Of a DNA stretch of 64,000 bases, positions 1 to 64,000 are shown piece after piece; the first letter of the stretch is position 1; each line of letters starts with the position of its first letter. A model generated the notes under the pieces. It did not search any database. It had not been told where the DNA came from and saw only the letters and a program-made list of their open reading frames with translations. A program made the translations under genes and the position numbers. The stretch comes from Chloroflexota bacterium (GTDB lineage Bacteria; Chloroflexota; Limnocylindria; Limnocylindrales; CSP1-4): NCBI GenBank assembly GCA_003141245.1, contig PLLE01000034.1:877-64876 (forward strand), written 5' to 3'.

Positions 1-1
1 C

Positions 2-235
2 CTTGAGGTCGAGCCTGACAAGCTTCTGAAGTACACACACTGGAGCCCGATGGGCGGCAGTCCGGACGAGCCTGAGAACTACCACGCTGTCACGTGCGAA
101 CTGGCGGAAAAGGACGGCAAGACCATCCTGACCCTTACCCAGGACAACAACGCCACCCAGGCAGAGGCGGACACGATGGCCAAGGATAACTGGGGACCGA
201 TGCTGGAGGGTCTCAAGAAGACGGCCGAGAGGTAG
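2..235 (+). CDS. SRPBCC/AHSA1-like domain protein, C-terminal part (5' end outside window)
   Basis: Frame is open from the window edge to the stop at 233-235. The tail ..KYTHWSPMGGSPDEPENYHAVTCEL..KTILTLTQDN..DNWGPMLEGLKK resembles the C-terminal half of Activator-of-Hsp90-ATPase-homolog/SRPBCC proteins. Confidence 0.55.
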   Translation, partial: LEVEPDKLLKYTHWSPMGGSPDEPENYHAVTCELAEKDGKTILTLTQDNNATQAEADTMAKDNWGPMLEGLKKTAER

Positions 236-560
236 TCGCGCCCGTCGTGAAGCAACGCAAATAGAACAGGTGTCATGGCGCGCCCGACAGGAATGGAGCC
301 TCCGACAGAACCTGCCGGATCGCCATCAGAACTGCGAGGCGGATCGCCACGATGACCTGAGTGTCACGCTGACCCCGGTCCGGCGGCTTGGCTCTCACTA
401 TGACTGCCCACGCAGGTGTGGCTGTTATCAGTTCTGCCGGCCGCCGGACATAGCGGACCGGCCGACGTGACTTGACAGGAGCGTGGTGTCAACGCCCCAA
501 CTCAGGTGTGTCCGCCGACCGGCCCTAGTCCACCCCCCAGCGAAGAGGGAGACCAGGGAT

Positions 561-1608
561 ATGGTCGTCATTGGAGTCGATTCGCACAAGCGGACGCACA
601 CCCGTCGTCGCCGTCGATGAAGCCAGCCGCAAGCTAGCCGAGCGAACGGCTGCTGCGACTGCAGACGGGCATTTGGAGCTGCTGAGCTGGAGCCGCACTT
701 GGCCCGATCGCACGTGGGCCCTCGAGGACTGTCGGAACCTCACCCGGCGCTTGGAGGCAGACTTGCTCAGGGCTGGCGAGGCAGTCCGGCGCGTGCCGAC
801 CAAGCTCATGGCCGGAGCACGACGGTCAGCCCGAGAGCCCGGAAAGAGCGATCCCATCGACGCTCTTTCGGTCGCCAGAGCTGCCCTGCGCGAACCGAAC
901 TTGCCGACAGCGCGGCTCGATGGCGTCGAGCGCGAACTGCGTCTGCTCGTGGATTATCGAGACGTTCTGATCTCCGATCGAACGGGCCACCAGTCACGCT
1001 TGCGCTGGTTCCTCGTGGAACTCGGCATCCCTGAGCCCCCAGCACGCAAGCTCACGATGCAAGTCGTGCTCGCCGGGGTCGATCTCCAACTCGTCGGCCG
1101 GACCGAGCCGTGCGCTCGTGTCGCGAGAGATCTCGTGGCCCGGATCTCCGAGATGACTCGGGCGATCGATGACCTGGCACGGCAGATCGGCGAACTCACA
1201 GAGACACTCGCTCCATCATTGCTGGACCTGTTCGGATGTGGTTCGCTGACCGCCGCCAAGATCGTCGCCGAGACGGCCGGCATCGGCCGCTTCCGCTCTC
1301 GTGCCGCGTTCGCAGCCCACAACGGGACGGCTCCGATACCAGTCTGGTCGGGCAACCTTGTCCGCCATCGGCTGAGCCGCGGCGGCAACCGTCAGCTCAA
1401 TGCCGCCCTTCACCGTATCGCTATTACCCAACTCCGTTGTCCGAGTCTCGGGCAGGCTTACGTGGCCAAACGCCTGGCCGCCGGCGATACCAAGACCGAG
1501 GCCATTCGTGCTCTTCGTCGACGCCTCAGCGACGAGGTGTTCCGCCGACTCCAGGCCGATGAGGCCGCTCGAGCCGCCACTGAATGCGTTGCGCGCGCGG
1601 CTGCTTGA
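561..1608 (+). pseudogene. IS110-family transposase with a 1-nt frameshift near the N-terminus
   Basis: The ORF at 571..1608 carries IS110/Transposase_20 hallmarks (DPIDALSVARAAL, GCGSLTAAKIVAETAGIGRF, HNGTAPIPVWSGN..RHRLSRGGNRQLNAALHRIAITQ). The canonical IS110 start MVVIGVDSHKRTHT is encoded from ATG 561 in a different frame and hits a stop after 19 codons. Removing one C from the CCC run at 601-603 joins it to ..VVAVDEASRKL. Confidence 0.75.
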
Positions 1609-1717
1609 CACAGGAGCAATTGATAGGGCGCGCTGTTGGCGACACGCGAAGCCACGCTGCGCCCCGGGGGCTGCTTCCCGGGTCCGGCCCGACCCTCACG
1701 GACGGAACTTGCGGCAC

Positions 1718-2392
1718 TCAGAGTGGCGGCGCCTGATCGACCAAAGGCTGGAAGTCCGTGCTGGTTGGTGTTCGACCGGTCACGGCGGTCAGCGTGAGTG
1801 CACCGACGAGCAGAACTGCCTCGACCAGGCCGCCGCCCATCGTCAGCACACCGCTGTCAAACCCGCTCGCGAAGGTCTGGCCGCCGGCCACGAGGACGGC
1901 CTGACCGCCGCACGGGATCACGGTGTACGTCGGATCGGCGGGAGATCCCGTCGCCTGCCAGCAGCGTTCCCCCGTCATGACGAGGAGAGCGACGGCCGCG
2001 CTCACGACGAGCAGCACGGCTGCTGCGGCGATGACCGCTTCTGACCGGTGTCGCGTGGGCAGGGCCTGAGTTCGCGATCCGAGCAAGATCAGCAGGGCGC
2101 CAGGAACCGCGAACTCGATCGTGGCGACCGACAAGATCGCGCCGACGAGGCAGAGCACGCCCGCCGCAACGACGATCGCTGGCCGGCGCTGCAACGCCCC
2201 GATGATCGCGAGGAGTCCCATCGTTGCGTAGAGAGCAGGGACCGCGAGCGCACGCGGCACGTCCTCGGGCGGGCGGGGGTCGCGAGCCTGGTATTGGATG
2301 AAGACGCCAAGCACGACGGCCAGCCCGAATACCACGACGCCCACCATCAGGACGAGCCTCCGAGCCTGGTTTCGTCCGCCGGTCGTGCTCAT
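1718..2392 (-). CDS. hypothetical polytopic membrane protein
   Basis: ORF 1718..2437, probable start at the internal Met (MSTTGGRNQARRLVLMVGVVVFG..). Several long hydrophobic segments; no recognisable catalytic motif. Confidence 0.5.
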   Translation of the reverse strand: MSTTGGRNQARRLVLMVGVVVFGLAVVLGVFIQYQARDPRPPEDVPRALAVPALYATMGLLAIIGALQRRPAIVVAAGVLCLVGAILSVATIEFAVPGALLILLGSRTQALPTRHRSEAVIAAAAVLLVVSAAVALLVMTGERCWQATGSPADPTYTVIPCGGQAVLVAGGQTFASGFDSGVLTMGGGLVEAVLLVGALTLTAVTGRTPTSTDFQPLVDQAPPL

Positions 2393-2474
2393 GTGCCGAG
2401 TGTAGCGGCACTGCTTCGGAGGGTCCGTGGAAACCATGGAACGATCGTCACTACCGCTGGATAGTGACCCGCTG

Positions 2475-2795
2475 CTAGCGCGGGAGCAGGTAGAGCGCCA
2501 TCTGCATGGGAGTCCGTGCCACCAGGCTGTGCTTCACGTCAGGCGCCATACGCAGCCACGTCCCCGGTCGAGCGGGATAGGTGTCACCGCCGACTGTAAG
2601 CTCGCCTTCGCCTTCGAGGATGTGGATGATCGCCGGTCGCGCCGACGTGTGCTCCGAAAGCTGCTCGCCGGCGGCGAAGGCGAAGAGCAGGAACTCAACG
2701 TCGCCCTCGTTGGAGAGCGTCTGGCTCAGGATGCCTCGGGCTGGGATGGGCGCCTCTGTGGCCAGATCGGCGAAGAGGGTGTAGGGCGCGGTCAT
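2475..2795 (-). CDS. cupin domain protein
   Basis: 106 aa with a cupin-like core: ..FAAGEQLSEHTSARPAIIHILEGEGELTVGGDTYPARPGTWLRMAPDVKHSL. Confidence 0.7.
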   Translation of the reverse strand: MTAPYTLFADLATEAPIPARGILSQTLSNEGDVEFLLFAFAAGEQLSEHTSARPAIIHILEGEGELTVGGDTYPARPGTWLRMAPDVKHSLVARTPMQMALYLLPR

Positions 2796-3053
2796 GTCTC
2801 AACCAGGTGCGGATTACCGGAGCGAGACTACCTGCGACGCGCAACTTCCGCCCGTCGTTCCCAGTCCGAAGCCCCCAAAGCAGAGGGAAGGGAGTTCCGT
2901 TCCGCGGATCGTCGCCCTCGGAGACGTATCTGCACGGTCCGAAAGGCAGATACTCGACTCAGGCGGGATGGCCGGCCGGACTTGAGCCGAGGCCGGGACT
3001 GCTGGCGCTAGGGTCCCGTGCGACGCCGCGGGACCGCAATCAGGAGAGATCCG

Positions 3054-3245
3054 ATGTGCCTCAACTGCGGCTGCATGGCCGCCCACGACGACATGGGTAA
3101 GCCGAACGTGAACATCACTTACGAAGACGTGAAACGGGCCGCGGATGCCAACCGCATGACCGTCGAGGCGACCCTGGCCATGATCGCCAGGACGGCCGAC
3201 AAGGATCGCCACGACCATCCGACGGAGTACGCGGCGAAGAAGTAG
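3054..3245 (+). CDS. small Cys-rich hypothetical protein (MCLNCGC.. N-terminus)
   Basis: ATG 3054 is preceded by AGGAGAG at 3042-3048. The 63-aa product MCLNCGCMAAHDDMGKPNVNITYEDVKRAADANRMTVEATLAMIARTADKD.. has coding-like GC3. Confidence 0.45.
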   Translation: MCLNCGCMAAHDDMGKPNVNITYEDVKRAADANRMTVEATLAMIARTADKDRHDHPTEYAAKK

Positions 3246-3378
3246 ACCTGCCGCTCCGCCTTGTGTCCTCGTGCTCCCACATTCGACACGAGCTGCTCGT
3301 CGTGCCGACGCTGGATCGGGAAAGCTGGGGCCAGTCGACATCACACCTACTGCGCAGCTGACACAAACCATGCCCGGA

Positions 3379-3406
3379 TTGACACCTCAGCCAGCCCGAG
3401 TACGCT
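3379..3406 (+). promoter_or_regulatory. candidate sigma70-type promoter of the Lamassu-like operon
   Basis: TTGACA (3379-3384), a 16-nt spacer, then TACGCT (3401-3406), about 60 nt upstream of the ORF start at 3466. Found by pattern only. Confidence 0.3.
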
Positions 3407-3465
3407 AACCTCGCCTACCGCAGAAGGGGAACGCCCGATCGGCATGGGGAGCTAGGGAGCGCGCG

Positions 3466-4656
3466 TTGGAGGCTACTCGACATGGTGCCGCAGGCTCGGC
3501 CACCGGGTACCTCTACCAGTGCGAGCGTGCCCTCCTGGAGTTGCTGACCCAGGCATCCATCAACCCCGACCTCACCCTCTTCATGGAGAAGCTGGACGAC
3601 ATCCATCTAGAAGAGTCGGGGCGCCCGGTTGACATCCTTCAGGTCAAGCACCACACCGGCCCTGGCGGCAGCTTGACTGATGAAAGTCGCGACCTCTGGC
3701 GGACTCTAGACGTTTGGATGGATCTTCTGCCGACGCTGGACTCCGACGAGGACCCGGAGTTCGCCCTGTTGACGACGTCCCAAGCACCAGACGATTCCGC
3801 CGCGTCATATCTGCGCGAGAGCGATGGTCGCAATCCGGATGAGGCTCTGCAGCGGCTTCTGAAAGTCGCACAGAACTCGACGGTGGAGGGCACGGCCAAA
3901 GTACGTGAGCGGTTCGTCCGTGTTGACCCAGAAGTCAGGATGCGACTGATCGAGGCGATCGTCGTGCGTGATGCGGAACCCCGGATACACGAGCTCGATG
4001 CCCGGCTCGAGTCGGAACTCAGGACCGGAGTCCGCCGGGAGCACATGGCTGGCTTCATCGAGAGTCTCAAGGGCTGGTGGTATGCACGATCGGTCGCCCT
4101 CCTGACGAAGTCCGAGCCGGCGATAGCCTTGGGCGATCTTCTGAACAAAGTGCACGACCTCAGAGACAGCTATCACCCCGAGAACCTTCCGTTCGATTGG
4201 GACCTCGGTGAGCCGTCAGAGACTGAGCAAGTCTCATATGCCACTAGTCTATTCATTAGACAACTGCGATGGATCGCTGCGTCCGACGAACTGCTGCGGA
4301 TCGCTATCGACGACTACCATCGCTCGTTCACGAACAGGTCCAGATGGCTCAGGCTCGGCTTGCTGCGCCCAGGAGAACTGGACGGCTATGAACGAAGACT
4401 CGTGGCCGAATGGAAGAGGCAACACGCTTTCATGCGGGTCGACCTCGGGTCAAACGCTACGGAAATCGAGAATCAACAAGCAGGCCGCGACCTGTGGCGC
4501 CAGGTTTCCGATTCATCCATGATCCGGATTCGCGTGCGCTTTCAGGAGCAGACCCTCAACCGCGGCACTTATCATGATCTGGCAGAAAGACAGTTGGTCG
4601 GCTGGCATCCTCTCTTCGAGGAGAGGATTCGCTCGCTGCTTGAGGGAGCGGCTTGA
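3466..4656 (+). CDS. lmuA: Lamassu LmuA-like / ABC-3C effector: N-terminal Cap4 (DUF4297)-type PD-(D/E)xK nuclease plus uncharacterised C-terminal domain
   Basis: TTG start with AGGGAG 10 nt upstream. The N-terminus GSATGYLYQCERALLELL .. FMEKLDDIHLEE .. VDILQVKHH matches the GxxYQ / E..DD / QxK layout of Cap4-type dsDNA nucleases. It is the first gene of a coupled three-gene operon. Confidence 0.8.
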   Translation: MEATRHGAAGSATGYLYQCERALLELLTQASINPDLTLFMEKLDDIHLEESGRPVDILQVKHHTGPGGSLTDESRDLWRTLDVWMDLLPTLDSDEDPEFALLTTSQAPDDSAASYLRESDGRNPDEALQRLLKVAQNSTVEGTAKVRERFVRVDPEVRMRLIEAIVVRDAEPRIHELDARLESELRTGVRREHMAGFIESLKGWWYARSVALLTKSEPAIALGDLLNKVHDLRDSYHPENLPFDWDLGEPSETEQVSYATSLFIRQLRWIAASDELLRIAIDDYHRSFTNRSRWLRLGLLRPGELDGYERRLVAEWKRQHAFMRVDLGSNATEIENQQAGRDLWRQVSDSSMIRIRVRFQEQTLNRGTYHDLAERQLVGWHPLFEERIRSLLEGAA

Positions 4657-5141
4657 CCTCCATGATGCCCGACAGTTCGACTCCCGAGGAAGCAGCTCTG
4701 TTCAATCCGGCGTTTATGGGCCTGCTGGTCGCGGCCTCGGCCAGAGACTATGAGAAGACGGCCCAGAGGGAGATGCCGTTCGTTCTCGCCTTCCTGGTCC
4801 CACCGATCGCACTCGACTCGGAGACGCGAACACGGCTGCCTGGGGCCGTGAGCGCTCTTCTCTCGACTTGGGTCTTGGCCAATCCGCTTATCCAGAGCGG
4901 TTTCGCAGATCGTGCGAAGGCTATGGCGCCGCTGGTGAGGGAAGGGCTGCGCTACGCGATCCGGTCGGACGCTGTCCGACTCACGGGCGAAGGCATCCAT
5001 TGCGTGATCCGGAGGACTAAGTTCCAGCAAGGTACTGAAGACACGCGAGATTGTCTAAAGGCGGCCGCCTTTGCGGCTCGATGGTTTGCTAGAACCGGGG
5101 ATACGGCCACGATCTTTGCTCTTCTGGGGGTCAGACCGTAG
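4653..5141 (+). CDS. lmuC: Lamassu LmuC-like / ABC-3C middle component (small protein, no enzymatic motif)
   Basis: Its start overlaps the upstream stop (TTGA at 4653-4656; alternative ATGs at 4662 and 4665), and its stop at 5139-5141 abuts ATG 5142 of the ATPase. The call rests on size (162 aa) and position between nuclease and ABC ATPase; no motif was recognised. Confidence 0.55.
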   Translation: MTSMMPDSSTPEEAALFNPAFMGLLVAASARDYEKTAQREMPFVLAFLVPPIALDSETRTRLPGAVSALLSTWVLANPLIQSGFADRAKAMAPLVREGLRYAIRSDAVRLTGEGIHCVIRRTKFQQGTEDTRDCLKAAAFAARWFARTGDTATIFALLGVRP

Positions 5142-7127
5142 ATGCAAATCATCGCTTTGGCTATCTACAAGGGCAAGGACCGCCGCGTGCTTCGGTTCCA
5201 TCCGGGCCAGATGAATGTCGTTACCGGGTGGCCGGGGACTGGCAAATCCTCACTCTTGGAGATAGTCGAGTACTGCCTCGGCCGAACGGAACCGACCTTC
5301 GCCCGAGGGGCGCTTGATGTGGTCGAGTGGTATGGGCTTCTGTTGGAACACGCAGGGACCAACCTGTTCGTAGCCCGACCGGCCCCGGCAGATGGAGCCT
5401 CGTCAAATTCGTCGGTGATGCTTCTGCGTGCCGCAACCGATGTAGTCGACGCCAACGACCTGTCCACAAACACCGATACGACGGGCTTGCGAGAGACACT
5501 CGGTCAATTGGTTGGGGTCGAGGGGGACGTGGCGCTATCCACGGATTCGCCCAGAGAGACGCAGCGCCCGAGCATTGGGCAGGCGCTTCTTCTCTGCTTC
5601 CAGAGACAGAGCGAGATCGCCAAGCCAGATCAGCTTTTCCATCGGACAAATGAGGACCAGATCCCGCGGACGATCCGTGAGTCGCTTCCGTACTTCTTGG
5701 GAGCCGTCGGGAGTGATCACGTCTCACGAAGGTTTCGGCTTCTGGACGCCCGCCGCGAACTGAGGCGCCTCCAAAGCGAGCTGGATCAGATCGGTCAGGT
5801 CCAGATGGAAGCCGATGTCCGGGCTGCTGGCCTCGTAGCTGAAGCCAAGTCTGTAGGACTGCTTGGTGACGGAAACCTTCAGACTGCGAGCGACGCATCC
5901 GCTCTGAAGGCTATGCTCGAGAGACCGGATCCTGAGGTGGAAGACCCCAACGCCGTCCTGAGGGAGAGGCTTCGACTCCGAACTGAGCGGCGCAATGCCA
6001 CCGAAGAGCTACGTCAGGTCCAAGAACAGCGGGCGGCATTGGTTCATCTGCGCGAGGAGGGCAGTGCCTTTCGTGCCGAGGTGGGAGAACAACGCTCTCG
6101 CCTCCGTAGCCTTGAACTGATGGCGACCGTGACAGACGGTGCACGTTGCCCCTTGTGCACTCGTCCACTCCCTTCCGCCGATCCAACGACAGAAGACCTC
6201 AGCCTACAAATCGCTTCGCTGGATGCCAGGCTCGCCAACGAGCGGAGCCTGCAGCCGTATCGCCTCAAGCTGGCTGTTGAGTTGCGCGAACGAGCTCGGC
6301 ATCTCCGTCACAAGCTCAATCGATTAAGGAAGTCTGAAGAGGCAATCCTGGGCGACGAGAGTCAACTAGCGAGCTACACGGATTTGGCAGAACAGAGGGC
6401 GTTCGTACGAGGACGCGCGTCGCAATTCGTGGAAGCTCTCCTGATCGCCGAGCCTGGCCGGGCGATCTTGCTCGAACGGCGCAAGGCCAAGCTCGAAGCC
6501 GACACTGACCTGCTGGAGAAGTTGCTTGACCCAGCCGCGGTGGCGCGTGAAGTCGAGTCGAAGCTCTCGTACGTGGATACTTACATGACTGGATGGGCGC
6601 GAGAGCTGGGATTGGAGCACAGCAGCGAGGGCATCAGACTGAACATCCAGGACCTGACGCTCTTCGCAAATGACCGCCGAGGCCCCATCCCGCTCATACA
6701 GATCGGCAGTGCGGCCAACCAAGTTGGATATCACGTCGTCGCGCATCTTGCGCTGCACCGCTGGTTCATCGAGGAGCGCCGTCCCGTTCCCGACTTCTTA
6801 TTCCTGGATCAACCAGAGCAGGCGTACTACCCAGAGGACGTGCCCAAGGGAACACGCGACCTCAACGGCGTCTTCTCAGAGAAGGACCAACAGAAGGTGC
6901 TCGCGCTCTACGAGTTGATTCGAAATGTCACGGCAGATCAGGGTGGAGCGTTCCAGACCATTGTCGTCGGCCATTGGAATCCAGCCAATGTGGCTTGGTT
7001 CCCAGAAGTCTGTGTGGCCAACTGGCGCGGAGACGCACTCGTTCCTGCCGAATGGCTTCACAGTGATGGCGGTCAGCCTTCGCCGGATAGCGCTTCGGCC
7101 CAGGGTGAGCCCGACAAAGCATTTTGA
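5142..7127 (+). CDS. lmuB: Lamassu LmuB-like / ABC-3C ATPase (DUF3732-type, Rad50/SMC-like with coiled-coil insert)
   Basis: Walker A GWPGTGKSS (aa 29-37). Long Arg/Glu/Leu-rich helical insert at aa ~195-470 with CPLC at aa 336-339. C-terminal FLFLDQPEQAYYPED (Walker B/D-loop) and TIVVGHWN (H-loop). Confidence 0.85.
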   Translation: MQIIALAIYKGKDRRVLRFHPGQMNVVTGWPGTGKSSLLEIVEYCLGRTEPTFARGALDVVEWYGLLLEHAGTNLFVARPAPADGASSNSSVMLLRAATDVVDANDLSTNTDTTGLRETLGQLVGVEGDVALSTDSPRETQRPSIGQALLLCFQRQSEIAKPDQLFHRTNEDQIPRTIRESLPYFLGAVGSDHVSRRFRLLDARRELRRLQSELDQIGQVQMEADVRAAGLVAEAKSVGLLGDGNLQTASDASALKAMLERPDPEVEDPNAVLRERLRLRTERRNATEELRQVQEQRAALVHLREEGSAFRAEVGEQRSRLRSLELMATVTDGARCPLCTRPLPSADPTTEDLSLQIASLDARLANERSLQPYRLKLAVELRERARHLRHKLNRLRKSEEAILGDESQLASYTDLAEQRAFVRGRASQFVEALLIAEPGRAILLERRKAKLEADTDLLEKLLDPAAVAREVESKLSYVDTYMTGWARELGLEHSSEGIRLNIQDLTLFANDRRGPIPLIQIGSAANQVGYHVVAHLALHRWFIEERRPVPDFLFLDQPEQAYYPEDVPKGTRDLNGVFSEKDQQKVLALYELIRNVTADQGGAFQTIVVGHWNPANVAWFPEVCVANWRGDALVPAEWLHSDGGQPSPDSASAQGEPDKAF

Positions 7128-7185
7128 CCGCAGGACGATATCGGACTTCTGCACGATGCGTGCGTCGTGAGTCCAGTCTTCTTAC

Positions 7186-8349
7186 CTAGGTAGGCTGATC
7201 CGCCGAAGCCATCGAGACCAACGAGTCGTCGGCCTCAACGAACTTGCGATCGAGCTGCTGCCGCAGCTCCTCGACGGACGCCGCGACGAGCCAGGCCTGA
7301 ATCCTCTCGGCATCGTTTGACTGATTGACGCTGAGTTCAACAACGACTTGGGTCAGCGAACTGAGCAATATCCCCGTAAGAGCCCCGACGTGTCCATCGC
7401 CATGGTCCGCGAGAGCGAGCCTCAGGCTCAAAGAGTCGTTCCCTGAGATCGAAGGAGCTGAAGCCAGCCGACCATGGACGAAGGCGCTTGAGACTCTTGT
7501 CTTTGCCCGCCACCGCTCCATACCGACGGCCTGTTCGAGGTGGGCGAGCGTGACGTGCACCCCCCTACCCCGGCGCGGTTTGGGAGCCGCTTCGCTCCTC
7601 GGCCCCGCTGGACTTGAACCACGTGCTGGCACGAAGGGCGCTGCCCACCCGTACTCGCTGACGAACTCATCGCCATAGGTGGCTTGCGCAGCAGCAAGGT
7701 CCCGCGCTATTTCCGCCGCCTGTTCGTCGGTCAGCTGATCCATGCCCCACGATGGTCCATACTCCTTGAGCGTGTCGGCCATCCTGCTTCTCATTACTGA
7801 CCTGTGCGCGGCAAACCGTGCTGCAGCCTCGTCGCCGAAGCGTGAGATGAACTCGCAGTACAGCGCCAGCTCATAGATCGACCGCCAGCGCGCCTGGGCC
7901 CCTCCGTAGAAGCCTCCCCTTAGGAGGTACACGACCTCAGTGCTGATCCGGCATGCCTCGCCTAGAAGTTCGCCGGCTATCTCCCGGCCGAGCGTTCTCG
8001 GTTGGATCGTAGACGGGAAATCGACCAGAGCCCAGCAGAGCCAGACGAACTCCTCCAACCTACCAATCGCATCGCGTAAGGGGTCAACGCGGCCGCGTTG
8101 GAACGATCGCTCCTCCCTCCTGATTGCCGCATACAGCGGCCTCCCTGCCACAGCAAGGCGATTCGCCGCAGCGCGCCGAGCTGCGGCAGCCTCTGGGCTC
8201 CTCGTCTCAATGTCCAAAGCTCCAAGCTGGGCCTCACCAGAACCTCTTGCCAGCTCGGCATATTGGGTTGCCCCGGCCGAAACAGCAGCGGCAACGACCT
8301 TCAGTCGCTCGCGTCTGACTGTTCCCCCGAGTCGCTTGATCTCATCCAA
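7186..8349 (-). CDS. hypothetical protein, possibly DUF5677-like
   Basis: 387-aa ORF convergent with the Lamassu-like operon. The central helical region (..EVVYLLRGGFYGGAQARWRSIYELALYCEFISRFG..) resembles DUF5677 proteins as I remember them; no catalytic motif. Confidence 0.5.
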   Translation of the reverse strand: MDEIKRLGGTVRRERLKVVAAAVSAGATQYAELARGSGEAQLGALDIETRSPEAAAARRAAANRLAVAGRPLYAAIRREERSFQRGRVDPLRDAIGRLEEFVWLCWALVDFPSTIQPRTLGREIAGELLGEACRISTEVVYLLRGGFYGGAQARWRSIYELALYCEFISRFGDEAAARFAAHRSVMRSRMADTLKEYGPSWGMDQLTDEQAAEIARDLAAAQATYGDEFVSEYGWAAPFVPARGSSPAGPRSEAAPKPRRGRGVHVTLAHLEQAVGMERWRAKTRVSSAFVHGRLASAPSISGNDSLSLRLALADHGDGHVGALTGILLSSLTQVVVELSVNQSNDAERIQAWLVAASVEELRQQLDRKFVEADDSLVSMASADQPT

Positions 8350-8575
8350 TAATGCCGCTCCCTTTGCCTATCCCAGGGCTCGCAATCGGCGGGCATCCAA
8401 GGTTACGCCGCCCGCTGTTGTGCCGAAAGACACACGATCCGCGCATCGTGAATGTCGTCCTGGGCGGTGACGTGCCGCGTTTACCCTCTCAATTCGCCTC
8501 GGTACGGGGGCCTACCATTGCCTCACATACGGGTCAGACAGTTCCCGAACCACAAAGATCGAAAGGGGTCGCCCC

Positions 8576-8815
8576 ATGGACGAATCCAAGACATCGGCAC
8601 CCGAGAAGGATCAGCCGCACCCATTCGTGTCCGGCCCCGAGGTTCCCCTCGATCCGAGAGCCGGGGCCACGCAAGAGGCAGCGGGTATGGAGGGGACAGA
8701 TCTTCCTCAAGCGAGCGGAGCCAACTGCGCGCTCTGCGGCGCTCCTCGAGGTGCCCAGATTCACATCGAGGGCAAGGTCGAGGCCGACGCCGAGTCGCCC
8801 AAGTGGGGCCTGTAG
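8576..8815 (+). CDS. possible small hypothetical protein
   Basis: 79-aa ORF with GAAAGGGG 8 nt upstream and moderately coding-like GC3. No homolog recognised. Confidence 0.2.
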   Translation: MDESKTSAPEKDQPHPFVSGPEVPLDPRAGATQEAAGMEGTDLPQASGANCALCGAPRGAQIHIEGKVEADAESPKWGL

Positions 8816-8923
8816 CCCACGGCGGTAGTCGGCACCATTTAGGTTCCCCGTCCATCGCGATCCCCAACGATGTGGTCATAGGGTTGCTTCCCATCCGAGG
8901 CCCGCGAGCCTCTTCGTAGACGA

Positions 8924-10180
8924 TCAGCCGCACGACAGGAGGCCGTAAGCCTCCTTCGCCCGGAGAACGTACAGGACTGCCGTGTCGACCTTCGCCGCGA
9001 ACGCGGGGTCCGAGCTGGCGCGCTCCAAGACCGCTGCGGCCATCTGGCTCGCCGGAGCAACGCCTCGAACGATCATGAGATCCCCGCCCGCGGCGATGAA
9101 CGCCGTGGCGCGATCGCCCGGCGCCATCGAGGTCACAGAGGCGGCCGATCCAAGATCGTCCGACATCACTACGCCCTCGAAGCCGAGTCGCTGCCGCAGC
9201 AGACCCTCGATGATCGTCGGTGAGAAGACCGCCTGGTGATCCGGATCGATCGCGGAGTACGTCGCCAGCGAGACCATCACGAACGGCGCGCTGGCTCCTA
9301 TGCCGGTCCAGAAGGCCTCGAGATACGGGTCGTTGGCCGTGGTAGTGGAGTCGACGACGCCGGCGACCGTATCGGTGTTGCCCACGACTCGTCCCAAACC
9401 CGGGAAGTGCTTGAGCGTGGTCGGGATGCCGGCCTGCGCCATGCCCCGTATGACCGCGGCGCCGTGGCTGCCCACCGTCGTCGGGTCGTGCCCGTACTCG
9501 CGCTGAAGCGCCCCGATCGGCTCATTGATCGCGTCCGCCCCGGGTGGCACAACGTCCATCACAGGAGCGAAGTCGAGGTTGATCCCGGCCATCGAGAGCT
9601 CGCGGCCCCACTGCGTGGCGTCCGCTTGCAGAACCGTCGTCGACAGCCGCCCTTGATCCAGCGCCGATGGGATGGTCGTGACTCCCGGGCCAGTCATGAG
9701 CTGGATCTGGCCCCCTTCTTGATCGGCACCCACGAAGAACCCGATCCCGTGAGTGGTCGAATCCGTCGCCAGCGCCTGGATTTGGGCGGTCAGGGGTCGC
9801 ACGCCCTCGATCCCGCCGGTTCGCCGATTGACCAGCCATGTGGACCCGAGGTGATGGCTCTCGATGGCAGCTGTCTCGCCAGGTGCCAGGAGATCGCCTT
9901 CGATGCCGAGCAGGAACAGCTGGCCCACGCGCTGCGGCTCAGTCATCTCGGCCAGCGTGCGCGCCGCGCACGTCGCCGATCCTTGCGGCGTCCCAGCAGG
10001 GCTAGCGGGACTGCCCGACCATGTGGGCGTGGCCCCAGGGCCGGATGGCCGCATGATCGCCGATGAATCGCTCGAACCGGACGGTGCCGTCCCGCAGGAC
10101 ACGGCCACTAGCGCCACGATCAACCAGACCAGCAGCGGCCAGAGCCACTGGAATCGCCCTATTCCGACTAATCGAGGCAT
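8924..10180 (-). CDS. glycoside hydrolase family 3 (NagZ-like beta-N-acetylhexosaminidase) lipoprotein
   Basis: GH3 N-terminal domain motifs: GQLFLLGIEG, GADQEGGQIQ, KHFPGLGRVVGNTDT. Signal peptide with lipobox LVAVSC. Start chosen at the internal Met (MPRLVG..); the ORF extends to 10255. Confidence 0.8.
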   Translation of the reverse strand: MPRLVGIGRFQWLWPLLVWLIVALVAVSCGTAPSGSSDSSAIMRPSGPGATPTWSGSPASPAGTPQGSATCAARTLAEMTEPQRVGQLFLLGIEGDLLAPGETAAIESHHLGSTWLVNRRTGGIEGVRPLTAQIQALATDSTTHGIGFFVGADQEGGQIQLMTGPGVTTIPSALDQGRLSTTVLQADATQWGRELSMAGINLDFAPVMDVVPPGADAINEPIGALQREYGHDPTTVGSHGAAVIRGMAQAGIPTTLKHFPGLGRVVGNTDTVAGVVDSTTTANDPYLEAFWTGIGASAPFVMVSLATYSAIDPDHQAVFSPTIIEGLLRQRLGFEGVVMSDDLGSAASVTSMAPGDRATAFIAAGGDLMIVRGVAPASQMAAAVLERASSDPAFAAKVDTAVLYVLRAKEAYGLLSCG

Positions 10181-10391
10181 AGCCAAAGGGTAGGCGATCC
10201 ACTGCGAGCATCTCCACCCAGAATCGTCGCGCCGCCAGCCTCTCGGCACGATCAAGCCATGGTGTCGTCGATCCGCACCTGAAGTCCGCGGTTACGACAG
10301 CGGCCGATCTGCTGTCCCGATTCCCACATCCCGGCGAGTTAGAGGCGGCTCGTGTGCGCGCAGCCCTGGTCTTAGCCAGGGCGGGCTCGAC

Positions 10392-11525
10392 CTACTTGAG
10401 GGAGCGAAGCCAACGAAGTACGGCTTCACGGGAAGTGTGCGAGGCAGCTCGCTCCCAGTCCCTCTCGAATGCAAGCCTGAGCCGAAGGACCGTCGGCGCG
10501 TCCGTGCAGACCAGACCGCGGATGCCCTGTGTTGACAGTTCTCGTTGGGGCGTATTGATCTCGCCGAATACAGTCGCAGAATGGCTTCCCATGACCGTGT
10601 AGGTCGTCGGTATCGGCTCCTTCTGAAGGCCCACGCGCAATAGCGGGAACGTATCGATCAGAGAGATTGTCCGCTCTATTTGCGCTTCCGCCTGGTCGGC
10701 GGTCAGGCCGCCTTGCCTTGAACCAGCACTCCGGTAGTACCTCTCGTGCGAGCCTTTGTCCAGCAACCATCGGATCTCTGTTGTCGCGGCCAACTGCAGC
10801 CAGATCTGGTACCGCGCCTCAAGGTGCACCAGGATGTCCGCCAATACTTGGGGATCCCCGCGGTACAGGCGCCGCTGGCGTTCGAGCTGGTAGTCGAGAG
10901 GGCGAGTTATGAATGGCGGTACTGCCAGGGAGCTCATCAGGGGACGCGCGGTCTCGACGGTCATGATGCTCTGGAGATCCTCGGCCAGTCGGCGCTCGAA
11001 CCGGACGCGGTCCTCAAGACTTTGGGTGAACACCTCAAGGGTCGACCTGCTCGCCAGACTGTCGCTCAGGGCAGCTGCGTCTCGCGCTGATCTCTTGTCT
11101 GCGAAGGACCCCAAGATCCAGCCGGAGATGTCAGCGGAGACTCGTTCCCGAAGCTCCTCGACGTGCCTGTACTCACCCCACCTAACCTTTGCTGCCTCGA
11201 TCTGTGGTTCAATCCGAGGATCTGGTCGATCGTCGTTTCTGGGCGCTTTCCGGTACACGAAGATCGGCAGATTGAGATCACGTGCGAGCCGCAGCTCTGC
11301 GAACGCTGCCTCGCTGTAGCGGACTCCGACCAGCAAGACGTAGATATCGGCGGCCCGAAGCCCTGATTCCCAGTCTCGCTCCGCTGGATGTGGACGAGCC
11401 ACGGGAGGGTCTTCGAATTGGTACACATCGAGGCCGGTGGCTCGAAGGGCCCACGCGGCCACGTACCTGTCGTCGATCAACTCATGTTGGTCGGACGAGA
11501 TGAACACCAGAGGCGTTCTCGCCAT
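10392..11525 (-). CDS. DUF4062-like (TIR / nucleoside 2-deoxyribosyltransferase-like fold) N-terminal domain protein with uncharacterised C-terminal region
   Basis: The N-terminus PLVFISSDQHELIDDRYVAAWALRATG .. ADIYVLLVGVRYSEAAFAELRLARDLNLPIFVY fits the DUF4062 pattern (vFiSS..eR....., D.yv.l.g.rYg...E...A). The C-terminal ~250 aa are unassigned. Confidence 0.6.
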   Translation of the reverse strand: MARTPLVFISSDQHELIDDRYVAAWALRATGLDVYQFEDPPVARPHPAERDWESGLRAADIYVLLVGVRYSEAAFAELRLARDLNLPIFVYRKAPRNDDRPDPRIEPQIEAAKVRWGEYRHVEELRERVSADISGWILGSFADKRSARDAAALSDSLASRSTLEVFTQSLEDRVRFERRLAEDLQSIMTVETARPLMSSLAVPPFITRPLDYQLERQRRLYRGDPQVLADILVHLEARYQIWLQLAATTEIRWLLDKGSHERYYRSAGSRQGGLTADQAEAQIERTISLIDTFPLLRVGLQKEPIPTTYTVMGSHSATVFGEINTPQRELSTQGIRGLVCTDAPTVLRLRLAFERDWERAASHTSREAVLRWLRSLK

Positions 11526-11740
11526 CGGTTCCCCCAGTTGGCGCTACCCCGGCGACTTCGGGCGTCCCTGAATGATGACACGGGCTCGACGTCCCGGTAC
11601 TTCCAGACGCAAACCGCGATGCCCCTCGCGGACCCCGTCTTCTCGGTGGGCACGACCGGGTGATAGGAACGCCGGCACCATTCCCTGCCGCCTTGCATTC
11701 TTTAGGCCCCTGAAGCAAGGCCGTGCGCCAGACCGGTCGG

Positions 11741-12592
11741 CTACGGGGTCTGGCTATCGGTATGCGGTGGTTGAGAGACAAGCGGGGTCCCTGCGGGGAG
11801 CGGGTAGCACGTGGCAGTGCCGTCATTTGGGAGGTAGTCGGAGAGCTGGTAGTCCAGGATCTCGGCCACTCGAAGGAAGTCGAGTAGGTATCGCGCGAGG
11901 TCGAGCAGGGGCGGCAGCGGACCCTGAGACAGGGCGAAGTGGGTTGCCTTGGTGGCGTCCGCCTGCAGGAATTCGGCCCCGTCTAAATGCGAGGAATACG
12001 CTGCCGAGAATCGGCGCACATCCACATAGAGGTTCGGCCAGACACGCCGCGGATTGCTGTTGAAGAAGCTCGTGAGCGCAGAGTGAAGGATGTCGGGCGT
12101 GAGAGAGGCCTCCGTGACGATGGCCCCGAAGACTTGATGGTCGAACTGATCCGGGTTGACGTGCGGACCCTGGACGTTGCCGTGAAGGACGTAGTTCTTG
12201 CCGCGCCCGGTCCGGTCGAGCGCCTTGACGCTGCGGATGTTCTGGACCGCTTGATCGAGTACGCGTTGCGAATCGACGGCAGCCTTGATCTCCATCACGG
12301 CCGCGACGGCTTCCACCATGAAGTGGTGGACCCCGCCAATTGAGAAGACCGGGGCGTAGTCGCGTCGGTAGATGACGAGGTCAACCTGGCGGCTAATCTC
12401 GCCCGAGGAGTCGAATACGAAGCCGGTCGAGGCCTCATAGGACGATGGGAGGATGGTGGTGACGAAGTCACGAAGGATGTTCTCTCGTGCGTGTCCGTTC
12501 TCGCCGGGGTGGGCAATGGCGGCGGTCAGATCGAGCTTCTGCAACGTCTGAAGACTGAGGCTCTCCATGATCGCGGGAACGACGTTTGGCAT
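11741..12592 (-). CDS. PD-(D/E)xK-like nuclease-fold protein (DUF6602-like)
   Basis: GENGHARENILRDFVTTILP .. ISRQVDLVIYRRD .. FMVEAVAAVMEIKAAV gives a D ... E-x-K arrangement on predicted strands, typical of the restriction-endonuclease fold. Confidence 0.6.
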   Translation of the reverse strand: MPNVVPAIMESLSLQTLQKLDLTAAIAHPGENGHARENILRDFVTTILPSSYEASTGFVFDSSGEISRQVDLVIYRRDYAPVFSIGGVHHFMVEAVAAVMEIKAAVDSQRVLDQAVQNIRSVKALDRTGRGKNYVLHGNVQGPHVNPDQFDHQVFGAIVTEASLTPDILHSALTSFFNSNPRRVWPNLYVDVRRFSAAYSSHLDGAEFLQADATKATHFALSQGPLPPLLDLARYLLDFLRVAEILDYQLSDYLPNDGTATCYPLPAGTPLVSQPPHTDSQTP

Positions 12593-12762
12593 GTCGCGGG
12601 TCCTTTGCGGAGTCTGCGCCGATGGTAACGGGTGACTATGCCGCGATCGTGTCTCCCCAACCTCTCCAGATGATCACGGCGGGATGATGTGTTCACAGAG
12701 TCATCCCTCGGCATCTCGGGCAGTGGGTCGCCACGCCACTGAGCGTCATAGCGGACGGCCCA

Positions 12763-13641
12763 TCAAGATTCGCGTACACGCCCTTGGCCGTCGGCCAGCC
12801 ACACGAAACGCCAGGTCCGACCGTCGGCAGCCTGGCCACGGCCCGCGTAAGCGCCTCCCGGGAGTTCTAGCCTGTCGGGTTGTACTCGGTGCTTGGCCCA
12901 AAGAGCCACGAACCTGGCTCCGTCCGCATCAGCCGTTCTGTTGGCGAGTCTGCCCACGCCTGCCCAGGGCCCGCCATCCCACTGGACCATCTGCGCCATG
13001 ACGTCCTCTCTCTGGGCCTCGCCGACCCGTTGGGCACCCAACAGCAAGCTCAGAACCATCGCACCCAGGGCGATGCAGAAGATGAATCCGTCCGCAATGA
13101 CCAGGGACGTGGCGGCACCCGTTTTGGCCGAGTCGCCGAGATAGATGACGTAACCGGAACCCATCAGGGCGAGGGGCACAAATGCAAGGGCTGCGAGCTC
13201 GAAGAGCTGCATGGCACCGGCGAGCCAGAGCGGCTTGAACTCAACCCCGGCCGCGACGGAGAGCCTTACGCCATGACGCACATCCCAAGCCAGCACGTCG
13301 GACGCGTCGAGATAGTCAGGGTCGAGGTCCTGCAAGGCCCATCGCAGCCTGATCGCCTGTCTGTGCAGATAGAGGCCGATCTCCATCTGCTTGTTCATGT
13401 GGCCCAGGAACGTGATCACGACGAGTCCGAGCAGAGCTGCCGCTCCAAGCAGCAGCAACTCGAGCGACGTGGTGTCGGACTTGACCACGACGCCTGCCGA
13501 GAGCGCGGCGCCCGCACCACCAATCGTCACACCCAGGAACTGGTGGGTTCTCTGCTGAAGACTCATGACCTCTGCGCGCAATGCGTCGTACTCGTGAAGA
13601 GTGGCCTGCGTCACCAACTCCACTCGAAGCGATCGATTCAT
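12763..13641 (-). CDS. hypothetical membrane protein (about 4 TM) with soluble C-terminal tail
   Basis: ORF 12763..13785; probable start at MNRSLRVELV.. (13641). Four long hydrophobic segments and no recognisable domain. Confidence 0.45.
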   Translation of the reverse strand: MNRSLRVELVTQATLHEYDALRAEVMSLQQRTHQFLGVTIGGAGAALSAGVVVKSDTTSLELLLLGAAALLGLVVITFLGHMNKQMEIGLYLHRQAIRLRWALQDLDPDYLDASDVLAWDVRHGVRLSVAAGVEFKPLWLAGAMQLFELAALAFVPLALMGSGYVIYLGDSAKTGAATSLVIADGFIFCIALGAMVLSLLLGAQRVGEAQREDVMAQMVQWDGGPWAGVGRLANRTADADGARFVALWAKHRVQPDRLELPGGAYAGRGQAADGRTWRFVWLADGQGRVRES

Positions 13642-13883
13642 CCTCCCTGCCTCCAACCATGCCCCGCTCAGCAGGAGCGGCCCCACACCGCTCGCAGCAC
13701 CCGCCGAGGCCGGGACCGCCGTCCTGGCTGGCGAGGTCCGCCCCATCTTCGGCTCACCACTCCACCTGGGCAAGAGCCAAAGCAACCTGCCACGACGTCT
13801 CGCACCATTTGGTCATGATGTTGCTTTCTGGGCGCACCGGAGTGAGTCATGTGAGCGACCAACTCTCACCCGAGGACCCCACG

Positions 13884-14819
13884 ATGACCGCTCAACCACT
13901 CCCCGCCCTGACCAGCGGAGACCCCTCAGCCTGGGACCAGGCCCTGTATGGCTTCCTGGTCGAGAAGGGCAACCGTTCAGGCTCCCGGCGAACCGTCGAG
14001 TCCTACTCCCGCATGCTCTGGCCGTTCTTCGCCGATCTCGGCAAGACTCCCGAGAGGGTCAAGCCGGCTGACGTCCTGGCCTGGGTCCACGGCATCGGGA
14101 AGTCGGGGCGAACACCATCGGCGACCACGGTCGGAGCCCGGATCGCCTGTCTGAGCAGCTACTTCCGCTTCCTGATCAGGATGGGCCTGGTCGTCTCGAA
14201 CCCGACCGATGCCGTCGAGCGGCCCAGAGCCGTCCAGTCGGTCGCGAGGTGCTACACCGCCGAAGACGTACGTCGGCTCCTTGCGGTGGTTCCTGAAACG
14301 GTGGCCGGGCGACGCGACCGGGCGATCTTGCTGACCCTCGTCCTGACCGGAAGGCGCCGGGCTGAAGTCATCGGTCTCCGAGCAGGGGATCTCACCCTAG
14401 AGGGCGAGACCGCCTTCTACGCCTATCGGGGCAAGGGTGGCAAGCGAGGAAGAAGAGAACTCCCCCACCCCGCCTACGAGGCGATCTGCGCGACCCTCGC
14501 TGACGCCGGCAAGGAGCTGGCGACGATGGCCGTCGACGAGTCGCTCTGGCAGGCCGCTGCCCGGCCGGAGGGGGTTTCCAGCGGCACGTTCTACTCGAGG
14601 TTCCGCCGCTACTTGGTGGCGGCCGGCATGGCACCGACCGGCATTCACGTGCTGCGGCATACAGCAGCCAAGCTCCGGCGAGATGCTGGCGAGTCGATCG
14701 AGGACGTGAGCGCCTTTCTCGACCACTCCAGCCTGGCAGTCACGACCGTGTACCTGCGCCGGCTCGAGGGTCAGGAGGATCGAGCCTGGCGCGACGTGGC
14801 CGAGGCGATCGGGGTCTGA
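13884..14819 (+). CDS. tyrosine recombinase / phage-type integrase
   Basis: N-terminal SAM-like core-binding region (..YGFLVEKGNRSGSRRTVESYSRMLWPFF..). Catalytic domain with RRDRAILLTLVLTGRRRAEV, GKGGKRG, HVLRHTAAKL and LDHSSLAVTTVYL (R..HxxR..Y). Start ATG 13884 (alternative GTG 13851). Confidence 0.85.
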   Translation: MTAQPLPALTSGDPSAWDQALYGFLVEKGNRSGSRRTVESYSRMLWPFFADLGKTPERVKPADVLAWVHGIGKSGRTPSATTVGARIACLSSYFRFLIRMGLVVSNPTDAVERPRAVQSVARCYTAEDVRRLLAVVPETVAGRRDRAILLTLVLTGRRRAEVIGLRAGDLTLEGETAFYAYRGKGGKRGRRELPHPAYEAICATLADAGKELATMAVDESLWQAAARPEGVSSGTFYSRFRRYLVAAGMAPTGIHVLRHTAAKLRRDAGESIEDVSAFLDHSSLAVTTVYLRRLEGQEDRAWRDVAEAIGV

Positions 14820-14837
14820 GGGGCGAGGGAGAGCGAC

Positions 14838-15053
14838 CTACCGACCCGTGTCGCGCAGTCGTCGGCGAAGCTCGTCACCGTCCTTGTCGCCGACACTCAG
14901 CCTCGGGTCAGGGAAGTACCCGCTCGTGCCCACGCGCGAGCCGCAGATCGGACAGCGGAACTGCGGATTGCCACGCAGGTGGCCGGTCTTGCGCACGAAC
15001 CGATGTCCGGCGGGGCAGATCAGCTCCAACTCCGGATCGTCACTCGGTCCCAC
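14838..15053 (-). CDS. possible small zinc-ribbon protein
   Basis: GTG 15053 is preceded by GGGGAGGA. The 71-aa product has CPAGH..(17)..CPIC. Taken from the 3' part of ORF 14838..15293. Confidence 0.35.
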   Translation of the reverse strand: MGPSDDPELELICPAGHRFVRKTGHLRGNPQFRCPICGSRVGTSGYFPDPRLSVGDKDGDELRRRLRDTGR

Positions 15054-15225
15054 TCGTGTCCTCCCCGGTGGCCGTTGAGAAAGCTCGACGTCGATCGAGC
15101 CTGAGTCTGTAGCCGGCGGACATCCTACGAGGCCCGTCCGCTGCCACATCCTATCCTGCACCGCGCCGGCCACGGCTGACCAGGCTGGCTGTATTGGCGA
15201 CGCCAGAGGTGAGAGCCCAGAAGAG

Positions 15226-15507
15226 CTACCAACCGGCTTGCCTCCACGCGGCGAGGGTAGCCACCGCGAGCGCGGCGAGGCCCACGAACGCAAGGCCGAT
15301 CAGGAAGTCTTCCCAGGCACTCGTGCGCCTGCCCATCGGGGGGCCGACGGGCGCGGGAAGGACCGGCAGCACCAATAGCGCGAGCAGGGCCAGCGGGCCT
15401 AGAACCAAACCGGCGATGAACCAGCCGATCCTAGGACGCCCACGGCCCCCGGCCAGAAGGCCGATCGCTATCGCTAACCACAGCCAGGTGGTCGCAGCCT
15501 GCGCCAT
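15226..15507 (-). CDS. possible small membrane protein
   Basis: 93-aa ORF with three hydrophobic helices (WLWLAIAIGLLAGG, FIAGLVLGPLALLALLVLPVL, LIGLAFVGLAALAVATLAAW). Confidence 0.35.
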   Translation of the reverse strand: MAQAATTWLWLAIAIGLLAGGRGRPRIGWFIAGLVLGPLALLALLVLPVLPAPVGPPMGRRTSAWEDFLIGLAFVGLAALAVATLAAWRQAGW

Positions 15508-15762
15508 TGCCCATCTAGCTCCGCCTGCGCCTCATTGCCAGTATCAGTTCCGCCTCCTCGCGACCAACCCTGTAGGCTCAGATTGCGGCTGTACTCAAGA
15601 GTCCCCGAGAGGCCCTCCCCACCCGAGGGAAGAGGTGGCGGAGGCGTGGATCGGGCTACCCGGTGGCACGGGCGGCTCCATAGCGAGAATCTACGACGCC
15701 CGATGCGCCGCGCGCTACCGGGCATTGATTACGATTCGGTTTGGATCGGCTAGTGCCTCGAT

Positions 15763-16008
15763 TCATTGTGCGATCATCGCGGCCATTGGAGCGCCGAACA
15801 CAACGCTCACCCAGATGCGGCGGCCATCGACCTCGATAAGAACGGAACGTTCCTCGATATCCCGCACGTTCGGCCAGATGGCCCTAATGTGCTCGAAATA
15901 CCCGGCCTGCCCCCACTGGCCGACGACGATGGCGGCGTCCGGGAGATCGCCATCGTCGATTCCGAACATCCGCTGAAGCGACGTCGGTGACGCGTCCAAG
16001 TAGGGCAT
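15763..16008 (-). pseudogene. N-terminal fragment of a nucleoside-phosphorylase-like (PNP/UDP family) gene
   Basis: The 81-aa ORF ends ..WVSVVFGAPMAAMIAQ*. The G-x-P-x-AA segment is where PNP_UDP proteins continue for ~150 more residues. Downstream sequence reads on only in another frame (IEALADPNRIVINAR*). Confidence 0.3.
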
Positions 16009-16026
16009 GAGGCTATCGTCCTTCTG

Positions 16027-16821
16027 TTAGCCAACCGGCGCTTCGGTCGCCACTGACTTCTCGATCTCGCCTATGACGTGATCGACAAATGGTCGGACGC
16101 GCGGCAGCAACTGGCCCCACTGCTCAGGAGCTCCGCTGATGTAGTTCGCCCTGGCATATTCGAGTACCGGCCGATGCTCGGGCGGAAGAAGCGGGAGCGC
16201 CCAATCTGCCGCCCCGTCCTTCGACCGGAAGACACCCGTGACCAACGTCGTCCAGATGCGCACGAAGGTAAGCACGACATTCCGTTCGTCGCCGTCGAGA
16301 TAGGAGAGCAGGTCGGGAACGCTGTCCAGCATCGCCCGACGAATGTCTGTCCATGGCATTGGGCCGAGAACCTCCGCGGGCGGCGGCCCGAACAGCGCAC
16401 GGTTGGCCTGAATGACCATTTCAATCAGGATCGCGAGGTCCGGGTTCGAAGGGTTCCACGGCGCGAAGTTGCCCTTCGCGAGATCAGGGCGATACCAGTC
16501 GCCGAACTGGAAGTCGAGACGAGCCGGGTATTTCCAGGGGCGGACATCGCCCTGCGACACGATCTCGAGACCGATCGAACGGGATTGGCCAGACGGGTCG
16601 CCCGGTCCCGAGATTGGAAGGAGTCGCTCGATCAGCTCACGTCGCTCGACATCCGTTGTCCTGCGGTTGGTAACAACGAAGAGATCGAGATCGCTCGTTG
16701 GCTTGAGACTACCTAACACCGAGGAGCCGTGAAGGTAGATGCCCATCACGGCATCGGGGATGACCTCGCGGACGAGACTCACGACGCGCTCAACCTGATC
16801 CGCCCCGATCATTCGGCCCAC
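16027..16821 (-). CDS. aminoglycoside nucleotidyltransferase-like protein (ANT(3'')/ANT(9) family, NTase domain plus DUF4111)
   Basis: GIYLHGSSVLGSLKPTSDLDLFVV (GS..DxD NTase motif) followed by the DUF4111-type C-terminal helical domain; 264 aa is the typical size. Confidence 0.75.
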   Translation of the reverse strand: MGRMIGADQVERVVSLVREVIPDAVMGIYLHGSSVLGSLKPTSDLDLFVVTNRRTTDVERRELIERLLPISGPGDPSGQSRSIGLEIVSQGDVRPWKYPARLDFQFGDWYRPDLAKGNFAPWNPSNPDLAILIEMVIQANRALFGPPPAEVLGPMPWTDIRRAMLDSVPDLLSYLDGDERNVVLTFVRIWTTLVTGVFRSKDGAADWALPLLPPEHRPVLEYARANYISGAPEQWGQLLPRVRPFVDHVIGEIEKSVATEAPVG

Positions 16822-16889
16822 CTCCAGGATGCCAGACCCGTGCGCTTGTTCGTCCAGCGACTCATACCCCGATTGACCTTGATCGTGCG

Positions 16890-17350
16890 TGGGATCAGGA
16901 AGGCCGTCAAGGTGGCTCGCGGATTACCAACCGGCTGTGGCGCGCTGGTCCTTTGGGGGCGGCACGAATTCGGCGTCGAGGGGACTATCCAAGCGGCCGC
17001 CAGCCAGTTCTGCACCTCGCGAAGCCGACCGGGCGTCGCACGTGGCTCTCGCGCCATCAGCGTCCGGTGGATCGCTTCGATGTCCCCGACGCGAAACGGC
17101 GACGGATCGTCGGCGCGAGCGATGGCCTCTTCCATCGCGCTGACGTTGGCGGCGATCGTGCGCGCACTCCCGCGGGCCGCGCGTGGATCGACGAGTGCCC
17201 TGGCCAGGTTGAGCGTGCTGACCTGGTAGCCCTCGATTCGGGAGGAGGCGACCGCCTCGGAACGGAGCAATAGCGGCCCGACCGCCTCGAGACCGCCTAC
17301 GCTCGCGCGTTGAGCTCGCGAATCGCCCGCCCGGTGCGCCGTCGTTTCCT
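16890..17350 (-). pseudogene. Fic/DOC family protein, N-terminal fragment lacking the Fic core
   Basis: ..LLLRSEAVASSRIEGYQVS.. and ..GRLREVQNWL.. are Fic N-terminal domain signatures. The frame then degenerates and stops at 16809 inside the ANT gene start; no HPFxxGNGR motif follows. The upstream Arg-rich part of ORF 16809..17690 looks non-coding. Confidence 0.5.
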
Positions 17351-17446
17351 TCCCATCGCCGTTCGACCGCCGCGGTATTCCTATCCCTTCATTCGCCGAA
17401 CCTGGACCCACCTCTAGATTCCGTCGGGCGGCATGATCGCCTCCCG

Positions 17447-17737
17447 TCAGCGTCGTCCCAAGCCAAGGCGGCCGAGGCGGCCGAGGAGACTGCGGTGCGC
17501 GCTCGGAGCGAGTGGCTCGACGCGCTCGATCTGCGCCTCGTAGCCCGCCTGGCGGACGGCCGCGGCAATCGCCACGAACGACGTGCGCGCGGGATCGAAG
17601 GCAACGTCGCCTGAGTCGGAACCGAGATCGACCTTGACGGACTCGACGCCGTCGAGCTTGCGGACGGCCCGAGTGATGCGCGAGGCGCACGACGTACAGG
17701 TCATCCCTTCGATCGGAAACCGGACGTGGTCGCTCAT
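17447..17737 (-). CDS. copZ: heavy-metal-associated (HMA) domain copper chaperone, CopZ-like
   Basis: MSDHVRFPIEGMTCTSCASRITRAVRKLDGVESVKVDL.. contains the GMTCxxC metal-binding motif. The start Met lies directly after the stop of the upstream CcdA-like gene. Confidence 0.85.
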   Translation of the reverse strand: MSDHVRFPIEGMTCTSCASRITRAVRKLDGVESVKVDLGSDSGDVAFDPARTSFVAIAAAVRQAGYEAQIERVEPLAPSAHRSLLGRLGRLGLGRR

Positions 17738-17739
17738 CG

Positions 17740-18597
17740 CTACATCGACAGCAGCAGCCCGAAGCTCATCGCCACGACGCCGAAGGCGAGGACGCTCTTC
17801 ACGACTGCACCATTGCGCTTGTTCCAGCGGCCGAGGGTGCCAAGCACGCGGCGGTTCGAGACGGCGAGCAGGAAGAGCAGCAGCGGCATGATGAAGGCGA
17901 CGTTGTAGAGCGCCAGAAGCGCGAGCCCCACCGGACCTCCGCCCGAGGCATGCAGGACGGTGATTATCGAGAGGTAGACGGCTCCCGAGCACGGCACGGT
18001 GCAGATTCCTACCAGGACGCCCGCGAGAAGCATCCCGGCCAGTCCCCCTCGCCACATCGCCTTGTTCATCCAGCCGTGCGTGCCCGAGGGCGCCGCCATG
18101 GACGGCCCCCAGCCGGGCAGGAAGACGTCCTTCAGCATCCAAACCGCCATGAGCAGGGCCACGACCGCGGCCACCCGCGCGACGAGGTGATCCTCGCCGA
18201 GCCATGAGAGGAAGCTGAACAGGCCGAGTCCGATGAGAAAGTACGTGATGAAGACCGCGCCCACGTATAGCGAACCCGCGCCGAGCAGGGTCCGGCGTGC
18301 GGATGGTGTGGGCGAGCCATCGGCGGTGACGGCGTTTACAAGCGTCAGCGTGTAGGTCGCGAAGAGCACGAGGAGCGCGAACGCGCAGGGATTGAAGCCG
18401 TCGGCGAAGCCCGAACCCAAGACGATGGGTGCGGTCAGACCGCCGAACCTGGCGGTTTCGAAGGGGACGACGGCGATCGTCCCGAGGGCGACGACCGCCA
18501 CGCCGGCAAGCCCAGCGAACAGCGCGACGGCGGTGCGGGGAAGGCCGTCGCCCGTCGCGAGTGTTACCCAGGTTTTCGCGTCAAGTCGGTGGCTCAC
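17740..18597 (-). CDS. cytochrome c biogenesis CcdA/DsbD-family thiol-disulfide transporter
   Basis: Polytopic membrane protein with ..FADGFNPCAFALLVLFATY.. and ..GICTVPCSGAVYLSI.. (paired Cys motifs of the DsbD_2/CcdA type). Confidence 0.7.
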   Translation of the reverse strand: MSHRLDAKTWVTLATGDGLPRTAVALFAGLAGVAVVALGTIAVVPFETARFGGLTAPIVLGSGFADGFNPCAFALLVLFATYTLTLVNAVTADGSPTPSARRTLLGAGSLYVGAVFITYFLIGLGLFSFLSWLGEDHLVARVAAVVALLMAVWMLKDVFLPGWGPSMAAPSGTHGWMNKAMWRGGLAGMLLAGVLVGICTVPCSGAVYLSIITVLHASGGGPVGLALLALYNVAFIMPLLLFLLAVSNRRVLGTLGRWNKRNGAVVKSVLAFGVVAMSFGLLLSM

Positions 18598-18600
18598 CGC

Positions 18601-19116
18601 CTAAGCCTCGACGCGGAGCGTTCCGTGCATCTTGAGGTTGTCTTTGCCCCCGCAGCAGGAGTCGCACCAGAAGTCGTAGTCGCCGGGAGACGCCGGCGCG
18701 GTGATGGTGATCGTCTTGCGAGACTCGGCGGGAAGCTCGAACCGGACGTTGAGCGCGTCCGAGACGAGTGTGTGCATGCCGTTTGTGAGGTGCATCGATG
18801 CGTCGGTGTTCCACCAATCGATGGTCAGGGTTTCGCCGGGCTTTGCCGTGATCGGGTTCGGATCGAAGCCGTCCATGCTGATCCGCATCGCCAAGGCACC
18901 TGGGGTCGATGGCCTGTCGCGCTGGCCCATGAAGACGGAGCCGGCCAGGTAGATTCCACCACCCAGGATGGCAACGGCAACGACGAGGAACGCCAGCACC
19001 CGGAGCTTGCTGGGTCTCGGCTTCTCGGCTGCCTTGCGATGCTCTCGCTTGGGTGCTACGGCCTTGCCGGCAAGAAGATCGCGCCCACTGGCACGGCGGG
19101 CGGCTCGGCTGGTCAT
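18601..19116 (-). CDS. membrane-anchored cupredoxin-domain protein
   Basis: An N-terminal TM helix is followed by ..ITAKPGETLTIDWWNTD..MHTL.. and ..GDYDFWCDSCCGGKDNLKMHGTLRVEA (Cu-site-like C..C/H..M). Start taken at the internal Met 19116, which forms an ATGA overlap with the upstream stop. Confidence 0.65.
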   Translation of the reverse strand: MTSRAARRASGRDLLAGKAVAPKREHRKAAEKPRPSKLRVLAFLVVAVAILGGGIYLAGSVFMGQRDRPSTPGALAMRISMDGFDPNPITAKPGETLTIDWWNTDASMHLTNGMHTLVSDALNVRFELPAESRKTITITAPASPGDYDFWCDSCCGGKDNLKMHGTLRVEA

Positions 19117-19457
19117 CGGGGCGCGGGGCTGGTCGAGGGTGACGACGATGCGCTCAGGGCCTCGTGCATCGCGTCGTGAATCTGGTCGCACCGCTGGAGG
19201 ATCTGCTGCCGCTGCTCCGGGCTAAGGCCACCCATGATGCCCGGGCCGAAGGAAGAGCCCGGCGCGAAGCTCGCCCCGCCCATCATTCCGTGGCCGCTCA
19301 TCATTCCGCTGCCGCCCATCATTCCGCTGCCACCCATCATCGAGCGATAGCCCGGCGAGGCGGTCGGGTTGGCGGCCAGTGCGGAACTCGTGACGCCGAT
19401 TGCCAGGCCAGCCGCGAGTGCTGCCCCAACCACGAAGCCTGTCCGACGAGTGATCAT
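19113..19457 (-). CDS. secreted Met/Gly-rich protein (putative Cu(I)-binding)
   Basis: Signal peptide (..GAALAAGLAIGVTSSALA), then SMMGGSGMMGGSGMMSGHGMMGG, resembling the Met-rich Cu-binding stretches of PcoE/CopM-type proteins. Confidence 0.55.
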   Translation of the reverse strand: MITRRTGFVVGAALAAGLAIGVTSSALAANPTASPGYRSMMGGSGMMGGSGMMSGHGMMGGASFAPGSSFGPGIMGGLSPEQRQQILQRCDQIHDAMHEALSASSSPSTSPAPR

Positions 19458-19684
19458 GTTCGCGGCTCCTTCTCAGGCTCGAGCACGCGACGGGCCTGCT
19501 CGTATTCGGCGTGGCTGATCTCGCCTCGCGCAAAGCGGGTGCGCAGGATCTCCAATGGCTCTTGCGTGCCCCGGCGCGCGTCAGGCGAGCGGGTGATGAG
19601 CCAGACCATCACGACAAGCGCGAAGATCCAGATTCCCATCCACACCCAGCCTCCAAAGTTCATCTCCCAGCCTGGACCCATCAC
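19454..19684 (-). CDS. SHOCT-domain membrane protein
   Basis: One TM helix plus C-terminal ..LEILRTRFARGEISHAEYEQARRVL (SHOCT signature). Confidence 0.7.
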   Translation of the reverse strand: MMGPGWEMNFGGWVWMGIWIFALVVMVWLITRSPDARRGTQEPLEILRTRFARGEISHAEYEQARRVLEPEKEPRT

Positions 19685-19814
19685 CGAAGACCTCCGTGCC
19701 GGGACTCTTCAGCGAGCGCTCGTCCGGCACCATCGACGATGGGGCAGCTCGGGCCAAGAATCCATGGAGGGAGGCTCAGGCTTAGCTCAAGTTTCGGTCA
19801 AGGCCCCGGGGCGT

Positions 19815-20912
19815 TCAGGCAGCTGGCAGCTCTACCAGAAAGCGCGACCCGCACCCCTGACCCTCGCTCTCCGCCCAGGCTCGACCGCCCATCGCATCGG
19901 CCAGGGCGCGGACGATGGCGAGTCCGATACCGGAGCCACCAAGCGCACGGGTACGGGACGGGTCGATCCGGTAGAAACGCTCGAACACAACCTCAAGCTG
20001 GTCTGGCGCGAGACCCGCGCCCTCGTCGACGACAGCGACGAGGACCTTGGCGCCGTGCACGCGCGCCGAGATGGCGACCGATGAACCGATCGGCGCATAG
20101 CGGATGGCGTTCGAAAGGTAGTTGGCCACGATCTGCGAGACACGGTCGCGGTCGGCACGAGCCAGGGCGGCCGAGGGCAGGTCCAGAGCAAGCGCGATCT
20201 GACGCTCGTCGGCGAGCGGGGTGAAGCGCTCGGCGACGTCACGGCAGACTGCGGCCAGATCGATGCGCTCGATCTTCAGTGACAGCTGGTGTGCCTCTGC
20301 GCGCCACAGCTCCGCCAGCTCGTCCACGAGCCGAGTCAGTCGCGCGGTCTCTGAGCGGAGCAGGCGCCAGGTCTCGTCTTTGGACTCTATGACGCCGTCT
20401 TCGAGGCCCTCCAAGTAGCCATCGAGCGTCGCAAGCGGCGTACGCAGCTCGTGCGCGACATCGCCGACGAGTTGCAGACGGCGACGTTCCGTGGCTTCAA
20501 GTGAACCTGCCATAGCGTTGAAGGTCTGGGCAAGATCGGCGATCTCGCCCTCGCCGGTCTCGGGCACTCGCTCGGCGTAGTGACCTCCGGCGATGCGTCG
20601 CGCAGCGGCGGAGAGGCGGCCGACCGGACCCGCGATCCGACCCGAGACCGCGAGACTCACGACGACTGCGGTCACGACTGCGATGAGCGACGCCGCGAGG
20701 AGGGCGTTGCGGACGGCATCCACGAACGCGGTGCGAGTGGCGTCGCTCATCATCTGGCCCATCGCGTCGCCGGGGGCGTGACCCATGGCTTCGGCGAAAT
20801 AGCCCGGACCGACGAGGCTGACGGCGACCGCCACCGTGCCCAGCGCCGCCCCGGCGACGATCAGATTGGCGATGAGCAGGCGAGCACGCAGCGAGCGAGG
20901 AAGCCGCATCAC
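19815..20912 (-). CDS. sensor histidine kinase (HAMP-HisKA-HATPase_c)
   Basis: Two TM segments, a HAMP region, H-box VGDVAHELRTPLA, N-box ..ANYLSNAIRYAP, G-boxes VVDEGAGL and GGSGIGLAIV. Confidence 0.9.
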   Translation of the reverse strand: MMRLPRSLRARLLIANLIVAGAALGTVAVAVSLVGPGYFAEAMGHAPGDAMGQMMSDATRTAFVDAVRNALLAASLIAVVTAVVVSLAVSGRIAGPVGRLSAAARRIAGGHYAERVPETGEGEIADLAQTFNAMAGSLEATERRRLQLVGDVAHELRTPLATLDGYLEGLEDGVIESKDETWRLLRSETARLTRLVDELAELWRAEAHQLSLKIERIDLAAVCRDVAERFTPLADERQIALALDLPSAALARADRDRVSQIVANYLSNAIRYAPIGSSVAISARVHGAKVLVAVVDEGAGLAPDQLEVVFERFYRIDPSRTRALGGSGIGLAIVRALADAMGGRAWAESEGQGCGSRFLVELPAA

Positions 20913-21607
20913 GACGACCTCAATCGGTAGCCAACGCCGCGAACCGTCTCGACGAAACGAGGCGCCGCCGGGTCGTCCCCGAGCTTGCGCCGAAGGTTCC
21001 CGATGTGGACGTCGACGAGGTGGTCGTCGGCCACGAACTCAGAGCCCCAGACGCGATCGAGAAGGCGCGACCTCGGCACGACAACCCCGGGATCGCTCAC
21101 GAGCGACGCGAGCAGGTCGAACTCGGTAGTGGTCAAGGAGACTGACGATCCATCGACGCTCACCTCGTGGCGACCGGCATCGAAGGTGAGACCGGCGGGA
21201 AGGGGGGCCTGGCGCAGCCCTGTCTGGCGGGATCGCCGGAGCAACGCCTTGACTCGGGCGACAAGCTCGCGTGGGCTGAACGGCTTGACGAGGTAGTCGT
21301 CGGCCCCGACCGTGAGCCCCACGACCCGATCGATCTCCTCCCCGCGGGCGGTGAGCATGAGGACGTAGGTGTCCGAGAATGCTCGGATCTGTCGGCACAC
21401 TTCGAGCCCGTCGAAGACCGGCAGCATGACATCTAGCACGACCACATCAGGCGTCTGGTCACGGACGAGCTGAACCGCGCTCGGTCCGTCGCCAGCGGTC
21501 AGGATCTCGAACCCTTCGCGCCCGAGATAGCCACGGACGAGTTCGACCAGCGGCGGCTCGTCATCGACTACGAGGATGCGCGGAGCTCGGACTGTATCCA
21601 TGTCCAA
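20909..21607 (-). CDS. OmpR-family response regulator
   Basis: Receiver domain (ILVVDDEPP.., PDVVVLDVMLP, ..LTARG, KPF) and winged-helix C-terminus (LTTTEFDLL.., VDVHIGNLRRKL, ETVRGVGYRL). Overlaps the kinase gene by 4 nt. Confidence 0.9.
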   Translation of the reverse strand: MDMDTVRAPRILVVDDEPPLVELVRGYLGREGFEILTAGDGPSAVQLVRDQTPDVVVLDVMLPVFDGLEVCRQIRAFSDTYVLMLTARGEEIDRVVGLTVGADDYLVKPFSPRELVARVKALLRRSRQTGLRQAPLPAGLTFDAGRHEVSVDGSSVSLTTTEFDLLASLVSDPGVVVPRSRLLDRVWGSEFVADDHLVDVHIGNLRRKLGDDPAAPRFVETVRGVGYRLRSS

Positions 21608-21639
21608 AGGGTGGGCGAGAAGCCGCGGGAGCGCAAGGG

Positions 21640-22905
21640 TTACCGGTCGGGGGCCGCCGAGTCGACCTCCTCGTGTCGCGGCCGCATGGACTTGAAGCCA
21701 CGGTAGAGCGCAATGTCGTAGGCGATCTTGAGACCGCCTGCCAGAAGGAATGGCAGGGCCGCGAGGCTGGCGGCACCCAACAGTGGTGCCGCCAGGAGCG
21801 GTGACACCGACGCACCGAGGCTTCGGGCGATGCCGGTGACGCCTGCCGCGGCGGAGCGCTCGTCGGGATCGACAACGGCCATCGTGTAGGACTGGCGAGT
21901 CGGGACGTCCATCTGGCTTATCGAGAAACGGGCCAGCAGCACAATGATTGCCAGCGGCAGCGTCGGCATCAGAGGGACGGCCGCGAGCAGCACGTTGGAC
22001 GGCAGGTGTGTGAAGACCATTGTCCGGACCAGACCGATCCGATCGGCGATCCAGGCGGCGGCGAGTGCCGATATGCCGGCCAGGAGGTTCGCCCCAAAGA
22101 AGACGGCGCCGAGTACCGCGACGTCTGCCCCGAACCGCAGATGGAACCAGTAGGCGACGAGACTCTGCACGACCAGGCCCCCAGCGAACGCGTCAAGCGC
22201 GAAGAGAGCGCTTAGGCGGGCCACGATGCCGCGCGACCGATGCAGTCCGAGCCGACGTGCGATCGAGACATCGGGCGGTCTCACGACCTCGACCTGCGGC
22301 GAGACCAGCCAGAAGAGACCCGCGAGCAGGAGGCCCAGGCAGGCGTAGGCCACGATCACTGCTCGGTAGGCGTCGATCGGCGCGCGACCTCCGGCGATCA
22401 GCGCACCGGCCACTCCCCCACCGACGAGCGCGCCCGTGGCCGTAGCGAACGAACCAGTCAGGTTGAACCAGGCGAAGACGCGCGTGCGGGCACGGTCGGA
22501 GATCGTCTGAGACAGCGAAGCCTGCTCGACCGCTAGGAATGGGCCGACCTCGTTGCCGCTTGGGCTGATGACACCAATCGTCGCAGCCAGGACCAGCACA
22601 GGTAGGGCGCTCGTCGACGCGAAGCCGACGCCCGCCAGGCACATCAGCAGAGCCCCGGCGAAAAGGACGCGGCGACGGCCCACTCGATCCGCATGCGTCG
22701 TGAGCCACAGGGAGATCGCAGCATCGCCGAGCAAGGTGAGGGTCAGCAGCAGCCCGATGGCCGGATCAGGCAGGCCAAGGGCGGCGAGGTATAAGACGAG
22801 CACGACCGAGGCCAGGCCGTAGCCGAACATCCGCACGGCCCGTGTGGCGAAGAGGAGCCGTCCGTCGCGACCGAGGGTCACGGCCGTCGTCGCGGTCTGC
22901 GCCAC
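21640..22905 (-). CDS. MFS transporter
   Basis: 421 aa, about 12 hydrophobic segments, MFS-like loop motif ..HADRVGRRRVL.. Confidence 0.85.
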   Translation of the reverse strand: MAQTATTAVTLGRDGRLLFATRAVRMFGYGLASVVLVLYLAALGLPDPAIGLLLTLTLLGDAAISLWLTTHADRVGRRRVLFAGALLMCLAGVGFASTSALPVLVLAATIGVISPSGNEVGPFLAVEQASLSQTISDRARTRVFAWFNLTGSFATATGALVGGGVAGALIAGGRAPIDAYRAVIVAYACLGLLLAGLFWLVSPQVEVVRPPDVSIARRLGLHRSRGIVARLSALFALDAFAGGLVVQSLVAYWFHLRFGADVAVLGAVFFGANLLAGISALAAAWIADRIGLVRTMVFTHLPSNVLLAAVPLMPTLPLAIIVLLARFSISQMDVPTRQSYTMAVVDPDERSAAAGVTGIARSLGASVSPLLAAPLLGAASLAALPFLLAGGLKIAYDIALYRGFKSMRPRHEEVDSAAPDR

Positions 22906-23343
22906 TCAGGCCGCCCCGACCTCGTGCCGGCACCAGGCGTAGAGAGCGTCGTAGACGGGGAGTTCCAAGGCCAGCTGTTCCTGATCGGGCAGCCCCAGCA
23001 GGGCGAAGCCGTCAGCAAGGGCAAGCAGGCCTGGCGACTGCGGCGTGGCGTCGCGATCCCCGGAAACGTCGGCGCCGTGGACCACGCGAGCCATAAGGGC
23101 CAGCGCGGGGTCCTTGCCCAGGCCGTGTTCCTCGACCAGCACCTCGAACGAGCACAGTCCGTCGCGGTGGGTGTACCGGGCACCCTTCGCGTCGAAGCTG
23201 ATAGCGTCGGTGCGCCTGGCGTACGCCAGGACTTCATCCGCGGGGACGTACACGATCTCGGCATCGGGGTCGATGAACTTGCGGATCAGCCACGGACAGG
23301 CGACTCGGTCCGTATGCGGGTGCTCTCGTGTGACCCACTGCAT
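22906..23343 (-). CDS. chromate-resistance (ChrB C-terminal / Chrome_Resist) domain protein
   Basis: MQWVTREHPHTDRVACPWLIRKFIDPDAEIVYVP.. is the characteristic N-terminus of Chrome_Resist domain proteins. Start taken at the internal Met. Confidence 0.65.
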   Translation of the reverse strand: MQWVTREHPHTDRVACPWLIRKFIDPDAEIVYVPADEVLAYARRTDAISFDAKGARYTHRDGLCSFEVLVEEHGLGKDPALALMARVVHGADVSGDRDATPQSPGLLALADGFALLGLPDQEQLALELPVYDALYAWCRHEVGAA

Positions 23344-23543
23344 CTGCCGCCTCCTTGACCTGTCGCGAAAGTGTGAGGTTGGATGAGCCGCGCGCGGAGG
23401 TTTCGGACTCAAGCGTACGCGCGCGCCTTCCCTCCTGCCCGACCGATCTTCCGCGGCATCGCCGGCGAGTACCGGACCGTCCCCGCCGGGCGGTTCGCGG
23501 TCTGTCGAGCGCGGAACCCCACTTCCTCGTTGACACAGAAAGA

Positions 23544-23566
23544 GGCCCCGGCCGATGGCCGGGGCC
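23544..23566 (-). terminator. intrinsic terminator downstream of the lipoprotein gene
   Basis: Perfect 10-bp GC stem GGCCCCGGCC / GGCCGGGGCC with a 3-nt loop. On the minus strand it is followed by CTCTTTCTGTGT. Confidence 0.5.
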
Positions 23567-23587
23567 TGTGATTGGTCCGAGGGACGC

Positions 23588-24364
23588 TCAGGTCGGGATT
23601 GCGACCGCGTTGGCCGGCGCGGTGATGGCGTTGGCGGCCGCGTCGTTGACGTGGGTCACGTCGAACGAGTAGCCCCAAGTACCGGATTCTCCGCCCGATG
23701 AGGCGCTCCAGCCGTAGAAGCCGCTGACGGGATAGCTACCGTTCTTGGCGACCCACAGATCCGACTGGAAGGTTGCAGCGACGCCTGCCACGGCACCGAG
23801 CGCGCCGAGGGACGAATTCCCCTTGTAGTGGATGCAGTCGACGCCGTTCTTGGTCTCCTCACCCGCGACGGTGAAGTTGCCCGCGTTGGTGTCGAAATCG
23901 GAGCCGTAGTACGCGGTCGGCAGCATGGAGGTCAGAGAGGAGCTGTCGGTCGAGTAGGTCGTATCGACAGTCCAGGTGCTCCCATTGTCGACGGAAGTCC
24001 AACCCTGGCTGCCGATGACGATGATCTGGAGCATGCCGGCGTCGTTGATCTTGTACGACTTGGTCGGCTTGTTGACGACCGTCCCCGAGGTTCCGAAGGA
24101 GCCCGAGTCGGCCGCGGTCGCGGAGGACGAGCTCGCGGAGAACTGCCACGAGAATTGATAGCTGTCGAGGGTGTCGAGGTTCGCGGCGAGGCCGGACGTC
24201 AGCGTGCCGCCAGTGCTGCCAGCGCCGTTTCCGCCATTGGCGCCATTGGCACCACTTGCGTTTGACGTCGAAGCAGCGCTGCCGCATGCCGCGACCACAA
24301 GGGCGAGCATCAGGCTCGCCGCCACAAGGCCGCGTGCCGGCTTGCCTACCAATTCGACCATCAA
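23588..24364 (-). CDS. hypothetical secreted lipoprotein
   Basis: Signal peptide with lipobox LVVAAC, a low-complexity Gly/Asn/Ser linker, then a beta-rich domain without recognisable motifs. Confidence 0.6.
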   Translation of the reverse strand: MMVELVGKPARGLVAASLMLALVVAACGSAASTSNASGANGANGGNGAGSTGGTLTSGLAANLDTLDSYQFSWQFSASSSSATAADSGSFGTSGTVVNKPTKSYKINDAGMLQIIVIGSQGWTSVDNGSTWTVDTTYSTDSSSLTSMLPTAYYGSDFDTNAGNFTVAGEETKNGVDCIHYKGNSSLGALGAVAGVAATFQSDLWVAKNGSYPVSGFYGWSASSGGESGTWGYSFDVTHVNDAAANAITAPANAVAIPT

Positions 24365-24668
24365 GTTCCCTCCGTAAGACGACGATGACCAGATCCGAAC
24401 AGGCTGGCCTTGAGCCGAATCTACCTGAGTGGGCAGGTCACCGGCTGCGGGCGGCTACCTGTCCCGCCAGGCGGCATGGAGGCAGGAGTCTACCGGTGCG
24501 CCGCGCGACCCGCGATTGTCGGGCGCTTGACGGCCGGGGCGGCCTGCCTGCATGATTCGGTCATGGACTCGCACAACAACTCTTGCTTCTGTCCCCGGCG
24601 GCGGCCCCGCCGCAGGAGGTAGCAGGCTGTCTCGCGCTCCCAACGGGAGTCCAGAGAGTCGCCCAGGG

Positions 24669-24702
24669 GCCGCGGTTCCTTTCGGATCCGCGGCTTTTTG
24701 TT
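24669..24702 (+). terminator. intrinsic-terminator-like hairpin with U-tract inside the cysE leader
   Basis: GCCGCGGUUCC-UUUC-GGAUCCGCGGC (11 bp, one mismatch, tetraloop) followed directly by TTTTTGTT. It sits ~105 nt upstream of the cysE start, with no plus-strand ORF ending upstream of it. Confidence 0.55.
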
Positions 24703-24806
24703 ACCCCTCGCGGAGACCGCCGCGCTCGTCCTGAGCGGCTGTCCCGCGTCCCGAGCCGCCAGCGTCCCAACCCGCAGCTCCCGCCCCAGTTCCATCCGAG
24801 GATCCA

Positions 24807-25697
24807 ATGGTTCTCCCGATCAGATCGATCACATCCGCCAAGACCGCCAGGATCGCCCACGACCCGATCGACGGGCTGGCGGCGCGCGTGCATGAGGGAC
24901 TCGCCAACGACCACCAGTCCCACCTCGCCAAGGCGCGCGTCGGCGCGTGGCTCCGGACGCTGCTCGACACGCTCTTTCCGCAGGCCGCGGAGCAGACCTA
25001 CGGCACCGCCAGAGAGGTGCGCGACGCGCTCGACGCCTCGGCGGCGGAGCTGCTATCGCTGCTACGTCCCCTGGAGGGCGAGATCGACGACCCGGCCCGG
25101 GTCGCCGCCGCCTTCTTCCAGGCCCTGCCCGAGATCCACCGCCAGCTGCTCGTGGACGCCACCGCCATCGAGCGGGGCGACCCGGCGGCCGAAAGCGTCG
25201 ACGAGGTGATCCTGGCCTATCCGGGATTCCTCGCCATCGCCGTTCATCGCATCGCCCACCGCTTCTACGAGCTGCGGGTGCCGCTGCTGCCGCGAGTACT
25301 GTCCGAATGGGCCCACGAGCGGACGGGGATCGATATCCACCCGGGGGCGACCCTCGGCCATCCCGTCGTCATCGACCACGGCACCGGCATCGTCGTGGGC
25401 GAGACGGCCGCCATCGGCAACAACGTCAAGCTCTACCAGGGCGTGACGCTCGGCGCCCTCTCCGTAACCAAGTCCCTCGCCTCCACGAAGCGCCACCCGA
25501 CGATCGAGAACGACGTGATCATCTACGCCAATGCCACGATCCTGGGCGGCGAAACGGTCATCGGCGAGGGCAGCGTGATCGGCGGCAACACCTGGATCAC
25601 CTCCAGCGTGCCGCCCAACTCGATCGTCTACCAGCGCAGCGAAGTCCACGTCCGGCAGGGCCGGGCCGACTTCGAAACGCCCGACTTCGTCATCTAG
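24807..25697 (+). CDS. cysE: serine O-acetyltransferase
   Basis: ..RVLSEWAHERTGIDIHPGATLGHPVVIDHGTGIVVGETAAIGNNVKLYQGVTLG.. is a left-handed beta-helix with hexapeptide repeats and the CysE signature. Confidence 0.85.
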   Translation: MVLPIRSITSAKTARIAHDPIDGLAARVHEGLANDHQSHLAKARVGAWLRTLLDTLFPQAAEQTYGTAREVRDALDASAAELLSLLRPLEGEIDDPARVAAAFFQALPEIHRQLLVDATAIERGDPAAESVDEVILAYPGFLAIAVHRIAHRFYELRVPLLPRVLSEWAHERTGIDIHPGATLGHPVVIDHGTGIVVGETAAIGNNVKLYQGVTLGALSVTKSLASTKRHPTIENDVIIYANATILGGETVIGEGSVIGGNTWITSSVPPNSIVYQRSEVHVRQGRADFETPDFVI

Positions 25698-25781
25698 CTA
25701 ACCCGAACCGTCCGGCGTCGGCCGCAGCGTCGACCGCAGCGTCGAGCGGCGCGCGTCCCAATCCCACTCGAGGAGATCCCC

Positions 25782-26726
25782 GTGGCAAAGGCAAATAGCA
25801 TTCTGGAGACCATCGGCAACACCACCGAGCTCCGCATCAACAAGCTCTTCGACCCGCGAGTCGAGGTCTGGGTCAAGCTCGAACGTCAGAACCCGGGCGG
25901 CTCGATCAAGGACCGCATCGCGCTGTCGATGATCGAAGACGCGGAGAAGCGCGGCATCCTCAAGCCGGGCAGCATCATCGTCGAGCCGACTTCGGGCAAC
26001 ACCGGCGTCGGGCTCGCCCTCGTCGCCGCCGTCAAGGGCTACAAGCTGATCCTCGTCATGCCCGAGTCCTTCTCCGTCGAGCGGCGCAAGCTGATGGCCG
26101 CCTACGGCGCGACCTTCGAGCTGACGCCTCGCGAACTCGGCATGAAGGGCGCCATCGCGAAGGCCCGCGAGATCGTGGCCGAAACTCCCGGCGCGTGGCT
26201 GCCGATGCAGTTCGACAACCCGGCGAACCTCGAGGTCCACAAGCGGACGACGGCCGAGGAAATCGCACGCGACTTCCCCGAGGGTCTGGACTACATCTTC
26301 GCCGGCGTCGGCACCGGCGGGCACGTCACAGCGATCGGCGAGGTGCTCCGGCCGCGCTGGCCCAAGCTCCAGGTCTTCGCCGTCGAGCCGGAGCTCTCGC
26401 CCGTACTGAGCGGCGGCAATCCGGGCCCCCATCCCATCCAGGGCATCGGCGCCGGGTTCGTCCCGGGCAACTACCACGCCGACGCGGTCAACGGCGTCGT
26501 CCAGGTGGCGGCTCCGGACGCGTTCAGCTTCGCGCTGCGGGCCGCACGTGAGGAAGGGCTGTTCATCGGCGTCTCGTCGGGGGCGGTGCTGGCGGCGGTC
26601 GCCAAGAAGCTGCCCGAGATCAAGGACGGCGCCCGCATCCTGGCCTTCGCGTACGACACCGGGGAGCGGTATCTCTCCGTCCCGGGACTCTTCGACGTGG
26701 AGCCGGAGGCCGCCGCGGTCGCCTGA
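25782..26726 (+). CDS. cysK: cysteine synthase A (O-acetylserine sulfhydrylase)
   Basis: ..[23 protein letters not shown].. (PLP-Lys motif), [25 protein letters not shown]. Confidence 0.92.
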
Positions 26727-27190
26727 CCCGAGACCCCGTCTTCGTTTCGCTCGAGCGGGTGGCCGCTCTCCGTTTCCCGGCCTCGTCTGGGCGCGGAGCC
26801 TCGTGTTGGGCGCGGAGCCCCGTTTGGGCGCCGAATAATGAGTCTCTCACACAACGATAACTGGTTTACTCAGGGCCGCCCGACATCGCGAATCGTGGCC
26901 CCCGGGCCCTATCCGCTGCGTCGCGTGCGGCCGAGACTCCCCGCGCAGGGTCATGGCACGGAGCCGACCCAACGGAATGCGTCCCGCGCGGAGCTCGTCA
27001 TGCGAGCCGAACTTGCCCGCCATTTGGACGTCATTGTCGTGATCTGGACGCTCGCGCTCGTCGTCAGCTTCAGCCTGGTCACGCTGTCGCGCGCGCAACT
27101 GGCCAACGACCAGTGGTCGCACGCTCCCCAGGCGGGTCCGATCTGGGTGGTTCCAGGAGACGCACAGGGAAGCTGACGGCGCGACCGCCT

Positions 27191-27841
27191 TCAGCCGGCC
27201 GGCGCTGTGGCCCGCACCGGCTCGCGCACGCCGCGCAGGATCAACTCTGCCGTGGCGGCGTAGCCCAGGCGGCCGGTGTTGACGATCAGGTCGTATTCGT
27301 CCGGATCGCACCAGTCGTGCTTGTAGAGCTGGTGAATGTAGGCGGCGCGATTGGCATCGGTCTCGTGCATCTTGCGCCGGACCTCGGCGTTGCCCAGACC
27401 GAGACGCTTCATCAGCACGCGGACTCGAACGTCTTCTGGTGCGCGCAGGAAGACGCGGAATACGTCCGGGCGACGGTGGAGCACGAAGCCCGCGCCGCGC
27501 CCGACGATGACCACGTTGCCGCTCGCCGCGACCTCGTTGATGACCTGCTCGGTCAGCTCGATGATCGCCTTGCGGGCATCGAACATGGGGTCCGGATACG
27601 GCGGCGACCAGCCGACGCCCATGCCCGGCTCCAGCGTCGAGAAGGACCGGACCAGACGCTCCAACAGCGTCCGAGGTCGCTCTTCCTCAGCCGCGACATC
27701 GCTCGGCGCTATCTCCAGCCGACGTGCGATCGTCTCGATCAGCGTCTTATCGACGACCTCGGCACCGAGCTCGGCGGCGACGATCCCCGCAACACTCGAG
27801 CCACCGGCGCCGTACTGGCGAGAGATGGTCACGATGGGCAT
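27191..27841 (-). CDS. cytidylate-kinase-like family protein
   Basis: MPIVTISRQYGAGGSSVAGIVAAELGAEVVDKTLIE.. is the typical N-terminus of the Cytidylate_kin2 family. Start at the internal Met. Confidence 0.75.
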   Translation of the reverse strand: MPIVTISRQYGAGGSSVAGIVAAELGAEVVDKTLIETIARRLEIAPSDVAAEEERPRTLLERLVRSFSTLEPGMGVGWSPPYPDPMFDARKAIIELTEQVINEVAASGNVVIVGRGAGFVLHRRPDVFRVFLRAPEDVRVRVLMKRLGLGNAEVRRKMHETDANRAAYIHQLYKHDWCDPDEYDLIVNTGRLGYAATAELILRGVREPVRATAPAG

Positions 27842-27973
27842 CTCGGGCTCCTGTGCCTGCTCGCGCCGGCGCACCCACGGCCGTTCGGCTGGGGATCGAT
27901 CGGCACGGGGCAAATGTACGCGCGCGGAGCGGCTCGGGAAAGGGCCGTCGGGACCGGCGAGATCATGGCCGAG

Positions 27974-28077
27974 GGCCCGAAGGCGAGGGTGAGGGTGGTG
28001 CGCTGGCCCGAAGGCGAGGGCGAGGGTGGTGCGCTGGCCTTCGCTGCGCCAGCGCTGGCCTCCGCTGCGCCGGCGCT
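27974..28077. repeat. GC-rich tandem repeats (2 x 31 nt, then 2 x 21 nt)
   Basis: GGCCCGAAGGCGAGGG(T/C)GAGGGTGGTGCGCT occurs twice (27974-28035). It is followed by GGCCT(T/C)CGCTGCGCC(A/G)GCGCT twice (28036-28077). Confidence 0.8.
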
Positions 28078-28888
28078 AGCCGGCCGCCAGGGCTCCGTGC
28101 AACTCCACAGAGTGGTCGCGCAGCCAACGTCGCCAGCGCCGGTGATCCGGCCGCCGTCCGGCCACGATCTCCCAGAACTGCGGTCCGTGACCGAAGACGC
28201 GCAGGTGCGCCAGCTCGTGCACCACGACCGTCTCGAGCGCCTCCGGCGGCGCCAGAACGAGCCGCCATGAGAACGACAGGCGTCGCGCGCGCGAGCAACT
28301 CCCCCACCGGGTGCGCGTGTCCCGGACCGTCACCGCGCCCGGCTCCACCGCCAGGACGGGCGCATGCCTCTCGATCTCGCGCTCGATGGCGGATCGTGCG
28401 CGCACCCGCAACCACGCCTCCAGAATCGCGGCCAGCTCCCGCCGCTCACCGGCGCGCAGTACCACGACCAGCTCATCGCCCTCGTCCGCGCCCTCTCTCG
28501 TGACGGTCGTGCGACGCCGGCCGGGCGACCCGGCCACGACCCGCAGACGGTGCGGCTCCCCGCGGAACCGCAGCATGCCGCCGTCGCGGAGAGGACCCAG
28601 CGCGTCCAGCTCCTCTCGCTGGCGGGCCTGCCTGTCCAGATGGCGCCGCAGCCAGGACTCGCGCTCGCCCAGGAACGACTCGGCCAGCCGCTCGGCATCT
28701 CCCTTGCCGCGGGCCGCCCTGCTGGGCACGGTGACGATCGGGCCGCGCCTCGGATCGACCGTAACCCGCAGGAGCCGCGCCCTGGTGGAACGCCGAATAG
28801 TGCACTCGATGCGGCCGCCCGGCAGCCGCACGGCAGCCTGCCATTCGACCGGCGCGGTCATCGCCCGCACCCCGATCGTCGTACTCAT
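28076..28888 (-). CDS. M48-family / YgjP-like (DUF45) zinc metallopeptidase
   Basis: C-terminal ..ETVVVHELAHLRVFGHGPQFWEIV.. contains HExxH in the SprT/WLM-like context typical of DUF45. Start at the internal Met MSTTIG. Confidence 0.75.
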   Translation of the reverse strand: MSTTIGVRAMTAPVEWQAAVRLPGGRIECTIRRSTRARLLRVTVDPRRGPIVTVPSRAARGKGDAERLAESFLGERESWLRRHLDRQARQREELDALGPLRDGGMLRFRGEPHRLRVVAGSPGRRRTTVTREGADEGDELVVVLRAGERRELAAILEAWLRVRARSAIEREIERHAPVLAVEPGAVTVRDTRTRWGSCSRARRLSFSWRLVLAPPEALETVVVHELAHLRVFGHGPQFWEIVAGRRPDHRRWRRWLRDHSVELHGALAAG

Positions 28889-29177
28889 CGCCTCACAGGG
28901 TAACGCGTAGCGACCCGCCGGACGGCAGCAGTGAACGCCCTTTTCTCTGGCGCGCCACATGTGATCGAACCGAGGCGCAAGGGCGCACCGACGCGCGATC
29001 CGCCAGGCCCGACCCGGCGCTGGGTCGCCCCTGTGCCGCTGGCCGCCCCTTCTCGGTTGGCCGCCTCTCTTCGGCTGGCCCAACAGCCCCTTGCAGCCGG
29101 ACCTTCGCCTGTGGCAGCCTTCACCGGTGGAGGCGTCAGCCGTGGTGAGGCGCCAGGAGAGGAAGGAAGGGGTCCGG

Positions 29178-30281
29178 ATGATGCGGGGTCATCGCAGCCT
29201 GATCGCGACACTCGTCGCGGTCGCGCTTTCTTCGGTCGCCTGCGGCGGGTCGGTCGCCACATCACCTCCGTTTGGCTCATCTGTCTCGACATCCACCTCG
29301 ATCGCCAGCGCGACAGCTGGACCCAGCTGGTCCTCGGGGTCCACCGCCACTTCAGGGTCCACCGCCACTTCAGGGTCCACCGCCACTTCGGAGTCCACCG
29401 CCACTTCGGGGTCCACCGCCACTTCGGGGCCGACGGCGCCGCCTTCCTTGTCCCTCGACGGGCCGATCGTGGCCTGGGGCGATGGATGCTGCGGCCAAAC
29501 GAACATTCCGGCAGGGCTGTCGGGCGTAACCGCTATCGCCGCTGGCGATTACTTCAGCCTGGCCCTCAAGTCGGACGGCACCGTCGTAGCCTGGGGCGAG
29601 AACCGGAACGGTCAGACGGACGTACCGGCAGGGCTGTCGGGCGTAACCGCTATCGCCGCGGGATATCTTCATGCCTTGGCTCTGAAGGCAGACGGCACGG
29701 TCGTGGCCTGGGGAGACAACGAGCACGGTAAGGCCAACGTGCCGGCGGGGCTGTCGGGCGTGACCGCGATAGCAGCTGGATACGACTTCAGCCTCGCCCT
29801 CAAGACGGACGGTACGATCGTGGGCTGGGGCAACGACTACAGTGGCCAGGTCGGCTTGACGCGTCGCCTGACGGACGTCACCGCGATCGCCGCGGGCGGC
29901 ACGTTCGGCCTTGCTCTCAAGAAGGACGGGACCGTCGTGGCCTGGGGATATCCGACAGGTGGCCAGACGAAGGTTCCGGCCGGCCTGTCGGGCGTGACCG
30001 CGATCGCGGCCGGGGGCTCATACAGTCTCGCCCTCAAGAACGACGGGACGGTCGTGGCCTGGGGTCGTGACGACTGCGGCACTGCGGACATGCCGGCCAG
30101 CCTGTCCGGGGTCATAGCGATCTCCGGCAGAGCCAAACACTTCCTCGCCCTCAAGAGCGACGGTACGGTCGTGGCCTGGGGGTGCACCGGGCGGGGAACC
30201 CCGCCGCCTGCCGGCCTCTCGGGCGTGACGGCGATCGCGGCCGGGGGCGAACATGCGCTCGCGCTCAGAACCGCACCTTGA
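29178..30281 (+). CDS. RCC1-repeat (beta-propeller) lipoprotein
   Basis: ATG 29178 follows GGAAGGAAGGGG; lipobox LSSVAC. Seven repeats of ..VVAWG.N..GQ..VPAGLSGVTAIAAG...SLALK.DGT.., which is the RCC1/BLIP-II blade pattern. Confidence 0.85.
   Translation: MMRGHRSLIATLVAVALSSVACGGSVATSPPFGSSVSTSTSIASATAGPSWSSGSTATSGSTATSGSTATSESTATSGSTATSGPTAPPSLSLDGPIVAWGDGCCGQTNIPAGLSGVTAIAAGDYFSLALKSDGTVVAWGENRNGQTDVPAGLSGVTAIAAGYLHALALKADGTVVAWGDNEHGKANVPAGLSGVTAIAAGYDFSLALKTDGTIVGWGNDYSGQVGLTRRLTDVTAIAAGGTFGLALKKDGTVVAWGYPTGGQTKVPAGLSGVTAIAAGGSYSLALKNDGTVVAWGRDDCGTADMPASLSGVIAISGRAKHFLALKSDGTVVAWGCTGRGTPPPAGLSGVTAIAAGGEHALALRTAP
29337..29426. repeat. 5 x 18-nt in-frame tandem repeat inside the RCC1 lipoprotein linker
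   Basis: GGGTCCACCGCCACTTC(A/G) occurs 5 times (one copy starts GAG) and encodes (GSTATS)n. Confidence 0.9.
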
Positions 30282-30388
30282 ACGAAAGGGTGCCCCTGCG
30301 GTCCGCCGCGAACGTAAGCCCCATCCGCCGCGAACGGCGACGCCCGGCGCGCAAACCCGCCGTGTTGCTGTAACATTCGCGGGCGCGT

Positions 30389-30464
30389 GGGGCTATAGCT
30401 CAGCTGGGAGAGCGCCTGCATGGCATGCAGGAGGTCCAGGGTTCGAATCCCTGTAGCTCCACCA
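30389..30464 (+). tRNA. tRNA-Ala (anticodon GGC), CCA encoded
   Basis: Cloverleaf folded by hand: acceptor GGGGCUA/UAGCUCC with the G3:U70 Ala identity pair, anticodon loop AUGGCAU, T-arm CAGGG-UUCGAAU-CCCUG, 3' ACCA. Confidence 0.92.
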
Positions 30465-30486
30465 ATCCCCCTCTGACGTGCCGGCC

Positions 30487-30552
30487 GCGGTTGCGGCTGA
30501 CCGAGGTTGCGGCTGACCGAGGTTGCGGCTTCCCGAGGTTTGCGGCTGACCG
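30487..30552. repeat. about 4 x 16-nt tandem repeat immediately downstream of tRNA-Ala
   Basis: CGAGGTTGCGGCTGAC-type units repeated four times with small variations. Confidence 0.8.
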
Positions 30553-30634
30553 CCGCCGGTATGGTCTCGGCGGAGCCACCGCAAATTGATCTCGAGATAA
30601 GCGCGCGCAAAGCGCTACTTCCCAGACTGCAGCC

Positions 30635-31420
30635 ATGGACGACCTGCAGCTCGGAGCGGTCATCCGGGCGATTCGAAAGCGGCGGGGGCTCGGCCAGCTG
30701 GACCTGGCACGGCTGGCAGGCGTCTCGCATGCAACGGTGTCGCTCGTCGAGCGCGGCCACTGCGAGAGGCTGTCGCTGCTGACCGTCAGACGGATCGCGT
30801 CGGCGCTCGAGGTTCGCTTGGAGCTTCTCGGGCGCTGGCGAGGCGGGGAGCTGGACCGCCTTCTGAGCCGCCGACATTCGATGCTCGGGGAGAGCTTTGC
30901 CGCGTTCGTGCTGGCGCACCCCGGATGGATCGTCGAGCCCGAAGTGTCGTTCTCGATCTACGGTGAACGCGGCGCGATCGACCAGCTCGCCTGGCATTCA
31001 GGCTCGGCGCATCTGCTGGTGGTGGAACTGAAGACCGCCCTCGTCGACATCAACGAGATGCTGGGCACGCTCGACCGCAAGCGCCGGCTGGCCCGAACGA
31101 TCGCTGCCGACCTGGGCTGGCGTCCGTCCGTGATCAGCGTCTGGCTGATCGTGGAGGACACGCACACCAATCGCCGGCACGCCACCGACCATCGCGTGCT
31201 CCTGCGCACGAGGCTGCCCCTCGACGGCCGACAGCTCCGACCGTTCCTGCTGAGGCCCTCTTTGGCCACGTCCGGGCTGGCATTCTGGCCAAATGCAAAC
31301 CCCCGTAGCACGAGGCCGAGTCGCCGACCCAATGGAGGGCGCGACGATGCTCAGCAGGCACCGCAAGGCGCCCGATCCAGCGTGGATTCGGGCCGGCGCG
31401 AAATCGGAAATGGCAGTTGA
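30635..31420 (+). CDS. XRE-family HTH protein fused to a PD-(D/E)xK-like domain
   Basis: N-terminal HTH: LGAVIRAIRKRRGLGQLDLARLAGVSHATVSLVERG. Central ..GERGAIDQLAW..AHLLVVELKTAL.. gives a D...E-x-K pattern. Confidence 0.7.
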   Translation: MDDLQLGAVIRAIRKRRGLGQLDLARLAGVSHATVSLVERGHCERLSLLTVRRIASALEVRLELLGRWRGGELDRLLSRRHSMLGESFAAFVLAHPGWIVEPEVSFSIYGERGAIDQLAWHSGSAHLLVVELKTALVDINEMLGTLDRKRRLARTIAADLGWRPSVISVWLIVEDTHTNRRHATDHRVLLRTRLPLDGRQLRPFLLRPSLATSGLAFWPNANPRSTRPSRRPNGGRDDAQQAPQGARSSVDSGRREIGNGS

Positions 31421-31444
31421 GCCGCCCGGCGGACTGGCTACGTC

Positions 31445-31725
31445 GCCACGTGCTACCCCGGTTAGCAAATGGCCAGGTCGTGGCCGGGCGAGGCCGGTCG
31501 TGGCCGGGCGAGGCCAGGTCGTGGCCGGATTCCGCCGCCCAGGGTCCTCGAGATGGCCACGTGCTACCCCGGTTAGCAAATGGCCAGGCGAGGCCGGTCG
31601 TGGCCAGGCGAGGCCGGGCGAGGCCGGGCGAGGCCGGGCCCCTGGCCGGGCGAGGCCGGGCCCCTGGCCGGATTCCGCCGCCTGGGTCCTCAAGATGGCC
31701 ACGTGCTACCCGGTAGGCAAATGGT
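31445..31725. repeat. complex tandem repeat (about 2.3 units of 111-142 nt) with embedded GGCCGGGCGA-type microsatellite
   Basis: The core GCCACGTGCTACCCCGGTTAGCAAATGGCCAGG occurs at 31445, 31556 and, degenerate, at 31698. GGCCGGATTCCGCCGCC(C)AGGGTCCTC(G/A)AGATG occurs at 31523 and 31665. The units are separated by runs of CGAGGCCGG/GTCGTGGCC. Confidence 0.85.
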
Positions 31726-31864
31726 GGAATCCCCCGAGCTTCCGCGAGCGCCTCGCCCCTCGTGGCCGGCCGCGGCCGCCGCTCGGCTAAACTGAGGCCG
31801 TTCGAGCGCGCCGGACCAAGGAGGAGAGGCGCGTCCCGGACGCCCAACGAGCGAGAGGTCCACC

Positions 31865-34414
31865 GTGTCGGCAGCAGAGCGCACCCGTATCGACCGTTAC
31901 GAGCCCGCGACCATCGAGCCGCGATGGCAGCGGCGCTGGGCAGAGCTCGACCTGTACGAGACGGACCTGACCGACGAGTCGCGGCCCAAGTACTACTTGC
32001 TGACGATGTACCCGTACACGTCGGGCAACCTGCACATCGGGCACTGGTACGCGAAGTCGCCGACCGACGCTATCGCGCGCTTCCACCGTATGAACGGCGA
32101 GAACGTCTTCCTGCCGATCGGCTTCGACGCCTTCGGGCTGCCGGCCGAGAACGCCGCGATCAAGAACAAGATCCACCCCCGGCAGTGGACGCTGAGCAAC
32201 ATCGAGAACATGCGGCGGCAGCTGCGCTCGATGGGCGCCACCTTCGCCTGGAAGAGCGAGGTCGTCACGTGCGACCCCGACTATTACCGCTGGAATCAGT
32301 GGATCTTCCTGCGATTCCTGGAGGCCGGGCTGGCTTACCGCGCCAGCTCGCCCGTGGACTGGTGCCCCAACGACGGGACGCTCGCGCGCGAGCAGGTCGA
32401 AGGCGCCGACCGCCACTGCTGGCGTTGCGGCATGCGCGTCGTGAAGCGCGAGCTGGACCAGTGGTACCTGCGAACCACGAACTACGCCGACGAGCTGCTC
32501 GACTTCTCGGCGATCGAATGGCCGGAGTCGGTCCGGATCATGCAGACCAACTGGATCGGCCGGTCCGAGGGCGCCGAAGTCGCCTTCACGACCGAGCCCG
32601 ACGAGTCGCGGCCCGGCGGCGACGAGTTGCGCGTTTTCACCACCCGCCCGGACACGCTCTATGGCGCGACCTTCATGGTCCTGGCGCCCGAACACGCGCT
32701 TGTGCCGAAGCTCACCCACTCGCATCGAAAGGCCGAAGTCGAGGCCTACGTTGCGGCTGCCGGTCGGGAGACCGAGATCGAACGGATGTCGACCGAGCGC
32801 CCCAAGACCGGCGTCTTCACCGGCTCGTACGCGGTCAACCCGGTCAACGGCGAGCGCATCCCGATCTGGATCGCCGACTACGTCCTCGCCGGCTACGGCA
32901 CCGGCGCGATCATGGCCGTCCCCGCCCATGACGAGCGCGACTTCGAGTTCGCCCGCAAGTTCGGACTGCCGATCCGCCGCGTCATCGCCGGCCCCGAAGT
33001 CACCGACGCGGAAGTCGCGGCGCCGATGGAGACGGCCTTCGTCTCGCACGGGACCGAGGAGCGGATGGTCAACTCCGGCCCGTATACGGGGCTGCCGGCG
33101 AAGGAGGGCTTCGCTTCGATCGTGGCGATGCTGGAGAAGCAGGGCAAGGGCAAGGCCTCGGTCAACTATCGGCTGCGCGACTGGCTGATCAGCCGGCAGC
33201 GCTACTGGGGCACGCCGATCCCGGTCGTGTACTGTGACAGCGACGGCATCGTGCCGGTCCCCGACGACCAGCTGCCGGTCCGACTTCCGGAGAAGGTCGA
33301 CTACGCCGGCCGCGGCGACAACCCGCTCAAATCGGATGCCGCCTTCGTCAACACGACCTGCCCCAGGTGCGGCGGGCAGGCCCGGCGCGAGACCGACACG
33401 ATGGACACCTTCATCGACTCGAGCTGGTACTGGTTCCGGTACCTCTCGCCGAGCGATTCGAACGCCCCGGTGGACCGCAAGGTCGAGGCGCGCTGGTGTC
33501 CCGTCGACCAGTACACCGGCGGCGCCGAGCACGCCGTGATGCACCTGCTCTATGCCCGCTTCTTCACCAAGGCGATGGCCGACCTGGGCCTGGTCCATGA
33601 GCGCGAGCCGTTCAAGCGGCTCTTCAACCAGGGCCAGATCCTCGGCGCCGACGGCGAGCGGATGAGCAAGAGCCGCGGCAACGTCCAGGACCCCGATGAG
33701 CTGGTCTCGCGATTCGGTGCGGACGCGGTCCGGCTCTTCCTGATGTTCATGGGGCCGTGGGACCAGGGCGGCCCGTGGAGCCCAACCGGGATCGGCGGGA
33801 TCAGCCGCTTCCTCAACCGGGTCTGGTATGCGGCACTGGACCCGCACGGCGTAGATGCCGGCGACGCCGAGTCGGGCATGCTGCCTGCCGGGCAGGATCG
33901 CGCGGCGGGCGAGCGCGCGCTCCGCACCGCTGCCCACCGAACGCTGCGGATCGTGTCCGAGGAATACGCGAAGATGCGCTTCAACACGATGGTCGCCCAC
34001 CTGATGGAGCTGTCCAACTTGCTGCAGCGCTACCGAGGCACCGCTGCGGCTGGCACGAAGGCCTGGAACGAAGCGATCCGGCTGATGCTGCTGATGCTGG
34101 CGCCGTGCGCGCCGCACATCGCCGAGGAGCTTTGGTCGCGGCTGGCCGAGGCTCGCGGCGAGGCGTGGTCGTCGATCCACACCCAGGCCTGGCCCGCGGT
34201 GGACGAGGCGGCCGCTACGGAGAACGAGCGCGAGGTTCCGGTCCAGGTCAACGGCAAGCTGCGCGACCGCGTCATGGTCCCGGTCGGGATCGGCGAGGCG
34301 GAGCTGGAGCGGCTTGTCCTGGCGCGGCCCAAGGTCGTGACCGCCCTGGACGGCAAGGCGCCCCTGAAGGTGATCCACGCCGGCGGCAAGCTGGTCAACA
34401 TCGTGGTGAGGTAG
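31865..34414 (+). CDS. leuS: leucine--tRNA ligase
   Basis: 849 aa with class I motifs [11 protein letters not shown] (HIGH) and KMSKSRGN (KMSKS), a CP1 editing domain and a LeuRS-specific C-terminus. GTG start. Confidence 0.97.
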
Positions 34415-34466
34415 GGCGGCGACACCGCGCCGGTGGTCTGGTTGCTCCGATCCGGCGACGGGCAAT

Positions 34467-34703
34467 CCTGATCTCGCATTTGTCCGGCTGAGCCGGACAG
34501 GTTCGTCCCGTCCAGCACGATCGCGCGGCTCGAGGTCCGCGGCTTCGCCGCCACGGGGCTATCGGAGGCGAGAAACTGCCATCCGGACCCCGTCCGTGCC
34601 GGCCCTGAGCCGGTCTTGCCGCTTCAAACACCGACCGGGACGACCGAACCTTGCGTGGCGAGCGATTCTTGTCCGGCAGGGCCGGACAACTGCAAGATCG
34701 GGG
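34467..34703. mobile_element. MITE-like non-coding element with about 35-bp imperfect terminal inverted repeats
   Basis: CCTGATCTCGCATTTGTCCGGCTGAGCCGGACAGG (34467-34501) matches the reverse complement of 34668-34703 (CCCGATCTTGCAGTTGTCCGGCCCTGCCGGACAAG) at 28 of 35 positions by hand alignment. Each end carries a TGTCCGGC-NNN-GCCGGACA hairpin. No ORF inside. Confidence 0.4.
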
Positions 34704-34720
34704 TCTGTGGCCGCCCTTGG

Positions 34721-34781
34721 GGCAAGCGGCCGCTCAAGGTGATCCACGCCGGCGGCCGCCTCGTCAATATCGTGGTGCGGG
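34721..34781 (+). pseudogene. diverged duplicate of the last ~20 codons of leuS
   Basis: It encodes [20 protein letters not shown], against the LeuRS C-terminus [20 protein letters not shown] (34351-34411). About 50 of 60 nt are identical by hand alignment, and the differences are mostly synonymous or conservative. Confidence 0.6.
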
Positions 34782-34821
34782 GACGGCCAGGGCCCGGCTT
34801 CTGAGCGACGCGAGCGTCCTG

Positions 34822-37179
34822 CTACGCCCCGCCCGGCACCCAGTTGTAGATTCTCTGGGTGAAGCCGACCTGGCCCAGGGAGAACTGCACACAGATCTGG
34901 CCATTCCAGGGAGCGCTTGCCCGAGGGCCTGCAGGAACAATCAATGAACCCTTGAGTGTCTTGGTTTCGCGTAACCCGAAGGTCATCTCAGGCCCCCACG
35001 TTCCGCCGTCATAACTCGGAATACCAAGGGGTTCAATCGCGAATGTCACCCCACTCACGTAATACCCCACGGCGTCGCTAGTGTCCGTACAACTCGCCGT
35101 GCCCTCCACGCTACTCCCGGGTGTCAGCCTGTCTGGATCGGTGGGACTGGATATCGACCACGTACAACTGAACGCCCAGGTGGCAGGTTTCTCGTCCGGG
35201 CGAGAGACCACTCGACTGAAGTGGGCGCCGTCCGCTGTGACGTCGTAGTCTGTCTTCACGACGGGTGGCGGATCGGGGAAGTTCTTTGTTTCGACATACT
35301 GCCAGTACCCTGTGGAGACGGACGTCGAGGCGACGGCGCTCGGCGACGCGGAGGGGGCCGCGGGCAGAACGGTGACGTGGGCTCGGGCGAGTTCGACCGG
35401 TGTCTGCGACGTTATGTCGTACAGGACCACCGTCACGGTCGAAGCTCCCTTCACCTCGTGGGTGGTGTCTGCGACCAGCGGCGACGCGTACGGAGCGCGG
35501 ACATCTTTGGTGTCTTTGGACCCATCGCCGAAGTCCCACACGAACTCGACCTGCTGTGCCGAGTTCGGAATCGCCCAAGCGGTGGCCTTGAACGCGTATG
35601 TCGTGCCGCTGGTCGGGGTCGCTACCACTGAGACCTCCGTCTTCTTCCACCATTGTTCGTCATAGGACGCCTGCCCCTGGTCGTCAAACATCGACGTGGA
35701 GTGCCGGTCAAGGCCTGAGGCCGGCGTGTAGGTCGGCAGATTCGAGTGCGTCCAGTTAGCCGGCGAATAGATGCCGCCCTCGTCCATCCGGTAGGGCTTG
35801 CCGCCGATGAAGACCTCAGCCCATAGGTGCTGATGGCCCGCATCTTTGGGGTCCTTGTCGCCCTCGTTGTAGCCGAACACCGCCTTCGCCCGGAACCCAG
35901 CGGCAATGAAGACGCTGACCGAGGAGTTGGCTGAGTCGGTGCAGTCCCCGTTCCCCGGCCCCAGCGCGTCGCCCCTCGTGAAGAAGTCATCGGGCTTCTG
36001 CCAGTTGCTGCCTTTGCCCTCGTCGTGGTGGATCTCCAGCAGCTTGCCAGTGGACGCATCGAGGTAGCCGAGGTTCATGGCATGGCCTTGCGCGTTGCCG
36101 GCGGCAAGCCAGTCCGGCATCTTGGGGTCGTTGAGTGGCATCTGGACATGCGTGATGGCGTCCGTGATCACCGCCTCAGCGGCGTACTTCTTCACGGTCG
36201 CGCTACCGGGAGTGACGTACTGCTTGGCCGTGCCCTTCGTGACGGGGTCGCTCCACTTGAGTTCGCCCCAGTTTTGAATGGCATAATTCACCGTATAGCC
36301 GACGCCCGCCACAATCGCCGCGCCTACCACGACGTATGTGACCAATGCCGTGCCCTTGAAATCCTTGAGCTTGACGCTGACCGTGTGCGCGTCCTTGTCG
36401 ACGACGCCGGGGAGCACCACCCAGGATTGCCCGTTCCAATAGGCCGGCCGGATCGAGTCTTCCGACATGCCGGCAGGCAGGAACGTGTGCTCGTAGGGGA
36501 CGGAGATCGTGACGGGTTCGTTGAACGTTGTGCCGGTCGGCCCGAAGTCCACGACCGGGCCGACAGCCGACGCGTAAGCCTGACCATCCTGGGGCGGTTG
36601 GCCAAGCGTCATGTGGAAGGGTGCCTGGAGGACCTTCACGGTGACGGTCGTATTCGACACGGCGGCACCAGCTGGGATCACCAGCGCGGCACCTTCGGTG
36701 TCGAGCCGATCTCCCTTGCCCGGCACGATCGACAGTGTGTAGTCGTCGGTCGGCACGTCGATGACGGTGGGGGCCTGCATTGTCGTCTCGACCAGCGGGA
36801 TGCTCGGCGAGTTCCACGGGAGGCGGCCACTGAACACGGTCGTGGCCACGAGCACGGCGACCACGGCCACGGCCGCCCCGGCGATGAGCACCGGCCGCCG
36901 ACGCGCGGCTCGCATCAGGCCGCCCGGCCGGCCGGCAACGGCGACTGGGGTCGCCCAGGGCGGCGTCGGCTGTAGCGGCGGCTGCGGCGCGGGCGCGGTG
37001 GCGCCCGCCGGGGCGGCGGCGGCACCTACCTTCGAGCCGCAGGTGGCGCACCAGTTGGCCCCGGCACTGACCGGGGCGCCGCACTGGGAACAGGCGCGCG
37101 GCACTGGCTGGCCGCAGCCGATGCAGAATGCCGCGCTCGAAGCTACAGCCTGACCGCAGGCCGCACACGTCGTAGACAT
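34822..37179 (-). CDS. membrane-anchored protein: double zinc ribbon, TM helix, transglutaminase-like core, PKD-like domain
   Basis: N-terminus CAACGQ..FCIGCG and CSQCGA..WCATCG, then the TM segment VLIAGAAVAVVAVLVATTVF. Transglutaminase triad candidates: GNGDCTDSAN, HQHLWAEVFI, YRMDEGG. PKD signature: VEFVWDFGDGSKD. Start at the internal Met MSTTCAACG. Confidence 0.7.
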   Translation of the reverse strand: MSTTCAACGQAVASSAAFCIGCGQPVPRACSQCGAPVSAGANWCATCGSKVGAAAAPAGATAPAPQPPLQPTPPWATPVAVAGRPGGLMRAARRRPVLIAGAAVAVVAVLVATTVFSGRLPWNSPSIPLVETTMQAPTVIDVPTDDYTLSIVPGKGDRLDTEGAALVIPAGAAVSNTTVTVKVLQAPFHMTLGQPPQDGQAYASAVGPVVDFGPTGTTFNEPVTISVPYEHTFLPAGMSEDSIRPAYWNGQSWVVLPGVVDKDAHTVSVKLKDFKGTALVTYVVVGAAIVAGVGYTVNYAIQNWGELKWSDPVTKGTAKQYVTPGSATVKKYAAEAVITDAITHVQMPLNDPKMPDWLAAGNAQGHAMNLGYLDASTGKLLEIHHDEGKGSNWQKPDDFFTRGDALGPGNGDCTDSANSSVSVFIAAGFRAKAVFGYNEGDKDPKDAGHQHLWAEVFIGGKPYRMDEGGIYSPANWTHSNLPTYTPASGLDRHSTSMFDDQGQASYDEQWWKKTEVSVVATPTSGTTYAFKATAWAIPNSAQQVEFVWDFGDGSKDTKDVRAPYASPLVADTTHEVKGASTVTVVLYDITSQTPVELARAHVTVLPAAPSASPSAVASTSVSTGYWQYVETKNFPDPPPVVKTDYDVTADGAHFSRVVSRPDEKPATWAFSCTWSISSPTDPDRLTPGSSVEGTASCTDTSDAVGYYVSGVTFAIEPLGIPSYDGGTWGPEMTFGLRETKTLKGSLIVPAGPRASAPWNGQICVQFSLGQVGFTQRIYNWVPGGA

Positions 37180-37659
37180 CGTCGGCTCTCCCTCAACCAC
37201 ACACCACGGCAGGCCTGCCGCTCGGCCAAGGCTCGCTGCGGGTCCACTCGGGGTCAAGTGCCGAAAGTCCGCCATGTGAAAGTCCGCCATGCGCACCCGG
37301 AATGGCCCGGCAGATCAAAAGCAGCACCGCGCGCCCCGGATCGGCCCCGGGTGCACGCGATCCCGACATAGCCGTGAGTGCGCGTCGGGAGATGCACGTC
37401 GGACATCCCGACCTCGCGGTGGACCCGCATCGGTCGCGTGTGCTTCCGCACGCGCAGGATCGACATTCCCCGGCCGCCCCCAGTCGGGTCTGCATCTGCG
37501 GACGCGCAGTGTCGACGACCTGCGGGGCCGAACCAGCACGAGCCTGTCACACGTGTATCTGCGGACGCGCACGCCGGCGGGTGGCGGGCCGAATCCCTCC
37601 TTCCCGGCCGTACAATCGCGCCAACCCGGAGGCCCGTCGCACGCGAAGGAGGCACCGTC

Positions 37660-39102
37660 ATGGAGCCAGGCACCGACAGCGCGTCCACTAAGGCGGGCGG
37701 GCCAGGCGAGTCGGGCGGGGCGCCCACCGGCGGCGCCACCGCCGCCGCGGCGACGAAGACCGCCGCGCAAACCGCGTCGAAGGTCGAAGACTACGACGCG
37801 GCGATCGCCAGAATCGTCGAATCGGCCCAACGCCTGGGGATCGGTATCGACGAGCGCGAGGCGGATGAATGGATCGCGGCGATGGCGACAGAGGCCAGCG
37901 GCGGCGACCTAGTGGTCGACGTGAACACCGGCGTCTACGGCCACCGGGTCTCGATGCTCGACTTCGCCCCGGCGGACCTGGCCCGCTTCCGCGAGATGGG
38001 CAAGATCGTTGGCTTCGAAGACCGCCCGCCAAATGTCCTGACTGCTCTTTCGATCTCGGGTTCGGCGGCGCAGAGCAAGATCAACGCCTTCCCCGCCGAC
38101 TGCGACTTCTTCGAGCGCATCAACATCAAGGCCGACACGCGCGAGGAGGCCTGCTCGATCCTGGCCGACATGATGCGCGAGAAGGCACTCGCCACCGCCA
38201 GCGGGCCTGGCCATCGGCTGTGGGACATCAAGTTCGGCCAGCATCCGGCGGAAGGAACGAAGGGCGGCAAGCCGTTCGGCGTGAAGTCGCCGATGTCGTG
38301 GACGCCGGACGAGGTCCGCGCCGGCAAGATGGAAGTCACGCTCACCGACGGTTCGACCGCGGTCTACACCTGGGCCGACGCGACTCGCGATCCCGGCTGG
38401 TGCAAGCTCGACTGGGTAATCGCCGACTCGTCGCGCGGGAAGCTGGCCAACGCCAGCAACGTCCTCGACACCACATGGGAAGGGCCGGACGGCAAGATCG
38501 TGCCGCTGGACGGCTTCCTGGACCCCTACTTCCAGGAGGTCTATCTCGACGCCGACTCGATCCCGATCTTCTCGAAGCTCGTGAAGGAGCTCTCGGCCGA
38601 CACGGTGGACGACTACGTCGAGACGCTCGAGCACGAGGTCTGGAAGTACACGGTCCTGGAGCCGAGCTACGGGAAGGTTGCCCGGCGCCTGTACAACGTG
38701 TTCCGAATGAGCGGCCGGTATGCCGAGGCAGCCTTCATCCGCGAGCTGTTCGACGAGCCGGTATCGGCGCTCTACCAGGTCGCCGCGCTGATCCAGACGC
38801 TCGGCGACGCGGCCAGCTCGGGCGAGGACTTCGACACCGAAACGATGACCACCGAGGTCGACACGCTGATCATGTCGGCCATTCAGGCGCTCGATGGGCC
38901 CGAGGAGGCCGAAATGGTTGGCCACCTGCTGAAGCTGCGGAACTCGATCCAGAAGCGCGGCGCCGAGGCCGACCGTGCTGAGGACATGGCCGACGTCCAG
39001 ACCGCGGCGCTCAAGGCGGTCAACAGCTACTTCGAGCGGGCGCTCCGTTCGGTGCCCGAGATCGACGCGTATCTCAAGGAGATCGTCAAGAGGGCTCCGT
39101 AG
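37660..39102 (+). CDS. hypothetical protein with a polymerase-beta-type nucleotidyltransferase motif (function unknown)
   Basis: ATG 37660 follows GAAGGAGG. 480 aa with LSISGSAAQSKINAFPADCDFFERI (G-S-x11-D-x-D) and a later CKLDWVIAD strand, followed by a long helical C-terminal region. The CDS itself is well supported; the NTase assignment is tentative. Confidence 0.6.
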   Translation: MEPGTDSASTKAGGPGESGGAPTGGATAAAATKTAAQTASKVEDYDAAIARIVESAQRLGIGIDEREADEWIAAMATEASGGDLVVDVNTGVYGHRVSMLDFAPADLARFREMGKIVGFEDRPPNVLTALSISGSAAQSKINAFPADCDFFERINIKADTREEACSILADMMREKALATASGPGHRLWDIKFGQHPAEGTKGGKPFGVKSPMSWTPDEVRAGKMEVTLTDGSTAVYTWADATRDPGWCKLDWVIADSSRGKLANASNVLDTTWEGPDGKIVPLDGFLDPYFQEVYLDADSIPIFSKLVKELSADTVDDYVETLEHEVWKYTVLEPSYGKVARRLYNVFRMSGRYAEAAFIRELFDEPVSALYQVAALIQTLGDAASSGEDFDTETMTTEVDTLIMSAIQALDGPEEAEMVGHLLKLRNSIQKRGAEADRAEDMADVQTAALKAVNSYFERALRSVPEIDAYLKEIVKRAP

Positions 39103-39236
39103 CCGGTGCGGCGGCGGACGGGCGCGACGTCTCCGGGCCGCGAATAAGCGCGCGATAAGTCGCAGGTGAGCCGCAGGTGAGTCGCCTCCGATAGCGTTCA
39201 TGGGAACCCGCCGAGAACGCCCAATCGGAGACGACG

Positions 39237-39920
39237 ATGGATACGAGCGCGCCCTGGCGGGCGATCGAGGCGTCGGAGCGGGCCGGGGATGAGACCGAGC
39301 CTCCGCCCGAACGATCGAGGCTGGGCGGGCATCAGCTCCTGCTTGCGGCGGCCGTCGTGCTGGTCGCCGTCTCGGTCGGAGCCGCAGTCCTGGTCGCAAG
39401 CCAGCAGGGCGGCCAGGTGCAGATGGTGTCGGGCGCGAGTGGCAGCCCCAACGAATCTGGGGCACCCGCAGCGACGAAGGCGATGCTGGTCGTGGAGGTC
39501 GCCGGCGCGGTCGCTCATCCGGCGGTCTACTCGCTGCCCGTCGGGTCGCGGGTCGCGGACGCAATCACGGCGGCCGGCGGGTACTCGACGGACGTGGACC
39601 CGCGCCAGGCCGAAGCGCAGCTCAACCTTGCAGCGAAGCTCGTCGACGCCCAGGTCGTCCGCGTGCCGAGGCGGGGCGACGGGTCGGCGGCAGGGCCCAG
39701 CTCAAGTGGTGCCGCACAGGCGAGCGCCGGACTGATCGACCTCAACGCCGCCACGGCCGAACAGCTGGACACGCTGCCGGGGATCGGGCCCGTGACCGCT
39801 CAGAAGATCATCGCCTCCCGAGAGCAAGGGCCGTTCCGCAATGTGGACGACCTGGTCACCCGCAAGATCGTGCCCGCCTCGACGCTGGCCAAGTTCCGGT
39901 CGCTCGTCACGGTCGGCTGA
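39237..39920 (+). CDS. comEA: ComEA-family DNA-binding competence protein
   Basis: TM anchor; SLBB-like segment (VVEVAGAVAHPAVYSLPVGSRVADAITAAGG); C-terminal helix-hairpin-helix (IDLNAATAEQLDTLPGIGPVTAQKIIASRE). Confidence 0.85.
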   Translation: MDTSAPWRAIEASERAGDETEPPPERSRLGGHQLLLAAAVVLVAVSVGAAVLVASQQGGQVQMVSGASGSPNESGAPAATKAMLVVEVAGAVAHPAVYSLPVGSRVADAITAAGGYSTDVDPRQAEAQLNLAAKLVDAQVVRVPRRGDGSAAGPSSSGAAQASAGLIDLNAATAEQLDTLPGIGPVTAQKIIASREQGPFRNVDDLVTRKIVPASTLAKFRSLVTVG

Positions 39921-39923
39921 GGG

Positions 39924-42578
39924 ATGCTTCCCCGGCCGGCATGGCTCGCGCTCGGAGTCGTGGCGGTGGCAGCGGCGTCGGAACTGGCGCCGAGTGTGGC
40001 GTCTGGGCTCCCCCCGAGTCAGGCCCAGGCCGTGGGGGCCGCCGCGGTCGCGGCGGCGATCGTTGCGGCCGCGCTCGCGTGCGAAGTTGCGCGCCGCCCC
40101 GCCAGGGCGGCCAGCGTGGCCGTCGCCGCGCTCGGGGCGGCCATCGTCGTGGCGAGGCTGGCGGTGGGCGCCGCCGCAGGCGGTGGGCCGCCCGCGGCGG
40201 CGCCACTCCCCACCGGAGCGGGAACGTGGCAGGCGACCGTCGTCAGTGCACACACGACGAAGGGCTTGCAGATCGCGACGATCGAGCTGACGGAGCCGCC
40301 GCTCACGTGCTCAGCCCAACTCCCCGCATACCCGCGGCTCATCGCCGGAGACGCCGTTCGCTGGTCCGGCCGCTTCCGGCCGTTGACCGAGAGCGAATAC
40401 GACCTGTGGCTCGCGTCGCAGGGGATCTCCGCTCTCTGCCAGGCCACGGACCTGGCGCTCGTCCAACACGACGACTCTGCGGCGGGAGCGCTGGAGAGCT
40501 TTCGGCAGGCGTCCGGCGACGCACTCCAGCGTGTCCTGCCCGAGCCGGAGGGCGGACTCGCGGCTGCGATCCTGATCGGGCTGCGCGATCGCGTGGACAA
40601 GGAGGTGGCCGCAGACTTCACGACGGCCGGAGTGAGTCATATCGTTGCTATCTCGGGCTGGAACATCGCCATCGTGGCCGCGACCGTGGCGGCGCTGCTG
40701 GGCGGGTTGTTCAGTCGGCGGCGCCGGGCCGTCGTCACGTTGGGCGCGATCGTCGCGTACACGCTCTTTGCCGGAGCCTCGCCGTCGGTGGTCCGGGCTG
40801 CGGTGATGGCCGGAGTGGCGCTGCTCGCGATCGAGAGCGGGCGCGGATCGAGGGCGATGGTCGGGCTGGCGTGGGCCGTCGCCGCGATGCTGGTCGTTGA
40901 GCCGGGCACGGTCGGCGACGCGGGGTTCCAGCTTTCGGCGGCGGCCACGGCCGGGCTGATAGCGTGGGCGACACCGCTTACGAAGCGACTGGACGATCGC
41001 GCGCCCTGGCTCCCCGGTCCCCTTCGCGAAAGCCTGGGCGTCTCGCTCGCGGCCCAGGCCGCCACCCTGCCGATCGTCCTGTTGGCCTTCGGGCGGTTGG
41101 CGTTGATCGCTCCGGCCGCCAACCTCGTCGCCGTCCCGCTCGTGCCCCCGGCAATGGCAGCGGGCGCGGTCGCGTTCGTCGCGGGCTGGATGGGGACGAT
41201 CGGAGTCCCTTTCTGGCTGTGCGGCCTGCTGGCGATGCCCGCATGGGCGCTCCTCGCGGGCCTGATCTGGGTGGTTCACCTGGCAGCTGCAGTTCCCGGT
41301 GCCAACGAGACGCTGGCCTTCCCGGCGAACGCGGCAGCCGCGGCGGCCGCGTGCCTCGCTCTGTGCTGGCTTCATCGACGGCTCGGCACGCCACGGTCGC
41401 CCGGGCGCGAGCGACAGACTCGCCCGGCACGAAGTGAGAAACCGACCCGGCTGCCCAAGCATCGCTGGGCCTTCATCTCGGCCGCTTTCGTCGTCGCACT
41501 TGCCGGCTGCGTGGTCGCGTCGCATCCCGACGGTTCCGTCCACGTCATCGTCCTCGATGTCGGCCAGGGCGACGCGATCCTTCTCGAGGGCGATCATGGC
41601 GGCCGAATCCTGGTCGACGGCGGCCCGGACGGCAGCGCGCTACTCAAGGTCCTGGACCGGTACGTTCCCGCCTGGGATCGGCGGCTCGACGCGATCGTTC
41701 TGACGCATCCGCACGATGACCACGTCGGCGGCCTGGTGACCGTCGTCGACAAGTACCGCGTCGGCCGGGCCTTCGAGTCGGGCTGGGCCGTTTCGACGCC
41801 CACCTATCGAGCCTGGCGCGATGCCCTGGCCGCCCATGGCCTGCGAGCCGAACGCCTGCGAACGGGCGATACGCTGCGACTGGACGACGTCACGCTGCAC
41901 GTGCTCTGGCCGGACGACGGCACGGTGCGGCCTCCCGGTCTGGATCCCGCGGCTACCGACAATCGAAAGACCAACGATTCCTCAGTGGTCTTGCTCGGCG
42001 AGTACGAGAGCCGCCGCTTCCTGCTCATGGGCGACGCGGAGGACGACGTCGATCCAGTTCTGCTGGCTCGCGGGCTGCCGACAGTCGACATGCTCAAGGT
42101 CGCTCACCACGGGAGCGCAACCGCATCCTCCGACGACCTGCTGGCGACCCTTCGGCCTGGCGTCGCGGCGATTTCGGTCGGGTTCGGGAACACATACGGG
42201 CATCCGGCGCCCTCGACGCTGGAGCGACTGCGAGCCCATGCCGCAACGGTCCTGCGGACCGACCTGGTTGGCACGGTCGACACGACGCTGGACGCCGCGG
42301 CCGTGACCGTCTCGTCCGCCCGCGCGCCTGTCGATGCGCGTCCGACGCTGGTCGACGAGGGCGCGCCCACGCCAGCCTGGCTCCTGTACGATTCGATGTA
42401 TGACAGTCCCGAGCCGTCGAGAAAGCGCGGCCCTGCTGCTCTCGCTCGAGCCGCCGGCCTGGCACCTTCGTCACTCGCGAGCCGTCGCCGAGACGGCGGG
42501 CTGGCTGGCGTTGCGGGCGGTTTCGGCTGGGCGCTCGCTCGATCGCCGCCTCGTGGAAGCAGCCGCTCTACTACATGA
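39924..42578 (+). CDS. comEC: ComEC/Rec2 DNA internalisation channel with metallo-beta-lactamase domain
   Basis: Competence domain (..TTAGVSHIVAISGWNIAIV..), many TM segments, MBL motif LTHPHDDHVGG and later KVAHHGS. The last ~90 codons run past the usual ComEC end and overlap the next gene. Confidence 0.85.
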   Translation: MLPRPAWLALGVVAVAAASELAPSVASGLPPSQAQAVGAAAVAAAIVAAALACEVARRPARAASVAVAALGAAIVVARLAVGAAAGGGPPAAAPLPTGAGTWQATVVSAHTTKGLQIATIELTEPPLTCSAQLPAYPRLIAGDAVRWSGRFRPLTESEYDLWLASQGISALCQATDLALVQHDDSAAGALESFRQASGDALQRVLPEPEGGLAAAILIGLRDRVDKEVAADFTTAGVSHIVAISGWNIAIVAATVAALLGGLFSRRRRAVVTLGAIVAYTLFAGASPSVVRAAVMAGVALLAIESGRGSRAMVGLAWAVAAMLVVEPGTVGDAGFQLSAAATAGLIAWATPLTKRLDDRAPWLPGPLRESLGVSLAAQAATLPIVLLAFGRLALIAPAANLVAVPLVPPAMAAGAVAFVAGWMGTIGVPFWLCGLLAMPAWALLAGLIWVVHLAAAVPGANETLAFPANAAAAAAACLALCWLHRRLGTPRSPGRERQTRPARSEKPTRLPKHRWAFISAAFVVALAGCVVASHPDGSVHVIVLDVGQGDAILLEGDHGGRILVDGGPDGSALLKVLDRYVPAWDRRLDAIVLTHPHDDHVGGLVTVVDKYRVGRAFESGWAVSTPTYRAWRDALAAHGLRAERLRTGDTLRLDDVTLHVLWPDDGTVRPPGLDPAATDNRKTNDSSVVLLGEYESRRFLLMGDAEDDVDPVLLARGLPTVDMLKVAHHGSATASSDDLLATLRPGVAAISVGFGNTYGHPAPSTLERLRAHAATVLRTDLVGTVDTTLDAAAVTVSSARAPVDARPTLVDEGAPTPAWLLYDSMYDSPEPSRKRGPAALARAAGLAPSSLASRRRDGGLAGVAGGFGWALARSPPRGSSRSTT

Positions 42579-43026
42579 CGTGGACAAGCTCCCGCTCGTG
42601 CGGCCGTCGGTGACGGAGCTGGCGCATGCCGAAGGTTCGGCCGAATGGCTCGCGCGGCGCGGGTATCCGGAGCTCGGCGAGGCGATCGTCGGCCACCCGG
42701 TGACGCGCCTGGCCGACGGCTCCTGGTTCGACCGATGGTTCGCCGGCGCCTCGCCCGAGGCCCTCGTGGTCGCCTACGCCGACAAGCGCGCCGGGCAGAA
42801 GCTCGAGTCGATGGCGGAGCGGTTCGCGTCATGGGAGCGTCGCTACGCGCCCGAAGAGCGGCCTCAGCGGGCACGGGGAGTCTGGTCGCCCGAGACGCTG
42901 GCGGCCGTCCGACGCCGGGCGGAGGTGCTCGAGGCGCGCGTGTGCGCGCTTGCCGGAGTCGCCCCGTCGGACGTTCGTCGGCTGGCCTGGACGGGCCGCG
43001 CGCTGCAGCTCGCGCGGGGCGGTTGA
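42400..43026 (+). CDS. HD-domain phosphohydrolase (YqeK-like)
   Basis: ..HLRHSRAVAETAGWLA.. and ..AALLHDVDK.. (H..HD motif), plus YADKR. Start uncertain (ATG 42400 chosen), giving a ~180-nt overlap with the comEC reading frame. Confidence 0.65.
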   Translation: MTVPSRRESAALLLSLEPPAWHLRHSRAVAETAGWLALRAVSAGRSLDRRLVEAAALLHDVDKLPLVRPSVTELAHAEGSAEWLARRGYPELGEAIVGHPVTRLADGSWFDRWFAGASPEALVVAYADKRAGQKLESMAERFASWERRYAPEERPQRARGVWSPETLAAVRRRAEVLEARVCALAGVAPSDVRRLAWTGRALQLARGG

Positions 43027-43027
43027 G

Positions 43028-44062
43028 GTGGAACGGCCGTCCGCGCCGCTCGGCTACTACTGGGGCGACGACGCCTACAGCGTCTCGCGCGGCCCCGACG
43101 CGCTCGCCACTCGGCTGGCGGGCGGCGGTCCGCCGCTGGATCGGGTCCGCCTCACCGGCAACTCCACAACAGCCGACGAGATCGCCGAGAAAGTGGCCAC
43201 GGCCACGATGTTCGGCGGCGGGACGCTGGTCGTCGTCGCCGAGCCGGCGCCGCTCGTTGCCACGAAGCCGCTCGCAGCCCGGCTCGCGGAAACACTGTCG
43301 GCCGTGGCGGAGGGCAACGGCCTGGCGTTCCTGGACCTGGTCGATGGGACGGCCCGCCGCCCCGCGTCGCTGGAGACGTTGCGCAAGGTCGTGGCCGCGG
43401 CCGGTGGCGAGATCCGCGAGTTCAAGGCCCCCACCCGCGACGGAATGGCGCGCTGGATCTCGGATCGCGCCGCCGAGCGCGAAATCCGCATCTCCGCGCC
43501 CGCGGCCGCGCTGCTGGCGGAGCGCATCGGCGCCTTCGTACGCGAGCGCGACGTCGACCGAAGGCGCCAGGGCGAGATGGCGGTGGCCGAGCTGGAGAAG
43601 CTCGCCCTTTACCGCCTCGACGCCCAGATCGGCCCCGAAGACGTCAAGGCCCTCGTGGCGGACGCCGTCCCCGGCTCGACGTGGGCCTTCCTCGACGCCG
43701 TGGGAATGCGCCGTGTCGCCGAGGCCGCCGAGCTGGCCGATCGGCTCGACGACCTGCCGGCGCCCGTCCTCGTCGTCCATCTCCACCGCCGGCTCCGCGA
43801 GCTGATCCAGATCGCCGACCTGCTGGCCGTGGGCACGCCGGCCGCGGCGCTGATCCGGACGCTCGGCCTCAACCCATATCGGGCGGAGATGCTCGCGAAT
43901 CAGGCGCGAATGTGGACGCAGCCCGAGCTGGACGCGGCCCTGGCCGGCCTTCTCGAACTGGACGCCACACTCAAGGGTCGCGACGGAGGAAGCGATCTGC
44001 GGCGCCGCTCGGCGGTCAGCCTGTGGATCGCGGAGTTGGTTCGCCGGCCGGGCGGGCTCTAA
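43028..44062 (+). CDS. holA: DNA polymerase III delta subunit
   Basis: GTG 43028 lies 2 nt after the upstream stop. Its size, its position after comEC and its helical clamp-loader-like C-terminal region fit holA. The call is mostly by synteny. Confidence 0.65.
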   Translation: MERPSAPLGYYWGDDAYSVSRGPDALATRLAGGGPPLDRVRLTGNSTTADEIAEKVATATMFGGGTLVVVAEPAPLVATKPLAARLAETLSAVAEGNGLAFLDLVDGTARRPASLETLRKVVAAAGGEIREFKAPTRDGMARWISDRAAEREIRISAPAAALLAERIGAFVRERDVDRRRQGEMAVAELEKLALYRLDAQIGPEDVKALVADAVPGSTWAFLDAVGMRRVAEAAELADRLDDLPAPVLVVHLHRRLRELIQIADLLAVGTPAAALIRTLGLNPYRAEMLANQARMWTQPELDAALAGLLELDATLKGRDGGSDLRRRSAVSLWIAELVRRPGGL

Positions 44063-44086
44063 GTCCAGGCCGAAGAGCGGCCGACC

Positions 44087-44341
44087 TCAGTCGGCGCTGG
44101 ACCAGGCCTGCTCCTGGACGACCGTGTCGCTCTCGATGACGAAGATGCAGCGACCCTGGTCCAGATCGAGCGCCTCGATCAGCTCAGGATCGACGTACAG
44201 CTGGTGGCAGTCCTCGCACAGACCGCCCGGGATCCCGAAGCAGAGGCGCTCGCTCCGGTCGGGCAGACGGAACGTGGCGTCGAAGCGTGTGCCCACGAGG
44301 CGCCTCCCGCAGCGGGGGCAGCGTTCGCGGGCCGGTGACAT
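44087..44341 (-). CDS. small zinc-ribbon hypothetical protein
   Basis: MSPARERCPRCGRRL..(30)..CEDCHQLYV gives two CxxC pairs. Start at the internal Met. Confidence 0.4.
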   Translation of the reverse strand: MSPARERCPRCGRRLVGTRFDATFRLPDRSERLCFGIPGGLCEDCHQLYVDPELIEALDLDQGRCIFVIESDTVVQEQAWSSAD

Positions 44342-44517
44342 CGCATTCGACCTCAGAAGATCGGCAACCGGGTGGTCGCCTCGATGTGGAGATCCTAGGG
44401 GCGAGCACCGAGGAAACCTATGACTCACTCGTACCGTTCGAAGGTACTCGGGCCGCAGTGCCAGCCGGTCGAGTGGGCTACCTAACCTCCCCTCGATCTC
44501 CTGCTAGCCTTTTCGCG

Positions 44518-45483
44518 ATGGACCGCCGGAGAGTCGTTGGCATTGCCCTGGGCGCCATTTCTGGGGTCGCGTACGGGACCGGACCGCTGTTCGCCAAGAG
44601 CGTGTACGGCGCCGGCCTGGATTGGATGGCGCTCCTGGCATGGCGCTTCTTCTTCGCGATGGTCATCAGCTGGCTCTGGCTGGCGGCTCAGCCCAGGGCA
44701 CGCGCCAAGCTGCGCCACCTCGACCGACGGACGACCGGACGCCTGCTCTTCACCGGCGCCACCTTCGTCCTGACCGCGAGCGTCTACTACTTCGCGGTCG
44801 AGCGCATCCCGACCTCGCTCGAGGCGCTGCTGATGTACGCCTATCCGGCAGTCGTCGCGGTCCTTTCGATGCGTCTTGGGTATCCATTCCGCGGCAAGCT
44901 CGCCTGGGGCTCGCTGGCGGTGGTGCTGGTTGGCGCGATCCTTACGATCGGCGGAATCGAGGCGGGAGTCGATCGACTGGGCATCGCGATCGGCGCGTTG
45001 TCACCGCTGGCCTACGCCACGTACATCATCCTGGCTGCGTGGATGGCAGGCGAGCGGCCGGGTCAGACGGCCGACATGCGTTCCAAGGGCCAGGGCGCGG
45101 AGGTCTCGCCGCCGGTCGCCGGAGCGGTGATGATGACCGGCACCTGGCTGACGATGTTCGTCATCGCCGCCGCGGCCCGCGAGCCGCTGTTCCCGACGGA
45201 GGTCCCGATGCAGGCCTGGCCAGGCCTCTTCGGCATCGGTCTGTTCGCGGCCGCGATCGCGATCCAGGCATTCTATGCGTCCGTCGCTCGGATCGGAGCG
45301 GCGCAGGCGTCGCTGATGGCCACGGTCGAGCCCCTCGTCGTAATCGCCCTGGGCGTGGTATTCCTGGGCGAGATGCTCACAGGATTGCAGGTCCTGGGTG
45401 CGCTGCTCGTGCTGATCGGCGTGCTGCTGGCCCAGACCTCGACGCCACCCGAATCGCGCCCGACTCTGCTCGAAGAGGTTTAG
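44518..45483 (+). CDS. DMT-superfamily (EamA-like) transporter
   Basis: Ten hydrophobic segments in two EamA-like halves. Start at the Met of MDRRRVVGIALGAISGVAYG. Confidence 0.8.
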   Translation: MDRRRVVGIALGAISGVAYGTGPLFAKSVYGAGLDWMALLAWRFFFAMVISWLWLAAQPRARAKLRHLDRRTTGRLLFTGATFVLTASVYYFAVERIPTSLEALLMYAYPAVVAVLSMRLGYPFRGKLAWGSLAVVLVGAILTIGGIEAGVDRLGIAIGALSPLAYATYIILAAWMAGERPGQTADMRSKGQGAEVSPPVAGAVMMTGTWLTMFVIAAAAREPLFPTEVPMQAWPGLFGIGLFAAAIAIQAFYASVARIGAAQASLMATVEPLVVIALGVVFLGEMLTGLQVLGALLVLIGVLLAQTSTPPESRPTLLEEV

Positions 45484-45618
45484 CCTGAACGGACTCCGAG
45501 AATCCAACGCTTCAACCGCCCGCTAGAATGGCCCGGTCCAAGTGGACCGGGTTCTGGCAGGGGCCGACCTCCGGTGGGACCCCAGGCGGACCTTCACCAT
45601 CAGCCCCCGGCAAGTCGG

Positions 45619-46752
45619 ATGGAGATCGAGATGGCGACCGGATTTGGCTTCTGCCCCAACTGTGGCACGGCAATAACCGTACCAGGACAGAGGTTCTGCG
45701 CCTCATGCGGCGCTACCGTGCCGGCCCCGGCCGCGCTACCCGCCCCTCCGCCCCCGGCCGCGGTACCCGCCCCTCCGCCCCCGGCCTTTGTGGCAGCGGT
45801 GCCGCCCGGCTGGGCAATGCCGCCGGCGATCGCCCAGGTCGCACCGGCCAGAACCACCGTCAGCCCCAGCATGCTGCTCGTCGGCGGCGTGATCATCGCC
45901 GCCATCGTCGCCGGGGCGGTCTTCGCCATGAACAACGGCTCCAAGGGCTCGCCGGGTTCCAGCGGCTCGCTGAGTTCGAGCGGCTCGCCGGTCTCCAGCG
46001 GCTCGCCGGTCTCCAGCAGAGGGAGCAGCAGCCCCACGATCGTCGACTCCGCGAGCCCGTCGGGCTCCAACGGAGGGAGCGACGGCGGCAACCCCGGCAG
46101 CATCGTCTTCAGCCCAGCGACCATCGGTTGCCCGAGCCAGCCGTACACCACGACCGTGCGCCTGCCCTCCTCGGTCAAGGGCACCGACCAGATCACATAT
46201 CAGATAGACGAGACGGCCATCGTCACGCAGGCCGTCACCGCCTTCGGCCTGACGCAGCAGGATGACGGCACGTGGTCGTTGACCGACACCAATGCCGACG
46301 GTTCTCCCAACTGCTCGATGGGCCCGGGCAGCCACACCGCGCGCCTCCTGGACTCGAGCGGCCACGTGCTGGCGCAGGGATCCTTCACGTTCGTCATGTC
46401 GCCGAGCCCATCGCCGAGTCCATCGCCGAGCCCGCTCGTCGAGAACAGCGTAACCATCGAACCTTCCAGCTTCAGCTGCTCAGGTTCGGCGGTCGACGTC
46501 ACCCTGACGATTCGACTATCGGCATCCTTCCCCGGGTCCGCTCAGATCACTACTGAGAGCGACGGTACCGCCGGAAGCACAGGGTCGGTTGAGTCGGCCT
46601 TCAAGCAGCAGTCCGACGGGACCTGGCTCGGGTCCACCACGTCTTCCAGCACTACCCTCTGCGGGGAGTACAACCCTGGGAATCACCGCATCGGAATATT
46701 GGACGCGAACGATCAGCTGATCGCCGAGGGCAATTTCACCGTCAACCCCTAG
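45619..46752 (+). CDS. zinc-ribbon / Pro-rich / TM protein with Ser-rich linker and extracellular beta-rich domains
   Basis: FCPNCGTAI..FCASCGATV, a Pro/Ala-rich tract, the TM segment MLLVGGVIIAAIVAGAVFA, (SGSP)n and PSPSPSPSPSP linkers. Confidence 0.6.
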   Translation: MEIEMATGFGFCPNCGTAITVPGQRFCASCGATVPAPAALPAPPPPAAVPAPPPPAFVAAVPPGWAMPPAIAQVAPARTTVSPSMLLVGGVIIAAIVAGAVFAMNNGSKGSPGSSGSLSSSGSPVSSGSPVSSRGSSSPTIVDSASPSGSNGGSDGGNPGSIVFSPATIGCPSQPYTTTVRLPSSVKGTDQITYQIDETAIVTQAVTAFGLTQQDDGTWSLTDTNADGSPNCSMGPGSHTARLLDSSGHVLAQGSFTFVMSPSPSPSPSPSPLVENSVTIEPSSFSCSGSAVDVTLTIRLSASFPGSAQITTESDGTAGSTGSVESAFKQQSDGTWLGSTTSSSTTLCGEYNPGNHRIGILDANDQLIAEGNFTVNP

Positions 46753-46794
46753 CCGGGCGGAAGGCCGAGGGTCGCGCGACCGAAGGGCCTGCGC

Positions 46795-47301
46795 CTACTC
46801 GACTCCGACGACCGAGCTCCGGCGTTCCAACAGAACGACGTCTCGCCAGACGCCCTTCACGTCGCGCCCGATCCGCTCCCGTACGCCGACCCGCCGGAAA
46901 CCGCACCTCTCGTGGAGCGCCAGGCTGGCCGCGTTGTCGGCCATGACGCCGGCCTGCAGAGTCCAGATGCCGGCCTCCTCCGAGGCGGTTACGAGTGCCG
47001 CCATGAGCGCCCGCCCGACGCCGCGACCACGGACCTTCGCTGCGACGTAGACGCTCAGCTCGGCGACACCCGAGTAGACGGCCCGCGCGGAATAGCGGCT
47101 CAGGGCCGCCCAGCCGACGATGGCTCCACCCCCATCTCGCGCGACCAGCCGGCAGTCGGGACGGTGGGAGTGATTCCAGGACTCCCATTCGGGCGCCGTC
47201 AGCTCGAACGTGGCCAGGCCGGTCTCGATCCCCTCTTCGTAGATCGCTCGAACGGCGGGCCAGTCGTCCGCCCGCATACCTTCGATCGTCGCCGCGCTCA
47301 T
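46795..47301 (-). CDS. GNAT N-acetyltransferase (phosphinothricin acetyltransferase-like)
   Basis: ..DDWPAVRAIYEEGIETGLATFE.. and ..VYVAAKVRGRGVGRALMAALV.. (acetyl-CoA binding R/Q-x-x-G-x-G/A), plus ..NAASLALHERCGFRRVG. Confidence 0.85.
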   Translation of the reverse strand: MSAATIEGMRADDWPAVRAIYEEGIETGLATFELTAPEWESWNHSHRPDCRLVARDGGGAIVGWAALSRYSARAVYSGVAELSVYVAAKVRGRGVGRALMAALVTASEEAGIWTLQAGVMADNAASLALHERCGFRRVGVRERIGRDVKGVWRDVVLLERRSSVVGVE

Positions 47302-47452
47302 GGATGCAGTATCGAATCCCGCGCCCCGGCCCGCATGCCGCCGGCGCGCCGATTCAGCCTGGCAGGCTTCCTTCCGTCGTCGCTTCGGGTAATCTCTTGC
47401 GGGCGAGGTCGGCCCAACCACGATCCCGTCGCTGAGGAAGAGAACTCCAGGA

Positions 47453-47965
47453 ATGGCGACCCTTCACCCGGAGGTCGAACGGCTACGCGTCGCGCGCGAC
47501 CGTCTCGTTCGGCTACGCACCAAGGTTGAGACGAGTCCGCCCGCGCCCGACGACCTGCCGCGGTCTCGCGAGTGGGTCGCCCGCGAGACGCTCGCCCACA
47601 TCGACGAGATGCTGCCCTACTGGCTGGGCGAGATCGAGCGCATCCTCGCCGGCCCGGTGGAGCCGGTCCCCTTCGGACGCATCCCGAGCGATCCGATTCG
47701 CCTGCTGACCGTGGACCGCGACCGAAGCCTGCCCCTCCCCGAGCTGTACGGGCGCCTGGACTTCCACCTGGAGCGGGCAGTCCGGCGGCTGCTCGAGCTC
47801 GACGATCGGCAATGCGCCCGGCGCGGGTCGGACAAGAAGAGGGGCGACATGACGATCAAGCAGATCGTCGACGAGATGCTGGCGGATCACATCGAGGACC
47901 ACTGCAACCAGCTCGCCGCGGCGCTCGAGAAAGTAGCGGCGCTCGAGAAGTCGCGCCCGGGCTAA
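47453..47965 (+). CDS. DinB/YfiT-like four-helix-bundle protein
   Basis: 170 aa, helical, with ..ETLAHIDEMLPYWLGEIERIL.. and a C-terminal ..ADHIEDHCNQL (His-containing DinB-like motifs). Weak assignment. Confidence 0.45.
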   Translation: MATLHPEVERLRVARDRLVRLRTKVETSPPAPDDLPRSREWVARETLAHIDEMLPYWLGEIERILAGPVEPVPFGRIPSDPIRLLTVDRDRSLPLPELYGRLDFHLERAVRRLLELDDRQCARRGSDKKRGDMTIKQIVDEMLADHIEDHCNQLAAALEKVAALEKSRPG

Positions 47966-48936
47966 CGGCCCCGGACCCGGCGGCCCTCTTCCTTGACGAT
48001 CGCCCGCAGCATGAAGCCGACGTTGGCCGGCCGTTCGGCAAGGCGGCGCATGAAATACGGATACCACTCATGTCCGTAGGGGACGTAGACCCGGACCGTG
48101 TAGCCGCGCTCGACCAGCCTCCGCTGCAGGTCGCGCCGGACGCCGTAGAGCATCTGGAACTCGAAGCGGTCGCGGCCGATCCCCTCGCGCTCCGCGATCT
48201 CGATGGCCCGCTCGATCAGCTTGGGGTCGTGAGTGGCCAGGGCGTGGTACGACCCTGAAGTAAGCAGCCGCTCCATCAGCTTCGCGTAGTTGGCGTCCAC
48301 GGTCGACTTGTTGACGTAGGCGACACTGCTCGGCTCGTCGTAGGCGCCCTTGCACAGCCGAACTCGACCGCCGGCAGCGACGATCCGCTCGACGTCGGCC
48401 GCGCTCCGGCGCAGCGCCGACTGGATCACGACGCCGGTCTTCGGATACGCCTCGTGGGCCTCCTGCCAGAGGGCCAGAGTGGCGTCCGTCCTGCTGTGGT
48501 CCTCCATGTCGAAGCGGACGAAGCCGTCCACGGCCCGGGCCGCGTCGAGGATCCGCATCACGTTGGAGCGGCACAGCTCGGGGTCGATCTCCATGCCCAT
48601 CTGAGTCAGCTTGACGCTGACGTTCGCGTCCAGGCCACGGGACTCCAGAGCGGGCAGCGTGGCGATGTAGCGATCGGCGGCCGCGGAAGCGAGCTCCGGC
48701 GAGGTGACAGATTCACCCAGGACGTCGACTGTGGCGCGAAGCCCGGCACGCTTGAGGGTCGCGATGGCGGGCAGGGCCTCCTCGAGCGTCTCTCCGGCGA
48801 CGAAGCGAGCCACGACCGGCCGCGTCAACGGGCTTCGGACGGCCATTCGGGCGAGCGACCTGCGGTGCGACAGCGAGATGAAGAGGGACCGCATCGTTCT
48901 GTGCGGCAGCACCCGAACGGCATCGGCAATGCTCAT
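47962..48936 (-). CDS. proline dehydrogenase
   Basis: ..VSVKLTQMGMEID.., ..VRFDMEDH.., ..RVRLCKGAY.., ..ATHDP.., ..FQMLYGVRRDLQ.. are PutA-type PRODH barrel signatures. Start at the internal Met MSIADAV. Confidence 0.85.
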   Translation of the reverse strand: MSIADAVRVLPHRTMRSLFISLSHRRSLARMAVRSPLTRPVVARFVAGETLEEALPAIATLKRAGLRATVDVLGESVTSPELASAAADRYIATLPALESRGLDANVSVKLTQMGMEIDPELCRSNVMRILDAARAVDGFVRFDMEDHSRTDATLALWQEAHEAYPKTGVVIQSALRRSAADVERIVAAGGRVRLCKGAYDEPSSVAYVNKSTVDANYAKLMERLLTSGSYHALATHDPKLIERAIEIAEREGIGRDRFEFQMLYGVRRDLQRRLVERGYTVRVYVPYGHEWYPYFMRRLAERPANVGFMLRAIVKEEGRRVRGR

Positions 48937-48940
48937 TGGA

Positions 48941-49354
48941 TCAGCCTTCCTTGGGGGAGGCATCGGCTGCCTCGGCCTGGCGCGCGAACTCGGCCAGCAA
49001 GCCGGCTTCCTGGCGCTGGAACGCTTCGAGCTTGCCCCGACGATGGGCGTCCACCGCGGATCTGATGGCCTCGATCGGGGGCGAGCCGAATGTCCGGCCC
49101 TCTGCGTCGCGATAGATCCGACAGGCAAGCGCGACCGGCAGATCCGGCGCAGGTACGACGTCCTCGCCGTCGATCCTTATGGTGGGCGAGCCCTGGAAGC
49201 CGAGGAACTCGGCGTCCTCCTGGCTGGCGACGAAGATCACCTGGATCGGCGTCTCGACGATCCCCTTGCGGAGAACGCTCTCCAGGTCGCGCCGGGCCTG
49301 CTCGAGGTGCGGGCAGCCCTCGACGGCCAGTAGCTCAACACGAAGATCTGCCAC
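48941..49354 (-). CDS. thioredoxin-fold protein (function unknown)
   Basis: ..LLAVEGCPHLEQA.. and ..FQGSPTIRIDGEDV.. resemble glutaredoxin/thioredoxin-like small proteins. Confidence 0.45.
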   Translation of the reverse strand: MADLRVELLAVEGCPHLEQARRDLESVLRKGIVETPIQVIFVASQEDAEFLGFQGSPTIRIDGEDVVPAPDLPVALACRIYRDAEGRTFGSPPIEAIRSAVDAHRRGKLEAFQRQEAGLLAEFARQAEAADASPKEG

Positions 49355-49435
49355 TTCCTGAGCCTACATCGGCCCGCTGAAACGGGTGCGGACGGTCGTT
49401 TCCGCGTTGCGGTCGCCGGTAGCGCCGCCGAATGG

Positions 49436-49852
49436 CTAGCGCAGGGCCTCCGTGGCACGTAACCAGGGCCCGATGAGGAGGCTGCGACAGTCTGGGTCGA
49501 GGCGGGTACCGAGCGCCACCGCCAGCGCGGCGTCGACGATCGCCTCGCCGGCTTCGATCTTCGTCTCCATCCAGGTGACGTCGTCGCTGATCCGATATGG
49601 AATCGTGTTCGAGCCACGCGAGGCCCAGGCGAGGGCCCGATTGCGCACACGGTCGATTTCCCTGGTCAGACCCTCGCGGGCTCCGATAGATCGAACGGTC
49701 GTCCAGGCGTCCTCATGAGCTTCGCGACTCGTCGATCGCCAGGCCGCCCGCATGACCCTCAGCTGCTCGAGGTTCAGGTGGTCGAGCTGCTCGAAGAAGG
49801 CGGCCATCTCCTCCGTGTCGACCAGATTCACTCGCCCTCGACGTCCCCGCAT
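49436..49852 (-). CDS. hypothetical protein
   Basis: 138-aa ORF in the same orientation as its neighbours, with a helical composition. No motif recognised. Confidence 0.35.
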   Translation of the reverse strand: MRGRRGRVNLVDTEEMAAFFEQLDHLNLEQLRVMRAAWRSTSREAHEDAWTTVRSIGAREGLTREIDRVRNRALAWASRGSNTIPYRISDDVTWMETKIEAGEAIVDAALAVALGTRLDPDCRSLLIGPWLRATEALR

Positions 49853-49872
49853 CGGTCGATCCTTCTCTCTGC

Positions 49873-51915
49873 TCAGTCCTCGTCCGCTTGCTCAAGCAGA
49901 TGGCGCCGCAGGAAATCGAGGCAGCGCTTCCAGGCGTCGCGGCGGTTCTCGCGCCTCTGCCAGCCATGCGACTCCTCGTCGTACCAGTGGAGCTGGTAGT
50001 GCTTGCCCTCGATCTCGAGCGCCTCGACGATCTTCTCGGTCATGAACGGCACGACTCGTTTGTCCTTGCGACCGTGCATGATCAGCAACGGGGCCTCGAT
50101 CCGCTCGGCGCGGTGAAGCGGCGAGCCCCGCCGGTAAGCCTCGGCGGCCTCCGGATCGTCGGGCCGGCCCATCATCCGCTCCAGGTCGATGCGGCCCAGC
50201 CGATCGCCGCGGCGATAGCTCTCGACGATATCCGAGTCGCCGTAAAGGTCGATGCCGGCCCGCCACAGAGACGGCTCTTCAGCCATGACGCAGAGCGTCA
50301 TGTAGCCGCCGTACGAGGCGCCGTAGTGGGCGAGGCGGCCGTCGCACCAGGGCTGCGCCGCGGCCCAGCGCGCCGCGTCGATCACGTCGAAGGCGTCCGC
50401 GTGGCCCCACTCGCCGCGGTTGGCCCAGCGGAAGTCGCGGCCGTATCCGGTCGATCCGCGGAAGTCGACCGAGAGAAAGGCAATCCCCGACTCCACCACG
50501 AGCTGGCGGAATGGCAGCCAGTCGCGCAGGGCCTGGAAAGTGGGCCCGCCGTGGGAATGGAGCAGGCACGGCACGCGGGCCGCCTCTTCGCCGCTCGCGC
50601 TCGCCGGGAGGTACAGGTTGCCCTCGATCCGTAGCCCGTCGCGCGCTTCGAAGGCGATCCGCGTCCCGATCGCGAAGTGGGCCGTGTCCACGACCGTCGG
50701 CAACGAGTGAGTCAGCTGGCGGGGCTTGACGCCCTGGGCGGCCATCTCGGGGACCGGCAGGAGCCATAGGTCGTCCGGCGCCCGATCGCTACGACCGATC
50801 GCCAGGACGGCCGAGGCGTCCGGCATCCAGCCGACGGCCATCCAGACCCCCTCGAACGGATTGACGACGGCCGTCCGCAGACCCGTCCGATCGCGTTTGG
50901 CGCCTGCCCTGGAGCCCCGGCTCGGCAGCTCGCCGATCAAAAGATCCACCAGCCCTTCGCGGATCTCGACGTGGACGAAGCGCTTGCCGTCCGGCGAAGG
51001 AAGCGGCACGTAGCCCCAGCCGCCGCCCGGCTCGCCGTGCTCGTGCCGGCCGGCGGTGAGGACCCTCCGCTCGCTGCCGTCGGCCGAGACCTGGACGACC
51101 TGGAACCAGCCGTCGCGATCCGAGACGATGAGCAGGCCCGATCCGTCCGGCAACCAGCGCGGTCCGGTCTCCCAGGCCGACTCGCCGGCGATCAGCCGCT
51201 CCTGGGCCGTCTCCACGTCCACGATGTGCACCTGCGAGGTCAGCAGGTCCGGCAGACGCTGCGAGGTGACGGCGATCGTAGAGCCGTCCGGCGACCAGAC
51301 GAAAGCGTCGACGTCCACGCCCGGAGAAGTGAGCGGGATGGGCTCGGCGGAGCGGGGCCGGGTCGCCGGACGGCCGCGGCGCGGGACCGGCGCGTCCACG
51401 ACCCACAGCTGGTCCCAGCCGCGGCGCCGCGAGATGAAGGCGATCTGGTGGCCGTCGGCGCACCAGCCCGGCGATCGGTTGCCGGCGGGGTGCTGGCTCA
51501 CCAGAGCCTGATGCGATCCCTCGACGTCGATCATCCAGATCGCCTGGTCGCGTACGAAGGCGATGCGGCGCCCGTCGGGCGACCATTGCGGATCCGAGGC
51601 CGGTTTCTCGGTCGCGGTCAGCTGCTCGGGGTAGCCGCCGCGCGAGGACATCAGGAAGATCTGGCGAGCGCCCGCGGCCTCGGCCGTGAAGGCCACACGG
51701 CGGCCGTCCGGCGAGAGCCGGAACTCGCGCGGCGCCTCGACCGCGGCGGCTTGCTCGATTGTCAGCCCGTCGCGCGAGGGGCGTCGTGCGCGGCCGTTTT
51801 CCTGCGCCACGCGAGCCGCCTCGGCCACGGCGCGGGGCGTCGGCGCGCGGCCGGGAGCGGCGTTCTTCTCCGCCGCACCGGCGCGGCCGGGGCCGGCGCG
51901 GCCGGGGCCGGTCAT
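49873..51915 (-). CDS. S9-family serine peptidase (beta-propeller plus prolyl-oligopeptidase-type hydrolase domain)
   Basis: TolB/DPP-like propeller repeats (..PQWSPDGRRIAF.., ..WSPDGSTIA..). Catalytic domain with GASYGGYM (GxSxGG), ..DSD.. and ..HGW. ATG 51915 forms an ATGA overlap with the upstream stop. Confidence 0.88.
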   Translation of the reverse strand: MTGPGRAGPGRAGAAEKNAAPGRAPTPRAVAEAARVAQENGRARRPSRDGLTIEQAAAVEAPREFRLSPDGRRVAFTAEAAGARQIFLMSSRGGYPEQLTATEKPASDPQWSPDGRRIAFVRDQAIWMIDVEGSHQALVSQHPAGNRSPGWCADGHQIAFISRRRGWDQLWVVDAPVPRRGRPATRPRSAEPIPLTSPGVDVDAFVWSPDGSTIAVTSQRLPDLLTSQVHIVDVETAQERLIAGESAWETGPRWLPDGSGLLIVSDRDGWFQVVQVSADGSERRVLTAGRHEHGEPGGGWGYVPLPSPDGKRFVHVEIREGLVDLLIGELPSRGSRAGAKRDRTGLRTAVVNPFEGVWMAVGWMPDASAVLAIGRSDRAPDDLWLLPVPEMAAQGVKPRQLTHSLPTVVDTAHFAIGTRIAFEARDGLRIEGNLYLPASASGEEAARVPCLLHSHGGPTFQALRDWLPFRQLVVESGIAFLSVDFRGSTGYGRDFRWANRGEWGHADAFDVIDAARWAAAQPWCDGRLAHYGASYGGYMTLCVMAEEPSLWRAGIDLYGDSDIVESYRRGDRLGRIDLERMMGRPDDPEAAEAYRRGSPLHRAERIEAPLLIMHGRKDKRVVPFMTEKIVEALEIEGKHYQLHWYDEESHGWQRRENRRDAWKRCLDFLRRHLLEQADED

Positions 51916-52784
51916 CGGCCGCCCCACTCGAGCGCCATCGGCAGCTTCTCGCGCTCGCCGGCCTGCGGCGCCGGATCGACGCGGACGAACGTCTCGCGGC
52001 CGAACATCTGCTCCAGGCCGGCCCGGACCTCCGGATCGTCCCAGCGTCGGCCGCGCATCTGGCTGTCGTGACAGGCGAGCGCGGCGAGCTTACGGTCCAG
52101 CACTTCGCCGATCTCCACGATCGTCGTTATCTCTTCGTCGGGACGGGCGAGCCGCTCGAAGGCTTCCTGCTGGCGCAGGTCATCCTCGGATGGCGGGGTC
52201 GTGTCGCCGGAGCGGCGCCGCTCCTCCTCCATCGCCGCGCGCATGCCGGCGATCCGGGAACGCGGCATGACCTGGTGGTACAGGGCGACGGGGCCGCCCG
52301 GTTCTGCGGCGGCCCGGCGATATGCCTCGGTGGCGGTTGCCGAGCACTTGACGTGGTCCGGATGGCCGTAGATGCCGCCCGGATCGAAGGTCACGATCAC
52401 CGCCGGCCGCAGGCGCCGGATCACCTCCAGCATCCGCTCGACGACCTCCTCGGAATCGGCCTTGCTCAGCGACCCCTCGGGTGCACCCCAGCCCTCCATC
52501 CCCGAGTCGCGGTAGCCGAGGAAGATCGGCTCGGCGATCCCCATCTCCCGGCAAGCGCAGCGCAGCTCTTCGAGCCGGATCTCCGGATCGAGGGAATGAT
52601 CGACGCCAATCTCACCCGGCCGTCCGCCCTGGTCGCCATTGGTGACGCACAGAACCCAGACTGGATTGTCCGCCGCGGCGGCGAGTGCCATCAGCCCGGC
52701 GGCGCCATAGCTCTCGTCGTCGGGGTGAGGGAATATCGAGAGGAGGCCGCGCGGACTCGCGTCCGGGCCCGTCGAACCGGGCAC
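51912..52784 (-). CDS. PIG-L/LmbE-family deacetylase
   Basis: ..LLSIFPHPDDESYGAAG.. and ..GHPDHV.. are the PIG-L signatures. GTG 52784 lies 1 nt after the proC stop. The longer ORF to 53369 overlaps proC in another frame. Confidence 0.8.
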   Translation of the reverse strand: MPGSTGPDASPRGLLSIFPHPDDESYGAAGLMALAAAADNPVWVLCVTNGDQGGRPGEIGVDHSLDPEIRLEELRCACREMGIAEPIFLGYRDSGMEGWGAPEGSLSKADSEEVVERMLEVIRRLRPAVIVTFDPGGIYGHPDHVKCSATATEAYRRAAAEPGGPVALYHQVMPRSRIAGMRAAMEEERRRSGDTTPPSEDDLRQQEAFERLARPDEEITTIVEIGEVLDRKLAALACHDSQMRGRRWDDPEVRAGLEQMFGRETFVRVDPAPQAGEREKLPMALEWGGR

Positions 52785-52785
52785 G

Positions 52786-53715
52786 CTATCGGCCGGACCG
52801 CCGGCCGGTCGACGCCCTTGGGCGCGCTCCGTTGGCCGCCCGACCGTTGCTCGCCCCGTTGGGCTGGCCCTCGTTGAGTCCCAGGCCCTTCTCGAGGTCC
52901 GAGCCCAATTCCAACGTCCGCCGATACGAGGCCCAGACCGCCTCCGAGAGCACCGTCCGCAGCCGTCCGGACTCGAGCTCGTGAATCGCGGCGGCGCTCG
53001 TGCCACCCGGCGAAGTGACCATGTTCCGCAGGACCGCCGGGTGTTGAGCGGTCGCCTTGGCGAAGGCCGTGCTTCCCTCGAGCGTCTCGATGACCAGGTC
53101 GTGGGCGACGTGGCGCGGGAAGCCCAGGTGGACCGCGGCGTCGATGAGCGCTTCCATGACCAGGAAGACATACGCCGGCCCGGTGCCACTGACCGCGGTG
53201 GCCATCTCGACGAACTTCTCGTCCTCGACCTGCAGGTCCGTGCCGAGAGCCTGAAGCAGGACGCGGGCCTGGTCGCACTGCGTTTCAGTGACCTCCGGCG
53301 TGGCGTACCAGACGGTGATCCCGCGGCCGATCTGGGCCGGCGTGTTGGGCATGCTGCGGACGACTTCACGGTGATCCAGCAGCGAAGTGAGGACCCTGCA
53401 CGTCGCCCCGGCGACGATGGAGACGACCAGCTGGTTCGGATTCAGGTGGCCGCCCAGCTCGTGGCCGACCTTCGTCAGCGTCTGTGGCTTGACCGACAGG
53501 AGGATGACGTCGGCGCCGGCCGCCGCCTCGAGGTTCGAGGCCAGCATGCGGACGCCGTACCGGCTCACCAGTTCCTCGCGACGCTCCGGGCGCGGCTCGC
53601 TGCCGACGATCTGGTCGGGCCCGACGAGCTTGCCTCGGAGCAGCCCGGCGATGATCGACTCGGCCATTACGCCCGATCCGACAGTTGCGACCGTTCGGTT
53701 CGAAAGTGGCGACAT
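52786..53715 (-). CDS. proC: pyrroline-5-carboxylate reductase
   Basis: VATVGSGVMAESIIAGL (NADP Rossmann fold), ..VRSMPNTPAQIG.., ..VTSPGGTSAAAIHELE.. Start at the internal Met MSPLSN. Confidence 0.9.
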   Translation of the reverse strand: MSPLSNRTVATVGSGVMAESIIAGLLRGKLVGPDQIVGSEPRPERREELVSRYGVRMLASNLEAAAGADVILLSVKPQTLTKVGHELGGHLNPNQLVVSIVAGATCRVLTSLLDHREVVRSMPNTPAQIGRGITVWYATPEVTETQCDQARVLLQALGTDLQVEDEKFVEMATAVSGTGPAYVFLVMEALIDAAVHLGFPRHVAHDLVIETLEGSTAFAKATAQHPAVLRNMVTSPGGTSAAAIHELESGRLRTVLSEAVWASYRRTLELGSDLEKGLGLNEGQPNGASNGRAANGARPRASTGRRSGR

Positions 53716-53853
53716 GCGGGCGAGTATAGGGGTCGTTCGCAACCGCCGAGCGCTCGTTTCGCGCGAAATACCGCCCTCGGAACGCGTCGGCTCGATTTGG
53801 GACCCCGCCGGCCCGCGGGCCGTCGCGCCTCGAAATGCCCCAGACAGACGAGA

Positions 53854-53897
53854 GCCGGTCGCCAGGGAGGTGAGCGACCGGCTGTTGTTTCTCGTCT
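53854..53897 (-). terminator. hairpin with T-rich flanks between the methyltransferase operon and proC
   Basis: GCCGGTCGC-(11 nt)-GCGACCGGC. T-rich on both sides: TGTTGTTTCTCGTCT on plus, TCTCGTCTGTCT on minus. It would terminate the minus-strand transcript ending at 54016. Confidence 0.35.
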
Positions 53898-54015
53898 CGC
53901 CAATGGGAGGGAGAGGAAGGAGAGGAGGGAGGTGTGAACTGAGACGAATCCTGGCCCAGGCCGCTGAAGCTGTCCTGAAAGTTACGGCTTCACTGATCGA
54001 GTCATTCGACCGTCG

Positions 54016-54879
54016 TCAGGCCCGTCCGCGACGAGCCGAACCAAGGACGAAGAACCGGCTGGTCGTTTCCACGCGAGCCTCGACGAAGCCCGTCCTCGCC
54101 AGGGCGGCCAACAGCTCGTCCGGCTCGTAGTAGACCTTGCGGACTTGGAAGCTCGAGCCATCGGCGAGGCGGCGAACCTGCACGTCGGCCTCGGGCGGGC
54201 GGTGGTCTGAGGCGCCCGATTCGGGGTCCTGACGTGAGTCGACGAACGCGAACAGGCCGCCGGGCGCCAGCCAGCGAGCGACCAGTGCGAAGAACTCCTC
54301 GAGGCGATCACGACCCACATGGCTGAGCCAGAAGCCCGTGAAGAGGCCGTCGACCCGGCGGTCGGGCTCCGTCCATGCATCGCGCACCGCGAACTCGGCG
54401 TGTCGGCCAGCCTGAGCCAACCGGGCCCGGGCATGCTCCAGCGGCTCCGGAGCGGCGTCATAAAGCGACAGCGAGCCCTTGGCCGCCAGGGCGGCCGACC
54501 ACCACCCGGTCCCCGCCGCCAGCTCGACTATCTGGCCGCGGCACGGCAGCCGGTCCAGCCAGGCGGCGGTGGCCTCGAGGTCGGCTCGCCAGACCCCATC
54601 GTTGACCGGACCGTGCGAGTAACGGCCCCTTCGCAAGTACCAGTCGTCGTACTCGCCGGCTCGGGCGGCGTAGTAGCGGACCATCTCGGCATCGAGGTCG
54701 CGGATCGGTCGTTCGTCGCGGTCGTCCAGATCGCCGAGCTTGTCGGGCTCGCGGAGCGGTCGTTCGTCGCGGTCGTCCAGATCGCCGAGCTTGTCGGGCT
54801 CGCGCATCGGTCGTTCGTCGCGGTCGTCCAGATCGCCGAGCTTGTCGGGCTCGCGGAGCGGTCGTTCGTCGGCCCCCAT
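54016..54879 (-). CDS. class I SAM-dependent methyltransferase with N-terminal acidic 17-aa tandem repeats
   Basis: Motif I IVELAAGTGWWS and post-I ..LYDAAP. The N-terminus is (ERP[LM]REPDKLGDLDDRD) x3. Start ATG 54879; the longer track ORF (to 55896) overlaps the next gene out of frame. Confidence 0.8.
   Translation of the reverse strand: MGADERPLREPDKLGDLDDRDERPMREPDKLGDLDDRDERPLREPDKLGDLDDRDERPIRDLDAEMVRYYAARAGEYDDWYLRRGRYSHGPVNDGVWRADLEATAAWLDRLPCRGQIVELAAGTGWWSAALAAKGSLSLYDAAPEPLEHARARLAQAGRHAEFAVRDAWTEPDRRVDGLFTGFWLSHVGRDRLEEFFALVARWLAPGGLFAFVDSRQDPESGASDHRPPEADVQVRRLADGSSFQVRKVYYEPDELLAALARTGFVEARVETTSRFFVLGSARRGRA
54706..54870. repeat. 3.2 x 51-nt in-frame tandem repeat
   Basis: Units begin at 54706, 54757 and 54808, with a partial unit at 54859. 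They are nearly identical (CGGTCGTTCGTCGCGGTCGTCCAGATCGCCGAGCTTGTCGGGCTCGCG..). Confidence 0.9.
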
Positions 54880-54899
54880 CGCGACCTCCCTATTCGAAC

Positions 54900-55856
54900 C
54901 TATTCGAACAACGGCGTCCAACTGCCTGGGGGCGACGTCTCGATGAAGCCGCCCGAGTCGAAGATCTCGGCCAGCATGCCCACGCCGTCCACGATCCGCG
55001 GGCCGGGCCGCTCGAAGTAGACCGGCTCGACGATGAAGACGCGGCCTCGGCGCACGGCCTCGATCTCGTGCCAGAACTCTGGCAGCTGCATGCGGGAGAA
55101 GGCCCGCTTGGCCGCCGGGAGATGCATTCCCGACGGCGCGATCAGGAGCATCTCCGGATCCACGTCGCGGATCGCCTCCCAGCTCGTGGGCGCGGCCGCC
55201 TCGCCCTCGTTGCCCAGCAGTTCCCAGCCGCCGGCGCGACGTACCTGCTCCGGGACCCAGCGGCCGCTGGCGAAGGGCGGCTCCAGCGACTGCAGAACTA
55301 CGACTCGCGGGGCGCGGATCCCCTCGTCGTGGCGGACAACGACGTGCTGCTCCAGATCGCCCAGCTCCTCTCGCAACGCCTCGAGCAGCTCGATCGCGTC
55401 GTCTTCGGCCTCGGCCATCGCCCCGATCGTGCTGATGGAGTGGAAGACCCCCTCCACGCTGACGGCATTCAGCGAGACGATGACCGGCTCGCCGGACGAC
55501 TCCCTCAACGCCTCGCGGACCTGGCGGCTGCCGAGCCCGGAACCGGCGGCGAGATCGCGGACGATGACGAGATCCGGCTGGGCTGCTCGGAGCGCCTCGA
55601 CGTCCAGCTCCGCCGCGCCCAGCTCGTGGTCGAGGAGGGGCCGGGCGACGGAGACGGCAACGGAGACGGCAACGGAGACGGCAACAGAGCCGCCCGCCGC
55701 GAGCGGCGCGCCGTCGGCGCGCGGCCGCGTCACGACCGCCACTCCCTCGATCTCCGGCGGGTAGTCGCAGCGGTGGCTGACGCCGACGAGCTGGTCGCCG
55801 AGGCCCAGCGCGCAGATGATCTCGGTCGCGGACGGAAGGAGGGAGACGATACGCAT
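54900..55856 (-). CDS. BtuF/FhuD-like (class III periplasmic-binding-fold) cobalamin/siderophore-binding protein without obvious signal peptide
   Basis: MRIVSLLPSATEIICALGLGDQLVGVSHRCDYP.. and ..PDLVIV.. are typical of Peripla_BP_2. Contains an (AVSV)n insert encoded by a 12-nt repeat at ~55647-55686. Confidence 0.7.
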   Translation of the reverse strand: MRIVSLLPSATEIICALGLGDQLVGVSHRCDYPPEIEGVAVVTRPRADGAPLAAGGSVAVSVAVSVAVSVARPLLDHELGAAELDVEALRAAQPDLVIVRDLAAGSGLGSRQVREALRESSGEPVIVSLNAVSVEGVFHSISTIGAMAEAEDDAIELLEALREELGDLEQHVVVRHDEGIRAPRVVVLQSLEPPFASGRWVPEQVRRAGGWELLGNEGEAAAPTSWEAIRDVDPEMLLIAPSGMHLPAAKRAFSRMQLPEFWHEIEAVRRGRVFIVEPVYFERPGPRIVDGVGMLAEIFDSGGFIETSPPGSWTPLFE

Positions 55857-55974
55857 CGGTAGAGTCTAGCCGCGGGCCGTCGCAGGGCCACGACACCCAG
55901 GGGTGGGCTCGCTCCCCCGCCCCGAATCGAAAGCGCCCGGCCTGGGCCGGGCGCTCGATCGGTTGCGACGAGGT

Positions 55975-56262
<288 letters not shown>

Positions 56263-56431
56263 CGGGTCTCTCCTGGGTGGTTCGGTTCTCGATCGTCAGC
56301 TTAGGAGGCGAACTCGGCACTCCACAACGTCGCGGTGGAGCGTACCACGCAATCCACGGGCAGAGAGGCCGACTTGCGAACGCGGGCGATCTCGAGCAAG
56401 AACGCCGCTCGCGATCGGTCCCCGCGTCGAC

Positions 56432-56599
56432 CTACATGTGCGGCTCGTAGGCGGGATCGAGGTACTTGTCCGGATCTTCCTCAAAGTCGAGCTTGCAGCC
56501 CCGGCCGCAGAAGTAGTAGGTCTCGCCATCGTGTTCGGTCTTCAGGTCGGTGTCGGTGTCGACCGTCATCCCGCATACCGGGTCCTTCGCATTCGCCAT
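56432..56599 (-). CDS. YHS/TRASH-domain small metal-binding protein (55 aa; below the ORF-track cut-off)
   Basis: My translation is MANAKDPVCGMTVDTDTDLKTEHDGETYYFCGRGCKLDFEEDPDKYLDPAYEPHM. A GAAGGAG RBS lies upstream of ATG 56599. DPVCGM..YYFC..C is the YHS pattern. Confidence 0.7.
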   Translation of the reverse strand: MANAKDPVCGMTVDTDTDLKTEHDGETYYFCGRGCKLDFEEDPDKYLDPAYEPHM

Positions 56600-56777
56600 C
56601 GGGCTCCTTCGACCGATCGAACGGTCCTCTTCGAGTCTCCGGTCGCGGCCGGACCGGACTCACGGTTCGAGTGTAGACCCCTCCGGCAGATGGGCCCGGC
56701 AGACGGTCGGGGCACCTGCCGCGAACCGTGCGACGAAGCGACCACGACTCCTCAGCCAGCAGCGTAGGATGCGCGCC

Positions 56778-57110
56778 ATGAACCCGCAGCTGGTCGAAAA
56801 CGCACGCCGAACGCTCGAGGCCGAGCGGGCCCGGATCCGGCTCGAACTCTCCGAGGAGGTCGAACACCCCCGGGTCGCCCACGGCGCCCAGACCGCGGCG
56901 GCAACCGAAGTCTCCGAAAGCCAGCGCGGCCAGCAGCTGCGCGAGCGCGAGGAGCAGCATCTCGGCCTGATCGAGGGCGCGCTGCGACGGATCGAGACCG
57001 GCAACTTCGGGCTGTGCCAGACGTGCGGCAAGCCGATCGCGCCCGAGCGCCTGGAGGCCCTGCCGTGGGCCAATGACTGCGTCGCCTGCCACTCCAAGAG
57101 GCGTCGCTGA
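56778..57110 (+). CDS. DksA/TraR-family C4 zinc-finger protein
   Basis: Coiled-coil N-terminus and C-terminal ..ALRRIETGNFGLCQTCGKPIAPERLEALPWANDCVACH. Confidence 0.8.
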   Translation: MNPQLVENARRTLEAERARIRLELSEEVEHPRVAHGAQTAAATEVSESQRGQQLREREEQHLGLIEGALRRIETGNFGLCQTCGKPIAPERLEALPWANDCVACHSKRRR

Positions 57111-57113
57111 GGG

Positions 57114-58211
57114 TCAAGCTGCCCTGGGGCCTGCCAAGCTACCGGCGGCCCGCAGGACCTCGAGCGCCAGGAGGCTGACCAGCGGATTGCTCCGACGCAT
57201 CCCGGCCGGACCCCAATCCGCGAAGCTGCCGCGACTGACGACCTCGTCGGCGGTGCGGGCGTTGCGATCCTCGACGGGAAAGCCCTCATCCGCAAGTCGC
57301 TTCGACTCGAGCAAAGTCAGCGCGTCGGCACACCTCGGGTCGTCGATCCGGCCAAGCTCGACTATGACCTGCAGGGCAAACAGGACGTCGTAGAACTGGA
57401 TCGGGAAGTGGATCTGGTCGACGTGGCCTCCCCATCCCGGTCGCAGCAGGGATCCGTCGCGCTGCCGCCACAGCAGACGGCGCGACAGCATTCGTTCGGC
57501 CGCCCGATCTGCGGCTCGGATCGCCGGCTCGTAGCCATGCCGCCGGCCAAACGCCCACAGCCCCCGGGTCGGGATGGCCGTCTCGATAAAGGACGAAGAC
57601 TTCGCGTCCGGCCGTCTGTCGCAGTTCCAGCCGCCGTCGGGCCACTGCCAGGCAACGAGACGATCGACCAGCTCGATCGTCCGCTCGTTCTCGAGCCCAA
57701 GCAGGAGCGAATACCAGATGGCATTGCCCTCCTGGGAGGCGCAGCGCCTGACGCGGTCTTCCTGGCCCCGGTAGACCGTCGTTCGAGGACAACTCAAGTG
57801 ATGCTTGGAGAAGAGCCAGTCGTCGATCCGACACATGAGAGGCCGCAGCGATTCGTCGCCGGGCGGGTAACCGATGAGGGCCAGGCAGGTCAGCGTCCAG
57901 TGGGGCCCCTGCCACTTGCGATAGGCGTGGGCAAGGATCTCCCGGCTCACGTCGCGCCCACGAAGGAGCGCCACGGCCATCGGCGACTCCGGGATACGGG
58001 CGCGCAGCGCGTCGAGACGAGCGATGTCTCCGGACGCTTCCGCATCGAGCAAGCTCGCCCGGTACGCCACGACTGGATCGTCGGAGGCAGCCAGCCTGGC
58101 AACGAGGGCCGCCGAAGCCGAGGGGGCCGACACCGCAGCGCCGAGCCGCCGATGTGTGGCCGTCCTGACACTAGCGACCATGCTTGTCGTCCTCAACGAC
58201 CGCCAGAACAA
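57114..58211 (-). CDS. hypothetical protein, possibly prenyltransferase/terpene-cyclase-like alpha/alpha toroid
   Basis: 365 aa, helical repeats with ..WQWPDGGWNCD.. and ..RQRDGSLL..GW.. reminiscent of QW/prenyltransferase repeats. Weak assignment. Confidence 0.45.
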   Translation of the reverse strand: MFWRSLRTTSMVASVRTATHRRLGAAVSAPSASAALVARLAASDDPVVAYRASLLDAEASGDIARLDALRARIPESPMAVALLRGRDVSREILAHAYRKWQGPHWTLTCLALIGYPPGDESLRPLMCRIDDWLFSKHHLSCPRTTVYRGQEDRVRRCASQEGNAIWYSLLLGLENERTIELVDRLVAWQWPDGGWNCDRRPDAKSSSFIETAIPTRGLWAFGRRHGYEPAIRAADRAAERMLSRRLLWRQRDGSLLRPGWGGHVDQIHFPIQFYDVLFALQVIVELGRIDDPRCADALTLLESKRLADEGFPVEDRNARTADEVVSRGSFADWGPAGMRRSNPLVSLLALEVLRAAGSLAGPRAA

Positions 58212-58345
58212 CGAGGATCAGTGGCCAGCGAGCCGAGCCCGACGAGTAGCACCATGAGCCACTCCTTGGGACCCTTGCCAGGCGACCTGTAACTCCCGCT
58301 CGTTCCCATCGCAACCTTCCCCTGGCAACGCGCGACGGCCGGGTG

Positions 58346-58627
58346 CTATTTCCGTGCGCTCAAGTGGGCGGCTGCCTCGCGCTCTAGTACGGCCAGACGT
58401 GTGTAGTAGTCCGGGAACTCATTCAGGTGGGCGAGCGCGATCTTCCCGGTCAGGTTCCAATCGTCCCCGGTGACATTCGTCTTGGGGTTTCGGAGCCCAT
58501 GCTCGAGCTCGACATCAAGCCCCATCCGGAACTGTTCAAGGTCGCAGTGCAGCGCCTTGAAGTCGATCGCGAGTTCAGTCGCGACGGCGAGCGCCTCTTC
58601 GCGCGTGAACGATTTCTTGACGGTCAT
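58346..58627 (-). CDS. DUF5661-like small protein
   Basis: ..FRMGLDVELEHG..TNVTGDD....KIALAHLNEFPDYYTRL.. matches the ELEHG/AHL..PDYY pattern of DUF5661 as I recall it. Confidence 0.55.
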   Translation of the reverse strand: MTVKKSFTREEALAVATELAIDFKALHCDLEQFRMGLDVELEHGLRNPKTNVTGDDWNLTGKIALAHLNEFPDYYTRLAVLEREAAAHLSARK

Positions 58628-58845
58628 CTCAGTTGGTCCTCTGCGGTCTCATCCGATTCACGCGGCGCCTTGCAGGTCCGCCGTGAACCCTTTGGCGTTG
58701 AGTCTGGGCGGGAGGCAGGCTCTGGCCCTCTCTCCTGGCCCTGAATGGTCCCCGAGAGACCCGTTCTGAGCGTGGATCGTGCTCCGTTGGGACTCGCGGG
58801 GAGTAGCCGGGATGGCTGGTTTCTCCCCTCATGTTACCTGACGCG

Positions 58846-59124
58846 TTACCTGGAAGTCCCGCTGATGGCCGCCGCCAAACGATCAGCCGCGTCCTCTTGG
58901 AGGCCCGGCAGAACGTGGCTGTATAGGTCCAACGTGATCGAGATCGAAACATTGCCGCCGGCATCACCCGCCACGTCGTAGAAACCGGACTCGACGGCTA
59001 TGTTGATCGAGCTCGTTTCGACGGCCTTGCCATCGCGCCAGCGAACGCGCACCAGATTGCCGACCGCGAAACGCTGCAAGTAGAAGTTCGGCACCTGGTG
59101 ATGGCGCTTCGGTGCTCCAGCCAC
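58846..59124 (-). pseudogene. chimeric remnant: DUF4238-like N-terminus fused to the extreme C-terminus of a tyrosine integrase
   Basis: The N-terminal ..KRHHQVPNFYLQRFA..ESGFYDV.. is the DUF4238 signature. The last ~30 aa, ..ITLDLYSHVLPGLQEDAADRLAAAI.., are the catalytic-Tyr tail of phage-type integrases (Y-x-H). Confidence 0.5.
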
Positions 59125-59238
59125 TAGGCCCCTCGTGGCGCGACTGGCCTCGAAGTCGGGCCAACGGTGCTCGTTGAGACAACAGCCGACGGGACGAATG
59201 TTACCGGGCTGTTACCAGAGACTCCGCCAGACAAACCG

Positions 59239-59262
59239 AAACCCGGTCCTTCGACCGGGTTT
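59239..59262 (-). terminator. hairpin downstream of tRNA-fMet
   Basis: AAACCCGGTC-CTTC-GACCGGGTTT is a perfect 10-bp stem 14 nt past the tRNA 3' end. On the minus strand it is followed by CGGTTTGTCT. Confidence 0.4.
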
Positions 59263-59275
59263 CATGTTCAGAGCT

Positions 59276-59350
59276 TGGTTGCGGGGGACGGATTCGAACC
59301 GCCGACCTTCGGGTTATGAGCCCGACGAGCTGCCGCTGCTCCACCCCGCG
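59276..59350 (-). tRNA. initiator tRNA-fMet (anticodon CAU), CCA encoded
   Basis: The reverse complement CGCGGGGTGGAGCAGCGGCAGCTCGTCGGGCTCATAACCCGAAGGTCGGCGGTTCGAATCCGTCCCCCGCAACCA is near-identical to my recollection of E. coli tRNA-fMet. It has the C1-A72 mismatch and three G-C pairs closing the anticodon stem. Confidence 0.92.
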
Positions 59351-59359
59351 CCGGGAACT

Positions 59360-60259
59360 CTAGCGGTGGACCCCTGGCGCGTCAAACAGGAGTGGCCGCG
59401 GGGAGGCCGGCGCGGCCAGCGACAAGAGGCCGGCGCGGTAGGCCAGGGCATCGCGCCAGGCCTGAAGGGCCGCGGGCCACCAGAGATCCATCGGCCTGTC
59501 CGTGCCGTACCACGGAGCACCGGCGCTCGGACCGTGGACGGTGTTGTCCAGGACGATCTGGCGCGCGCCGGAGAGCGTGGTCGAGACGACCGGGACCTGG
59601 CCGTCGCCCTCGGTTCCGGGGACGGCCGCGCGGCCCATTACGGAGCGGTAGAGGAGGTACGCGACGCGCTCCCGGCCCGTGCCGGCGGGATCGCCTCGAA
59701 CGGCCCGCGACGCCACCGTCACGTACCCGATCTTCGGGGAGTGAAAGGCGCCCGGGGCCGCCTCCTCCGCCATCGCCGAGACCATCATGTTGAGGTGCTT
59801 GCCGATCCCCTCGCCCTGGGACATGAGGTGCGGCGTGCCCAGGGTCGCGATCGCCCCGATCCGTTGCGCCGCCCCGAATCTCTTCCCCGGCAGTGGCTCG
59901 GCCGCGGTGAGCAGCCGCGCGATCAACCCGCCGGCCGAGTGGCCGACGACCAGCACCGGCGCCCCGTCCGAAACCTGCGCCGCCAGGCGGCCCGCCTCGA
60001 GCAGAGCCTTGCCCGAGCGCGTCGCGATCGCCCCGGGACCGCGCGCCGAGCAGATCAGCCAGTCCGGGGTCCAGACGCTGGCGACAACGACGCCGGCGGC
60101 GCCATGGGCCCGGAGCCTCTCGACGAACCGCTCGTACATCGGAGGCGCGGTCAGGAAGCCACCCAGGACAAGGACGGTGGGCCGAATCGTGTCGGGGTGG
60201 TCGCGCCAGCCGCCCGTTCGGCCGGGGGGATCGATCGAAAGCGGTTCGTCGGTGGTCAT
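59360..60259 (-). CDS. alpha/beta hydrolase (lipase/esterase-like)
   Basis: ..PTVLVLGGF.. and nucleophile elbow VVGHSAGG. Start at ATG 60259 (MTTDEPLSID..); the upstream part of track ORF 59360..60919 is Arg/Pro-rich non-coding-looking sequence. Confidence 0.7.
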   Translation of the reverse strand: MTTDEPLSIDPPGRTGGWRDHPDTIRPTVLVLGGFLTAPPMYERFVERLRAHGAAGVVVASVWTPDWLICSARGPGAIATRSGKALLEAGRLAAQVSDGAPVLVVGHSAGGLIARLLTAAEPLPGKRFGAAQRIGAIATLGTPHLMSQGEGIGKHLNMMVSAMAEEAAPGAFHSPKIGYVTVASRAVRGDPAGTGRERVAYLLYRSVMGRAAVPGTEGDGQVPVVSTTLSGARQIVLDNTVHGPSAGAPWYGTDRPMDLWWPAALQAWRDALAYRAGLLSLAAPASPRPLLFDAPGVHR

Positions 60260-60381
60260 CGGCTCGCTCTGCCCTCTGTGCGCTAATCCTACCCGGCGCC
60301 AAGAGAAGCGCCCGCGCCGACCACAGGCGGCGAATTCGGTCGGGGGCGACCACCGCGCGGCCCGGTACGGCCGGGTGCGCC

Positions 60382-62043
60382 ATGATGTGGCGACCAATGA
60401 CGTTGGAGGCCAGGGCAATGACACTCGGCGACGGCGCTCAGCTATCGGAGCGGTCGGGGACGCCCCCCGAGGATGGGGAGGCAGCCGCGCAAATCCCGGG
60501 CTCCAGCCCGGAAGGTTCGACTTCCGAGCAGCCGGCATTGCCGCCGGTCCAGCAGGGTTGGCCGCCGGTCGGGCAGGGTTGGCCGCCGGTCGGGCAGGGT
60601 TGGCTTCAGGCCCAGCAGGGTTGGCCGCCAGCGCCGCCGTCCGGTTGGCAGCCTGGTCAGCCGCCGGCGCCGCCGGTGTGGCCTCCGGCTCCGCAGGGCT
60701 GGCCGCCCGCGCCACCGGTCGGGCAGGGCTGGCCTCCGGCTCCGCAGAGCTGGCCGCCGGCGCCGACCGGCCCGGGGTTTGGCGGCGACGGCTCCTACGT
60801 GAGCCCCGACTCTTTGCCGCGCCGTCGTCCAAGCCGACTGCCGCAGATCCTCGCCGTCGTTGCAGCCGTCCTGCTCGCCTTTTCGGGCGGAATGATCGTC
60901 GACCACCTGACCGTCGCATCCCAACAGCAACAGCAGGCGCTCCAGAACTTCGACGTCTACCTGCAAGCGCTCCAGGACATTCGCAACAACTACGTCGGAC
61001 GCGGCTCGCTCACCGACCAGCAGCTCCTGTACGGTTCGATTCAGGGCCTGGTCGATAGCCTTGGTGACACCAATCACTCCAGATTCATGACCGCCGACCA
61101 GTATCGGCAGCTCCAGAGCCAGCTGAGCGGCAAAGTCGCCGGCATCGGCATCCTGGTCACCCAGACGAACGGCACGCTGACAGTCGAACGCGTGATCGGC
61201 GGTTCGCCTGCGGAGGGTGCCGGCGTCAAGGCCGGCGACCAGATCATCGCCGTGAACGGCACATCTACCGCCGGGATGGACTTCACTCAGCTGGCGGCCC
61301 TGATCCGGGGTGACGTCGGGACCAAGGTCACGATCACCGTGATCCACGCCGGCTCCACCACCGGCGTCGACCTCTCGATGGTCCGCCAGAACGTTTCCGC
61401 GCCGCTCGTCGATTGGGGCATCGTCCCCGGGACACAAGTGGCCGACATCGCGCTTTTCGAGTTCTCCGACGGAGCCAGCGACCAGGTCCAGGCGGCCATC
61501 GACGCCGCCAAGCTCCAGGGCGCGACGGCCATCGTGCTCGACCTGAGGGCCAACCCGGGCGGCCTGGCCGACGAAGCCCGCGGCGTCGCCAGCGAGTTCC
61601 TCCCCGGCGGCGTCATCTACATCGACGAGGGCGCGTCCGGCCAGCGGACCGAGGTGACGGTCGACACGTCGCGACGGAACACGACATTGCCGATGGTTGT
61701 GCTCGTCGATGCAGGCACGGCCAGCGCCGCCGAGATAGTGGCAGGAGCCATGCAGGACTCCCATCGCGCCAAGGTCGTCGGGCTCACGACGTTCGGGACC
61801 GGAACGGTCCTACAGCCCTTCGTCCTGTCCGACGGATCGGTCGTCCTGCTGGGCACCTCGGACTGGCTGACCCCGTCTGGGCACCGGATCTTCGGCGTCG
61901 GCATAACCCCTGACGAGACCGTCGCCATGCCGTCCGGCGCCGCGCCGATCGATCCCGTCGACCTCAAGGCAATGACGCCCACGCAACTCCAGTCCTCCGG
62001 GGATGCCGAACTGCTCGCCGCCTTGAAGGACCTGGGCCAGTAG
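60382..62043 (+). CDS. S41-family C-terminal processing peptidase with PDZ domain and Trp/Pro-rich N-terminal repeats
   Basis: PDZ domain (..VERVIGGSPAEGAGVKAGDQIIAVNG..). Catalytic region ..LDLRANPGGL.. and ..VLVDAGTASAAEI.. (Ser/Lys dyad context). N-terminal (Q)GWPP(V/A)(G/P) repeats and one TM segment. Confidence 0.85.
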   Translation: MMWRPMTLEARAMTLGDGAQLSERSGTPPEDGEAAAQIPGSSPEGSTSEQPALPPVQQGWPPVGQGWPPVGQGWLQAQQGWPPAPPSGWQPGQPPAPPVWPPAPQGWPPAPPVGQGWPPAPQSWPPAPTGPGFGGDGSYVSPDSLPRRRPSRLPQILAVVAAVLLAFSGGMIVDHLTVASQQQQQALQNFDVYLQALQDIRNNYVGRGSLTDQQLLYGSIQGLVDSLGDTNHSRFMTADQYRQLQSQLSGKVAGIGILVTQTNGTLTVERVIGGSPAEGAGVKAGDQIIAVNGTSTAGMDFTQLAALIRGDVGTKVTITVIHAGSTTGVDLSMVRQNVSAPLVDWGIVPGTQVADIALFEFSDGASDQVQAAIDAAKLQGATAIVLDLRANPGGLADEARGVASEFLPGGVIYIDEGASGQRTEVTVDTSRRNTTLPMVVLVDAGTASAAEIVAGAMQDSHRAKVVGLTTFGTGTVLQPFVLSDGSVVLLGTSDWLTPSGHRIFGVGITPDETVAMPSGAAPIDPVDLKAMTPTQLQSSGDAELLAALKDLGQ

Positions 62044-62141
62044 GCCACCTGTTGGACCGTGGCCGCCGGCACCCGTCGTGCGGCAACGGGCGGGTACGGG
62101 CTACTATCGCCACAGCGCCGCTTACGTCGGGCGCTTTCCGA

Positions 62142-62216
62142 GGGCCGTTAGCTCAGTGGTAGAGCCGCCGACTTTTAATCGGCTGGTCGTGGGTCCGAAT
62201 CCCACACGGCCCTCCA
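62142..62216 (+). tRNA. tRNA-Lys (anticodon UUU), CCA encoded
   Basis: Hand-folded cloverleaf: acceptor GGGCCGU/ACGGCCC, anticodon stem GCCGA/UCGGC with loop CUUUUAA, T-arm GUGGG-UCCGAAU-CCCAC. Confidence 0.88.
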
Positions 62217-62280
62217 ACCCCCTGAATCATCCGTGGGCCGGGCCGCGCCCGATGCCGTCCGCCAGGTGGGTGTAGCCCGA

Positions 62281-63456
62281 TCAGACCTGATTCGGGTAGA
62301 GCGTCACCAGGACATCGCCGACCCCGATCTGCCCGGAGGAAACGGCGGTTTCGCCGCGCACCGTCCGGCTCATGCCCCATTCGTCGATCAGCCGAGTCGG
62401 GTTGGTGGCGTCCACGTCCTGAACCACCCACCCGTCTCCACGGCGCTCGATCGTGGCGTGGCGGGCGCTCACCTGCGGATCCGAGACGCGGATCTGCGCA
62501 TCCGGATCGCGGCCCACGAGAAGCCGCTGGCCGGGAGCGACGGTCAGGGCCGTGGAGCGGCCGGCCTCCACCACCACGAGGTGGCCCGGCATCGGGGTCC
62601 CGGCTGCGGCGGCTTCGCCACTCGCGGCATCGCCACCCGCGGCGGATGCGGGATCTGCCGGCGGCACCGGCGGCGGAGTCGCCCAATCCGGCGCCCAATC
62701 CGGCGCCCAGGGATGGCCCGGCGTCGGATAGGCGGAGGTCATGTGGCCGGGCATCGGATAGATGGCCGGTCCGTAGGCCGGCGGAAGGTAGCCCGGGACT
62801 TCGTGGCCCGGCTCCGGGTGCGCCGGCCCTCCGTAGCCCAGCGCCGCGCGGCCCGGCGCGGGATAGTACGCGGCGGGGAGGGTGTCCGGTGGCGCCCCCC
62901 ACGGGCTCGCCGCGAAGGGCTCCCTGACGTGAGCGGGGTTCGGCGGCGCCGTCAGCTGAACCAGCGAGATGAGCGCCCCGATCGAGGCGATGCCCAGGCC
63001 GAGCCAGAAGCCGAAGCCCAGGCTGCTGGCCAGGCCGATGCCGAGGGAGCTCGAGCCGGCGCCCAGGTTGCCTCCCCCCGTCACGAGCCCCACTACCGCG
63101 CCGCCGACCGACGTGACGAAACCACCGAGGGCGATCCACCGGGCGATCATGCCCACCGGACGCCATCTCGCCTCGTAGAAGGACCCGAACAGGGCGAGGG
63201 CCACGCCGACCGCGAATAGGAACATCCAGCCCAAGCCGATCTCGCTGGTGCGGCTGACGACATCCCACAGGCTGATGGAGATGCTGAAGCTCGCGCTGTA
63301 CCCGGAGTCGCCAAAGCCCGACCGGATCCACGGCAAAAAGACTGTGACGAGCAAGCAGGCCGCCGTGACGGCCTGGAGCTTGGGCACTGGACCGGCAGGG
63401 GATGGCCCATAGCTCGGGCCCGTGTAGTGGGGCTGAGACGGCGGCTCTTCCCGCAT
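62281..63456 (-). CDS. FHA-domain membrane protein
   Basis: N-terminal ~4 TM segments, a Pro/Tyr/Gly-rich linker, and a C-terminal FHA domain (..LLVGRDPDAQIRVSDPQVSARHATIERRGDGWVVQDVDATNPTRL..). Confidence 0.8.
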   Translation of the reverse strand: MREEPPSQPHYTGPSYGPSPAGPVPKLQAVTAACLLVTVFLPWIRSGFGDSGYSASFSISISLWDVVSRTSEIGLGWMFLFAVGVALALFGSFYEARWRPVGMIARWIALGGFVTSVGGAVVGLVTGGGNLGAGSSSLGIGLASSLGFGFWLGLGIASIGALISLVQLTAPPNPAHVREPFAASPWGAPPDTLPAAYYPAPGRAALGYGGPAHPEPGHEVPGYLPPAYGPAIYPMPGHMTSAYPTPGHPWAPDWAPDWATPPPVPPADPASAAGGDAASGEAAAAGTPMPGHLVVVEAGRSTALTVAPGQRLLVGRDPDAQIRVSDPQVSARHATIERRGDGWVVQDVDATNPTRLIDEWGMSRTVRGETAVSSGQIGVGDVLVTLYPNQV

Positions 63457-63628
63457 CTTCGACGACCTCCCGACCGGGCACCCTCTCGATCGCCAGCGCG
63501 CGATCCGCCCGGTCCGTTTGCGCGCACCTCAATTCTGCTACCGGAAAGCTGACTCCGAAGAGTCGGCGCGCGCTTCGAAGGGCCGGACCTCGGCCGCGTG
63601 GCGGCGGCCGTTGGTGCATCATCGACGC

Positions 63629-64000
63629 ATGGAGGGACAGCCGATCCGTGTCGTCATCGCCGAGGACTCCGCCCCGCCTTCGGCCCGCGGTCCGCTGCGC
63701 CTGCGCAAGATCGCCGTCCCAAGCGCCTATTCGAACCTGGATCGCTTCGCCGTCGTCATCTTCGGGTTCATCTGCGGCGTCCTCCAGGCGACGGGCCGCT
63801 TTCCGCGACCCATCGACGCGTGGACATACTGGTCCGCCGACCTCTCACACCTGTACCCCGAGAGCTGGGGCATCGGCGGGCTGTACATCTACCCGCCGCC
63901 GCTGGCGCAGATAACCAACCTGCTCCACCCAATCGGCTGGGGCGTCTTCATCGTGTGCTGGACCACGTTGCTATGGGCGGCCCTGGCCTACATGCTCGGG
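63629..64000 (+). CDS. membrane protein, N-terminal part (3' end outside window), possibly GT87/DUF2029-like glycosyltransferase
   Basis: Open frame from ATG 63629 to the window end (124 codons). It is not in the ORF track because no stop is reached. My translation is MEGQPIRVVIAED..FAVVIFGFICGVLQA..YWSADLSHLYPESWGIGGLYIYPPPLAQI..GVFIVCWTTLLWAALAYMLG. The family call is weak. Confidence 0.45.
   Translation, partial: MEGQPIRVVIAEDSAPPSARGPLRLRKIAVPSAYSNLDRFAVVIFGFICGVLQATGRFPRPIDAWTYWSADLSHLYPESWGIGGLYIYPPPLAQITNLLHPIGWGVFIVCWTTLLWAALAYMLG

What the first reader, a model, noticed from the sequence alone, without database searches (positions are those of the whole stretch)
3466..7127. Three-gene Lamassu / ABC-3C-type operon: Cap4-like nuclease, small middle protein, Rad50/SMC-like ABC ATPase
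Three co-directional ORFs have coupled boundaries. The ORF1 stop overlaps the ORF2 start (TTGA at 4653-4656), and the ORF2 stop at 5139-5141 abuts ATG 5142. ORF1 (396 aa) opens with GSATGYLYQ .. EKLDDIHL .. ILQVKHH (nt 3586-3648), the GxxYQ / acidic / QxK arrangement of Cap4 (DUF4297) PD-(D/E)xK dsDNA nucleases. ORF3 (661 aa) has Walker A GWPGTGKSS, a ~270-aa Arg/Glu/Leu-rich helical insert, and C-terminal FLFLDQPEQ plus VVGH, which is the DUF3732 / SMC-like ABC layout. ORF2 (162 aa) has no enzymatic motif. The order nuclease, small protein, SMC-like ATPase matches type II Lamassu (DdmABC of Vibrio cholerae) and the computationally defined ABC-three-component conflict systems. The class is therefore already described. 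This copy, however, looks divergent: I cannot assign the C-terminal ~250 aa of ORF1 or any of ORF2. It also contains visibly AT-richer stretches (e.g. 4230-4270) than the flanks, and it heads a cluster of orphan genes ending at an integrase. I consider it the most likely anti-phage/anti-plasmid module in the window.
Basis: partly seen in the sequence, partly recalled or inferred. Interest (0 to 1): 0.8.

Follow-up and report, generated by a model that had tools for sequence, protein, structure and literature searches.

The report
Ordinary type II Lamassu defence operon

Summary
In detail: three co-directional, tightly coupled ORFs lie at 3466-7127 with the stated motifs.

- **ORF1** is LmuA. 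It has a Cap4-type PD-(D/E)xK nuclease N-terminal domain plus the ABC-3C CTD7 oligomerisation domain.
- **ORF2** is LmuC (MC3 family).
- **ORF3** is LmuB. This is a short Rad50/SbcC-like ABC ATPase with Walker A, the deviant DQ Walker B, one CxxC zinc hook and the DUF3732 head.

All three link to the cryo-EM structures of the Vibrio cholerae (DdmABC) and Salmonella Lamassu complexes: by sequence profile for all three, and by predicted fold for LmuA and LmuC. Residues aligned with experimentally mutated ones are conserved (LmuA K61, LmuB K35 and S523, C336/C339). The lmuA-lmuC-lmuB order recurs in 9 of 9 independent relatives.

The architecture matches the published 'Lamassu Cap4-CTD7-MC3' sub-family. 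The operon has the lowest GC in the window (0.60 against 0.67). It sits in a low-GC block between an IS110 transposase and an integrase, so it was probably acquired horizontally.

Verdict: a new, divergent member (16-22% identity to the solved LmuA and LmuC) of a known kind. No function was tested. Interest is low.

The parts
3466..4656 (+). lmuA: effector, 396 aa (Cap4-type nuclease N-terminal domain + CTD7)
   Evidence: PADLOC LmuA PDLC03848 at 1.7e-60 over the full length. The profile of 39 homologues matches V. cholerae LmuA 9nxx_A at 1.9e-35 and Salmonella LmuA 9hqu_C at 4.4e-32. The AF2 model has pLDDT 92.2, and Foldseek matches 9hr5_C at 4.4e-17.
3466..4215 (+). LmuA N-terminal Cap4-like PD-(D/E)xK nuclease domain (about residues 1-250)
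   Evidence: Aligns with the V. cholerae LmuA N-terminal domain. Foldseek also reaches Cap4 6wam at 7e-4, HerA-DUF4297 9c1m at 2.9e-4, HamA 8zue and Avs3 8dgc. Pfam Cap4_nuclease scores only 15.5 bits, below its cut-off.
3586..3648 (+). Catalytic motif E41..D44-D45..Q59-x-K61
   Evidence: Invariant in 39 of 39 homologues. K61 aligns with V. cholerae LmuA K57, which is the K57A mutant in 9ny1 and is essential for defence.
4252..4626 (+). LmuA CTD7 helical bundle (residues 263-387): sequestration and tetramerisation domain
   Evidence: Pfam PF20283 at 7.4e-35. The model shows six helices here. 9hr5_D aligns to this domain with TMt 0.81 and rmsd 2.4 A.
4653..5141 (+). lmuC: middle component MC3, 162 aa (alternative start ATG 4662, 159 aa)
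   Evidence: Pfam PF20131 at 2.7e-37. PADLOC LmuC at 1.2e-9. The profile matches Salmonella LmuC 9hqu_D at 1.3e-8. The AF2 model has pLDDT 90.2, and Foldseek matches 9hqu_D with TM 0.83 and rmsd 2.1 A.
5142..7127 (+). lmuB: short SMC/Rad50-like ABC ATPase, 661 aa
   Evidence: PADLOC LmuB PDLC03859 at 1e-103. phmmer matches Salmonella LmuB 9hqu_A at 1.5e-49 and V. cholerae LmuB 9ny5_D at 2.6e-40, both end to end.
5226..5249 (+). LmuB Walker A (GWPGTGKS, residues 29-36)
   Evidence: G29, G34 and K35 are invariant in 28 homologues. In one search, GWPGTGKS aligns with the Salmonella LmuB Walker A (GASRTGKS), so K35 corresponds to the mutated K40.
5724..6512 (+). LmuB coiled-coil arm (about residues 195-457)
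   Evidence: The composition is rich in Leu, Arg, Ala and Glu. The segment aligns with the Salmonella LmuB coiled coil.
6147..6158 (+). Single CxxC zinc hook (C336-P-L-C339) at the coiled-coil apex
   Evidence: C336 and C339 are invariant. They align with the CPMC of Salmonella LmuB, where the zinc hook is required for defence. It is the only CxxC in the protein.
6513..7040 (+). LmuB C-terminal head (DUF3732/LmuB_C) with signature-like G522-S523, Walker B FLFLDQ (552-557) and H611
   Evidence: Pfam PF12532 at 2.3e-35. G522, D556, Q557 and H611 are invariant and S523 is nearly so. S523 aligns with Salmonella S536, the head-engagement mutant. The DQ Walker B is the described short-Lamassu variant.

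Best explanation
This is an intact 'short' (type II) Lamassu defence operon, lmuA-lmuC-lmuB, of the Cap4-CTD7-MC3 sub-family. That is the sub-family of V. cholerae DdmABC and Salmonella LmuACB.

The mechanism below is taken from those characterised homologues and is inferred here, not shown. Two LmuB protomers, one LmuC and one LmuA form a resting complex. In it the CTD7 domain of LmuA is buried near the LmuB zinc-hook and coiled-coil region, which keeps the nuclease monomeric and inactive. LmuB and LmuC sense dsDNA ends or replication-associated aberrant DNA from a phage or plasmid. With slow ATP turnover by the DQ-type ATPase heads, LmuA is then released. Free LmuA tetramerises through CTD7, which pairs two Cap4-type domains into one active site. 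That site cuts DNA non-specifically and aborts the infection or eliminates the plasmid.

Shown here: the domain architecture, the conservation of catalytic and nucleotide-binding residues, the fold similarity and the conserved gene order.

Inferred: complex stoichiometry, trigger, nuclease activity and phenotype.
For: - **Family calls.** PADLOC gives LmuA 1.7e-60, LmuC 1.2e-9 and LmuB 1e-103. Pfam gives CTD7 7.4e-35, MC3 2.7e-37 and DUF3732 2.3e-35.
- **Links to solved Lamassu subunits.** The LmuA profile matches 9nxx at 1.9e-35 and 9hqu_C at 4.4e-32, and by fold 9hr5_C at 4.4e-17. LmuB matches 9hqu_A at 1.5e-49 and 9ny5_D at 2.6e-40. The LmuC profile matches 9hqu_D at 1.3e-8, with fold TM 0.83.
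- **Conserved functional residues.** LmuA E41, D44, D45, Q59 and K61 are invariant, and K61 aligns with the essential V. cholerae K57. In LmuB, K35, C336/C339, D556-Q557 and H611 are invariant and S523 is nearly so. K35, S523 and the CxxC pair align with residues mutated in Salmonella (K40, S536, zinc hook).
- **Synteny.** The order lmuA-lmuC-lmuB, on the same strand and abutting, is found in 9 of 9 independent loci at 30-71% LmuA identity and in an annotated Streptomyces plasmid.
- **Context.** The operon is the lowest-GC segment of the window and lies between an IS110 transposase and an integrase. Relatives sit beside type I R-M, GmrSD and PLD genes.
- **Mechanism.** The mechanism comes from PMC12663957, bioRxiv 10.1101/2025.03.14.643221 and bioRxiv 10.1101/2025.06.23.660979.
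Against: - No function was tested.
- Identity to the characterised proteins is low: 17-23% for LmuA and 16-21% for LmuC in the Foldseek alignments.
- Pfam's Cap4_nuclease model misses its threshold for ORF1 (15.5 against 26.2 bits). It detects only 7 of 39 family members at E <= 0.01.
- One tetramer-interface residue that is important in V. cholerae (R312) aligns with Ala314 here. The interface details therefore need not be conserved.
- No promoter or terminator was detectable with the consensus scans, so expression is unproven.
Confidence: 0.93

Rival explanations
1. It is a housekeeping Rad50/SbcCD-like DNA-repair module rather than a defence system.
For: LmuB gives weak hits to Rad50, SMC and the Rad50 zinc hook. 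The literature derives Lamassu from SbcCD.
Against: - There is no Mre11/SbcD phosphoesterase partner.
- The Rad50 and SMC hits are far below their cut-offs (for example 18.6 bits against 700), whereas LmuB-specific models score 1e-103.
- The partners are CTD7 and MC3 proteins.
- The operon has atypical GC and codon usage and lies in a variable region.
Confidence: 0.02
2. It is a Lamassu-like operon that is inactive or decaying, a relic in a degrading island.
For: It is flanked by an IS110 transposase. No recognisable promoter or terminator was found.
Against: - All three ORFs are full length compared with their homologues, with no internal stops.
- Every invariant catalytic or binding residue is retained.
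- Translational coupling is preserved.
- The sigma-70 and intrinsic-terminator consensus scans are uninformative in a 67% GC genome.
Confidence: 0.04
3. It is a different SMC/ABC-ATPase defence system (Wadjet, Septu PtuAB, Gabija or PARIS) that only resembles Lamassu.
For: Weak PADLOC hits to PtuA and AbiLi appear at the Walker A region only.
Against: - Those hits have E values of 1e-3 to 6e-2 and cover about 45 residues, whereas LmuB scores 1e-103 over 638 residues.
- No JetABCD, PtuB or GajB partners are present.
- The partners are LmuA and LmuC.
Confidence: 0.01

Closest known systems
Salmonella enterica LmuACB (PDB 9HQU, 9HQX, 9HR5; bioRxiv 10.1101/2025.03.14.643221)
   Same: - The gene order is A-C-B.
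- LmuA is Cap4 N-terminal domain + CTD7, and LmuC is MC3.
- LmuB is about 660 aa with a DQ Walker B and a single CxxC zinc hook.
- It is the best PDB match for LmuB (1.5e-49), for LmuC (1.3e-8, TM 0.83) and for the LmuA fold (4.4e-17).
   Different: - Identity is only about 20-23% for LmuA and 21% for LmuC.
- The host is a high-GC uncultured bacterium rather than an enterobacterium.
- LmuB here has a 22-aa non-conserved C-terminal tail.
Vibrio cholerae DdmABC = LmuACB 'Lamassu Vc-Cap4' (PDB 9NXX, 9NY1, 9NY5, 9NYG, 9UXH-L; PMC12663957; bioRxiv 10.1101/2025.06.23.660979)
   Same: - It belongs to the same Cap4-CTD7-MC3 sub-family.
- It is the best full-length sequence match for LmuA (7.7e-15 for the single sequence, 1.9e-35 for the profile).
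- The catalytic Lys is aligned (K57 with K61).
   Different: The V. cholerae clade has lost the LmuB zinc hook, whereas this LmuB keeps an invariant CxxC. Identity is low. R312 of the V. cholerae CTD interface is not conserved.
Cap4 (CBASS effector; PDB 6WAM, 6VM6, 7YIB) and other DUF4297-type nucleases (HerA-DUF4297 9C1M, Hachiman HamA 8ZUE, Avs3 8DGC)
   Same: The N-terminal nuclease fold and the D..QxK motif arrangement are shared (Foldseek 3e-4 to 5e-3).
   Different: There is no SAVED, HerA or STAND partner domain. Activation goes through CTD7 and an SMC-like sensor rather than a cyclic oligonucleotide. The Pfam Cap4_nuclease score is below threshold.
SbcCD / Rad50-Mre11
   Same: The ABC head, coiled coil and CxxC zinc hook layout is shared. 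It is the proposed evolutionary ancestor.
   Different: The coiled coil is much shorter and the Walker B is DQ rather than DE. There is no Mre11/SbcD nuclease. The effector is tethered through CTD7 and LmuC.

Membership tests
Lamassu, short / type II (ABC-3C), Cap4-CTD7-MC3 sub-family | LmuB: an SMC/Rad50-like ABC ATPase of about 650 aa with Walker A Gx4GK[S/T], an N- and C-terminal split head (DUF3732/LmuB_C) and an intervening coiled coil | tested here: met
   PADLOC LmuB at 1e-103. Pfam DUF3732 at 2.3e-35. End-to-end alignment to the solved LmuB 9hqu_A at 1.5e-49. G29, G34 and K35 are invariant.
Lamassu, short / type II (ABC-3C), Cap4-CTD7-MC3 sub-family | Deviant Walker B hhhhD[Q/S/T/E], as described for short Lamassu | tested here: met
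   FLFLDQ at residues 552-557, with D556 and Q557 invariant. The definition is in PMC12663957.
Lamassu, short / type II (ABC-3C), Cap4-CTD7-MC3 sub-family | LmuA: an N-terminal effector fused to the ABC-3C C-terminal domain CTD7 | tested here: met
   Pfam CTD7 at 7.4e-35, well above its cut-off. PADLOC LmuA at 1.7e-60. The profile matches solved LmuA at 1.9e-35 and 4.4e-32. The fold matches at 4.4e-17.
Lamassu, short / type II (ABC-3C), Cap4-CTD7-MC3 sub-family | LmuC: the MC3 middle component | tested here: met
   Pfam MC3 at 2.7e-37. The profile matches solved LmuC at 1.3e-8. Foldseek gives TM 0.83 and rmsd 2.1 A to 9hqu_D.
Lamassu, short / type II (ABC-3C), Cap4-CTD7-MC3 sub-family | A conserved three-gene operon in the order lmuA-lmuC-lmuB | tested here: met
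   9 of 9 independent loci, plus one annotated Streptomyces plasmid, show the same order and strand with abutting genes.
Lamassu, short / type II (ABC-3C), Cap4-CTD7-MC3 sub-family | An A1:B2:C1 sequestration complex, with LmuA released and tetramerised on sensing DNA ends | not testable with these tools
   No multimer prediction or biochemistry is available. The mechanism is inferred from homologues.
Lamassu, short / type II (ABC-3C), Cap4-CTD7-MC3 sub-family | An anti-phage or anti-plasmid phenotype that depends on the nuclease Lys and on Walker A | not testable with these tools
   This needs an experiment. The residues to mutate are LmuA K61 and LmuB K35.
Cap4 / DUF4297 PD-(D/E)xK nuclease domain (Pfam PF14130) | A match to the Pfam model at its gathering threshold | tested here: not met
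   15.5 bits against a cut-off of 26.2, over residues 11-64 only. Only 7 of 39 family members reach E <= 0.01. The NCBIfam DUF4297_antiphage model scores 13.3 bits against 300.
Cap4 / DUF4297 PD-(D/E)xK nuclease domain (Pfam PF14130) | The Cap4-type nuclease fold with a conserved acidic + QxK catalytic motif | tested here: met
   The model shows an alpha-beta-beta-beta-alpha-beta core. Foldseek gives probability 1.0 to Cap4 6wam, 6vm6 and 7yib, and to DUF4297 9c1m. E41, D44, D45, Q59 and K61 are invariant. K61 aligns with the catalytic K57 of V. cholerae LmuA.
Rad50 / SbcC / SMC proper | A match to the equivalog or Pfam models at threshold, with an Mre11/SbcD or kleisin partner | tested here: not met
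   Rad50 NF003034 scores 18.6 bits against 700. SMC_N scores 17.4 against 40. Rad50_zn_hook scores 15.2 against 24.3. No phosphoesterase partner lies in the flanks.

The most novel reading that the evidence does not exclude
This lineage comes from high-GC bacteria. Its closest relatives were seen only in metagenomes (at most 71% identity), and it is about 20% identical to the studied LmuA proteins. It keeps the LmuB zinc hook, but a V. cholerae tetramer-interface residue is not conserved. It might therefore differ from DdmABC and the Salmonella system in what DNA structure triggers it, or in how it tolerates the host's own DNA ends. This is suggestive because more distant LmuB relatives (34-36% identity) sit 8-13 kb from the record start of Streptomyces plasmids, one of them confirmed linear. 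A weaker variant of this reading is that the convergent DUF5677 gene just downstream is an accessory or regulator.
Probability: 0.1. Interest if true: 0.4.

Novelty: new member of a known kind. Interest (0 to 1): 0.15.

Why it matters
Little beyond annotation. It adds a divergent Cap4-CTD7-MC3 Lamassu with a zinc hook, from an uncultured high-GC bacterium, to a family found in about 15% of prokaryotic genomes. It also marks positions 3.4-14.8 kb of the window as a probable horizontally acquired defence or mobile region. The copy could serve comparative work on which LmuA, LmuB and LmuC interface residues are truly conserved. It opens no new question.

Tried and rejected
- **Genome-collection scan with the broad LmuA alignment.** The tighter alignment confirmed only one locus, so synteny was tested through encoding-contig look-ups instead.
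- **Single-sequence PDB search for LmuC.** It found nothing. The profile was needed.
- **Promoter, terminator and 3'-hairpin searches.** They gave nothing above chance (z = -0.35).
- **Direct repeats as att sites for the island.** The 17-nt pair at 2986/13703 is at the level expected by chance (my own estimate).
- **DUF5677 as a fourth component.** It is present near the operon in only 2 of 10 loci, so this was rejected.
- **Rfam.** No RNA family was found in 1-16000.
- **Phage carriage.** One partial hit in 50,697 phage records.
- **The PADLOC 'LmuA' hit in ComEC (39924-42578).** It covers only the metallo-beta-lactamase domain and is a false lead.
- **Rad50/SMC, Septu and AbiL readings.** They were rejected on score.

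Full report
**Observation**

The window holds three co-directional ORFs exactly as reported:
- ORF1 at 3466-4656 (396 aa, TTG start, AGGGAG 7 nt upstream).
- ORF2 at 4653-5141 (162 aa). Its TTG overlaps the ORF1 TGA as TTGA at 4653-4656.
- ORF3 at 5142-7127 (661 aa). Its ATG directly follows the ORF2 TAG at 5139-5141.

The quoted motifs are all present. The GC pattern by codon position (GC2 well below GC1 and GC3) supports the + strand frames. The long minus-strand ORFs across the region are the usual high-GC artefacts.

One detail is uncertain. Public gene calls on the source contigs disagree on the ORF2 start: ATG 4662 giving 159 aa, or TTG 4653 giving 162 aa. The N-termini of 162-aa homologues favour the overlapping TTG.

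**Identity of the proteins**

Profile libraries give unambiguous answers.
- PADLOC calls LmuA (PDLC03848, 1.7e-60, full length), LmuC (1.2e-9) and LmuB (PDLC03859, 1e-103, full length).
- Pfam calls CTD7 of ABC-3C systems in ORF1 residues 263-387 (7.4e-35), MC3 across ORF2 (2.7e-37), and DUF3732 (now named LmuB_C) in ORF3 residues 458-633 (2.3e-35).

Against solved structures:
- ORF1 aligns over residues 8-388 with V. cholerae LmuA/DdmA (9NXX, 7.7e-15).
- A profile of 39 homologues raises this to 1.9e-35. It also reaches Salmonella LmuA at 4.4e-32 over the full length.
- ORF3 aligns end to end with Salmonella LmuB (9HQU_A, 1.5e-49) and V. cholerae LmuB (2.6e-40).
- ORF2 finds nothing as a single sequence. 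A 28-sequence profile finds Salmonella LmuC (1.3e-8) and V. cholerae LmuC (about 4e-5).

Predicted structures agree:
- The ORF1 model (pLDDT 92.2) is closest to the LmuA chains (4.4e-17). It then matches Cap4, the DUF4297-HerA nuclease, Hachiman HamA and Avs3.
- The ORF2 model (pLDDT 90.2) superimposes on Salmonella LmuC with TM 0.83 and rmsd 2.1 A.

**Functional residues**

In LmuA, E41, D44, D45, Q59 and K61 are invariant across 39 homologues of 30-71% identity. K61 aligns with V. cholerae K57. That residue is replaced by Ala in entry 9NY1 and is essential for DNA cleavage and phage defence.

In LmuB the following are invariant or nearly so across 28 homologues:
- G29, G34 and K35 (Walker A).
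- G522 and S523 (signature-like).
- D556 and Q557 (Walker B).
- H611.
- C336 and C339.

K35, S523 and the CxxC pair align with Salmonella K40, S536 and the zinc hook, all of which are required for defence. The DQ Walker B and the presence of zero, one or two CxxC motifs are described features of 'short' Lamassu. This LmuB has exactly one CxxC.

**Synteny and distribution**

In nine independent loci the order lmuA-lmuC-lmuB is kept, with genes abutting or overlapping on the same strand. The loci were chosen through LmuA homologues of 30-71% identity. They come from a Chloroflexota MAG, soil-type metagenomes, Halomonas and Tautonia.

RefSeq annotates the same trio on a Streptomyces plasmid as 'ABC-three component system protein', 'three component ABC system middle component' and 'DUF3732 domain-containing protein'.

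LmuB relatives occur on 94 plasmids at no more than 36% identity. The phage collection gives only one partial hit.

The LmuA family is large: 1,972 clusters at 50% identity, 501 of them at E <= 1e-30, and almost all about 400 aa. The literature reports Lamassu in 15.4% of complete prokaryotic genomes.

**Context**

The window is from a metagenome contig (ENA ERZ27254256; also Logan SRR7151606).

The operon is the lowest-GC segment of the window: 0.601 against 0.674, with only 0.8% of equal-sized windows as low. Its GC3 of 0.67-0.70 contrasts with 0.8-0.92 for core genes.

Upstream lies an IS110-family transposase. Downstream lie, in order:
- a convergent DUF5677 gene,
- a GH3 hydrolase,
- a DUF4062 protein,
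- a NucC-like DUF6602 nuclease,
- an orphan gene,
- a tyrosine integrase at 13884-14819.

Beyond about 17 kb the window is housekeeping: LeuRS, ComEC, peptidases and transporters. This fits horizontal acquisition, but no convincing att repeats were found. Relatives of the operon sit beside other defence genes, including type I R-M, GmrSD and PLD.

**Mechanism (inferred from homologues, not shown here)**

Three 2025 structural studies describe the mechanism:
1. An LmuA1:LmuB2:LmuC1 complex holds LmuA monomeric, with its CTD buried against LmuC and the LmuB coiled coils.
2. dsDNA ends or related replication structures bind LmuB and LmuC.
3. With slow ATP turnover, LmuA is released.
4. LmuA tetramerises through its CTD, forming one active site from two Cap4-type domains.
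5. That site degrades DNA non-specifically, causing abortive infection or plasmid loss.

The Salmonella paper names the sub-family 'Lamassu Cap4-CTD7-MC3', which is exactly the architecture found here.

**Limits**

- Nothing functional was tested.
- Identity to the studied LmuA and LmuC proteins is only 16-23% in the Foldseek alignments.
- Pfam's Cap4_nuclease model is below threshold for ORF1 and for most of its family. The Cap4 label rests on fold, motif and the alignment to V. cholerae LmuA.
- One V. cholerae tetramer-interface residue (R312) aligns with Ala here.
- Promoter and terminator scans were uninformative.

**Verdict**

The system is a divergent new member of a thoroughly characterised kind, so interest is low.

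Noticed in passing
window 11741-12592 (-), with 10392-11525 (-) and 12763-13641 (-): A 283-aa DUF6602 protein is NucC-like over its N-terminal 130 residues (PADLOC NucC effector 8.6e-27; PDB NucC 6q1h and 6uxf at 1e-13). None of the neighbours scanned matches a CD-NTase or Cas10. Its same-strand neighbours are a DUF4062 protein, with a weak nucleoside 2-deoxyribosyltransferase-like PHROG hit, and a 292-aa orphan with no family. This may be a separate, uncharacterised defence module.
   Followed up: partly
window 7186-8349 (-): A 387-aa DUF5677 protein is convergent with lmuB and ends 58 bp from it. A DUF5677 gene also lies about 4 kb downstream of lmuB in locus L003, but it is absent from the other eight relative loci. 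It matches phrog_27456 (6.7e-19) and has no PADLOC or PDB match.
   Followed up: partly
window 571-1608 (+) and 13884-14819 (+); block about 3400-14800: An IS110-family transposase and a tyrosine integrase bracket a lower-GC block (0.63 against 0.69 beyond 15 kb). A 17-nt direct repeat (16 of 17 matching) at 2986-3002 and 13703-13719 also brackets it, but it is no better than chance.
   Followed up: partly
window 16027-16812 (-) and the gene downstream of it on the minus strand (lower coordinates per locus L008; its exact window position was not resolved): A nucleotidyltransferase with an AadA_C domain (1.7e-27) sits next to a gene with a weak Fic_N hit. This may be a toxin-antitoxin-like or resistance-like pair at the edge of the variable region.
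   Followed up: no
plasmid hits H2-H5 (e.g. NZ_CP108214.1 8175-10136): In several Streptomyces plasmids the Lamassu operon lies only 8-13 kb from the start of the record. H2 is confirmed linear; the topology of H3-H5 was not checked. That is a curious place for a system that senses DNA ends.
   Followed up: no
window 3054-3245 (+): A 63-aa ORF with an N-terminal CLNCGC motif lies 220 bp upstream of lmuA. It is called as a gene on both source contigs and has no family match.
   Followed up: no
window 4218-4264: The lowest-GC stretch of the operon (39%) falls at the junction between the LmuA nuclease domain and CTD7 (residues 251-266). This may be a trace of modular effector/CTD recombination, or it may be chance.
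   Followed up: no
window 39924-42578 (+): ComEC (Competence + metallo-beta-lactamase domains) gives a PADLOC 'LmuA' hit (PDLC03854, 2.4e-19) through its MBL domain alone. Automated defence annotation could be misled by this false positive.
   Followed up: yes
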